Source: Heptranchias perlo (Eukaryota). From it: DNA of 64,000 bases. The notes under the pieces were generated by a model. The model was given only the letters and a program-made list of their open reading frames with translations, made no database searches and was not told where the DNA came from. The position numbers were made by a program, and so were the translations under genes. Each line of letters starts with the position of its first letter. Within the stretch, counting starts at the first letter, position 1. Positions 1 to 64,000 of the stretch are shown here, piece after piece. The stretch covers positions 38,316,001-38,380,000 of the forward strand of contig NC_090346.1 of NCBI RefSeq assembly GCF_035084215.1, read 5' to 3'.

Positions 1-206
1 AGCAGCCAGTGGGAGATGCAAAGGATTATTTGACAGGTGTGGGGGGGATCCTCATGTACTGCAGCAGGGCACTCTGTCACTTCCAGACAAAGTTTTGGCT
101 GCAACCCCTTTGTCTTTCCACTCAAAATTATTAATTTATACCCTAAACTCTGCTGTCCAAACACATTTACCTACTTTGCGGACCCCCTCAAACTCACACC
201 GTCAGG

Positions 207-342
207 ATGTGGGGGGGCGCCATAGCTGCATTCATCACTTCATCCGAGGACGAGCAACATCACCAGCCTCGCCAGGCACGCCGTCCACCTCCGCCACGTG
301 GAGCTCCACAACACAGTGCTGCGCCACAGGTACCTGCACAAA
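207..342 (+). pseudogene. N-terminal remnant of Harbinger transposase
   Basis: Translates MWGGAIAAFITSSEDEQHHQPRQARRPPPPRGAPQHSAAPQVPAQ, homologous to the N-terminus of ORF 27632-28867 (MRAALTSSEDEQHDQP...PQHGAAAHPPAQ); similarity then stops. Confidence 0.8.
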
Positions 343-660
343 ATAGTCGTGCAACTACACATACACCCACTGTAGGGTGACCCAATGGGTGGCATCAAAT
401 GTGGGTGTTCATGGTGAACCTCATGAAAGGGACTTATTACACAAGCCAGTCAAGAATGGCCAAGACGTGGTAGTAGTGGTGACAATAATAATATTTAATG
501 TGCCATTAACAAAATCAAATATAAATAAAAAACATGACAAACCGTCAAACATCCTTGTGCATCCCCTTTGTGCTCACAGGACCTTCGCCTTACGCTTACA
601 ACTACTCCTATGTGGTGCTTCCCCTGTGGCTGCAGCAGAGGTAGTGGCAGGTTGCTCTTG

Positions 661-2437
661 TTAATACCCTAACCAATTAGATGCTTTGGGCCTATGCCCT
701 CTGGGTTTCAGTGCCCGTGAGGGCCCCTCCAAAGTCTGCTCCACCTGCACCTGTGTAGGGGCAGACTCGACCACCTGGAGAGGAGGCAGCATTGTGGGTA
801 CTGGTTGAGAGGGGGGCAACAGGTGAGACGTGGGAGCGCTTTGAGTGGTGTCCCCACTTCCATGTCCCCTTTCGTCATTATCCCTCTCCTGGGCCAGGCC
901 CACATCACTCCTACCACCCTGCTGGACGACAGTTTGGAGGACATGTGTGAAGCCTTGTAAGGCCAGTGCTAGTGTATCTGCCTGCCTGTTTAAGGTGGCA
1001 GAAAGTTGCTCACCCTGAGTCCGAAGGGCCGTTGTCAGGGCCTCAATGGACTCATTGGTGAGCCGTGCTTGAAGCTCGACGGAGGCTAGTCTTCCCTCCA
1101 TCGCAGACGTTCCCACACTTACCCGCGACACTATCTCAGAGATGCCCTCACGTCCCTGTGACAGTGTCTCAGAGATTCCCTCCTGTACCTGTGCCACCAT
1201 TCCATTCATGCAGGAGTTGGACTCCTCCATCCTCTGCGCGATTGTGGAGAGTGCGCGTGGCACCTGTTCCAGCACCTCGCAAATGTGCTGCTGCCCCTCG
1301 ATCATTCTCCTTTTAAAGGATGGCCCCCAGGGTTCAGCATCTGTGTCCAGCTGAGCAGAGCCTGGAGAAGAGTGCTCCCACCGACACGGACTCTCCACAG
1401 CTGCCCCTGCCACCAGTGTCTGCTCGTGCTCACATGTGCGTGGTGACTCACCATGTGAAACCCCAACTAAGTGAGGACGGGGATCCACCGAGGTGTGTGT
1501 ATCTGCGCTGGTGGATGGCTCACTCAGATGTTATGGTGCCCCCTCAGAAGCCGGCAGGTCGTCTGAGGAATCGCCCTCTGCCGTCACAGCAGTCGCTGAA
1601 GGCCCTGTAAGAGAACAAAAGTTAATATTAAGCATGATGACAGATGTTGAGGTGCTGAAGATGGCATGTCAATATCATTTGCTATTGTGAGTGCTGAATG
1701 TTGAAGTTCTGTCACCAGCCGTTGGTCGGGTGGAAGCCTCGGCGTCCTCAACCCACTCGAGGGTGCGGCTCACTTCAAAAGCCTCCTGCTCCGCGTCCGT
1801 GAGGACGACCTGATGTTGCGGCCCCTCTCCGGTCTTCGCCCTCTCCCATGCATTCTGGGCTCTCTTCTCCTATAAGGGGAGAAAGTAGAGAGGCGTGAAT
1901 GAGGGATGGTGACATGGCCAACCGCTGAATGCATTGGTTTGGGTGAGGCTGACCGTGAAAGAGATGCATCACAGGGTGAGTATGAGACAGAACTATGACA
2001 TTGTATGAGGATTGGGTTGAGTGGTAGTGGTGGGATGAGTACTGGGGAGGTGAGTAAGTGCAGGTAAGTTGAGGATGAGCTTTGAGTGGGTGTGAGGAGT
2101 GATGTGATAGATTAGTGTTGGCATGTACAGAATGAGTTGTGGGGTGGGGGCGGTGATGTGGAAGACAGAGTGTAGGAGAATGAGTAAGTGTACTCACTTT
2201 GGCTGACCTAGTTAGGTCACTGAAGCACCTCAAGTACTGGATCCATGTGCGGGAGACATTGCTGCTGCTGGTGACCTCCTCTGCCATCTCGAGCCAGGCC
2301 TTCTCGGTGGCAGAGACAGGCCACTTACTCCCATCCACAGGGTGGAAAATATCCCTCCTCCTCCTCACCCCATCCAGTAAGACCTGGAGTGAGGCATCAG
2401 TAAATCTGGGAGCAGCCTTTCCCCTGGGCTGCTCCAT
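661..2437 (-). pseudogene. Harbinger Myb/SANT accessory gene, 3 exons (2437-2198, 1869-1716, 1604-661), with in-frame stops
   Basis: MEQPRGKAAPRFTDASLQVLLDGV...W...V...RTW.Q; GT/AG boundaries at the same positions as in 25461-27391; premature TAA near 1530 and at 661. Confidence 0.85.
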
Positions 2438-2692
2438 TCTACAATTTTGGTTCTTTGCTGCAGGAGCAGCCATTGGAGGACTGCCCCTTTAAATAGAGCT
2501 CCTCCAGCTGACAGCCTGTGATGCGGGTGCGCAGTCCGCCCGCTGCACAGGTTTCCGAACCCAGAAGCCACGGTAAGTGGCTTCAATTTACCCGCGATCG
2601 CGTGGGGAACGGACGGATTTCACTGGGCGGGTTACCCATGCACCCAGTCGCCCCCCCCCGCTGCCATCCCGCCTCCCTGTTAAATCGGGCCC

Positions 2693-3290
2693 ATAGAGTA
2701 CAAAAGCAAGGAGGTTATGATGAACCTTTATAAAACACTGGTTCGGCCACAACTTGAATATTGTGTCCAGTTCTGGGCACCACACTTTAGGAAGGATGTG
2801 AAGGCCTTAGAGACAGTGCAGAAAAGATTTACTAGAACGATTCCAGGGATGAGGGACTTCAGTTACGTGCATAGATTGGAGAAGCTGGGGTTGTTGTCCT
2901 TACAGCAGAGAAGGTTGAGAGGAGATTTGATAGAGGTGTTCAAAATCATGAGGGGTCTAGACAGAGTAGACAGAGAGAAACTGTTCCCATTGGCAGAAGG
3001 GTCGAGAAACAGAGGACACAGATTTAAGGTAAATGGCAAAAGAACCAAAGGCGACATGAGGAAAAACTTTTTTACACAGCGAGTGGTTATGGTCTGGAAA
3101 GGTGGTGGAGACGGATTCAATCATGTTTTCAAAAGGGAATTGGATAAGTACTTGAAGGAAACAAATTTGCAGGGCTACGGGGAAAGAGCGGGGGAGTGGG
3201 ACTAGCTGGATTGCTTTTGCAGAGAGCTGGCACGGGCTCGACGGGCCGAATGGCCTCCTTCTGTGCTGTAACCATTCTATGATTCTATAA
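2693..3290 (+). mobile_element. CR1-type LINE, 3' fragment
   Basis: ORF 2717-3205 LYKTLVRPQLEYCVQFW...RRLRGDLIEVFKI; ends in ttctatga repeats. Confidence 0.9.
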
Positions 3291-4039
3291 TATGGCTATG
3301 CAGTGATCTGGCTAATGTTGCTATTGCAATGGTTGTAAGTGTTGCTGCAAAGTTTGTTTTGGCAAGTACACTCACATATCCACAAATGTTACTTCACCTC
3401 TCGGCTTCTTGCTGTATCTAGAATGCCACATGCCTGATGTAATATGCTGCTGTAGTGCTACAATGAAAGGGAAACATTGGGCAGTGAGAGGCATAACTCC
3501 TGACAAACAATATCCAATAATACAGGTTTTTAGACACATACAGGAAACTTTTCAACTGAGGATTCTGATAAATGTAATGATGTTCTGGTGGTTTAATTCA
3601 TTCTTTGCAAAGTAACACTTGATGAAAAGCTTCCTCAAGAAACTAAGTGGAACCGTCCTAACTCATGGCTTGATCATTGTCCATCTCATGTCCCTCAGGT
3701 GAATCAGTTTACTTAGCAACACTCAAAACATTAAATCTTTTAATAATATAGACAGATTAAATTTAAAACTTGCACTTTTGCTAATAGCGTTAATTTGTGC
3801 TTAAATAGTGAGAGCTGATGGCATCATTTGGAACTTGCTGAACTGTGTGCTATTTTTTGGCTCAGTCCCCATCAATCAGTTCCACTGCCATTGTTGAGAT
3901 ATATCCATTATGTACATTACAGATCTGAAAGAGATCAGGGCGCTCCTGATGTCTCATTGGATAAATACGCCACATGGTTCTAAAAGATACAAACCAAGAA
4001 GGTTAAAGCTCAAACTCTCCTCATCTAAGACCACATGGA

Positions 4040-4235
4040 GTAGTTGAGGCGAATAGCATAGATGGATTTAAGGGGAAGCTAGATAAGTACATGAGGGAGA
4101 AAGGAATAGAAGGATATGCTGATAGGATTAGATGAAGAAAGGTGGGAGGAGGCTCGTGTGGAGCATAAATGCCAACATAGACCAGTTGGGCTGAATGGCC
4201 TGTTTCTGTGCATTAGACTCTATCTAACTCTGTGT
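4040..4235 (+). mobile_element. CR1-type LINE 3' end fragment
   Basis: Similar to 30740-30935 (tttaaggggaagctagataa...gaatggcctgtttctgtgc). Confidence 0.7.
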
Positions 4236-4650
4236 AATCCATGCATACACAAGGATAACTGCACAGTATACAGGAGTGGGAAACCTTACATTCCCCATCT
4301 TGTAAATTTCCCAATTACTTGCAAAAATAGTGATTTAAAATAAAATACTGGGTAAATATAAAGATCACAGTTCTTCATTTCCTACAGATACAGGCATTGG
4401 GTCAGTCAGAGATCATAACCAAAAGGTAGAAAAAAATAGGATTACATAGAAACTGCAACAGGGTAACAGGCTGTTCAGCCCAACCAGTCTGTGTTGGTGT
4501 TTATCCTCCACAAGAGCAATCGCCCTAATCCAATGTGATTGAAATTTACCCCCAAAGAATTTGACTATCGCACTGAACCTGCTTTGTCAGAAGCTTTAAA
4601 AATGGGGTCCATTCACTCCAGCCACAGAACGGTGACTTCTTAGGCATGAT

Positions 4651-4933
4651 ACTCGACTCCACTTGAGCCCACTTCACTGCACTCGACCCCACTTGAGCCC
4701 ACTTCACTGCACTCGACCCCACTTGAGCCCACTTCACTGCACTCGACCCCACTTGAGCCCACTTCACTGCACTCGACCCCACTTGAGCCCACTTCACTGC
4801 ACTCGACCCCACTTGAGCCCACTTCGCTGCACTCGACCCCACTTGAGCCCACTTCGCTGCACTCGACCCCACTTGAGCCCACTTCGCTGCACTCGACCCC
4901 ACTTGAGCCCACTTCGCTGCACTCGACCCCACT
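4651..4933. repeat. 30-bp minisatellite ACTCGACCCCACTTGAGCCCACTTC(A/G)CTGC, 9 full copies plus a partial
   Basis: Direct head-to-tail repeats with no spacers. Confidence 0.97.
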
Positions 4934-5329
4934 GAAGATTGACAGTGGGCCAGCACATTCTAATTTCTCAGAGATTCGACTAGCTTCGAGACACTGTTTT
5001 CAGGCAATGGTTGTGGGGAGCTGTCTTTACAGGGACTGTATCAGCAGAGTCAGATGCAGAGTCGTGCCATCTGCTGTAAGGACACCTGCTGCTAACATGC
5101 ATCACAGGGCTGGCACAACCAGTGACAGAACTGGTCAGCTGTAGCTTCAAGCCTGCACATGGGCTTCCTTTGGCTGTGAAGGCTGCTCATGAGTTGAGAT
5201 GCCTTTTCAACCTTTGTACAGGCTTTCTAAATTTCAGAAATCTTGTCCCCCATTGTGGCAATCCCCTTTAATTATCTTCATTGTTTTAAATTTCACACAT
5301 GCAGTTTTTCTGCTCTTGCCCTGGATTTA

Positions 5330-5712
5330 CAACAACAACAACTTGCATTTATATAGCGCCTCTAATGTAGTAAAACATCCCAAGACACTTCACAGGAACA
5401 TTATCAGACAAAATTTGACACTGAGCCATATAAGGAGATATTAGGACAGGTGACCAAAAGCTTGGTTAAAGAGGTAAGTTTTAAGGAGTGTCTTAAAGGA
5501 GGAGAGTGGGGTGGAGAGGCGGAGTGGTTTGGTGAGGGAATTCCAAAGATTAGGGCCTAGACATCTGAAGGGACGGCCACCAATGATAGGGGTGATGGAA
5601 ATCAGGGATACGCAAGAGGCCAGAATTGGAGGAACGCAAAGTTCTCAGAGGGTTGTAGGGCTGGAGCAGGTTACAGAGATAGGGAGGGGCGAGGCCATGG
5701 AGGGATTTGAAT
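5330..5712 (-). mobile_element. L2-type LINE 3' fragment
   Basis: Minus-strand FKSLHGLAPPYLCNLLQPYNPLRTLRSS; tail gcgctatataaatgcaagttgttgttg. Confidence 0.8.
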
Positions 5713-6818
5713 GTATCTATGAATAATAATGCAAATGGGCTGACCAACTTGACCAATTTGAGTGCTAACAGCACATTACCATTCATGTAGGATAAGCATC
5801 AGTTCTAGTGATTTATTTGGAAATGAGTTTGATAATGTAACATGAGTCTATATTAAATATAGTAAACAGATTACTGCAAGGGAGTAATTGCTAGCCCCTT
5901 AGGTGCACACTTCTATGATGGCAGAGTATAGAAAAGATGGAGCTATCAGATCATAGGGGGCAATGTCTGCTCACTGCAACTGCTGTCAGACAGTGGCGAG
6001 AGAAGACATCAACAGCTTGTACTGACTTTAATGTAAAGAAACCTCCCTAGACACTTTGCAAATAGGCGTAAAGAAATACACACCAAGACAGAAAGGAGAC
6101 GAGTAGGAGGGACCACTGAGACCTTAGTCAAAGAGATGGGTTTTGAAAGGTAGAGAGAAAGGTGCAGAGGGGGAGAGCTTAAGAGAGGCATTTCCAGCAA
6201 GTAGGATTGTCCCCTGCACCCATTTGATGCCCTAAAACTGGCCTAAACGAATTTCTAGGTACACATCTTCTCTTCCAGCCACAAAGTAGGCAGGAACTCT
6301 CTACACAACACAGGACCTGGACAATTCCAGCAGGTGGAGCTCTCAGCTCATGTCAGATTTGTTACGGGTATATGGAAGTATGAGATTGTTTTTATTTTGG
6401 ATGGCACAATGAAAGGAAACGGCTGGAGCACAGAAAGACTTGGAAAAGTTGGGGGTAGAAATTGCTACGTGTTGCGTCCATTTTTCGGGTGTAAATCAGG
6501 CGCAAGTTATTCTAATTTAGCAGTGGGCGGCCTGTAGCCAATCTACACAGGCCCTGATCCCACTGCCAAATTTATGCCAATTTTTTAGACATCCCGGGAG
6601 TTAGGGCTCCTTGAATATGTCAATTAGGGCCTGACACCTGTTGAAGGACCTTGAGAAATTAGCCACCGAAGAGTAGGGCAGGCATTGGGCCCTGAGGATT
6701 CTTCAGCCCCCACAGGCTCCAATTAAAGGCAAATACTTAACATTTTGATTTTAAGAACCATTTTCCTCCAAGCCAAGTCCGCTGACAATCTCATCAATGT
6801 TTGGTGCTTAAACAAAAT

Positions 6819-6904
6819 GGCTCTGAAATTCCGTGAGGGTTCTATGGGTCTCCTGCCCTAACGTTGGTGGGAGATCGGCAGAACTCCAAGGGAATTTCAG
6901 GACC
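6819..6904. mobile_element. 86-bp palindromic MITE (Harbinger-like), AAT target duplication
   Basis: GGCTCTGAAATTCC...GGAATTTCAGGACC flanked by AAT (6816-6818, 6905-6907). Confidence 0.7.
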
Positions 6905-8282
6905 AATGTTTGTTTATAAAACGACAGAAAGACAGAAACAAACAGCATGTCAAAGCTAACAATGATTCATTGTTAACTTACTTTTCTTAAAAGGGGTTTT
7001 AATTGTGACCCACCCAGGAACCATTGTAGACAATTGTACATTATGTTGCCCTTTAAATGATAGATCCCACTGTTTATCAAAGTCGCACCATCGACAATGG
7101 TACTAAAGGGCTTTTTTTGGTATTCTGGTCATACACCCATAGAGCTTCACATAATCCCAAAACAATATATTCCCCTCATACAAATATTGACTGGAGAAAG
7201 ATAAAATTCAATTACTGTAATCACTTCTATCTTTAAAGGCAAAGAATACAATAATTCTTCTTGAAATGCAATTTGTTCATGTGAACTCATCCTAGCCACA
7301 AAAATAGGTTTTGATAACAGAACTACATTTGTCATTTGATTAAGAAACATCCTCGCTATTTTTGCAGCTGATGGTAATATTGACTTGAGGCACTCTCAGG
7401 GACCTTGCTTGTGTATCTTTTCATTGCTAAGTGATAAATACATTTCAAACGCATAAAGACTTATGAATGTCTGGGTGAAAATTTCCTTTGGTTTCTATGG
7501 GGTTGATAATGTGGTCAGTGGCACCTGAAGTGCTGCTGCATATCAGGTGCAGGTGCCTCACATTATTGGGCACTGTGGCCTGAGGCTTGAGGCCTACTTA
7601 GCACCTGATGTGCACATTGCCGGGTAGTGCAGTTTACGCATGCTGTCAGTGCATAGAGCTGTGGCATCAGACCCCTATTTCTATGTAAATTTGGAGAAGT
7701 CCCGTAATGTGCCTGAAGTGCCTCGGTATCACTCCAGACCCTCAGCACCTGTTTGAAATGGGCACGCCAAAATAGGCCCCACTTTTTTTTCCAGGCATAT
7801 GGGGACTTGAATTTGTAAAGTAAGCATCTGCTACCTCAGGCTCCTTGCCCAGGGATTTTCGTACTGTGCTTCCTATAGGTTCATTTCTTTCACTTTTTTT
7901 CCATGTTTTCAGGTTTAAGAGGAGAGGGATCAGAGGCACAGCAGGCAGGTATGTTGGCAGCTTCTCTGCTTTTGTTTGATCCATCCTTATGTCTTTACAC
8001 GTCTGTGCAAAATTTAGTTGCCAAATAAGGAAAATTGTAACATTTACATTTAGACAAAATATATTCGATGACAAACATCTACAAATGTAGGGATATGAAC
8101 TAATTTTGTGTCAAATTTTGTTTAATAACGCTCCTGTGAAGCGCTTTGGGTCATTTTACTACGTTAAAGGTGCTTTATGAATGCATGTTGTTGTTGTTAT
8201 AATTGTCTAAATATCCAGCATCAGAACGATGAAGCTAGAAAATCTGACATCGACCACCAAGAATATCTGATGGTTCATTTAC

Positions 8283-8612
8283 CAATGTGCTTCCGTGATG
8301 GGTCAATACAATGCAGATACAAGCAGCCGCTTTCGGTCGACAGGTTCTGAGTCATTATTTTATCAATTATTTTTCGAGAATTTATTAACAAACTCCTCAA
8401 TATTTCCAATGAGAAAGATGGAATATGCCGCGATTTCTGCTGACGCGTAGCACAATTGCTGAGGATGGACGTGCTCCCTTGGGGAGATGCCAAACAGAGG
8501 GTGGGCACAGAGGGTGAGGCACGAGGGTGTGCCATTCTCCCAGCAGCCAGTTACACTGCAGCACTGTCAGAGGTGAGAGAGCCCGTACTCTCAGCCGGGG
8601 AGGGCACATCAC
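8283..8612 (-). CDS. Candidate host-gene exon with a start codon (MTQNLSTESGCLYLHCIDPSRKHI-G), possibly ANKFN1-like
   Basis: Strong acceptor ttttctaccctcttggtctccaccag, donor G|gtaaat, unique sequence, open frame from ATG 8535/8355 to a phase-1 donor; loose resemblance to the recalled ANKFN1 segment MTQ...LHL...KKH. Confidence 0.4.
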
Positions 8613-9224
8613 CTGGTGGAGACCAAGAGGGTAGAAAATAATATAAATACCTTTAAAATTAAATCTTTTCTTTTATGGAATAAAGAGCATAATAGCTATC
8701 TGAAGGGGATCTTACTTTTGCTATTTGAAGTGAAATTATAATTTCTTTATACGTGCATTTATTGTTGCCAATAGTGAACAAAGGAAATCCCTAGCCTTCC
8801 CCCAGTGGGCAGACCCGAGATCATTGTTTGTGCCATTTCGTCAAGCTTACCTATTGACGAAATACGACAGCCAGTGAATGCCAACACTATCGTTTTGGCT
8901 TCATAGGAACATCACAAAGTATCTCAGCTGCCTTCCGCTTGTCACTGTTTCAAACAAAAGATTTCAGCTTTCTAAAAAACAGTTATTAATTGCTCCCTGG
9001 CATCAATGAAGTCATTGTCGATTCTGCAGGAGTCCAAATGAATGGCTCACCTCAAACCGTTTTCATTTTGAAACAATAATATAAATCGACATTTTTTATT
9101 GATTTTCCACAGCACAACAAAACAAGAGAATATCTGAAAGTAAATGCAACAGTTCTATCAAAAAGTACAACATAAGCAAAAGCCAGAAAATACATAACCA
9201 GGGAAATCAACAAGCTATCTCTAG

Positions 9225-9620
9225 AGAGTCAGGAGAGGTGATTGAAAGCTTCGGCTTTTACAGGTGGAGAGAGAAGGGGAGGAGAGGCGGGGCTTGGAAG
9301 GGAGTTCCAGAGAGCAGGGCCGTGATGGCTGAAGGGTCTGCCATCAATGGAGGGGCGATGGGAGGTTGGGGCGCTCAAAAAGCCAGAGTTAGAGACCAAA
9401 GGGAGTGGATTTAAGGCTGGAGAAGATTGCAAAGGTACAGTCAGGCACAACCATGGAGGATGAGGATGAGGATTTTAAATTCACTGTGCTGGGGAACAGG
9501 GAGTAGGTCACTAAGGACCGAGGGTGATGGGCGAGCAGGACTTAGTGTGGTCCGAACGGCTGAGTTTTGCACAAGTTGGAGTTTATGGAGGGTGGGCAGT
9601 CAGCAAGGAGAGCACTGGGG
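9225..9620 (-). mobile_element. L2-type LINE fragment
   Basis: Minus-strand GRPFSHHGPALWNSLP; similar to the other L2 3' fragments in the window. Confidence 0.7.
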
Positions 9621-10242
9621 AAATCAGGCCGATTTTCACCTGGTCAAATCGGCATTCACCAGGCCTCAAAACACCGCCCTGTTAACACCGGTGCTCCGGC
9701 CGCTGCCATTTTTAAAGGAGCTTTCCATTGAGTGCTTGCCTGTTTCAGGTGGTAGGGATCTATATTGTAGTTAAGATCCCCTAGTTCCAATTTTCATGGA
9801 CAGAGTGCCGTGCATTCCCCGTTCATGGGTCCTGGCATTGAGCGTCCTAACCAGCGGTCTATAAAGCGACTGGCAGTAGCTGCTCCAAAAACAGCCCAGA
9901 AAAGTTTTCGGGTAATATTTTTGTGGAGCCAGAAGGAGCAGGAGTACTCCTCCCAGCTCCACGAAAATACTGTGGGCCGTTCGGGGTACACAGCTTCCCG
10001 GCAAGAGTTAGCAGAGGCCCGCGCTCAAAATGGCACAGGCATCCTTGCCCATTTGACTGGCACACTCTGCTGGTCGGTCACCAAAAGTGATAATCTTCCT
10101 CATCTAGACTAGAGGTGATTACTATGTAGATAAGGGTTTCTGCAACTGCGGGGCTGAGGCTGGAACGGAAGTGGGCAACGTTACTGAGGAGAAGTAAAAA
10201 CCTATTTGTCTCTAATAGTTCTCCAACTGAAAGAGTGTTGTA

Positions 10243-10530
10243 TAGGAACGTAGGAATTGTTAGGCAAAAAAGACCAAGGCTCATCTAGTTCGCCTTCTCC
10301 CATCCTGATAGTCGCGTGATATAACAATGACGGAGTTGTTAACTAATCATGGCGATCAATCTCTATCAAATAGTCAACAACAGACCAAGACATGAAGTGA
10401 GGAAAACTCCAGTGGTGGAGAGCTTTGGGAACCATAGGTTCAAAATCACCTGTTTCCTCCCAAGCATGCTACACTTACCACATGTCATGTCTCAAATTAC
10501 TCATACACTGTATCCCAAAATGTTATTTTC
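10243..10530 (-). mobile_element. Retroposon 3' end with CR1-like tail; second copy at 31417-31670
   Basis: Reverse complement aligns by eye with 31417-31670; gttccta-type tail. Confidence 0.7.
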
Positions 10531-11046
10531 TATATATTAGTCAGAACAAACCAGAGCTCTTCCCACACTGACCTGTACACACCCTTTCAAGACTTTTATA
10601 GCTCCAGTCCGATGTTCCATTCCAAATCATCTATCATTTGCACTCTCAAGTGAGAATGTTGAGTTAGTGTCAGCATTAAATCCATTTCATAATTTGGCAT
10701 TTCAATCTCATTCATTTCTCCTGTATAGATATTCTTGTCCAAAAATATATCTGATCCAAATGTTAAATGTAAAAAGAACAGTTTCTCTCTGAGTCGCAGC
10801 TGCTGATGTTAATATTCACATATAACCTGGTTTGATTGAGCGATTTATACTTTTCATCCCATCTGTTTTTCCCAGTTCCGAGACAGAATCTCTCCACTCT
10901 AAACCTATCTGTCACACTCAAATCCCATGGGTACCCCAAATCCAAAGAATTTTGTTACAAAACAAACTGTAGTCACAGCATCTATCATCATTAGTAATAG
11001 TTCTACAGATTTTATTTTTGAAAGTTTTACCAAGTTTTACTTGGCC

Positions 11047-11255
11047 GGAGAGACATATCCACATATAGCATCCGGGAATTTCCTCGGAGCTGCTCCTGTG
11101 TAACTCCACCCATAACTTCGTCGTAAGCGCAGCAGAAATTCCACTTGCACACGTGAACGGGATCCCCCCCACTTACTGCAAAGTTATGGCAATGGAGCAG
11201 GAGCAGCTCCCAGGAAATTCCCGTCATGAAAGCCCCTGTGGAATTTCAGGTCTCC
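11047..11255. mobile_element. Fold-back MITE
   Basis: Imperfect palindrome: GGAGAGAC..TCCAC / GTGGAATTTCAGGTCTCC; internal GGGAATTTCCT..GAGCTGCTCCTG / CAGGAGCAGCTC..AGGAAATTCCC. Confidence 0.65.
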
Positions 11256-12019
11256 TATGTATACTGTAGTCATATTGTCTTATATCAATGTTTGGGATTG
11301 TGCCGGGCAGAGATAAAATTCCAGAGCATCCCTAGTTCAACTCCAATAATTATTAATACAGTTAAATAAAGTAAAATTAGACTATTTATTAAGTCATTTA
11401 GATGTACATAAAGGTTGGGAGTTATAACACCAACAGATCTCATGTGGTGGTGCTCAGGTTACACCAATGCACACAAGAACAGAAACATTATAACATATTT
11501 CCCGTAATGTATTGCACTGCTGCTAAGAGGTTGCTATGCGTTATGTGGCCTGTGCCTTTAAGGCCATAAACTATTGGCCCGGATTTTCCTCTCAACGCGA
11601 ACAAATAATGCTCGTCGCTTGTTAGATTTGCACTTACCCATAAACTATCCATGGGCTTTTGGACTGCAACGTCCTGTAATCGGAAGCTGAGAAAAGTGCA
11701 GTGTCCTCCACAGGGCATCTGAGCAGTATCTGGAATCGCGCAAGAAAAAGTCTGTGAGAAAAGACATACCCACCAATTCAGCCAGGAGTCTTATAGAAAG
11801 CTGAATAGCCTTCAAATCCCCTATTAACTATTGAAAATTAGTTTAATTGTAAGTAACATTTTAAAAACCTTTTATAAAAAGGCAAAGTAATGAACTGTTC
11901 TTAAAAAACCATTGAAAGTTAATGCAGCATACGAGCTTCTGTGATGTAGCAGATGAACAAGTTTCACCATTGTAACATTTTTTGTTCTTCCTTCCCAGAG
12001 GTGCACAGCTGTCTGAGGA

Positions 12020-12705
12020 TGCACAGGCTGCAGAGGGCGGTGAGTCGGAGGATGCAGAGGGCGGTGAGTCGGATGATGCAGAGAGCGGTGAGTCGGGGGC
12101 CGTAGAGGGCGGTGAGTCGGGGGATGCAGAGGGCGGTGAGTCGGGGCTGCAGAGGGCAGTGAGTCAGGGGATGCAGAGGGCGGTGAGTCGGGGGCTGCAG
12201 AGGACGGTGAGTCGGGGGCTGCAGAGAGCGGTGAGTCGGAGGATGCAGAGAGCGGTGAGTAGGGGGCTGCAGAGGGCGGTGAGTCGGGGATGCAGAGTGA
12301 GGTGAGTCAGGGGATGCAGAGGGCAGTGAGTCGGGGGCTGCAGAGGGCAGTGAGTCGGGGGCCGCAGAGGGCGGTGAGTCGGGGGATGCAGAGTGTGGTG
12401 AGTCGGGGGATGCAGAGTGAGGTGAGTCAGGGGATGCAGAGGGCAGTGAGTCGGGGGCTGCAGAGGACGGCGAGTCACGGGCGGTGAGTCAGGGGCTGCA
12501 GAGGGCGGTGAGTCGGGGGCTGCAGAGGGCGGTGAGTCGGGGGCTGCAGAGGGCGGTGAGTCGGGGGCTGCAGAGGGCGGTGAGTCGGGGGCTGCAGAGG
12601 GCGGTGAGTCGGGGGCTGCAGAGGGCGGTGAGTCGGGGGCTGCAGAGGGCGGTGAGTCGGGGGCTGCAGAGGGCGGTGAGTCGGGGGCTGCAGAGGGCGG
12701 TGAAG
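12020..12705. repeat. GC-rich 24-bp minisatellite (GGGGCTGCAGAGGGCGGTGAGTCG) inside the Harbinger element
   Basis: Tandem units, homogeneous at about 12490-12700 and more diverged upstream. Confidence 0.95.
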
Positions 12706-13991
12706 TGGTAAATGAGTGGAAGGAGGAAGGGGGGGGCATTGGAAGGAAGAAGAGGGTGCGCACCCTGGGAGGGAGGGCAGGCAAAGTGACGTCTTCACGC
12801 CTACCCCCACGTGGTTGATGCGGGAGGACACTTGACCGTGATGAGCCTCACCTCATCCTCTCTCCAACTCTGAGCCCCTCTGGCTCTGTGCGAGACACAC
12901 ACACGACTCCCCTCACACAGGCAGCCGCCAAGCTGCTGCCACTGGGCCTGTGGGAGGAAACGCAATTGATGAGTCCGATCTGTCGGGGGTTGAGGAACCT
13001 TTGGGAGTTGGAGTAGATGCGTCCCACTCCCCTGTAAGACCCATGTTGATGACAACTGGGGAGGGGACTTCATTAAGTCGACAAGTGAGGTGAACGATGT
13101 TTGCTGAGAACGACAAGCACCTTGACTCTCTCATCTCCATTAGACAGGAGATCAATGGCGTTGGCCATAACATGTGACCAGCTGGCAAATATTGGGCATA
13201 ATGTAGGTCACCTTTGCCAGGTTCTTTTACATGTCGCTGATGTGACGGCTGTACTGCACCTGACGCCTGTGACACCCCACCTGCCTCCTCCCACTGCAGA
13301 CACAGTCCAGGCCCAAGAACCAGCAGCTCAGGCTCCCCCAGGCGTTACTTCTCCCAATGTCCGCTTGGAGCAGCACCTCCCCAGCTCCGAGCTCCCTGAT
13401 CACAGCCAACAGACAAGATACAGAGGTCATGCCCTTGGCACAAGAGGGGTCGGTTCACAGGGAGGGATGAGGACCAGGAGGAAATAGGGTGCCCCTCTTG
13501 TGCAGAGTACACCTCCTCTTGCTCAGACATTGTCATGGCGGCCCTCGGGCACGCCAGAGAGGGGGCAAATCAGTTAATGTTTTTGTTCTTTGTCTTAGTT
13601 CTTAGTCAGAAGTCATTTGTAACTGTTTGAAAATTTTTATGACTATCAACCACGTTTACAACTGTTTCCAAAGTAGAAAATGACTAAATTAACTCAATTT
13701 TTAGTCAACTCAAAACTCAGTTTTGCACTAAGCACCTCAATGTTTAATTAAGTTTTGCAATAACTACCTATTTCTTAAAAGTTTGCACCAAGTATTTGCT
13801 GCTGCAATAAAAGTTCACTGTTTCACTTTCAATCTTGCCTGTCCTTTCGTGTACTTCCCTGGGTGGGGGGGGAAGGGGAGGCATTTTGCCATTTTCACCA
13901 CTGTCCAAATGCATGAGCCACCAGCTGGTCTCTCGCCACCCTGCCCTCTGCAGCCGTGGCTTCCTCGGGGCGGGGGTCACGAACCATGACC

Positions 13992-14898
13992 CTAGCGACA
14001 TCCGGTTTGGGATCCTCCATCTCGTCCATTTCCAACCGGCATCTCGTCTGCCTGGTTAAGGGTCAGTCCTTCCCGCAGGGTAAAGTTGTGCAATGCGCAG
14101 TAGACCACCACAATCCTCGCCACTTTGAGTATTGCAAAATTCTCCCCCACCTGTCCAAGCACTGGAAGTGGGATTTCAACACCCCTGTTGTCCAATCCAC
14201 TACTTGGCGCGTGCAAATGTGGGCACGGTTGTACCGCTCTTGTGCTGCATTATTGGTCCTGCGGCAGGGTGGCATCAGCCACGGCTTTAGATCCATCCAG
14301 ATCCTTGCTGTGCTCTGGTGAAGGAATCATGTAAGTCCGAGTGCTGAAGGACGAAGGCGTCATGAGCACTACCCCGGTGATCTGCTTTGACATTCATGAT
14401 CCGCAGTTTGACATCGCAAAGGATCATCACATTTAATGTATGAAACCCCTTCCTGTTGATGCATGTGACAGGTGCATCATTGGGTGTCTTCAATGGCACA
14501 TGGGTTCCGTCGAAAGCCCCCTGCGCTTTAGGGAAGCCAGCGATCCTGGGGAAAGGGATGGACCTCTCCCTCTGCTGCGCTGGGGACACATCAAGGCTGA
14601 TGAACTCAGAAGCCCTGCGGAATTTGGCATCCATGACCTGCTAAATGCAGACTCTCGCAGCACTCTGGGTGATGTTGCACATGTCACCGGCGCCTGACTG
14701 AAATGACCTGCATGCATAAAATTCGAGGGCTGTGGTTACCTTTGTGGCCACTGACAAGGCCCTGCGGGAATCAGAACGTGGCTGAAGGTGCTCTCGTAAC
14801 ATTTGACAGAGGCGGCCGATTGCCTCCTTACTAAAGTGAAGTCTCGTCACACACAGTTCCTCCGATATTATCTCGAAGGATAGTCTCTCCCTATACAC
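13992..14898 (-). pseudogene. HARBI1-like DDE transposase, disrupted
   Basis: KVTTALEFYACRSFQ..GD, AGFPKAQGAFDGTH, NRKGFH, GSAHDAF, LKPWLM, RQVVDWTTGVLKSHFQCLD, split by stops and frameshifts. Confidence 0.9.
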
Positions 14899-15427
14899 TC
14901 TCTGGGGTGGGTAATCGTTCCTCCTGGCGCTGGACTCTTCTTTGTTGTTCCCTGAGTCGGCCTTCCACTCTGTACAGTAAATACATAAACAGTAGGATCT
15001 CGAGTGGAAAAAGCATTTTTTTTACCCCTCTTTTCTTTTTCCACACAGGCCTCTTTAAGCACTTCCAGGACTCTTGACGTCACATAAATTTGAAAAAAAT
15101 TGAAAAATTCTGACACACGGCTCTCACAGACTTTTTGTGCAAATCTCTGATTGGTAGAAAGCTCCCTCCGGCTGACTCCTGGCTTCATTAAATATGTGTG
15201 AAATTTAAATGGTGGCAAGACAGGCTCCTCACGTTAGTTCAGACAAGCTCTAACTTTTTCTGGAGAGTTTGGTACGTTCTTACGGCGTCAGTGCAGCAAC
15301 TTCAGGCTCTTCCATTCATTTGAATGGAGGGCCAGCTGGTGAGATGTCCCTCCCACGGAGCTTACGGTGGAGCAGGTACAGCAACTTCTGGATTTCCAGT
15401 TTAACTGCACATGTGCGATCACTGGAC

Positions 15428-15902
15428 TATGAGTACTGGTGAATGTAAGTATTGAGGGAATGTGAGTATTTAGTGAATGTGAGTACTGGGTGAATGAGAG
15501 TATTGGGGGAATGTGAGTATTTAGTGAATGTGAGTACTGGGTGAATGAGAGTATTGAGGGAATGTGAGTATTGGGGTGAATGTGAGTATTTAGTGAATGT
15601 GAGTATTTAGTGAATGTGAGTACTGGGTGAATGTGAGTATTTAGTGAATGTGAGTATTTAGTGAATGTGAGTACTGAGTGAATGTGAGTATTTAGTGAAT
15701 GTGAGTATTGAGGGAATGTGAGTATTTAGTGAATGTGAGTACTGAGTGAATGTGAGTATTTAGTGAATGTGAGTACTGAGTGAATGTGAGTATTTAGTGA
15801 ATGTGAGTACTGAGTGAATGTGAGTATTTAGTGAATGTGAGTACTGAGTGAATGTGAGTATTTAGTGAATGTGAGTATTTAGTGAATGTGAGTACTGAGT
15901 GA
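15428..15902. repeat. 17-bp minisatellite GTGAATGTGAGTA(TTTA/CTGA)
   Basis: Tandem units of two main variants; a short remnant recurs near 16680-16705. Confidence 0.95.
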
Positions 15903-16312
15903 CTATCATAATAGGTACAGCACAGGAGGAGGCCACTTGGCCCATTATGCCTGTGCCAGATCTTTGAAAGAGCTATCCAATTATTCCCATTCCCCGGCTC
16001 TTTCCCCATTGCCTGGTAAATTTTTTCCATTCAAGTGTTTATCCATTTTCCTTCTGAAAGTTACTATTGAATCTGCTTCCACCACCCTTTCAGGCAGTGC
16101 ATTCCAGATCATTACAACTCACTGCATAAAAAAATGTTTCCTCATGTCGCCTCTGGCTCTTTTGCCAATCACCTTAAGTCTGTGTCCTCTGCTTACTGAC
16201 CCTTCTGCCACTGGAAAGAGTTTCTCCTTATTTACTCTATCAAAACTGTTCATGATTTTGAACACTTCTATCAACCCCAGCTTCTCCACATATCTGAAGT
16301 CCATCATCCCTT
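15903..16312 (-). mobile_element. CR1-type LINE 3' fragment
   Basis: ORF 16119-16307 LIEVFKIMNSFDRVNKEKLFP...RGHRLK. Confidence 0.85.
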
Positions 16313-16921
16313 AGTCTGTATATTAGTCAATTTTCCATGGCATTGTACAGTCAAGACTATGTGTTGTCTTCAGTTGAAGCAAGTCTAGAGGGCGGGGTAA
16401 TTGAAACAGGGGTAATGCAAACATAGTTCTGTCCCCGTTTTAAAGTCATGCAATCTGTTCTAATTTTTATATAATACCTTGATTTATTTTTTATATAGTT
16501 AAATAGCAAAACTTATGGCAATTTGGGAACTGGGGAAGTAGAGTTCTTTGGAGTTTCACTGCAGTACAGGCGGAGGAACTGGGAGATGCAAAACTGAGGT
16601 GTTACAACACCACTGGAGGAAGAGTACAATTAAGTGTGACAAGTTTATATTGGCAGTTTCCATTATAAATGTGGACATATGAGTATTTAGTGAATGAGAG
16701 TACTGAGAACCAGAGTATGAAATGTGACTGATGTGGGCACGCTCTGGGATCAGTGAATAGGACAGAGAGTAGGACAGCCCTTAAATCTAGTTATTTAACA
16801 AAGATTTTTGGGATCTATGGAGAATACATAGTAATGTACCACTGCCGCATGTTTTGCGTAGAAACTGAATAAATATGACTGGCTAGAATGTGCACTCCAC
16901 TGCGTCCTATGAGTATCTTAC

Positions 16922-17140
16922 AGTGAATGTCTTAATGTGGTTAAAGGGAAAACTTAAGACTGCTCGTTTGGTTCAAATTCTGGATTCAAGCTTATCTTTC
17001 GGGAGAGACTGAGCTTCCTTTTACCAGTGACTTTTAGGTGAGCGGACGTGGTGTTAATGTTGCTGCTGGAGTTAAGCGGGGATTTTGCAGGAGTGCCGCC
17101 GGCTTCTCGCCTGCGTCCTCTAATGGAAAGGTTTAACACC
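16922..17140 (-). other. Candidate non-coding (5'UTR) exon of a minus-strand gene; a further donor AAG|gtaact at 17382
   Basis: Acceptor ttttttttaaacag at 17141-17155 and donor gtaaga at 16921; unique, relatively CpG-rich sequence. Confidence 0.4.
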
Positions 17141-19287
17141 CTGTTTAAAAAAAAACGGAGTAAATATGAGGTCTGGAAATACAGAGATATAAGAGGGTTC
17201 GCGCCTCACCCTATCAATCAGTAAAAAAAATGTGAGGGACCACATCACACAAATAATGAAGTGTCAGAAATACACCATAAACCGAGGAGGCGGGTGAGAA
17301 ACCCTTTTATCTCGACTGAACCTGCGCTGTTCCACGATGGTTCCCCGCCGGCTCCTGTTAATCCTTTGATTGTGAAGTTACCTTGATGGATCCAGTGTTC
17401 CAGTGTATCTCAGCGTTCGCAAAGATCCACCATCATTAACTGGCGAGGGGAGGAAGTGTCAGAGGCAGGTGGGGGGCGGTAAAGGCAAGGAACCAGTGTT
17501 TGAGGGAAGGTAGAAATCAGATAAACAGAGAGACCTGAACAAGAATAAAGAGGGAAGAGGAGGGGGAAGAGACAGTTAAAGGGCAATGAGGACTGAGCGG
17601 AGGAGCAAGGGGGAGGGCAAGGAAAAATACAAAGAGATGGTGACAATATACCTTGTATAAAAAGGTGGTCTAAACAGGAAAATAAGGAATAGACGAGAGA
17701 AAGAAGGAAACCATGGAATAAATAGCGCAGCTGTAGAAAGTTAGGACCCATATAGATAGGGGGAGCGTTGAGTGGAAATGAAATAAAGAGCAGAAAACAG
17801 CAAATTAGATCAGATATCATCGTTCTAGGTTGATATTTTGCAGGAGTGCAGCCGGCTTCTCGCCTGCGTCCTCCAATGGAATGTGATTTGAGGTTGAGAG
17901 TGTGACTGTTGGAGAGGTTCGGAGATGAGTGTATGTGTGCGTGAGAGAGTGAGAATGTGTGTGTGTGAGAGACTAATGTGTGTGAGTGTTTGTGTGTGTG
18001 TGAGTGAGATTAATGTGTGTGTGAGAGTGTCTGAGTGTAGAGCCTGCGCACTGTATATCAGATCCGACCAGTGAGTCGAAAATGTGAGAGCGAGACATGT
18101 GAGATCAATACTCCAACACACACACACACAATTTAGTCAGCACTTTGGGAACTGGTGCCAGATCTTTGAACGAAAGAAAAGGGAAACAACGCCACAAGCA
18201 GGTCAGAACTCCTACCTCTGGAATCAGGTATAATGAAAAATTCAGATCCGAAATTCTCAGTTTAACTTTGACCAAAGTATCCTGAAAAACAATACTGCCC
18301 TGTTATACGTAAGATGCATCGGTGCGCATAGTTTATAGCGTCGAACATGCTCTATATGTAGTACTGTGTTTATGTTGTAGCGCACATTGTATACAATATA
18401 TATGTGTGAATTATAAATATATATAATATAGAATTAGTGTGATCGTAGACTCTTATACTGTTAATACATATGTTCATTTCTTGGTGTGGTTGCATGCCTG
18501 AGCAAATAATTTCTGTTTATTTATGTCAATATAATAAATTAAATTTACATATACAAAAAACAGAGAATGAATGAATGTGAATGTTGTCTTTAAATACAGA
18601 GTGCAAATACAAAGATGAAAGCAACGGATATGTACAATATATCAAAGTTACTGGTTCAGGTAAAGTATGTCAAATGTGTCTGTGCTTACGAGGACTGCAG
18701 CTTAACAACACCAATGTTAGACATGATACTTAGACCCATTTACAAAAACAATGTATATATATATATATATATACACACACATATATATACATACACACAT
18801 AAAATATATACAAAAACGTAGATGGAAATAATTCCCATGTACAAAGTTACATTTTTGTGCAATGTTTGCATTTTGATTAATTGAAAAAAATGTATTATCT
18901 GTGTATTTAAATGAAAGTTGATTTGGCGGCTAGACTCGCTATTCAGTTTCAATTCTACTTTTCATATTTTCCACTAATAAATTCGTAATTGACTAAAGTA
19001 CTGCAAGGGGCAGGGAGATTAGATCTAATGAGGATTAGGGATACGGCATACAAAAAATAGGTAGTTAGCAATCTCCGACATATTGCAATTCAAATAACTG
19101 CTTTGAGAAAATAAAATGTAAGCAAAACGATCAGAGAGCCGCCGTCAGCCAACTCCAGTTTTCTGGGGCTTCAACACCGAGGAGTTTGCTGTGTCCAGCA
19201 ACAGACCTATCTATAAAAGCAGAAACATTCAGATACAACTTACAGTTACTTTGAATAAGGAATTAATGAAATACAAGGTTTCGCTGA

Positions 19288-20005
19288 TCATAGTATCATA
19301 GTAGTACCTAGCACTGTAGATCATAGTAGCACAGGAAAAGGCCATTCGGCCCATCGTTCCTGTGCCTGCTCTTTGAAAGAGCTATCCAATTAGTCTCATT
19401 CCCCTGCTCTTTCCCCATAACCCTGTAAATTATTTCCCTTCAAGTATTTATCTAAGTACCTTTTGAAAGTTACTATTGAATCTGCTTCCACCACCCTTTC
19501 AGGCAGTGCATTCCAGATCATTACAACTCACTGTGTAAAAAAATGTTTCCACATGTCGCCTCTGGCTCTTTTGCCGATCACTTTAAACCTGGTTACCGAC
19601 CCTTGTGCCTTCTCCTTATTTACTCTATCAAAACAATTCATGATCTTAAACACCTCTATCAAATCTCCCCTTAATTTTCTTTGTTCTATGGAGAACAATC
19701 CCAGCTTCTCCAGTCTTTCCACATAACTGAAGTCCCTCATTCCTGGCACCATTCTAGTAAATCTCTTCTGGATCCATTCTAAGGCCTTGACATCCTTTCT
19801 AAAGTGTGGTGCCCAGAACTGAACACAATACTCCAGCTGTGGCCGAACCAGTGTTTTATAAAGGTTTGGCATAACTTTCCTTGCTTTTGTACTCCATTAA
19901 TAACCACCGTCAAAGATTTGTGTATGTGTACCCCCTCTGTTCCTGCACCCCCTTTAAAATTGTACCATTTAGTTTATATTGCCTCACCTCATTCTTCTTA
20001 CCAAA
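19288..20005 (-). mobile_element. CR1-type LINE 3' fragment
   Basis: ORF 19528-19872 NLYKTLVRPQLEYCVQFW. Confidence 0.9.
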
Positions 20006-20319
20006 GTATGTTTAATAGATAAATACAATGCCTGATTCATTTTAAGGTCTTCTTTATTTGATGTGTTGGAAGCTCGGTGCATGGTGAAAATCATAAAAGT
20101 TTTCTTGGCGTTGCTTCTTGTGAAGTGTCTGGATGGGGAAAATGGTAATAATCCAGCCCGTGGTTAGCACGGCATGATTTCTACTCTCTTCTCTACCGAT
20201 TCAGAGTGGACCCTGGATAAACTGATGGGAGCCGCTGATGGTGAAGTGAGTGAATTTGGTCAGAAGGTGGCAGTGTAGCATAAGAACAATTTTAAAAATC
20301 ATCTATTTTCTGCATTATT

Positions 20320-21076
20320 AGCCCGGAGTTTGCTGTAGCAGGGCAAGAATGGCACCTGTCATTAGTTAGACTTGCCCCTCGCCCATTTCATCTCCACGAT
20401 ATTTGCACCGCAAGTTGCTGGAAGTGGGAGATGGAAACAGCGTAGCGCCCTCTACAGGTCATCTGGGACCTGAGCGAACAGGGCAAGGAACTGTGTATCT
20501 CCTTAACCAGTCAGATTTAAGGATTAGGAAATTAACAGGAAGGGTAAGTTAGAATGGTGAATTCAATGTCAAATCAGGTACAGAAAGAGAAATAAAGAGA
20601 GGGAAAGAAAGATTGGATTAAGAGAGAGAAAAAAAAGAGATATAAAGAAAAAGTTTTTAAAAATAATTTTAATTCTTTTTTAAAATTTCCAACAACAATT
20701 AAAAGCTGAAGGAATGAGACTCCACACTTGTAATAGTTAATTTTCAGTGCCAGAGAGGTTGACTGGCAGCAATTAACACTTATCACGTCATTAAAAGGGT
20801 ACTTAGACTTGAAATGACTTGACTTAACTTTCTGTGGCGAGTTTAGTTTGTATCTACCTTGCAAATACAGCAACTTCACACCGTTCAATGCTGAGGCAGA
20901 GAACGAGATGCCATTTTTGCGACGCTAATGGCGAAGCGGCACATCTCAGACAGCAACTTTTGGATTTCCTTGTTTAACCTCGCATCTGCCCTCACCTGAA
21001 GTTGCTGTATGATTTGTGCATAAATAACGGTGAGCACCATTAACCTCACTGTTATTTTGACAGCAAATGCTGGGCC
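20320..21076. mobile_element. ~760-bp non-autonomous Harbinger-like MITE
   Basis: Imperfect TIRs AGCCCGGAGTTTGCTGT / ACAGCAAATGCTGGGCC; interior similar to 37174-37942. Confidence 0.7.
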
Positions 21077-21519
21077 AAAGAGATTCATTGTTCTATAGAG
21101 TACTTTTTGTGTGTATTTATGTAGATTTGGTACAGGTCAAGTCCTGTAGAAATTTCAGCACAGAAAAAGGCCTTTTGGCCCATTAAGGCTATGTTAGCAC
21201 AATTGAGCTTTTGTTTGGTTAGCCAGGTGTCCGATGCACAAGGAAACCCATCACCATGCTTCTTCATCATAATCATCATCATCATCATTGGCGGACCACC
21301 ACTGGAGCATCTGTGATTGTCCTCCACACCTCTTTATTAATGCTGGGCCCTGGTGTTGGATTTCAGACTGTCCATGATTGCTTTTTCATTGACATGTTAA
21401 GTGCTTTCAAAGAACGGATCCAGGCACAATGGGCCTGCCAGGTTATGCGGGATCGGCGGAAAGTTCTCCAATTTAAATATTGCTGGCAACGGTGCTGGTG
21501 AATTTCGGGCACCCACATA

Positions 21520-21850
21520 AAACTTCCAATTTAAAATTCTCATCCTTGTGTTTAAATACCTCCATGGTCTCATCCTTGTGTTTAAATACCTCCATTGCCT
21601 CACCCCTTCCTATCTCTGTAGCCTACTACAGCCCTACAAACTCACCCCCACAAACTCCCTGTTCTTCAAATCCTGGCCTCTTGTGTATCCCTCCCTCCCC
21701 ACCACCACCTCAACCACTGATGGCTGTTCCTCCAGCCGCCTAGGCCCTACACTGTGGAATTCCCTCCTTAAACCCTTTTGCCTCTCCACCTCCTTCCCCT
21801 CCTTTGACCCTCCTTAAAACCCACATCTTTGACCAAGGTTTTGATCATCT
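21520..21850 (+). mobile_element. L2-type LINE 3' fragment with a 30-bp internal tandem duplication
   Basis: ILVFKYLHCLTPSYLCSLLQPY; tctcatccttgtgtttaaatacctccat occurs twice. Confidence 0.75.
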
Positions 21851-23265
21851 CTCCTAATACCTATGCCTTTGACTTTCTGTGATGGGCCACGCCTACTGCA
21901 GTTACGACAGGAGATCAGGAGAACCCCTGCAGATATGTGCTCAAATCTCAAGAGTGCAACTTCCATCCACAACCTTCTGATCAGATGTGAGAGTTCTAAC
22001 AACTGAGCCAAACTGACACCCCTCGTGGAGTAAATTTAAACCCCATTCAAGGAGTTCTTACAGCAGCAGTTATTGTGTCAATATATGTCTAGTAGGAGGG
22101 ATTGCAGAGCAGATCATTTGTTGCTGTTTCAAGAACTCAGTCTCAAACCACTCCCTTGACACCACTTTCAAGTCCCTTTTGAAAAAAAAAGAATGAATGG
22201 AGCAGGATAGTAAATGTGCTATTCTGGGGTGTCCCGACTCCATAATAATATGGCATTGTGAATCAATGATAATATCACTGTGGTAACAATATGTTGTGAT
22301 TGCTTACTCTCTGACTGTCTTTCATTATTAATTCATGATAATTTTCCTATACATTTAAGCCACCCATTGTATAATTACTCTCAGGTAAAACTATGCCGTA
22401 CTATAGCTACTTTGATGTAATGTTATCCATGCTTACATTTGTCAGTGCTACTACCACTAATTACTCCATGGTAAAAATATATTGGGGTACAACCTTCCTG
22501 TGGTAATATGTTCTGCAGTTATACCTCTTTTTGCTACTCTGGTTAAGCCCCTCCTCGTTAAGTAATTCTTGGTTATGTTACACTATGTTTTCAGTACTCT
22601 GTGATGTTAGTAGCCTAAAGTAACACTCCATGGTAATGATAGTTCACATTTATCTGTGATATGCCTTCTGTGGTAGTCAGAGACCATCACTCTGGTTATG
22701 CAAATCTATGCTGTATTTTTTTGGTCTCTTCTGTATATAGCAGATTCTCTGCAATGTTTTAAACCCCTAATTGAGGAGTACATATAAGATCAGGTATCCT
22801 GAATATTGCAAAAAATATTTTTATAAAAAAGCTGTTTTATAACAATTCTGGTTTGCTTAAGGAGCTTAGAATATCATATTTATTCTGGCTGGACTCTGCT
22901 TGAACCCAAATAATGGGGTGTTTAACTGGCATGTTAAGAAGACTAATGAATGGATTACCATTTACAAGAGGACAGTTGGTTCCTTAATCTGTTATGTTCA
23001 TGCACATTGTCTAAATTGGCTGTAAAACTTTATAATTCAATTAAAATTACCTTCATTTTATGCTTAAAGGGACATCACCGCCACAGGACTCATTGGCACA
23101 GCTCCAGCAGTGTTATCAAGTAATTCAATGAGACACTTGGCATTACAAAATCTCATTACATTGTGAAAACACCATTGCATTTTGTGTGCGTGTGCATATG
23201 TGTGTATGCATGTGTGCATGTGCATGTGTGCATCCGTGTACATGTGCATGTGTATGTGTGCGTAC

Positions 23266-24661
23266 ATAGAATCATAGAATCATAGAAGGTTACAGCATGG
23301 AAGGAGGCCATTTGGCCCATCGAGTCTGCGCTGGCTCTATGCATGAGCAATTCAGTTGGTCCCACTGCCCCGTCTTATCCCCATAGCCCTGCACATTCTT
23401 TTGTTTCAAGTACTTATTCAGTTCCCTTTTGAAGGCCATGATTGAATCTGCCTCCACCACTCCCTCAGGCAGTGCATTCCAGATCCTAACCACTCACTGT
23501 GTAAAAATGGTTTTCCTCATATCACCTTTGGTTCTTTGCCAATCACCTTAAATCTATGCCCTCTGGTTCTTGACCCTTCCGCCAATGGGAACAGTTTCTC
23601 TCTATCCACTCTGTCTAGACCCTTCATGATTTTGAACACCTCTATCAAATCTCCTCTCAACCTTCTCTGTTCCAAGGAGAACAATCCTAGCCTCTCCAGT
23701 CTATCCATGTAATTTAAGTCCCTCAACCCTGGAATCATTCTAGTAAATCTCCTCTACGCCCTCTCTAAGGCCTTCACATCCTTCCTAAAGTGTGCTGCCC
23801 AGAACTGGACACCATACTCCAGTTGTGGACGAACCAGTGTTTTATAAAGGTTCATCATAACCTCCTTGCTTTTGTACTCCATGCCTCTATTTATAAAGCG
23901 TAGAACCCCGTATGCTTTTTTAACCGCTTTCTCAACCTGCCCTGCCACCTTCAACAATTTATGCACGTACACCCCGAGATCCCTCTGATCCTCCACCCCT
24001 TTTAGAATTGTGCCCTCTGGTTTATATTGCCTCTCCTCGATTTTCCTACTGAAATGCATCACCTCACAGTTTTCCACGTTAAACTTCATCTGCCATATGT
24101 CTGCCCATGCCACCAGAGTGTCTATATCCTCTTGAAATTTATTGCTATCCTTCTCACTGTTCACTACCATCCCAAGTTTTGTGTCATCCGCAAATTTTAA
24201 ATTTGGGCCCTGTACTCCCAAGTTCAAGTCATTAATATATATCAAGAAAAGCAGTGGTCCCAGCACCGACCCCTGGGGAACACCACTGCAATCTCCCTCC
24301 AGTCCAAATAACAACCGCTCACCACTACTCTCTATTTCCTGTCATTTAGCCAATTCTGTATCCATGTTGCTATTGCCCCCTTTATTCCATGGGCCGCAAT
24401 CTTAATAGCAAGGCTACCATGTGGCACTTTATCAAACGCTTTTTGAAAATCCATATACACCACATCAACTGCATTGCTATCATCTATCCTCTCTGTTATC
24501 GCATCAAAAAACTCTCTATCATGTTGGTAAAACACGATTTGCCTTTAACAAATCCCTGCTGGCTTTCCCTAATCAATCCACACTTGTCCAAGTGACTTTT
24601 AATTCTGTCCTGGATTACCGTTTCCAAAAGTTTCCCCACCACCGAGGTTAAACTGACTGGC
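23266..24661 (-). mobile_element. CR1-type LINE, 1.4-kb 5'-truncated copy with a disrupted RT domain
   Basis: [39 protein letters not shown]; ttctatga tail at 23266-23290. Confidence 0.93.
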
Positions 24662-25460
24662 CATGTATGTGTACATCCGTGTATGCGCGTGTGTGATCTG
24701 TGCGCATGTGTGCATATGCGTGCACATGTGTGTGTGGGTGTGTTTGTGTGTGCATGTGTGTGTGCATGTATGTGAGTATGCATCTGTGCGCATGTGTGCA
24801 TATGCGTGCACATGTGTGTGTGTGTGTTTGTGTGTGCATGTGTATGTGTGCATGCGCAGGTGTAATGTCTGTTCCAGAATAAACTGAAAATGATGGTCAC
24901 TGGGATAAGAATAGTCAGAGCAGGCAATGGCTGCCTGTTATGGGAATAAACCCTGCCCAAAAACTGACCATGAAATGACATTGGGCACAAATTGCTCGGT
25001 GCAGCAAACCAACAGTGCTTGCCGCTCCATAGATTTATACTAACCCACTAACTTACCACGGTCTTTTCTTCGGGTACTTCCTCGAATAGGAAGCGGAGAA
25101 GAGCCCAGCGTCAGTTCAAATGAAGTTAGGACCCTGGGAGAAAGGAACAACCTCTCCCCTCGGCCAATCAGATCACAGTATTTTTGACAAGCTGCGTTCA
25201 CTGGGCCCGATTTTACCAGGGGTGCGGCTTGGCAGCGGGTGGTCAGGCGGGCTCGAGGAAAACGCGCCGGCCAAATTGAGTGCGTTGCGCACGCGATCGC
25301 GGGATGATTGATGTAATTAGCCGGCAGTTACGGGTTCCGCGCTTCTCAGCTGCGTGCCGGCGGCCTGGGCATGCGCATTGACGTCTGAGCGATGGTTGCG
25401 CTCTATTTAAAGGGGCAGTCCACCAAAGCCCCTCCAGCCACAAACTACACTCCATCAAGG

Positions 25461-37173: not shown

Positions 37174-37942
37174 GGCCCAGAAATTGCTCGGAGCGGTGAA
37201 CCAACAGTGCTCACCACTCCGTAGATTTATACTAACCCGCTAACTTACCGCTGTCTTTACTGGGCGCACTTCCCCTGATAGGAAGCGGAGAAGAGCCCAG
37301 CGTCAGTTCAAACAAACCTAGGACTCTTGGGAGAGGCGAGAGGATCACTCTCTTCGCTCGACCAATCAGACTGCAGCATTTTTGACAAGCTGGAACGTAA
37401 AATCCAGGATGTGAAAAGTACAACACTAAAATCGTTTGTAAAAACAGTTATAGCCAGTGGAAAAAAAAAGTGGGTAAGATATAATCGCATTAAATAAAAG
37501 AGACAGAAGGAAAAAGGAAAAAAAATTAAATTTTTTAATTCATTTTTTTTAAATGACCAAAAACTATTAAAATAAGGAGTAATGAGACTCCACATTTTTA
37601 AAAGTTAATTTTTAGTTGTTTGGCAGTCATGAAGACTAACCACGCTATTAAAACTTAGTTTAGACCTGATATTTTTAAGCGTACCTGTTTTGTGGCGATA
37701 TTAGTTACTTTCCAGCTGGGCAGATGAGCAAGTTGGCGCTGGCCCATTGTTTTCACTGATTCCAGCTGGTGATATCCCTTTAATTCAAAGCTATCACGTC
37801 GTCGGCGAACCAGGAGGAGCAAGTTCCGGATTTCCGCGTGTCACTGCACATGTGCGAATGCTGGAACTTGCTCCTCGATTTCGCCACTAACAATGCTGAG
37901 CACTATTGAGCTCGCTGTTCTTTTCTAAGCAATTTCTGGGCT
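37174..37942. mobile_element. 769-bp non-autonomous Harbinger-like MITE, ATT target duplication
   Basis: GGCCCAGAAATTGCT...AGCAATTTCTGGGCT with ATT on both sides. Confidence 0.88.
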
Positions 37943-39156
37943 ATTATGAGCTCCCTCACCATTTGAGAGTGAGCATTGTGTTTGCTAGAACATAGTGTAC
38001 AGTGATTGATGTGCACCCCTAGACATGCCCCCAAAGGACTTGAACAACGTAAGGGGGCAGCAGAAGACTACATGTTCTCCACCCCCACCCTCATGCAATT
38101 TGTTGGGCATCTTAAGATGGGTGGAAACCTGGCAGGTTCTTCCCCAAATTCAAACCCCCTTCCCCTGAAATTGTTCAAAAATGACTGCAATTTCTGGGCT
38201 TTAATTTAGATACAATAAATTAGGTACCTTTGTGGTAAAACTCCCAAGACAAAAAGCAATATAAAATATGTTGCAATACTGGTGCCAAGGAGGGGCAAGT
38301 AGGAAGGCATCAGCAATGACGCAAATCAGACATTCCTCTGATTTATAGGGAGTTTCATCATGTTTTCAATCTTAAATCAATATTTTTTAATATCTATTTA
38401 TGAGGTGGCTTGTCACTTAAATCTTAGTGCTGATTTGGGTATAATCCACATCCTGCATGTATAATTGGAAATGGCATTCAACATATCTACAGGCAGATGT
38501 AAGGGGACTAGATTGCCTCAATATGTTAATATGTTTTAATTGCAAAGTCATCAGCTTTGATCTCATCAGAATTGGTTACTGATAGCGTGCTGGTTAATTA
38601 TCAGTCCATTGACTCTGGAAGATTGATAACTCATCACCCTGTTTGATTGGAGCCCTGTGGTGCTGTGATAGCCACAAGATGGTAAGACATCCCAAGGAAA
38701 ATACCCGACTATCACTGATTAGCAACGCTGCAGAATCCGGTTTCACTCACTGTACTACCTGAAAACTATTTATTCGATATATTTCCCTTTATTCGGAGAA
38801 GATTAATAATGAATTAACAGGTGGAATTCCCTGTTGGGTGAGGAGAGGATCGGGGGGGGGGGAGTTGGCTGCGATGCTCTCCATGGCCAAGTAGCCTGCC
38901 AAAACACGCTGTCCCATCTTGCACATTATACAGATGGGGTTACATTGGTTAAACCCCAAATCCGGGCGTGGGCATGGGGGTGCGCCATTAACCCATGCCC
39001 GATGGTTCCGGTGCAGGCAGCACATGAGATTCGTACTGCCTTCTCATTTACCTAATTGTACCTGATTGAATAAAGCTTGCACACTACTAAATGCCACATC
39101 CTCCAATCTGCATGCCAGACCTCACCAATGTGCCGATCTGAGTTTGTACCAGGCAT

Positions 39157-40634
39157 GTGAGAGAGCGTGCACCAAGGTTCTCTGCTGATGCTCTAGAGGT
39201 CTTGGTGCGAGAGGTGGATAGAAGGAGGGGCATCCTATATCCGCAGGGGGGCAAGAGGCCCTTGAGACATATGCTCAAGAGGCAGTGGGAGGCTGCAGGG
39301 GACGGTCAATGCCAGGTGCATAGCATCATGAACATGGATGCAGCGCAAGAAGTAGTCCAATGCTTTGACACGAGTGATCAAGGTGAGGTCAACTGTCAAG
39401 TGGCGTCTCCTACCAACTGCACCACTAGCCGCATCCACTGCTCCATGCACTACACCCCCCATCACCCACACACCAACAAACTCTTTCAATCAGTACTTAA
39501 CTCTTCCAATCAGATGCTTCCTCTCACCCTCACACATTACCACTGTTGCAAGCTGCACACCCACAACACACTGGCAGCTATTCAACCATGACATGGGGTT
39601 ATGGGGAGCGGGCAGGAAATTGGACATGAAGCTGAGCTCGGATCGGTCAATGCCCTGTGGGTGGCGGAGAGGGCCCAGGGGCTGTGTGGCCGGGTCCTGC
39701 TCCTACTTCTTGTGTTCTTTAGATTTGTGGTTGGGATCAGATCAGCCATGATCTTATTGAATGGCGGAGCAGGCTCGAGGGGCTGATTGCCCTACTCCTG
39801 CTCCTATTTCTTATGTTCTTATGTTCTTATGTTCTTATGACAAGCACATCACCCAAACATCCTGCAGGACATCCACCGACACACGTCCCACTTCCTTGAA
39901 GGAGAAGGTGGCACTAACAGGAGGCAACAAGTGGCAGTGGCATTTAGCCCTTCGAGCCTGTTCCGCCATTCAATGAGATCATGGTTGATCTGTGACCTAA
40001 CTCCATATACCTACCTTAGCCCCATTTCCCTTAATACCCTTGGTTAACAAAAATGTATCAATCTCAGATTTAAAATTAACAATTGAGCTAGCACAAACTG
40101 CCATTTGCAGAAGAGCGTTCCAAACTTCTACCAACCTTTGTGTGTAGCAGCGTTTCCTAACTTCACTCCTGCAAGTCCTGGCTCTAATTTTTAGGCTATG
40201 TCCCCGAGTCCTAGTATTCAAGAATAGGAGACCTCCAAAAACAGGTCCAAATGCATCAGCAGCCAGAAGCACTAACCCAGCAACTAACCTGTAAATCCGG
40301 CATGGTTCCTTTAAATAGCGCTGGTGAGGGTCCTCCAGACCGTCTATGACATGTTCAGCTGGTCGTGGTTAAGACAATGTGTTAGCTGGAGCGTTGACTG
40401 CCAAAATGGTATCTATCCCTTTAAAACAGCATTGCACACTGATCTAACACATATTCTCCCTACTTTACAAGGTGCCTGCATTCATTAGCTGCACCTGCGC
40501 AAACCTGTTTACCAGATGGCGTCCGGTGCATGTCACACTAGAAGCATGCGCGCTCATTCTGGATGCCATTTTGGGACCTCAGGACGCCGCATAGCGCCTA
40601 CACAACGGGCGCTACACAGCTGAATTTCTAGCCC
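39157..40634 (+). mobile_element. Decayed Harbinger derivative: Myb exon 1 and the start of exon 2, two CR1 fragments, TIR-like end
   Basis: RERAPRFSADALEVLVREVDRRRGILYP...W; exon-2-like gagaaggtggca at ~39902; CR1 pieces ~39590-39840 (+) and 39940-40215 (-); ends AATTTCTAGCCC|AGT. Confidence 0.65.
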
Positions 40635-40689
40635 AGTGCCATGCCATGTTTTACGTGGATAGTCAGCTTTTCAGAAATCAGAAAGAAGA

Positions 40690-41068
40690 AAGGCTTGCAT
40701 TTATATAGCGCCTTTCACGACCGCAGGATGTCCCAAAGTGCTTTACAGCAAATGAAGTGCTTTTGAAGTGTAGTCACAGCACTGCAAGGTCCCACAAACA
40801 GTAAGATGATACTGGCCAGATAATCTGTTTTAGTGATGTTGGTTGAGGGATAAATATTGGCCAGGACCCTGGGGAGAAGTCCCCTGCTCCTCTTCGAAAT
40901 GGTGCCATGGGATTTTTTACATCCACTTGAGAGGGCAGACAGGTCCCCGGTTTAACATCTCATCCGAAAGACAGCACCTCCGACAGTGCAGCACTCACTC
41001 CTGCACTGGAGTGTCATCCTAGATTTTGTGCTCAAGTCCCCAAAGTGGGACTTGAACCAACAACCTTC
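40690..41068 (-). mobile_element. tRNA-derived Deu-domain SINE
   Basis: Deu core gtgctgcactgtcggaggtgctgtctttcggatgagatgttaaaccg on the minus strand; B-box ggttcaagtcc. Confidence 0.78.
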
Positions 41069-43479
41069 CGGTCTGTCACAGAGGCTCCCTTCCACCGTTA
41101 GGAACTATTCACTCAATTGTTTTTTTGTGTGCGACTTAGGTTTAATATTTTAACTGGTAAAGAAATGGCATTGGGTGGTAGTCAAGCAAAATAGGATTGT
41201 GGTGTATAAGATCGGCTGTAATAACAGAGGATTATAACTGTGCTTCATATTCATTTCAGAATAAATACACAGCTGATTTTTTTAACTATGGGTTCCATTC
41301 CAGCTTACTCTGTGGATCTGTGATGTGTCTCTGTGTGAGTCACAGCACTCAGTTACATTCTATGAACAGGATTTATATTACAGGGACTTAAGTACAGCAA
41401 TAGGCTTGTTTGTGCTCTAGTGCTTTAGTTACTGTACAGTAAGCATCAATGTCAGAGCCAGAAACATCCTCAGGGAAATGTGAGGAGTGATATTAATGCT
41501 CAGTAAGCGTGGAATAGATTACAAATCCCAGCACGAGACTCAGTTGCCTGAGTTTTATTGAAATCATCATGGTATAAAATGGTTTTAGTTTTCAATACAA
41601 AAAATATCCTTTTTGACAAGGTTGAAAAGGCATTTGGTATCTTAGGCCCTGATTTTAAGGAGCCAGGGATAAGCGTGATGCTGGCCCCAGCTTGCTGACA
41701 AGAGTCTGGGCCATTTTAATTCCTGAGCCGGCGGGCTGGAGTGAGCGAGCGTGGCAAGAGGCTGCCACCAGGAACCCACAGGAACCTTTCCCGGCAAAGA
41801 TATGTCTAGAGGGGAGGCAGTTCCGGAGGCGATTACGTTGGGGGGGTGGGGGGGAGGAAGAGGGAAGCCCAGGGCAAGGGAGGCCCCAGGTTTCCTTATA
41901 GGGCCCAGGGGAATGTAACGGACCTTATCGGCCCACTCTTGAGCCTGCTCCTGCGTGGCACCAGGCTTCTCTGGCAAGGCTGGCACCGGGCTCTGCATGC
42001 CACACACGCCTCCCGAAACTGGGAGTTAAAATTATGGTCGGCGAGAATGCGGCATCAAGCCGGAGGACAGGACACTGCCTCTATTTTAGCCCATCAACAG
42101 GCCCCATTCTCTTTGACCCTTTAAAGTTTTATAAATGGGAAATATTTGATATGCACAGCAGGCTGATCAGCATGTAAAAACCAAAACGGATAGAGAGGTT
42201 AATCTGCTGGCAGAGTGACCCTTCATCACAACTTGGTTTTAAAATTGATGTTATTGATTTCCTTTATCCTCCCTGAAGATATCTGAAAATAAAAGACAAA
42301 GGTTTCTTTTTTAAAATGGTCAATTCAGCACGCCTTCAATCCAATTAAATCTCCTGCCCGGACAACCACGGAGGCAGATATGATAGCGGAGTCGATTTTA
42401 ATCCTTTCCACCAGGTGGAAGCCAGGTGGCTTTTGATAATTAGCCATAAGCAGGAATGAGCCGTAACATTAAATAACAATTTATTTTCATGAAAAATACC
42501 AACTAAAAGCAAATTTAAAAATAGTTTTATATTGTTCACTTATGATCAAAAATGACTGAACTCATTTCATTTAATGCCCTCAAGGTGAGGACACAATGAA
42601 CTTTTTTAGCTTGAGATGTGCATCAGAAAATCTACACTACTACTTAATCTTAAATAAATTTTATTCAATCTCAAATTTAGATGGTTCTCCTGATAATATC
42701 TATCAAAGGAGGGCAAGTGAGATGTTCAGACAGTGTCAGCTAGGAGCACATGGCTATGGAAGATGCTTTTCTAACAGGTGAAATCCATGTAGCTGTATGA
42801 ATCTTATGATTTCAAAACCCAAAGGTAAGACACTTAAGACAGCAGTACTATGCATATTAGAATATGACTGTGTGTGAACATGTTTCTGTGGAACTTACTA
42901 CTTTAGTGGGGAAGACTGATGTGGCTTTTCACACAGTTATAAGACAATAAAAGATTATACTTTGGCAGTAAGATAATCTTTAGTAGTAAAACTAATTCCA
43001 GGGAACTGTTGGAATTGATCTTTCCCACAGAAGAAATCTCTTTCATGTGAGCCTAAGGATTCCTTTTGGTTTATTCTTCTGCCTGAGGATGAAGTTATAA
43101 AGGTGGAGCAGAGAATCAAGAATACTAATATACACACTCACGCCTGAGACCAATGTTCTGCGCTCCAAGGACGCCTGAAAAACGTCCAATCCAAAATTGG
43201 TTGGGCCATTTCTTAGGCATCCCAGGTGGCCATACATATGTATATGAGGGGCCTAACGCCTGTTTTAGGCCTCCTGGCAGAAATTGTTTTGGGATGAATG
43301 GAGCAGGAGCTGGGCCTGCTCTGCTCAGGATTCTTCAACGGCCGCCAAAAAAAGATAAGTTTTTTTTAATGGTTCCTGTGGAGTCAGGAGCAGCAGGAGT
43401 GCTCCCATGACTCCACGGTATTCCGATTGCCTTCCCCCCTGTTGCTGCTCCAGCCCGATTCCATATCGTCCATATTACC

Positions 43480-43982
43480 AAGAGCACCTACTTCCACGTC
43501 CGTAATATCGCCCGTCTCCGCTCCTGCCTCAACCCATCTGCTGCTGAAAGCCTCATCCATGCTTTTGTTACCTCCAGACTTGACCATTCCAATGCTCTCC
43601 GGGCCACCCTCCCATCTTCCACCCTCCGTAAACTTCAGCTCATCCCAATCTCTGCTGCCCATATCCTAACTTGCACCAAGTCCCGTTCACCCATCGTCCT
43701 CTGTGTTCACTGACCTACATTGTTCATGGTCCAGCAACGTCTCGAATTTAAAAGTCTCATCCTTATATTCAAATCTCTCCATGGCTTCACCCCTCCCTAT
43801 CCCTGTAACCTCCTCCAGCCTTACAACTCTCTGGGAACTCTGCGTTCCTCCAGTTCTAGCCTCTGAGCGTCCCCGATTTCTTTTGCCCCAGCATTGGCGG
43901 CTGTGCCTTTAGCTGTCTAGGCCCTAAGTTCTGAAATTCCCTCCCTAAACATCTCCGCCTCTCTACCTCTCTCTCCTCCTTT
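43480..43982 (+). mobile_element. L2-type LINE ORF2 3' fragment
   Basis: gctgaaagcctcatccatgcttttgttacctccagacttgac (AESLIHAFVTSRLD). Confidence 0.8.
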
Positions 43983-44959
43983 GGGGACCATACTTTTATC
44001 TCTTGCCAATTTTCAGTTTACCTCCCTTCCTGAAGGTGTTGATTATTGCTGGGATACATTTCATGGCGCAGGCACCCTCCAGTAGGTTCACCCAAATGAC
44101 TATTGTTCCATGTGGGACAATGACAGTTAGCAGAATATTCTACCTCAGGGGCATCACAGCAGAATCCATTCCACAGACAATCATTTCCATTAGGAATTTC
44201 TGGATGATTTTCTCCTCACTAATTGACTGAGGAAATTATGGAACCTTGACTGCCGCCCCAGATGAGATGTGCTAACTCAGCACAGACTAGACATCAAATC
44301 TTGGACCTTCCTGATCTGTATGATTCAGCTATTCACTGAATAAAGTCACTGAGCTATTGGTTGCTTTAAGATTACCTTCTAAGATTACCTTGGATTGGAC
44401 GTTTTTCAGGCGTCCTTGGAGCGCAGAACATTGGTCTCAGGCGTGAGTGTATATATTCTCAAGATTTTATTTTGTTCCCAATTTGTGATCAGGAGCTATG
44501 GAATAACTATGCTGTCTGCTCCCAGTTCTGGACTCTGTGATTGGCAGGTCCCAGTGGTGAAGAGCAAGGATCAGTTTAAAGTGTGTCCTTTCTGATCTCA
44601 ATCTCCAGTTGTAGCTACAAGAGAAGAGTTATCATGAAAATGGATTGTATGTGGTATGCAGCTTTTATAATGGAAAAAAGTTGAAACACTTTAGGTACGT
44701 AACTTTTTGTGGATTCGACAACAGAAACGGATTTAACTACTCCTGAACGTCTCCCGTGGCTTCTGCAACACGCCATTGAAACAGAGGCAAGTTGCAGCCG
44801 AAGCTCATTTGGCCCTTTAAACCAGTGATTGACTAATCTCAATAAAAGGTGAGGTGTTGCAGCTGGGCACTCAGTTCACTCAGACAAACGTTTGGCTGGG
44901 AGTTCTTTGAGTTAAGACTGAGATTTCTTTGTTGAGGCTGAGAATTCTTGTGTTCAGAC

Positions 44960-47742
44960 AAATTTACCTACATTTTGGAGCCCCTCAATCTGACAAGATC
45001 AGGATGGGGGGGGGGGGGCAATGGATCTATTCCGCAGTACATCGGAGGAGGAGGAAAATGAAGATGGGGAACCCATCGCCAGAGCAACCGCGCACATTGC
45101 TGCCCGTGATGCCAGGGATTACTTCTCATTATGTCACATCTCATTATGAGGTTGCACCCATCACAGGACATATAGCCATGCACCAGCACTTTTTGATATT
45201 CGCACTTCAGTTGGTCCTATTAGACAGTCAAATGGGTTGTCACCTGGTGATTCACCACTCACAAGTGAGCACGAGCAGACACTGGTGGCAGGGGCAGCTG
45301 TGAAGAGTCCGCGTCGGGGGGAGCAATCCTCTCCAAGCTCTGCTCAGCTGGACATAGATGCTGAACCCCAGGGGCCATTGTCGAGAAGGAGAATGATAGA
45401 GCTGACAAGTTCTCATAATGAGATGTGCAAATTGAAGACTTTGAAATACTCAGGCCGCCTGGAACAACCACTGCCACCAACCTCCCATTTGCACAAAACA
45501 GTCCTTCAAACACGCCTACACCCATTGCACACGCACCCAATGGGTGACATCGTGTGTTGGCATTCATGATGAAGCACATGAAAGGTCAAATTCACAAAAG
45601 AGACTCAATAATGGCCAAGATGTAGCAGTGGTGGTGATAATGATTACATTTAATATGCCATAACAAAGAAAATATAAATTAACAACATGACAGCTTGTCA
45701 AACACCCTTGTACATACCCTTCGTAAATTACAATTGCTTAACCGTTCTCTTTCTACCGATTCTACGTGGTGCATCCCCTGTGGCTTCAGCAGAGGTATTG
45801 ACAGGTTGCTCAGATCCCTGCCCTGACTGCTGAGGTGCTCTCGGCCTATGACCTCTGGGTTTTGGAGCCTTTGAGGGTCCCGCCAAAGACTGCTCCACTT
45901 GCATCTGTGCAGGGGCAGACTCGGCCATCAGGAGAGGAAGCAGCATTGCGGGTACTGGTTGAGGAGGGGGCAATGGGTAAGAAGTGGGAGCGCTTTGAGT
46001 GGAGTCTCCACTTCCATTTTCCCTTTCGCCGTCATCCCTCTCTCGGGCCAGCGCAACATCATTCCCGCCACTCTGCTGGCCAGCAGGTTGGTCAGCAGAT
46101 GTGCCACGTCGCAAGACCACGGCTAAAGTATCTGCCTGCCTGTTTAAGGTGGCAGACATGTTGGCATCCAGAGTCCACACGGCCATTGTCATGGCCTGCA
46201 TGGACTCATTTGATAGCCATGCTTGAAGCTCAATGGAGGCTACTGTTCTCTCCATCGTACACACTCTCGCACTTACCTGCACCACCAATCCACTTGTAAT
46301 GGAGTTGGACTCCTCCATCCTCTCCGCTATTGTGGAAACTGTGCTTGCCATTTTTTCACTACCTTGCAAAGTTGCTGCTGCACCTCTATCATTCTCCTTC
46401 TCGACAATGGCCCCTGGGGTTCAGCATCTATGTCCAGCTGAGCAGAGCTTGGAGAGGATTGCTCCCCCCGACGTGGACTCTTCACAGCTGCCCCTGCCAC
46501 CAGTGTCTGCTCGTGCTCACTTGTGAGTGGTGAATCACCAGGTGACAACCCATTTGACTGTCTAATAGGACCAACTGAAGTGCGAATATCAAAAAGTGCT
46601 GGTGCATGGCTATATGTCCTGTGATGGGTGCACCCTCAGAAGGAATGAGCTCCTCTGAGGAATCGCTCTCTTCCATTTCTGCTGATTCCTCGTGAAGGTG
46701 TGAAGGTCCTGGAAGATAACAGAAAGCGATATTAATGATTCATCGCAAAAGTGATAAAATCAATTCATCCTGTGTGTGAAAGATGTTAAAGTTCTGTCGC
46801 CAGCCATCTACAGGTTGCCAGTCTCTCCATCTCCGATGGATAGGCATTCGACGGTCTGACTTATTTCCATGGCCTCCTCCTCCATTTCTGTCACCTCTAC
46901 TATGCGGTGGGCCACCTCCAGTTCTGCTCCTCTTCCGTGCGTTTTGTGCTCTCTTCTCCTACAAGGGGAGAAAGAACAGACCTGCGAGTGGCTGAAGGTG
47001 ATGTATCCACCTTATGAATGCATTCCTTTGGTTAATGCTGGTCATGAAAGAGATGCATCAGAGGGTGACTATCAGACAGATATATCACATTGCATCAGGT
47101 TTGGGGTGAGTGGCAGTGGTGAGTGAATAAATGAGCAGTTGAGCAAGTGCATAGAAAGTGAAGGATGGTTACTGCTGCTGACACTTAAGTGGGTGTGAGG
47201 AGTTATGTGATGGGGTTTGCGTGCTGAACAACACAGGATGTGGGTGAATCAGCAACTGTACCCACTTTTCCTGACCTGGTTAGGACATTAAAATGCTTCC
47301 TGCATTGACGCAAGACCGTGTTCCTGCTGCTCACCTCTTCTCCCACCTCCAGCCATGCATTTTTCGTTATAGAGCCAGGTTTCTTCCTGCCATCCATTGG
47401 AAACATTACCTCCCTCCTGGCTCTCAATACAGCCAGCAGTACATACAGGAAGGCATCATTAAATCTAGGGGCGGCCTTTGCTTTTCTGGATTCCATTTCT
47501 CCTTTCTCCAACAAAATCCATTCTTGGGACTGGCCCTGTAAAATAGCGGGCTTTAAATCGCATCATCCGGGTGCGCAATATGCCCGCTGCACAACTTGGA
47601 GACACGAAACCCGGAAGCATAAATAATTGCCTGCAATCAAGTTGCGATCGCAGATTTAAATGCGCACATTTGACTTGTGGGTTCCCCACGTGCAAATCCG
47701 TCCACCCGCTGAGTTCCCAGCTCCAAGTTAAAATCTAGGCCT
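44960..47742 (-). mobile_element. Harbinger internal-deletion derivative (Myb gene kept; transposase N- and C-termini fused)
   Basis: TIR-like TTAAAATCTAGGCC at ~47729-47741; + strand MGG...STSEEEENEDGEPIARATAHIAARDARD at ~45004-45120 joins the transposase start to its end; left boundary uncertain. Confidence 0.75.
45728..47496 (-). pseudogene. Harbinger Myb/SANT accessory gene, degraded
   Basis: MESRKAKAAPRFNDAFLYVLL...AWLEVGEEV...QCRKHFNVLTRSGK; exon 3 EHEQTLVAGAAV...APRRIGRKRTVKQL with frameshifts. Confidence 0.85.
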
Positions 47743-48814
47743 AGGTCGGGGATCGTTATGTTTGCATGTTGAGCTTCTGGCAGGATCTCTGTTAGAAGCA
47801 GGAAATTCTGGCAGTGCTGCAGTGAGACTGCTGCTGCAGCACCCGAGGAAGTGAAGGCCACTTGAGGGGGCATAGAGCTCCTAACATCAGAAGTACATGT
47901 TACGGTTTGATCTCGGACTTAGCCAAGGCTAACAGAGGTAGGGGTACGTGGCCTAATGGGAGGGAAGGGGGCCCTCTTCTTCCAAAAGGGGCCTCGTTGG
48001 GCCTTCCGCCGCTGCTCCAGGGATTACCGCAGCAGGTAAGGTTAGAGCAACCAGTGAGTGGAGGAGGAAAATCCAGATCAGAGATTGGATGCAGCAGTAG
48101 GCCTCATCAACCCATTTTCCTGCTCGTATCCTGCCCAACTTGGAGTGGAAGAGCAGAGGAAAATCCAGGCCATAGAAAGGTAAGGTAATGGGCATACAAT
48201 AAAACACAAAGTCATATGCAGAAGTAAAATTTCATGGCCTTGAAGCCACATGAGGTAAAATTCAGCCCATATGTGACTTTCTAAAGGTAGCCAGAGTGTA
48301 TCTTACTAATATATGAACACATATCCCTGAGACAACTTATATAAATGCAGAAGCAACATATATGATATGTGTTGAGATACACAAACCCTTCCGTTGCATT
48401 GGCAACTAGCCTCAATAGCTCAGAGACCAAACTCAACCCCCATAGATAGCAGTAGGTAATAAAATACTGTTATAAGTTGACAGAAAATTATTTAAGAACT
48501 GTCTTGTGTAGAATAATACCTGAGTAAACAATTGCTGAGACATTCTGACAACTATTGAACCAGAGAAAAAGTGTCAATATTTGTATAGACGCCTGTCTTA
48601 ACACACTGCTGCATGCTGCAGCAGTTCAACCTGACAGTGGTTTGTTTGCGAATCATTAATCTAACATTTTGATTCTTGCTTCTGCAGTGACAGTGGTGCA
48701 CTGTGTCTCCCCATCCTTCTCAACCCCTCTGCAGTCTTCTGCAGCCAACTCCAGTCATGTTGGATACAAGTCTAGAATTTCAATGTATCGAACCAATTCA
48801 ACAACAACAATTTG

Positions 48815-50010
48815 CAAAATATAGCGCCATTAACATAGAAAACGTCCCAAGCTGCTTTACAGAGGTCTATTCAGACAAGAATGGATGCCGAGCCAAAGAA
48901 GGAGATATTAGGAGGAGTAAGCAAAAGCTTGGCCAAAGAGGTGGGTTTTAAGGGAGGGTCTTAAGGGAAGAGAAGCAAGTGGAGAGGCGGAGAGGTTAGG
49001 GATGAAATTCCAGAACGTGAGGCTGGGGAACTGCAGAGATAACAGCGCGGGGGCTGGAGAGGTAAAAGTGGAACCAAGCAAGGGAAGTCCCACTGAGCTG
49101 AAAACAGATGACAGACAGTGTAGGAGGATGGTGTGCTCGACCCTTTCAAAGACTGCAGAGAGGTGGAGAAGGATGAGGAGGCATAATGCACCACTGTCAC
49201 AGTCACCGCAGAATGTAATTTGTGACTTTGCTAAGGGCCATTTAAATGCTGAGGCAGGAGCAGAAACCTGATTGGAGAGATTCAAACAGGAAGCTGTGGG
49301 AAAGATGGGCATGGATTTGAGAGGCGACAAGGTGTTTAAGGACTTTGGAGAGGAAAGGGAGGTTGGAGTTGGGGCGCATGGACAGAGGGCTCATGTGTTA
49401 CAAACTGGATAGTCAGGTGGTGAAGGATAGAATACAAGAGCCTAGTCTTCAGATGCGTCAAGCCTTTATTTACAGAGACCAACATTCACAGAGACCCACA
49501 TTACCACCACCACAACCTAGATCAGCTCTCTTATAAATGGATACGAGAGTTCCCAATTGATACGCACCACCTGAATACAATTAATACTAATTGATATAAA
49601 TCACATGATACAATTAACATCAAGGGTGGTTTTTTTTCTGGAGGGTGGTGATGACGGCAGTTTGAAACGGAGGGGAACAGTACCTGGGGAGAGGGAACCA
49701 TTTACAATGTTAGCTAGCATGGAGGCCATCAATGGAAATTTGATGGTCAGCAGGTTAGTGGGGTAAAGGGAGCAGGACAAGATAATTTCAGACAGGGCAT
49801 GAGGGGAGATGGGAGAGAAACTAGAGAAAGACGTGGGTTCATGGCTAGTGCATGCGGGGTGGCTAGGAGGGGACAGATTTGGCTTGGTGGGAAAGGAGAA
49901 GGGGGAAATGCTGCAGAGGCAAATGAATGAATTGTCTCAATTTTAGTGACAAAGAAGTCCATGAGCTCCTCGCACTTGTTGGAGGGGCAAAGGAGAGGGG
50001 TTTAAGGAGA
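48815..50010 (-). mobile_element. L2-type LINE fragments interrupted by a solo LTR
   Basis: Minus-strand LLILLHLSAVFERVEHTILL (degenerate LLDLSAAFDTVDH); L2-type tail at ~48815-48850. Confidence 0.7.
49396..49619 (-). mobile_element. Solo LTR, 224 bp
   Basis: TGTTA...TAACA termini; flanks TCATG / TCAAG (5-bp duplication, 1 mismatch); minus strand shows TATAA followed by AATAAA. Confidence 0.65.
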
Positions 50011-50637
50011 TGATTGGTGTGGAGAAAAGAAGCTTAGGGTTATCTTTGATCCATTACCCTCTTTTCAGGTACCGTGTGTTTCCAGCATTTTTTGTAATTA
50101 AGAGATCTGGCTGTATTTTCAAATCTGTTTTCCAATACATGATTTTACATTTATTATTTAATAAACCATATTTAAAATGTTATGCTACTGCCTCTTGTAG
50201 AGGGACATGAGGCAAAACTGCCTGTAACCAGCACAGGGTGAGCAGAAACCTTAAATAGCTTAATATGATAATGCGTTAATTACCACTTTCCAAAGTTCTT
50301 TTGTTAAGGGAAAGCTAATGTACCCTAATTCCTAAATTATGTAAATGGCTGGGGCGTGATTATAAGTAGAATAATTATGGGATGAGAAAGGATAATAAAC
50401 TGAAATGCACAATGGTAATTACACATAATGTAAGAACTCATTCTACTCATTGCCAATTGGACTCACCACCTAAACTGAAGAGCATTTCAATTATTAAATT
50501 AAAGCCATTCCAAGTATGGGTTTGGACATTCTCTTGTAATGTTATTAAAAAAGCTTATATTTTGGACCTCAACTTAAGATTGTAATGTTGCAAAAATTTT
50601 GAATCTGCAGTTTGGCTCGAGTGGATACAGAAATACT

Positions 50638-50824
50638 GGTGCTGAAATTGCTTAGAGGCTCTCCTGGTCTCATATCATAACTGTGGTGGAAGTCCAGAGA
50701 AACGGCATAAATGGCCAATTTCAGCTGTTTACACCATTTCCTCCATGGTTTCACCAATCTCCTGCCAGGATAACGACAGGGTAATGACTGGAGACTGGGA
50801 GAACCATTGTGCAATTTCAGGATC
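50638..50824. mobile_element. 187-bp palindromic MITE, ACT target duplication
   Basis: GGTGCTGAAATTGC...GCAATTTCAGGATC flanked by ACT. Confidence 0.7.
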
Positions 50825-52577
50825 ACTATTTTTTGGTACCACCATTTAAGGAGACATTTCTGTACAGGATTTCTGACCATCCTGTCGCGTGATGTATTAT
50901 AGATGAGGACGCTCATCAGAAGTTTAGTCTCTTTCCTGCCGCATAACAAAGTTTAAGTCTGGAGAGTACAGAAGGAATGGAGGAGAGTGAAGCTGGAGGT
51001 CTCCCCCACGCTCAAGGTCAGTATCATTCGCTTCTCTTGTTTTTTCTCCACTCTCTCTCTTGCACTCACTCATAAATACACTCCAGCATACCACAATTAC
51101 ACACAGTATATAGCCATACAAACACAGATTGAGCAAATCTCTTAAAACCAAAATTCAAACAAATGTTCTTCTTCTGTTTCTATAGTTAACCCGAAGACTC
51201 AGCCCAACCTGCCATATAAATGGAATAAGCTGGCATCTCACATCACTGTGTCAAATAATTCTCCCATCACAAGCATCAGTACAGCTAAATCCATCCTGGG
51301 ATTTCTGATAGTCAGTTTGAGGATGGCGCGCTGAGTGAGACACAGAAAACAAGAGTGCAGGAGCTTGTGGTGGTGGCAGTGGAGGAGCAGGAACCTATGG
51401 GACAGAAAAGCAGTTCACTTCCTTCTTCAGCTGCAGAGCCCTGGGATTCACAGCTCACTGGACCTGCATTGAAAAGAAGGTAGCTATCTGATCAAAAACA
51501 TTTCATGCAGTTATATTAAGAGTGTGCAAGATCTGGCGATGACTGTAGTGAAGTCCAGTACTCTCATCTATGCACTTGTATATGATCACTACAGTCTATC
51601 CAGGTGCAACTACAGTGAAGCCCTCCTGTGACAGCGGTCTTTTGCACAATGTGAGTATTTCTCATGAATGCTCACTGCTGCTATGAAGGCTTTGGGCTCC
51701 AATCTCCAAGGGAGCTCTTGTATGGCTTCATATTTCAGGGCTTAATAGTGACCAGCAGCAGCTCCCTTGCAGATCATTTGATAGACTGAGGGAATCTCCA
51801 GCTGCAAGGCACAGCTGGTGTAGGCACGCATGAGGTTGCTGTTAGGGCGATGCCACATCGGCTCATCCAGCCCTCCCTCCACTCAAATGATAGCGGGAGG
51901 TGCCAGATAGTGGGCAGGACAAGCCAGCCACCACATGATGCTTGAGCAAGTATAGAGCTGAATTGTCTATATGTGGGCAGGACAGATGATGCATTGGGCA
52001 GATCAGGCATTTAAGTGAAGGTCTTCTCTATTGGATCTTGGAGTCTGACTCTTGCTGCCTGTGAAGATGTTTCAGCAGGGATATCTTCCGGATCATTGTC
52101 AGGGTCCTGCTTTGCCCTTGGCTGTGGGTGACTTCCTTCTCTTCCAGTTTATTGGTTAGGCCTCTCTGGGTGGCAAAGTTGTATAGCTTGATGCAAATTA
52201 CTATAATCCTGGAGACCCTGGCAAGGCTGTACTTTAATACACCTTCTGATCTGTCCAGCATTTGAAGAATTGCTTTGAGATGCCTATGGTACACTGATTA
52301 GAGAGCCTGATGGCTGCATGAGCCCTGTATCATTGCTTAGCTGGTGTAGAAGGTAGCCCTGGCCAATTGGAAGCCATCCTTCCAGTTCTCCATTTCCTTT
52401 AAATAGCCCAGGAATCGAAGATTAAAATTGAGACATCGTGATTGCTGTTTGAGAAGCACATGATCCTGTGTTGTTAATCTTTGATGACCTGATGTGGAGA
52501 TGCCGGTGATGGACTGGGGTTGACAATTGTAAACAATTTTACAACACCAAGTTATAGTCCAGCAATTTTATTTTAAA

Positions 52578-52616
52578 TTCACAAGCTTTCGGAGGCTTCC
52601 TCCTTCGTCAGGTGAA
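52578..52616 (-). ncRNA. Minimal type I hammerhead ribozyme motif
   Basis: Mirror image of 52626-52664. Confidence 0.75.
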
Positions 52617-52625
52617 CGAACATCG

Positions 52626-52664
52626 TTCACCTGACGAAGGAGGAAGCCTCCGAAAGCTTGTGAA
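52626..52664 (+). ncRNA. Minimal type I hammerhead ribozyme motif
   Basis: TTCAC-CTGACGA-A-GGAGG-AAG-CCTCC-GAAA-GC-TT-GTGAA: CUGANGA/GAAA core, 5-bp stems I and II, palindromic AAGCTT stem III. Confidence 0.75.
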
Positions 52665-53344
52665 TTTAAAATAAAATTGCTGGACTATAACTTGGTGTTG
52701 TAAAATTGTTTACAATTTGATGACCTGGACACTGATGAAATGGATGCTCTGCTTATTTATCAAGGCCATGGGATTTTGAACAGGCTCAGATGGCAACACG
52801 GTTGCAGTCAATAATATCCTAGACGCTGGGTAATCCTGCAATGAGCAAATATTGCAGTGTCTTCACACTCTTCTGGTTTTCCATGGGAAAAGTGGTGAAA
52901 ATGTTTGGTTTGCTTGATGCATTTGTGCATCCTGGATTCACTGATATTGCTGATGTCCACTGCCGTAGCTTGGAATGAACCCGAGGCATAAAAGTTCACG
53001 ACTGCGCTGATCTTCACTGCTACTAGCATTGCTGCCCCTGTGGTGAAAGTTTTCTATCGATCAGATTCCAACAGATGGCACAACTTCATCACTGCCTCCC
53101 TGGTGATGTCAAGCCTGCAAAGGCAGTCGTACTAGGACATTCCCAGATTGGGCTCGGACATAAAGGTGCATAAACGCAGGTGCAAACAGTTTACTTCTGG
53201 TGCAAGTGCACTTCTCTCATATTCCTGCTTCCATCTCTTCCTCCCCCAGAAACCTTAAATAGAGCAGAACACCCATAGGAGTTCCCTTATTGAAAATTTT
53301 GATTTTAGCAATCAAAAATCTGGCAAATAAAAATGCAGCAAAGC

Positions 53345-53510
53345 ACCCAGCAATCACAAAACCAACCATCACAAATCCAGCAACCACTAATCTAACCATC
53401 GTAAATCCAACCATCACCAATCAAAACCATCTCTAATCCAACCATCATTAATCCAACTATCAGTAATCTAACCATCTATAATCCAATCATTACTAATCAA
53501 AACCATCAGG
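53345..53510. repeat. Degenerate ~15-bp tandem repeat (AATCCAACCATCACT-like)
   Basis: About ten imperfect units just inside a TIR-like GGAATCCAGCCC at 53509-53520. Confidence 0.7.
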
Positions 53511-54989
53511 AATCCAGCCCTGGCTTGCCCATTCCATTTCGTTATGAATTATGGCACTGGCCGGGAAATCTACCTTCCTGAAAGTACTTACTGCATCATA
53601 TGATTAAGCTCCATTCTAGACGAGAGTTTGAGAGTTCTCTAATGCTGCTGTTAATACTTTTAACCCTGGCATAATGACACTGTTGTTGGGCGAGTGACCT
53701 GACATTAAAATGTTGCCTCAACTGCACCTTCAGGCTTCTGCCTGTCTGTAGTGATAGCATTCCTGTTTCCTTCGAAACTCAGAGGCATCATTGTGCATAT
53801 GCAGTTATATATTGTGTCTGTGCATTTCCAGTTATGTACTGGGTCTGTGCATTCGCAGTTGTATCTGCATCCGCAGTTGAATTGTCGATCTCAGAAGATG
53901 TGGAAGCACGCAGTGCTGATAATGTTGGCATCAGATAGATGAGATAACACCAGCATGAAACACTTGGCTGTCAGCTTCTGATTTACTCGCTACACTGCCC
54001 TATATGCCAGCACAGTCCACTCATTCACACAGCATCGCCCAATTCACTTTCTCCATATGTTTTGTAAGTAAGACTGACAGAGCCTGCGGCCTTTTCCTAA
54101 AGTGTGTGGGGGTCATTATTATGCTGGAAGACAGTAGAAAGGTCTAGGGAATTACTCTTGACACGTAAGTAAGATATTGTGGCAAAATTATTGACTGTAC
54201 ATAAATGAATCAAACTCATTTCAGATGTACCTGTCATATAATTAATACATTTACATTCCCTGGATAAATGGGGCAGATAGTTGAGATTGTCTGCCCACAT
54301 TAATTAATGCAAAATTTGGAGTAGTGACTTCAAAAACAAGCACACGATTAGAGCAACGTGACAGCTCCATAATTAAAGTGTCATTTAAATTGAGCAAACT
54401 TGTTGTCAGGAAGTACGCAAAGTAAAATTAAAATGACTTTGGAATAGCAAAGAAACACACTATACAGTAAAACTAGCAGCTTTACTGCATTGCAAAACTC
54501 CTGTCAGAAAAACTTCACAGGGTCAAAACAGGGGTTTCCAATAGCACGGGCAATAACTAGACCCCCTCAATGTTTCCAGTGAAATTCCTGAATGGCTTTA
54601 AAGATGCGATCATAAACCTACAGCAGATTCAAGGACTACAATTAAATTGGATAATGTGTTTCCATTTTGTTGGAATTACTGAACAGCAGTGGAGAAGGAC
54701 AAGATCCATTTAGGAGTTCATATAGAACACCAACAGCATCTCCATAAGGTGGCACCAATGAACACCCTTTAAGGAATGCCTTCATTGTAGTTTAGTTAGT
54801 GCGGGTTGATGTAATTGTTTTGGGCCAATTTATTGTGCACATAGGCGGAGAGGATTATAAGTGCAGTGGGTGTATGTGGCACTTAGCTGAAAGATTGCTG
54901 TATGAGGGCCTATCATATGGCTCTTGCTGCCTGAAACAGCCTTTGGCTGTGGGTGGACTTTCTCCTCCCTCTCATCCAGTATGAGACTT

Positions 54990-56300
54990 CTCTGGATAGC
55001 AATTTGTGAAACGTGTGGCAGACTACAATAATCTTGGAGGTCCTGGAAGAGCTATCTTGGAAGACAGTCTTGATCTATTCAGGGATCTGAAGCGCTACTT
55101 CAAGATGCCTATAGTATGTTCGATAATGATCCTATTTACTGCATGGGCCTCGTTGCTTCTTCACTCTTTTGCTGTTTGTGGATATCAGTAGTAACCTGAG
55201 CAAGGGCTGCAGAAGGTAGCATCGATCTCCTAGAAGCCATTCTTGTTGCCTTCTTCTTCAAACAGCCCAGGTAATAGCGTCAAGACTCCTCTCTGGAAAG
55301 TCGAGCACTGACCTGCATGATTCTGCGTTGCTGAACAATGACCATCAATAGAGTGAGAACTCCTTGCAAGTTATTAAGGCCTTGGGGTTATTTGCACGAA
55401 TCTAGATGGCCGCATGGATGCCATCAACAACACCCTGAACAATGGAGAATCCTGCTGTGGAAAAAATTGCAGGATCCTCTAATTCTGTTCCCAGGTTTGC
55501 AATGAAGATATAAATTTGATCGACTTGGCAAACTACGCAACAGTGACCTACACAAATCATTGGTTGGACCACAGTTAGATTATTATGTCCAGTTTTAGGC
55601 ACTTTACTTTAGAAAGGATGCCAAGGTCGTGGAAATGGTGCAGAAGAGCTTCACTAGGATGATACTAGGGATGTGAGGCTTTAATTATGAGAAAATACTA
55701 GAGAAACCGCGGCTCTTTTCATTACAACGAAGAAGATTAAGAGGTGTTCAGAATTATGAGCGTTTTGATAAATTAATATGGGGAAAAGTGGTTAGTGAGT
55801 TGGTAACTGTAGGGTGTAAATTTAAATTGTCACCAAAGAATGAAGGGAGAGGTTAGGAGAATTTTTTTTATGTATGCAGAGAATTGTTAGGACATGAAAT
55901 TCCCTATCAGAAGCAGAAGTCATAATTGATTTTAAAAGGTGAGTGGATAAAATTGCAAGGATGTGAGGAAAGGGTCTGATTGGATAGCTCTTTCAAATAC
56001 GATGGGCTGAATAGCCTCCTTCTGTGCTATAAAATGCTATGATTCTATGATAGAGTGTGTGGGTTGACTGATGTTGCTGATGTCCTCTATTGAAGCAAGG
56101 AATGAGCCTGATGTATAAAAGCTCAGGGCTGTGGTAACTTATGCTGTCACTGGTAGTGCCATCACTGTGGTGGAGGTTGCCTGCAACTCAGTTTTGAGCG
56201 GACATCACAGATCTGTGACAGCCACCCTGCTGAATCAGAGCCGGTGAAGATAATTTTCATTAGACATTCCTGAGTAAGCATGCCTGGGTCTCTGGACACT
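54990..56300 (-). pseudogene. Highly decayed HARBI1-like transposase split by a CR1 insertion
   Basis: Hand translation of the minus strand: ALPVTA*VTTALSFYTSGSF (~56090-56160), AGFSIVQGVVDGIHAAI (55402-55460), WLLGDRCYLLQP and RIIIEHTIGILK*RFRSL (~55080-55240). Confidence 0.8.
55545..56051 (+). mobile_element. Old CR1-type LINE 3' fragment
   Basis: cattggttggaccacagttagattattatgtccagtttt...ctatgattctatga. Confidence 0.8.
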
Positions 56301-56454
56301 GCTGTATGAGTAAGAGCAGGTAAGAGCAGGTTAGCGCAGTCTGGTTTTGACTTCCATTCCTCCTTTCAACCCTTCAAATAACACAAAAAGAGAGGAACCA
56401 TTGAACAATTAAGGTATCACATGCCTAACGTTAAGAGTCCACCTTTAAATATAC

Positions 56455-57175
56455 TTTTTTCTTTGGAGCAGAGGAGGCTGAGAGGTGATTTAATTGAGGT
56501 ATATAAAATTATGAGGGGCCTAGATAGAGTGGACAGGAAGGAACTATTTCCCTTAGCAGAAAGGTCAATATCCAGGGGGCATAGATTTAAAGTGATTGAT
56601 AGAAGGATTAGAAGGGAGCTGGAGAAAATTTTTAAAGATTTAGCATAATTTTCCTGCTTTTGTACTCTTATGCCTCTATTTATAAAGCCCAGGATCCCAT
56701 ATGCTTTTTTAACAGCCTTCTCAACTTGTTCTGCCACCTTCAAAGATTTGTGTGCGTACACCTCCCAGGTCTCTCTATTCCTGCACCCCCTTTAAAATTG
56801 TACCATTTAGTTTATGTTGCCTCTCCCCAGTCTTCCTGCTAAAATGTATCACTTCACACTTCTCTACATTAAATTTCATCTGTCATATGTCTGCCCATTT
56901 CACCAGTCTGTCTATTTCCTCCTGATGTCTGTTACAATCCTCCTCATTGTTTACTACATTTCCGAGTTTTGTGTCATCTGCAAACTTTGAAATTATGCCC
57001 TGTGTACCCAAGTCCAGGTCATTAATATATATCAAAAAGAGCAGCGGCCCTAATACTGACCCCTGGGGAACACCTTGTAAACTCCCTTCAAGTCTGAAAA
57101 ACAACCGTTCACTACTACTCTCTGCATCTGTCCCTTAGCCAATTTCTTATCCATACTGCCACTGTTCCTTTAATT
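56455..57175. mobile_element. Rearranged CR1: + strand 3' piece (56455-56630) joined tail-to-tail to a - strand RT piece (56640-57175)
   Basis: ORFs 56421-56648 (+) and 56883-57104 (-, [10 protein letters not shown]...FADD). Confidence 0.85.
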
Positions 57176-58114
57176 CCTAATTCTATAATTTAGGAATACT
57201 TTTAAATGATAATCTCAATCAAGCAATTGTATTGTAACCCAGTCAGGGGCTGAGCAAGGCTACAGACAGTGAGTTGAAAGTCCTGGAGGAATCTCCACAG
57301 AATGACAAAAGCTAGCAATAAGATGGAAACCTAATCAATCATGTATGGTCCTCACTGCACCAAGAAGCTGTTCCAGTGTGCTGTATACTAAAAAAAAATG
57401 ATGAATTGACAACAGGCTATTGTAAACTTGGTGCCAGCTTTAAATCCTAATACTCATGGCTAATGTTGAAGAACAGTAAATAACATGTAATAGTTGATGT
57501 GGAGAAGCTTTATACATATGAGAGGTAAAAATTAGTCAGATGAATTCTAGAATAATATATCTACTGTAATAATACACTGCAATAGGTCTCTTTTATATAA
57601 AATAGGGGATAACCATGCAGTGCACATATATGCTTCTCAAAGCAATCAGAGCACAAAGTACAGGATATCCGTGCTTGGCCCACCAGTCATTCCAAACCTT
57701 GTTTGGCTAATCATCTTTGGGGAGATGAAGCTTATCATCAGAGGAACCAGAGAATGTCATTAACAAGTGATCGGATCATGATGCGGGTATGTTTCTGATG
57801 AGAGTGATGGCTTAGACTGCATAATTGTGTGAGAACTGCTGAATACTGCGAAGATTTGTGTCCTTAGGCAGTCTCATTCCAATTCATCCTACATTACAAT
57901 CAGTCTGATACATTTCGTTCATTTCTGTTTCAAACCACCTAGTCCTTTTCTTTTACTAATTCTCCTCACCTTTAGCTTTCCTCCTCTCCTGAGGCACTGA
58001 TGGGGTACAGCTCCATGAGTTGTCAGCAGGCCTCCAGTAACCTGCAAATTGTAATTCTTCACCTGTGAGCCTACACCAGTGATTTTTAAACTTTTATGTG
58101 TGGGGGAACTGTCC

Positions 58115-58545
58115 TTGCTGACCTACATTGGCTCTTGTGGGGTCCCCCAATGCCTCCAATTTAAAATTCCGGTCGTCGTAGTTAAATCCCTTGATAGCCT
58201 CGTCCCTCCCTATTTCTGTAACCTTCTCCAGCCCTTCAATCCAACCCCTGAACTCTCAGTTCCTCTGACTGACATTTTGTGCATCCCCTTCCCTTTGCCC
58301 CAACATTGGCAGCCATGCCTTCAGCCCTCTAAGACCCACGCTCTGGAATTATCCCCTAAACCCCTTTGCCTCTCCTCCTTTAAGACCCTCCTTAAAACCC
58401 ACCTCTTTAAGCAAGCTGTTAGTCACCCCTGCTAACAGCTCCTTCTTTGTCTTGGCATCCATTTTTGTCTGATTGTGCTCTGTGAGGTGCCTTGGGATGT
58501 TTTTGTACATTACAGGTGGTATATAAATGCAAGTTGTTGTTGTTA
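58115..58545 (+). mobile_element. L2-type LINE 3' end
   Basis: FKTLLKTHLFKQA; tail atataaatgcaagttgttgttgtt. Confidence 0.8.
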
Positions 58546-58891
58546 AAGGGGCAACCACAACTCTCAGTTACTCTGAGGAATATATCTAAAGTTGATTTTT
58601 TTTTAAAAAGTAATATTTATCTTTCTTTCCTGTGTTAATATGTTTGTGATTTTCCTTTCCACGAGCACGTAACCTGACTCCATACACATGCAAAAAGCAG
58701 TTTATGTTATAACCCTGACAACCATCTTCAAGCGAAATACCCTGTGAAACGGTCAATTTATATTGAAACTGTTAACATTTAAAGCTATACATGCCTCAGC
58801 TCTGACTCGAGGATGCTTAAGTAATAATGATTTGAATATCAACCAGTAATTTTCCATGGGTGAATGCTAATTATGGCTTTCCTTTTATCTG

Positions 58892-59003
58892 ATCGCATGC
58901 TCACATTACTGTCAGTCCTTTCTCGCCCAACACTGTGTAAATTTTGAATCGCATGCTCACATTACTGTCAGTCCTTTCTCGCCCAACACTGTGTAAATTT
59001 TGA
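58892..59003. repeat. Perfect 56-bp tandem duplication
   Basis: atcgcatgctcacattactgtcagtcctttctcgcccaacactgtgtaaattttga occurs twice. Confidence 0.95.
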
Positions 59004-59474
59004 ATTGAGATATGTAGAGAGTATTAGATACTCACCAGCGATTTGCACCAGAAGTCTAATCAAGGGCTTCAAATCAGGTTATGAACTATAATGTGAACTC
59101 CTGGCTCCACAAAGTCTCTGGCCCTCGGCAGCTATTTTCCCCTTGTTTAAAACAAGTTCAGATGGACCCAGCTGGATACAAATGAATACTGTTTATTGAA
59201 AAACAAAAAAGTAGGTTATTTAATCAGACACAATACTGGCAACATGCCATGCTGCTATACATTGCCTGGAGATCTAAACCAGTAAATTTGAATCGAGTAA
59301 TCTGGTTCACATGCAGTACATCACAAATTACTTTATTACGTGGACTACATCTTATCCGGTTTAGAAATAAAAGATCACAAGAACGAAGGATGTGGAGATG
59401 CCGGTGATGGACTGGGGTTGACAATTGTAAACAATTTTACAACACCAAGTTATAGTCCAACGATTTTATTTGAA

Positions 59475-59515
59475 ATTTACAAGCTTTCGGAGGTTTCCTC
59501 CTTCCTCAGGTAAAT
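59475..59515 (-). ncRNA. Minimal type I hammerhead ribozyme motif
   Basis: Reverse complement ATTTAC-CTGAGGA-A-GGAGG-AAA-CCTCC-GAAA-GC-TT-GTAAAT. Confidence 0.75.
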
Positions 59516-59780
59516 GTCAGGAACTCCTCGAAGCCTACGCATTTATAAATCACAGAACAATACATGGTGATTACAGATAGTCTTTGCAACTGCCCGTTGC
59601 CAAGGCAATCACAGTGTTCAGACAGAGAGGTGTTACCTGCAGAGCCCCCGAATATACAGTCAACAAAAAAAACACAAACAGAAAAAAAACAGAGAGAGAG
59701 GCAGAAACATCCAGAAGGCAGAGAAAGCCAGCAAATGACCTGTTATATTAAAAACAGATAGCTTTTGTTCACTGGTGGGG

Positions 59781-60620
59781 TTACGTGTAGCGTGACATGA
59801 ACCCAAGATCCCGGTTGAGGCCGTCCTCATGGGTGCGGAACTTGGCTATCAATTTCTGCTCGACGATTTTGCGTTGTCGTGTGTCTCGAAGGCCGCCTTG
59901 GAGTACGCTTACCCGAAGGTCGGTGGCTGAATGTCCCTGACTGCTGAAGTGTTCCCCGACTGGGAGGGAACCCTCCTGTCTGGCGATTGTTGCGCGGTGT
60001 CTGTTCATCTGTTGTCGCAGCGTCTGCATGGTCTCGCCAATGTACCATGCTCTGGGGCATCCTTTCCTGCAACGTATGAGGTAGACAACGTTGGCCGAGT
60101 CACAGGAGTATGAACCATGCACCTGGTGGGTGGTGTCCTCTCGTGTGATGGTGGTATCTGTGTCGATGATCTGGCATGTCTTGCAGAGGTTACCGTGGCA
60201 GGGTTGTGTAGTGTCGTGGATGCTGTTCTCCTGAAAGCTGGGTAATTTGCTGCGAACGATAGTCTGTTTGAGGTTGGGTGGCTGTTTAAAGGCGAGTAGT
60301 GGAGGTGTGGGGATGGCCATAGCGAGTTGTTCGTCGTCATTGATGACATGTTGAAGGCTGCGGAGAACATGGCGTAGTTTCTCCGCTCCAGGGAAGTACT
60401 GGACGACGAAGGGTACTCTGTTGGTTGCGTCCCGTGTTAGTCTTCTGAGGAGGTCTATGCGATTTTTCGCTGTGGCCCGTCGGAACTGTCGATCGATGAG
60501 TCGAGCGTCATATCCCGTTCTTACTAGGGCGTCTTTCAACGTCTGTAGGTGTCCATCGCGTTCCTCCTCGTCTGAGCAGACCCTGTGTATTCACAGGGCC
60601 TGTCCATAGGGGATGGCCTC
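59781..60620 (-). pseudogene. Inverted duplicate of the Penelope ORF 3' part (thumb, Cys linker, GIY-YIG)
   Basis: Near-identical reverse complement of 61721-62560. Confidence 0.92.
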
Positions 60621-60970
60621 AGTTTGACATGTATGCCCAAGCTGTCAGGAAATGCGTCAATGCCAGATTCATCGGGCGCACTCAGAAGACAGTCCAGAAT
60701 GTCACCCGAGCACAACGCAACGCCATCAACGCTCTCAAGACCAACCGCAACATCGTCATCAAACTAGCGGACAAAGGAGGAGCCATCGTCATACAGAACA
60801 GAACGGATTATTGCAAATAAGCATACCGACAACTGGACAACCAGGAACACTACAGACGGTTACCCGCAGATCCGACCAAAGAACACACCCACCAGCTCAA
60901 CAAACTGATCAAGACCTTCGATCCAGTCCTTCAAAGCATCCTACGCACTCTCATCCCACGTACTCCCCGC

Positions 60971-62560
60971 GTGGGAGACTTCTACTGCCTCCCAAAGATA
61001 CACAAAGCCAACACACCCGGACGTCCTATCGTATCAGGCAACGGAACCCTGTGTGAGAGCCTCTCTGGATACGTCGAGGGCATCCTGAAACCCATCATAC
61101 AGGGAACCCCCAGCTTCTGTCACGACACTACAGACTTCCTACAAAAACTCAGTACCCACGGACCAGTTGAACCAGGAACACTTCTCACCACGATGGACGT
61201 TTCGGCACTCTACACCAGTATCCCCCACGATGACGGCATCACTGCGACAGCATCAATACTCAACACCAACAACAGCCAATCTCCAGACCGCATCGTACAA
61301 CTCATCCGCTTCATCCTGGATCACAATGTCTTCACCTTCGATAACCAGTTCTTTACCCAAACACACGGAACAGCCATGGGGACCAAATTTGCACCCCAAT
61401 ACGCCAACATTTTCATGCACAAGTTCGAGCAGGACTTCTTCACTGCACAGGACCTCCAACCAACGCTATACACCAGATACATCGACGACATTTTCTTTCT
61501 ATGGACCCACGGCGAAGAATCACTAAAGAGACTACACGATAACATCAACAAGTTCCATCCCACCATCAAGCTCACCATGGACTACTCCTCAGAATCAGTT
61601 TCTTTCTTGAACACACGAATCTCCATCAAAGACAGGCACCTCAGCACCTCACTCTACCGCAAGCCCACGGACAACTTCACGATGCTCCACTTTTCCAGCT
61701 TCCACCCTAACCACGTCAAAGAGGCCATCCCCTATGGACAGGCCCTGCGAATACACAGGGTCTGCTCAGACGAGGAGGAACGCGATGGACACCTACAGAC
61801 GCTGAAAGACGCCCTAGTAAGAACGGGATATGACGCTCGACTCATCGATCGACAGTTCCAACGGGCCACAGCGAAAAATCGCGTAGACCTCCTCAGAAGA
61901 CTAACACGGGACGCAACCAACAGAGTACCCTTCATCGTCCAGTACTTCCCCGGAGCGGAGAAACTACGTCATGTTCTCCGCAGCCTTCAACATGTCATCA
62001 ATGACGAAGAACACCTCGCTATGGCCATCCCCACACCTCCACTACTCGCCTTTAAACAGCCACCCAACCTCAAACAGACTATTGTTCGCAGCAAATTACC
62101 CAGCTTTCAGGAGAACAGCATCCACGACACCACACAACCCTGCCACGGTAACCTCTGCAAGACATGCCAGATCATCGACACAGATACCACCATCACACGA
62201 GAGGACACCACCCACCAGGTGCATGGTTCATACTCCTGTGACTCGGCCAACGTTGTCTACCTCATACGTTGCAGGAAAGGATGCCCCAGAGCATGGTACA
62301 TTGGCGAGACCATGCAGACGCTGCGACAACGGATGAACGGACACCGCGCAACAATCGCCAGACAGGAGGGTTCCCTCCCAGTCGGGGAACACTTCAGCAG
62401 TCAGGGACATTCAGCCACCGACCTTCGGGTAAGCGTACTCCAAGGCGGCCTTCGAGACACACAACAACGCAAAATCGTCGAGCAGAAATTGATAGCCAAG
62501 TTCCGCACCCATGAGGACGGCCTCAACCGGGATCTTGGGTTCATGTCACGCTACACGTAA
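60971..62560 (+). CDS. Penelope-like reverse transcriptase-GIY-YIG endonuclease ORF (5'-truncated; frame continues upstream to ~60621 across one TAA at 60818-60820)
   Basis: ADKGGAIV, FYCLPKIHK..PGRPIVS, MDVSALYTSIP, GTAMG, RYIDDIF, PCHGNLCKTC linker, VVYLIRC...YIGET, GLNRD. Confidence 0.93.
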   Translation: MGDFYCLPKIHKANTPGRPIVSGNGTLCESLSGYVEGILKPIIQGTPSFCHDTTDFLQKLSTHGPVEPGTLLTTMDVSALYTSIPHDDGITATASILNTNNSQSPDRIVQLIRFILDHNVFTFDNQFFTQTHGTAMGTKFAPQYANIFMHKFEQDFFTAQDLQPTLYTRYIDDIFFLWTHGEESLKRLHDNINKFHPTIKLTMDYSSESVSFLNTRISIKDRHLSTSLYRKPTDNFTMLHFSSFHPNHVKEAIPYGQALRIHRVCSDEEERDGHLQTLKDALVRTGYDARLIDRQFQRATAKNRVDLLRRLTRDATNRVPFIVQYFPGAEKLRHVLRSLQHVINDEEHLAMAIPTPPLLAFKQPPNLKQTIVRSKLPSFQENSIHDTTQPCHGNLCKTCQIIDTDTTITREDTTHQVHGSYSCDSANVVYLIRCRKGCPRAWYIGETMQTLRQRMNGHRATIARQEGSLPVGEHFSSQGHSATDLRVSVLQGGLRDTQQRKIVEQKLIAKFRTHEDGLNRDLGFMSRYT

Positions 62561-62828
62561 CCCCACCAGCGAACAAAAGCTATCTGTTTTTAATGTAACG
62601 GGTCATTTGCTGGCTTTCTCTGCCTTCCGGATGTTTCTGCCTCTCCCTCTCTGTTTTTTTTTCTGTTTGTTTTTTTTTTGTTGACTGTATATTCGGGGGC
62701 TCTGCAGGTAACACCTCTCTGTCTGAACACTGTGATTGCCTTGGCAACGGGCAGTTGCAAAGACTATCTGTAATCACCATGTATTATTCTGTGATTTATA
62801 AATGCGTAGGCTTCGAGGAGTTCCTGAC

Positions 62829-62869
62829 ATTTACCTGAGGAAGGAGGAAGCCTCCGAAAGCTTGTAAAT
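62829..62869 (+). ncRNA. Minimal type I hammerhead ribozyme motif
   Basis: ATTTAC-CTGAGGA-A-GGAGG-AAG-CCTCC-GAAA-GC-TT-GTAAAT in the sense pLTR. Confidence 0.78.
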
Positions 62870-63130
62870 TTCAAATAAAATCGTTGGACTATAACTTGGT
62901 GTTGTAAAATTGTTTACAAGAAAGAAGGACTTTAGAAAGAGAGGGAGAGGGAGAAAGAAATAGAAATTGGACCTTGTAGCATCCGTTTGATGGGCGTAAA
63001 ACGGTAGCAACAATGCACATTTTTGGGGATCAACATCAACAACAACAACAACTTGCATTTATATAGCACCTTTAAGATATGTAAGGAATCTTACAACACC
63101 AGGTTATAGTCCAACAATTTTATTTTAAAA

Positions 63131-63167
63131 TCACAAGCTTTCGGAGATTATCCCCTTCGTCAGGTGA
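63131..63167 (-). ncRNA. Minimal type I hammerhead ribozyme motif
   Basis: Mirror image of 63599-63635. Confidence 0.72.
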
Positions 63168-63598
63168 ATGAGTGGAAGATTCTCAAATCGCATATCTTAT
63201 ATTAGGCTGGGACAGCATCACACCAATCAAAAGGTGTCGTTGTTGTTCAAACAGGCCAGTCATGGAGAACAGCACGTCCCAGTACACTGGATATACATTG
63301 TGTCAATTACACAGACAGAAAGAAAGAGACCCAAATGGCAGAGAGAGAGAGAGAATATTAAAACACATAACTTTTTTTCCCAAAAAAAGTTATGTGTTTT
63401 AATATTCTCTCTCTCTCTCTCTCTCTGCCATTTGGGTCTCTTTCTTTCTGTCTGTGTAATTGACACAATGTATATCCAGTGTACTGGGACGTGCTGTTCT
63501 CCATGACTGGCCTGTTTGAACAACAACGACACCTTTTGATTGGTGTGATGCTGTCCCAGCCTAATATAAGATATGCGATTTGAGAATCTTCCACTCAT

Positions 63599-63635
63599 TC
63601 ACCTGACGAAGGGGATAATCTCCGAAAGCTTGTGA
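63599..63635 (+). ncRNA. Minimal type I hammerhead ribozyme motif
   Basis: TCAC-CTGACGA-A-GGGGA-TAA-TCTCC-GAAA-GC-TT-GTGA; stem II differs from the other copies but still pairs. Confidence 0.72.
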
Positions 63636-64000
63636 TTTTAAAATAAAATTGTTTACTATAACCTGGTGTTGTAAGATTCCTTACATTTGTCCACCCCAGT
63701 CTATCACCGGCATCTCCACACCTTTAACATAGTACAACGTCCCAAGGCGCTTCACAGGAGCGTATTCAAATAAAAATTGACACCGAGCCACATAAGGAGG
63801 TATTAGGACAGAGGCAGGTTTAAAGGAGCATCTTAATGGAGGAGAGAGAGATAGAGAGGCGGAGAGGTTTAGGGGGGGAATTCCAGAGCTTAGGGCCCAG
63901 GCAGCTGAAGGCACAGCCGCCAATGGTGGAGCGATTAAAATCAGGGATGAGCAAGAGGCAAGAATTGGAGGAGCGCAGAGATCTTGGAGGGTTGTAGGGC

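Follow-up and report, generated by a model that had tools for sequence, protein, structure and literature searches.

Inverted, 5'-truncated copies have been called typical or most frequent for Penelope-like elements (PLEs) in the available text of three reports (PMC3846280; PMC8557442, Fig. 2; PMC2377424, Fig. 1C). The formation of tandem and inverted PLE insertions is described as still undefined in the relevant section of one of them (PMC8557442). For the Poseidon element of Anolis carolinensis (PAc), the available sections of an in vitro study report two reverse transcriptase (RT) start sites that bound the tail, with both target strands nicked and extended; according to those sections the cut DNA and the start site share no homology, and no connection is drawn there between the two start sites and inverted copies (PMC11167929). 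Already known besides the inverted layout are opposite-strand hammerhead pairs, which occur in Schistosoma as dual motifs 100-700 bp apart (excerpts of PMC4209133), and siRNA from Penelope inverted repeats (PMC3681739).

The window analyzed here, a stretch of 64,000 nt from the shark Heptranchias perlo (NC_090346.1, 38,316,001 to 38,380,000), holds three insertions, termed E1, E2 and E3. Each consists of two 5'-truncated copies arranged head-to-head, with one tail of 32-35 nt and one target-site duplication (TSD) around both. Published EN+ PLE insertions are alike, as far as their available descriptions go, in having head-to-head copies, a tail of 30-40 nt at one end, a TSD of ~8-14 bp and junction palindromes. 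The insertions E1-E3 differ from them in their shark host, in the absence of an upstream direct pLTR, and in that E1 (0.2 kb) and E3 (0.6 kb) are stubs that lack an ORF and have 3-nt loops.

Layout and family of the three insertions

A preliminary description of this DNA had reported the three insertions, and their coordinates were confirmed, with TSDs of 12, 14 (1 mismatch) and 9 (or 13) bp and tails of 35, 34 and 32 nt.

52480..52491, no strand: E1 left TSD, 12 bp, exact match to 52716-52727
52492..52526, minus: E1 tail, 35 nt, 66% A+C in element sense
52527..52619, minus: E1 tailed arm (3' part of pLTR), hammerhead core 52583-52611
52620..52622, plus: E1 loop, same as upstream family sequence (loose-end letters of 97 contigs at 59511)
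52623..52717, plus: E1 tail-less arm, hammerhead core 52631-52659; final 2 nt common with TSD
52716..52727, no strand: E1 right TSD, exact copy of the left
59377..59390, no strand: E2 left TSD, 14 bp, 1 mismatch to 62916-62929
59391..59424, minus: E2 tail, 34 nt
59425..60631, minus: E2 tailed arm, 1.2 kb; 3' part of ORF (~59784-60620), 3' UTR/pLTR, core 59481-59509
60623..60631, no strand: E2 centre, 8/9 nt microhomology between inner arm ends; 2-nt insertion ~11 nt away
60623..62919, plus: E2 tail-less arm, 2.3 kb; RT + GIY-YIG ORF, then 3' UTR/pLTR
60629..62560, plus: E2 RT + GIY-YIG ORF, 5'-truncated
62561..62919, plus: E2 tail-less 3' UTR/pLTR, core 62835-62863; final 4 nt common with TSD
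62916..62929, no strand: E2 right TSD, 14 bp, 1 mismatch
63038..63900 (limits approximate), plus: high-copy SINE-like repeat split by E3, with empty-site joints, loose ends and other copies in the window
63067..63079, no strand: E3 left TSD, 9 bp exact (63067-63075), or 13 bp with 1 mismatch
63080..63378, minus: E3 tail-less arm, entire 3' UTR of a sister subfamily, core 63135-63163
63379..63381, minus: E3 loop, 3 nt; first 1-2 letters extend the family sequence of the tail-less arm
63382..63686, plus: E3 tailed arm, hammerhead core 63603-63631
63687..63718, plus: E3 tail, 32 nt
63719..63731, no strand: E3 right TSD, 9 bp exact (63719-63727), or 13 bp with 1 mismatch

The single fold-back architecture previously attributed to all three holds for E1 and E3, which are hairpins with 3-nt loops (E1 arms 95 nt and 100% complementary, E3 arms ~300 nt each), but not for E2, whose arms of 1.2 and 2.3 kb, both with ORF sequence, leave an unpaired spacer of 1.08 kb and have no turn.

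On the motifs and matches described below, we identify E1, E2 and E3 as insertions of a high-copy Neptune-type Penelope-like retrotransposon of H. perlo. The E2 ORF begins near residue 238 of ~880 when compared with full-length relatives and has an in-frame stop at 60818-60820. Its closest protein match is a shark RT protein (93%), Pfam RVT_1 matches with E 2e-10, and the motifs DKG, YIDD, VVY..YIG, a CX4CxxC linker and GIY-YIG are present. As in EN+ PLEs, a single ORF joins RT to a GIY-YIG endonuclease at its C terminus, and two Cys lie between GIY and YIG as in the CCHH motif, of which the two His were read by eye only, unaligned. E1, E2 and E3 also have the EN+ arrangement of direct or inverted pLTR, one-sided tail of 30-40 nt and TSD, and their pLTRs hold six minimal type I hammerhead cores. 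The linker, at 62141 upstream of GIY-YIG, conforms to the CX2-5CxxC pattern that, in the available text of PMC8557442, Neptune and Nematis have and Penelope and Poseidon lack; it is present in 87 of the 89 homologues having a GIY-YIG core, in a set of 120. Pairwise identities over the last ~130 nt (E1-E2 94%, E1-E3 87%, E2-E3 85%) look like three sequence variants rather than the two subfamilies first proposed.

A MITE belongs to a DNA-transposon family, with terminal inverted repeats that are symmetric and a TSD that is short and fixed. Here the tail on one side only makes the ends asymmetric, the TSDs measure 12-14 bp and the arms are PLE 3' ends; a MITE identity was rejected, and the earlier view of the small hairpins as retroelement-derived stands. 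Such stubs are nevertheless open to mis-annotation as MITEs or miRNA-like hairpins. Non-LTR retrozymes (PMC7229834; bioRxiv 10.64898/2026.07.22.740005) are likewise short, non-coding, hammerhead-bearing and derived from PLE pLTRs. However, a retrozyme consists of direct tandem repeats, carries two or more hammerheads on the same strand and releases circles, whereas E1-E3 are inverted, with each core pair on opposite strands and one sense core per transcript, and this identity was rejected too.

The exact tail pattern had no match in public metagenome contigs, a protein search of those contigs gave no sister locus and one distant locus (L001, 26% identity), and no sister loci were found in the viral contigs searched. 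An intronic location was also dismissed, the nearest host-gene match among the 64 of 226 long ORFs scanned being a GPCR that ends at ~34.6 kb, 18 kb off.

Outer junctions, arms and priming

Shown by the analysis are the element identity, one TSD per arm pair, the one-sided tail at the same position and the origin of both arms from one template. We consider it rather probable that each insertion was built anew, both nicked target strands priming reverse transcription on one template. The target would receive a staggered cut of 12-14 nt, with one priming at the tail end and the other 32-35 nt further in. The centre could then be closed by joining of the two cDNA 3' ends, or by snap-back of the tail-less cDNA on itself, to be met by the tailed cDNA; the data fit both alike. 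This reading is based on three dissected loci.

Nucleotides shared with the template are found at six of six outer junctions (E1 1+2, E2 2+4, E3 2+1), although the single nucleotide at the E3 tail-less end assumes the 13-bp TSD and otherwise gives way to three untemplated letters and a count of 5/6. The total of 12 nt compares with 4-5 expected (P 0.005-0.02). The position of the tail-less end agrees to within 2 nt in 3/3 and lies at the foot of a small stem-loop maintained by compensatory changes, and the tails contain 62-68% A+C. In L1 twin priming, one RNA serves as template for priming by both target strands and microhomology joins the cDNAs, but the internal site used by the second primer varies and the arms have little overlap. 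In E1-E3 the distance of the second site from the first is fixed at 32-35 nt, and therefore the arms overlap almost fully, forming a palindrome.

As described in the available text, PAc resembles these insertions in a hammerhead upstream of an AC-rich start region, two-position tail bounds and both target strands as primers, and differs in that PAc is of the Poseidon clade and its ORF begins inside the hammerhead (PMC11167929). It counts against double priming that this Poseidon system, as described there, primes without homology, whereas the Neptune element here has 1-4 nt. If double priming is true, the 2024 in vitro result would be joined to the genomic layout.

Family-rare alleles are common to both arms at 62080 in E2 (0.1% of depth) and at 63263 (0.8%) and 63179 (3.4%) in E3, and 17 of 24 listed sites have alleles common to both arms, which could also be explained by arm-to-arm conversion. 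These alleles, together with the near-perfect hairpins and 3-nt loops of E1 and E3, would also suit a plain fold-back, in which only one priming takes place and the tailed first-strand cDNA then snaps back. We regard this as distinctly unlikely. The tail-less arm extends further upstream than the tailed arm in 3/3 (by 3, 1080 and 1-3 nt). This sequence is missing from the tailed cDNA, of which the tail-less arm therefore cannot be a copy. A longer palindrome that later lost its centre by deletion could explain the E2 asymmetry, and the objection at E2 would lapse in that case.

The E1 loop is assigned to the tail-less arm because its letters match the upstream family sequence, which also excludes a cap-derived extra letter at the E1 centre. 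The assignment of the E3 loop is based on a read joint from 63380 to 59772 (depth 1584); its third letter is ambiguous. The hammerhead cut was discarded as the turn point, since the turn of E1 lies 37-39 nt upstream of the predicted cut, which falls after 52659, and those of E2 and E3 lie far upstream. The microhomology at the E2 centre has a chance of 0.004 with a lenient register.

Self-priming of an antisense transcript was proposed as the best reading of junction palindromes in the available text of PMC3846280. The antisense RNA 3' end would fold back, RT would copy the hairpin, and the endonuclease would clip one tail at integration. This would account for the head-to-head symmetry, the 3-nt loops and the greater length of the template arm, and the E2 centre can form 9 nt of pairing, one of the pairs being a G-T wobble. 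Self-priming nevertheless leaves the target-template microhomology at both outer ends unexplained and requires tail removal from the template arm every time, and the tail boundaries coincide with sense-strand RT start sites in vitro, as given in the available sections of PMC11167929; we judge it unlikely.

Under double priming, E1 likely shows where reverse transcription ran off the template, at a common RNA 5' end that lies a few nucleotides upstream of the hammerhead and is deduced here from DNA only. Family depth drops to 0.16x just upstream of the hammerhead, where 97 contigs depart with ~10 common letters followed by mixed sequence. The E3 arms speak against double priming, as they end at most 3 nt apart and 200 nt off the common stop, which would be rare for two independent cDNAs.

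It is possible, though doubtful, that the inverted-plus-tail layout of PLEs is more generally left by an ordered two-ended reaction. One target strand would first prime the inner start site, and the resulting cDNA would run off or snap back on itself, to be captured by a second cDNA that the other strand primes at the tail end. If so, tail, palindrome and target duplication would arise in one step, and stub centres would map the RNA 5' end of the element in genomes without RNA data.

Turn points and copy types in read contigs

Among the 27 joint rows shown, the read contigs contain head-to-head junctions at five further turn points. Together with the three centres of the window, all eight centres are different, and the arms are unequal. 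The preliminary description had held that identical turn points would mean transposition as units and unique ones formation anew; the centres are distinct, but two junctions inside the hammerhead recur at ~15-16x single-copy depth, and two more reach 7-10x in the same DNA run. This recurrence is also expected, at the expense of double priming, if hairpins once formed are copied as units, as a MITE-like or retrozyme-like non-autonomous family. We find unit copying very unlikely. Besides the distinct centres, a common RNA 5' end with 3-nt microhomology would give recurrent junctions too, and these are tiny relative to a family depth of the order of 10^4-fold. Moreover, a hairpin transcript has one sense start region and would give no fresh pair of tailed and tail-less ends with microhomology at both.

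None of the contigs listed crosses the centre of E1, E2 or E3, as would be expected of an assembly or long-read fold-back artefact, which the preliminary description had named as a possible source of the palindromes. An artefact is nevertheless extremely improbable: the left and right flanks differ, TSDs and a one-sided tail are present, the E2 arms have diverged (22 substitutions, of which 19 are transitions and 13 CpG-type), and both the SINE empty site and head-to-head junctions are seen in read contigs. The SINE without the E3 interruption is present in 10 of the 15 read joints in the table shown. A 162-nt contig at single-copy depth exactly matches 62897-63058, with only 23 nt within E2. 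A single-orientation contig set gave only one opposite-strand joint among the rows listed, and no joint there corresponds to a centre of E1, E2 or E3; the set seems unable to register turns, and what it lacks is given no weight.

Fold-back had been proposed as the default integration product. Inversion is indeed frequent, as 3/3 here and the five read turn points indicate, but "default" itself is unproven, since the reads also contain head-to-tail joints and seemingly simple copies. A head-to-tail joint runs from 63112 to 59389 (depth 1657), four joint rows of a second contig set run back to the tail start in head-to-tail fashion, and two long contigs resemble simple one-armed copies. Just inside the tail-less end, depth sums to 0.75-1.3x that of the tail, against 2x expected if all copies were two-armed; this ratio of sums over overlapping contigs is crude and weak.

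Hammerheads within the hairpins

Six hammerhead cores occur in the 64 kb against 0.02 expected (100 shuffles), all of them in E1-E3 and one per arm, and pairing in helices I and II is kept across the variants. Rfam at gathering thresholds gave no match in the 64 kb; minimal hammerheads escape such a search. The minimal type I hammerheads of metazoan PLEs, in the available text of PMC4209133, where the shark family is not named, share with the predicted ones of E1-E3 the core motif, an additional nucleotide ahead of G10.1, a short helix I and a palindromic helix III. Folding z-scores of single arms are weak (-2.3 to +0.2) and carry no evidential weight.

The "paired ribozymes" had been presented as a functional feature, which the predicted folding does not support. 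The cores of each insertion lie on opposite strands, so that any transcript would contain a single core in sense orientation, with the perfect complement of that core before it. For the hammerhead helices, the predicted probability is 0.95-1.0 in the isolated E1 arm but 0.0 in the complete hairpins of E1 and E3, and the hammerheads are thus predicted to be sequestered in double-stranded RNA in E1 and E3 transcripts. Minimal hammerheads of the same type are inactive as monomers, according to the available text of PMC4209133. In a read set presumed to be RNA of the same sample, the changes mirror those of the DNA run and are uninformative on expression or A-to-I editing. The small hairpins may be dead-end products, their hammerheads locked in double-stranded RNA. 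Many such stubs would yield long double-stranded RNA if read through, as is known for Drosophila Penelope.

Anatomy of the insertions

Three head-to-head insertions of a Penelope-like element (PLE), E1, E2 and E3, each comprise a tailed arm and an opposite-strand, tail-less arm starting 32-35 nt further in.

Insertions of the PLE
52492-52717, E1: exact 12-bp target duplication; 35-nt tail; 95-nt fully complementary arms; 3-nt loop
59391-62919, E2: 14-bp target duplication with one mismatch; 34-nt tail
63076-63718, E3: exact 9-bp target duplication (or 13 bp with one mismatch); 32-nt tail; arms of ~300 nt; 3-nt loop

The single architecture proposed in the preliminary description held for positions, duplications and tails, but not for the fold-back symmetry of E2, whose tailed and tail-less arms measure 1.2 and 2.3 kb, leaving 1.08 kb of ORF unpaired. 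The hammerhead core pattern matched six times in 64 kb (0.02 expected), once per arm; thus, all three pLTR copies in the window are two-armed.

E1, E2 and E3 are real insertions. Their left and right flanks are unlike each other and contain the target duplications. Between the arms of E2 there are 22 substitutions, 19 of them transitions and 13 CpG-type, with two more differences in the unaligned overhang, and these differences reflect ageing rather than read error. The SINE-like repeat split by E3 occurred uninterrupted in 10 of the 15 joints listed (of 1,076) between sequencing-read contigs and the window. One contig at single-copy depth was identical to 62897-63058, reaching only 23 nt into E2, below the 31-nt bridging rule; the DNA run, X1, may derive from the window's own sample. 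No contig among those listed crossed the centre, where the two arms meet, of E1, E2 or E3. The gap between E2 and E3 (62920-63075) is only ~150 bp, their tails are oppositely oriented, and E3 lies within the SINE-like repeat. The otherwise near-identical E3 arms differ by three units in a (GA)n run (63340-63353, 63407-63426), through slippage after insertion.

Proposed priming from both target strands

The layout of E1-E3 is already known, while its mechanism is unexplained. An ORF with inverted pLTR, tail and target duplication is described as the typical PLE structure and head-to-head as the most frequent arrangement, with antisense self-priming proposed (PMC3846280), and the inverted form of Penelope as the commonest in D. 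virilis (PMC2377424). Retrozymes (PMC7229834; bioRxiv 10.64898/2026.07.22.740005) consist of direct tandem repeats, unlike the inverted E1-E3.

Four features of the anatomy suggest that both nicked target strands primed reverse transcription on one template, at two start sites, giving inverted arms. At the outer junctions, target and template overlapped by 1-4 nt in 6/6 cases (12 nt in total vs 4-5 expected, P 0.005-0.02), one overlap requiring that the duplication at E3 be read as 13 bp. The tail-less end fell at the same stem-loop in 3/3 variants, and the tail is AC-rich. According to PMC11167929, reverse transcription of a Poseidon element in vitro begins at two sites bounding its tail, both target strands are nicked and extended, and a dimer is predicted; however, that study describes no homology at the priming site, unlike the overlaps in E1-E3.

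Of the 24 variable sites listed, 17 were common to both arms, and among them were alleles making up 0.1%, 0.8% and 3.4% of the depth of the family. Both arms derived from one template; arm-to-arm conversion could give the same picture. In 3/3 insertions the tail-less arm extends further upstream than the tailed arm, by 1,080 nt in E2, and therefore was not copied from tailed cDNA, unless the E2 centre was lost later. The 3-nt loop of E1 reads like the continuation of 97 contigs, and in E3 the initial one or two loop letters agree with its subfamily. A microhomology of 8 out of 9 nt at the E2 centre (chance 0.004) is compatible both with the joining of two cDNA ends and with snap-back, in which the tail-less cDNA folds on itself. 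The E3 centre is better matched by snap-back, its two arms stopping no more than 3 nt apart at an A-run that directly follows the stop codon. At the inferred nick priming the tail-less arm (52716, 62916, 63079), G follows in 3/3 (GAT, GAT, GTA), too few for a preference.

Double priming was not found stated for PLE inversions in the main texts of the largely open-access literature searched. The lasting value of the proposal lies in a mechanism, open to testing, for a PLE layout already on record.

Element identity and frequency of the two-armed form

The E2 ORF encodes a reverse transcriptase (Pfam RVT_1) with DKG, YIDD and a CX4CxxC linker, and its GIY-YIG core has two cysteines. Against a full length of about 880 residues it begins near residue 238, and it contains an in-frame stop; the best of 1,262 protein matches was a shark protein (93%). 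By the linker criterion of PMC8557442, the element falls with Neptune/Nematis. The family is very abundant: summed contig depth, though not a copy number, exceeded that of the single-copy flank by a factor of order 10^4.

Among the 27 joint rows listed (15 of 1,076 and 12 of 307), five read as head-to-head junctions from other loci, all at different positions, with unequal arms and at 5-16x single-copy depth; one row was head-to-tail, at depth 1,657. In a second contig listing with 14 distinct joints, four returned to the tail start (head-to-tail) and one switched strand. Two of 32 contigs listed (of 25,788) ran from the tail through 77-103 nt into unrelated sequence, as in simple copies; one was only 84% alike, and a second arm could have escaped detection. 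Depth inside the tail-less end was 0.75-1.3x tail depth rather than 2, a weak sign. Inversion is thus frequent, but head-to-tail and simple-looking copies also occur, and fold-back as the default stays a suggestion.

E1 stops 3-6 nt upstream of helix I of the hammerhead, at a point where the depth of the family falls to 0.16 and the 97 contigs diverge after about 10 letters (agreement 0.49). This position would fit the RNA 5' end, in agreement with the promoter inside the pLTR of Drosophila Penelope (PMC2377424). A short non-autonomous subfamily was dropped in favour of the RNA 5' end reading.

Hammerheads and other features of the window

For the complete hairpins of E1 and E3, hammerhead helices I and II had a predicted probability of 0.0 on both strands, compared with 0.95-1.0 in the lone E1 arm and about 0.3-0.4 in the 3' parts of the E2 and E3 arms. 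PMC4209133 describes such minimal motifs as inactive as monomers, and dual hammerheads on opposite strands, 100-700 bp apart. The 0.0 probability and this inactivity lend no support to the proposed new class of ribozyme hairpins; on these predictions, the hammerhead pairs would be passengers. As DNA strands the E1 and E3 hairpins are predicted to be very stable (-116 and -369 kcal/mol). The antisense arm is transcribed first whichever flank transcription would come from, and siRNAs matching Penelope inverted regions are reported in PMC3681739. Scanning 64 ORFs in the window found no host gene around E1-E3, the sole one detected being a two-exon GPCR gene.

Other features
664-2488 (window start) and 45490-47150 (near 46-47 kb): further Myb/SANT-bearing copies
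4549-5141, 11952-12784, 15371-15970 and 53323-53504: minisatellite arrays (units 10/30, 24, 17 and 15 bp)
25389-28876: PIF/Harbinger-like element; DDE_Tnp_4 ORF, 414 aa, 27635-28876 (-), facing Myb/SANT ORF 25389-25997 (+)
30934-31371 and 33747-34592 (+): rhodopsin-family GPCR gene, two exons (Pfam 7tm_1 positions 1-84 and 83-260)
45141-45404 and 46381-46644: Myb/SANT-type (Harbinger-like) repeat, inverted copy, 264 bp, 98% identical, 976 bp apart

The 264-bp inverted Harbinger-like copy contains no hammerhead or PLE tail. Near 45 kb an inverted repeat of 16 bp (about 45135-45150, 45412-45427), which contains an 11-bp palindrome, flanks it, and a short direct duplication lies at its left edge.

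What the first reader, a model, noticed from the sequence alone, without database searches (positions are those of the whole stretch)
52578..63635. Six minimal hammerhead ribozymes with visible covariation
Seen: each pLTR arm holds CUGA(C/G)GA-A-stemII-GAAA-GC-UU closed by stem I. Stem I changes UUCAC/GUGAA to UUUAC/GUAAA (compensatory), and stem II changes GGAGG/CCUCC to GGGGA/UCUCC (still paired) between subfamilies, while the core stays fixed. Atypical features: an extra A after A9, a predicted U at the cleavage position, and stem III reduced to the palindrome AAGCUU. Established: minimal PLE hammerheads with palindromic stem III are thought to cleave as dimers. Inference: the structure is under selection; in the fold-back form each ribozyme is followed or preceded by its own antisense, a possible built-in silencer.
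Basis: partly seen in the sequence, partly recalled or inferred. Interest (0 to 1): 0.7.

Follow-up and report, generated by a model that had tools for sequence, protein, structure and literature searches.

The report
Ordinary Penelope hammerheads in dead fold-backs
These six small motifs, predicted to be self-cutting RNAs, are the standard kind carried by Penelope-type jumping genes, present over 80,000 times in this genome, and their mirror-image pairing is likely a by-product of how the element inserts rather than a built-in silencer.

Summary
All six motifs are real, but they are the mirror-image arms of only three insertions of one Penelope-like retroelement family. The motif matches 82,282 places in the genome, control 0.

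The three 'atypical' features are published traits of Penelope minimal hammerheads: the extra nucleotide after A9, the palindromic stem III, and U17 (20 of 44 rows seen). A turtle row has the same GCUU end (PMC4209133). Covariation holds across 17 variants but is thin: 4 of 10 pairs, 7 cells. Single copies decay, including at catalytic G8 and G12.

The fold-back is an insertion product. 78 of 81 head-to-head pairs carry the tail on one arm only, and 70 of 81 have an 11-15 bp target duplication. It would block folding but cannot be selected in dead copies.

5' ends cluster just before the ribozyme, about 29-30 nt behind a TATA box, not at the cut site. Inserted templates were therefore uncut or re-ligated. 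The scan noted such fold-backs before on other DNA (241 notes). Cleavage is untested. Verdict: new member of a known kind.

The parts
52491..52715 (.). Insertion 1: fold-back stub of two pLTR front ends, 95-nt arms 100% complementary, 3-nt centre; long tail on the left arm only
   Evidence: (I19)
52626..52664 (+). Minimal hammerhead 1a (C3 52631; predicted cut after 52659)
52578..52616 (-). Minimal hammerhead 1b, identical to 1a
52480..52490 (+). Target-site duplication of insertion 1, left copy (right copy 52716-52726)
59389..62919 (.). Insertion 2: 5'-truncated element (60614-62919, +) joined head to head to a shorter inverted copy (60631-59389, -); arms differ at 21 of 1196 aligned sites, at least 12 of them CpG decay; about 14-bp target duplication with one mismatch (59377-59390 / 62916-62929)
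60821..62560 (+). Open frame of 579 aa: RT plus C-terminal GIY-YIG-type endonuclease; 5'-truncated, stop at 60818-60820
   Evidence: (RVT_1 E 2e-10)
59781..60590 (-). Inverted partial ORF (RT thumb and endonuclease, 269 aa)
62797..62804 (+). TATA-like box 38 nt before C3 (predicted pLTR promoter)
62830..62868 (+). Minimal hammerhead 2a (G7; stem I UUUAC/GUAAA)
59476..59514 (-). Minimal hammerhead 2b (one loop change against 2a)
63080..63720 (.). Insertion 3: fold-back of two 3' UTR/pLTR ends, 242-nt stretch 100% complementary; long tail on the right arm only; about 13-bp target duplication with one mismatch (63067-63079 / 63719-63731)
   Evidence: (I6)
63598..63636 (+). Minimal hammerhead 3a (stem II GGGGA/UCUCC, 4-bp stem I)
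63130..63168 (-). Minimal hammerhead 3b, identical to 3a

Best explanation
The six motifs are minimal type I hammerhead ribozymes in the terminal repeat of a young, abundant Penelope-like retroelement, copied twice each into three truncated head-to-head insertions that are likely dead and likely arose when the element's enzyme copied RNA onto both ends of a roughly 12-bp staggered cut. Shown: the motif, its place 92 nt upstream of the ATG in intact 3,081-bp tandem units, the target duplications, the one-sided tail and the clustering of 5' ends. Inferred: in a source element the RNA starts about 10-17 nt before the core; stem III cannot form in one molecule, so two ribozymes would pair through AGCU and cut slowly after GCUU, probably helped by the element's protein. 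The RNAs that got inserted were uncut or re-ligated at this site. In the fold-backs the sense ribozyme is predicted to be fully paired to its antisense arm; this is a consequence of the geometry, not a selected function.
For: Motif inside pLTRs of intact RT-endonuclease tandems. Matches the published consensus point by point. 17 variants: 91.8% of cells paired, 4 pairs with double changes, covariation 0.193, reached by 0 of 500 shuffles, and above all slid controls. In 217 contexts N7, loop 2 and stem positions are polymorphic while U4, G5, A6, G8, A9, A13, A14, A15.1, U16.1 are not. 78 of 81 pairs have one tail; 70 of 81 have 11-15 bp duplications. 58 of 123 copies begin 0-20 nt before C3, mode 29-30 nt behind a TATA box, and shift with TATA spacing (p = 0.003). 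Only 98 strict matches begin at the cut site, against 55 and 263 at neighbouring controls. Anole Poseidon: enzyme cuts and extends both strands, two RT start sites, ribozyme needs protein and is not needed for insertion (PMC11167929). Hairpins -166 to -558 kcal/mol; stem II pair probability about 1e-18.
Against: No cleavage was measured. Double changes are few (7 cells; three pairs rest on one variant each) and the loop-closing pair is unpaired in 5 of 17; the variants are related and hand-picked. Most of the 217 contexts were found by patterns holding the core, and the downstream flank is also conserved, so core invariance is partly built in. The transcript start is inferred from DNA junctions only. 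Arkhipova 2013 explains head-to-head repeats by self-priming on an antisense template instead. The CpG asymmetry test did not show selection (see Tried and rejected).
Confidence: 0.85

Rival explanations
1. The fold-back is an evolved silencer: the antisense arm switches off the ribozyme or feeds small-RNA defence against the family.
For: The hairpin is predicted to abolish ribozyme folding. Such hairpins are very common (81 distinct pairs among the fetched loci). Antisense small RNAs to Penelopes are reported in rotifer and fly (PMC3846280 passages).
Against: The copies are truncated, lack the upstream ORF or promoter, have differing junctions and own target duplications, so the element cannot inherit the trait. 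The form is the typical PLE insertion. Arms decay at CpG sites.
Confidence: 0.07
2. The motif no longer cleaves in this family and is kept as a promoter-proximal or protein-binding hairpin, or simply carried along in a young family.
For: U17 triplets are not among the fastest natural sites (PMC3138052 passages name GUC and GUA as fastest). A14 and U17 could pair in the 6-bp AAGCUU duplex (-4.3 against -2.5 kcal/mol for AGCU). No pile-up of 5' ends at the cut site. Naiad PLEs thrive without hammerheads.
Against: Only N7 varies in the core across subfamilies; the same core with different stems sits in a second family with 33% protein identity; the anole homologue does cleave with protein.
Confidence: 0.2
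3. Dimer cleavage at both pLTRs releases a unit-length RNA that is circularised and copied by rolling-circle reverse transcription, as proposed in 2014.
For: Exact tandems with 0 differences in 2,700 bp between neighbouring units; a re-ligated circle would restore the intact motif seen in all insertions.
Against: The pile-up of 5' ends behind the TATA box points to linear, promoter-started templates for about half of the copies. Identical tandems also follow from read-through of tandem sources.
Confidence: 0.15

Closest known systems
Minimal type I hammerheads (min-HHR) of metazoan PLEs, Cervera and de la Pena 2014 (PMC4209133)
   Same: CUGANGAH core, G10.1-C11.1, short stem I, palindromic 15.2-16.2, NUH with U17 common; the Chrysemys row has the same GCUU end; opposite-strand pairs also noted there
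   Different: Copy number matched here (82,282, own pattern) is about nine times the highest quoted there (about 9,000 in Xenopus; methods differ); no shark row in the part of the alignment seen
Anole Poseidon element PAc (PMC11167929)
   Same: pLTR hammerhead near the ORF start, two 3' end positions about 35 nt apart (tail), uncut RNA as insertion template
   Different: Here the cut site is 92 nt upstream of the ATG rather than inside the ORF, and the protein has a Neptune-type CX4CxxC linker
Inverted pLTR + one-sided tail + target duplication of EN+ PLEs (PMC8557442, PMC3846280)
   Same: Head-to-head truncated copy, tail at one end, target duplication
   Different: Quantified here: one tail in 78 of 81 pairs; duplication length peaked at 12 bp (44 of 81)
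Non-LTR retrozymes (bioRxiv 10.64898/2026.07.22.740005)
   Same: Type I hammerheads related to PLE pLTRs
   Different: The window copies are inverted pairs, not tandem arrays of short non-coding units

Membership tests
PLE minimal hammerhead | CUGANGA and GAAA boxes | tested here: met
   all six
PLE minimal hammerhead | Extra nucleotide between 9 and 10.1 | tested here: met
   A in 216 of 217 contexts; listed as conserved in PMC4209133
PLE minimal hammerhead | G10.1-C11.1 pair | tested here: met
   17 of 17
PLE minimal hammerhead | Palindromic 15.2-16.2, no monomeric helix III | tested here: met
   G-C in 215 of 217; self-duplex predicted
PLE minimal hammerhead | NUH cleavage triplet | tested here: met
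   CUU; U17 in 81,183 of 82,282
PLE minimal hammerhead | Located in the pLTR of a PLE | tested here: met
PLE minimal hammerhead | Self-cleavage as a dimer | not testable with these tools
   needs an assay
Canonical hammerhead (Rfam models) | Match to an Rfam hammerhead model; stable helix III | tested here: not met
   no hammerhead family among 32 matches at E<=1
EN+ Penelope-like element | Single ORF with RT | tested here: met
   RVT_1 E 2e-10 and 3e-10; 902-aa intact ORF in L062
EN+ Penelope-like element | C-terminal GIY-YIG endonuclease with CCHH | tested here: met
   No direct Pfam GIY-YIG hit at E<=0.1, but it aligns across the domain with a PLE protein that has one (E 1.7e-6); C, C, H, H read by eye
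EN+ Penelope-like element | Tandem pLTRs, inverted 5' copy, tail, target duplication | tested here: met
Neptune clade | CX2-5CxxC linker before the endonuclease | tested here: met
   CHGNLCKTC in the ORF; definition from PMC8557442; shared with Nematis
Neptune clade | RT phylogeny with reference PLEs | not tested
   no reference set was fetched
Non-LTR retrozyme | Tandem short non-coding units each with a hammerhead | tested here: not met
   window copies are inverted pairs

The most novel reading that the evidence does not exclude
The hammerhead fills the first 40-46 nucleotides of the element's capped mRNA, so a dimer- or protein-gated cut removes the cap and acts as a self-limiting off switch on translation, while only uncut RNA is copied, onto both ends of a 12-bp cut by a dimeric enzyme that starts one cDNA at each of two sites.
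Probability: 0.2. Interest if true: 0.6.

Novelty: new member of a known kind. Interest (0 to 1): 0.25.

Why it matters
The motifs are ordinary. The role of PLE hammerheads is still called unclear in the literature seen (PMC8557442 passage). This family offers intact, nearly identical source units, tens of thousands of dated copies and natural stem variants. It also leaves a genomic record that templates were not cut at the ribozyme and that insertion is two-ended. That makes it a convenient test system, but the six copies add little beyond the rest of the family.

Tried and rejected
CpG symmetry test for selection: harmless C7>U 1,597 against core-breaking G8>A 953; control CpG just upstream 177 against 179 (Fisher p about 1e-5). 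Not counted as support: only 1 of 9 U7 pairs shared the change on both arms (0 of the G8A pairs seen), so most arose after insertion, and wider sequence context could give the bias. It does show that at least 953 copies lost G8.

Pile-up of 5' ends at the cut site: none (98 against 55 and 263; the controls differ in base composition and the +2 control includes indel variants).

Candidate intron from the cut site to the CAG before the ATG: no such joint in four runs of contigs; contigs show presence only.

Expression: no listed holder is on record as RNA. Guessed-RNA contigs cover the whole unit with a 3' bias and only repeats of the stretch between the insertions; no conclusion drawn.

Slips redone: one search's alignment part (spacer error, 27 contexts; redone in 57), (structure off by one; redone in 59; long copies without a matching reference read as short; redone in 71).

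Lunse et al. on dimer cleavage was not held; I saw only its title in a reference list.

Searches for 'Penelope, twin priming, inverted' (2 unrelated papers) and 'hammerhead ribozyme, Penelope, shark' (1 review) found no specific report, within this library only. Supplement file 1 of PMC4209133 could not be read and bioRxiv supplements are closed; both may list cartilaginous-fish motifs.

Full report
Observation. A scan of both strands found six CUGANGA motifs followed by a 5-bp stem II and GAAAGCUU, at the coordinates given. They fall into three inverted repeats. Each is flanked by its own target duplication of 11-14 bp, so the window holds three insertions. The middle one contains a truncated RT-endonuclease frame. 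Rfam has no model that matches them.

The family. The pattern matches 82,282 places in the 3.25-Gb genome, control 0; an independent flank pattern matches 80,384. Intact 3,081-bp tandem units with a 902-aa ORF exist; six units from four arrays differ by 0-15 sites in 2,700 bp, so the family is young. The protein has RT, a C-terminal GIY-YIG-type domain (no direct Pfam hit; homologous across the domain to a second PLE that has one) and a CX4CxxC linker, which points to Neptune (definition in PMC8557442; no tree was built). The predicted cut lies 92 nt upstream of the ATG.

Are the features atypical? No. I read parts 1-2 of 4 of PMC4209133 and part 2 of 3 of its supplement. It lists a conserved nucleotide between 9 and 10.1, G10.1-C11.1 and palindromic 15.2-16.2 as hallmarks, with consensus CUGANGAH and NUH. 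By my count 20 of the 44 rows seen have U17, and the turtle row ends in G C U U as here. That paper found no monomer activity and low dimer activity for a Schistosoma motif. In this genome U17 is fixed: 81,183 of 82,282 matches, against 139 with C or A.

Covariation. On 17 hand-picked natural variants, 91.8% of cells pair, 4 of 10 pairs show double changes, and the covariation score 0.193 was reached by 0 of 500 shuffles and by no slid control. Against this: 7 cells only, three of the four pairs rest on one variant each, the loop-closing pair fails in 5 of 17, the outer stem I pair in 9 of 17, and the variants are related. Within the core only N7 varies between subfamilies; changes at C3 come with truncated ends and those at G12 with CpG decay (most contexts were found by core-bearing patterns). 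A second, distant PLE family in the genome has the same core with other stems and C17. Selection on source lineages is likely; single copies decay (953 with G8A; G12A in 7 of 217).

The fold-back. Of 81 distinct head-to-head pairs in the fetched loci, 78 carry the long tail on exactly one arm (p about 7e-20 against independence). 70 have a shared flank word of 11-15 bp, 44 of them 12 bp (no shuffled control was run; two window pairs score lower because of one mismatch). Inverted copies with a one-sided tail are described as typical (passages of PMC8557442 and PMC3846280). The anole Poseidon protein cuts and extends both strands, is predicted to be a dimer and starts at two sites (parts 1-2 of 4 of PMC11167929). 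The simplest inference is one cDNA on each end of a staggered cut, joined at their 5' ends. Two pairs with arms from different subfamilies inside one duplication (L067, L077) fit two templates. The two ribozymes of a fold-back are on opposite strands and cannot dimerise with each other. In read-through RNA the sense copy is predicted to be locked in the hairpin. That silences a dead copy; it is not a function the element can inherit.

What the templates looked like. All six arms run 51-93 nt past the cut site with the motif intact, so their templates were uncut or re-ligated there. Copies beginning exactly at the cut site number 98 under a strict pattern, against 55 three bases upstream and 263 two bases downstream. 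Earlier scan notes suggested that 5' ends mark the transcript start; I tested this. Of 123 copies from loci picked by the flank or the plain core pattern, 58 begin 0-20 nt before C3, 44 keep their own TATA-like box, 7 begin further up without it and 14 begin downstream or were unparsed. The commonest offset is 29-30 nt behind the TATA box, and breakpoints shift from about -10 to about -17 in subfamilies with a longer spacer (45 against 24 copies from all loci, p = 0.003). Insertion 1 begins at -9 and -12. The start site is inferred, not shown. If right, the ribozyme fills the first 40-46 nt of the mRNA and its cut would remove the cap.

Other papers: bioRxiv 10.64898/2026.07.22.740005 (part 1 of 5 and passages), PMC6765202 (passages) and PMC3138052 (passages). 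Hammerhead numbering and the catalytic roles of G8 and G12 are partly recalled; the G8 dependence is also.

Verdict. Real, well explained, and a new member of a known kind. Interest 0.25.

Noticed in passing
L162-L169, L215-L217 (G000:C1 about 0.93-1.02 Mb and 198.12-198.27 Mb): A second PLE family in about 8-kb tandem arrays near both ends of contig C1, mixed with TTAGGG repeats. It has an upstream ORF with a weak GDSL/SGNH-like hit (E 0.008), a 744-aa RT-GIY-YIG ORF and a minimal hammerhead with C17.
   Followed up: partly
L067:5070-5207 and L077:3885-4704: Head-to-head insertions with one 12-bp target duplication whose arms differ at three linked stem II/loop sites typical of two subfamilies, suggesting two RNA templates in one event.
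   Followed up: partly
L061, L062, L064, L068: Intact, nearly identical 3,081-bp tandem units (0-15 differences in 2,700 bp): a very recent or active family.
   Followed up: partly
window 583-2488, 25389-28876, 45141-47151: Dispersed copies of another element with Myb/SANT-like and Harbinger-like frames by eye; 264-nt inverted arms at 45141-45404 / 46381-46644, 98% complementary.
   Followed up: no
window 33747-34592 (+): 282-aa open frame that looks like part of a G-protein-coupled receptor by eye; not searched.
   Followed up: no
window 4591-4993, 11952-12784, 15371-15970: Minisatellites of 30, 24 and 17 bp period.
   Followed up: no
L078:7678-7687 (7.7 kb right of the window): Another tiny fold-back of the same family that turns downstream of the ribozyme and lacks it, with a 13-bp duplication.
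   Followed up: no
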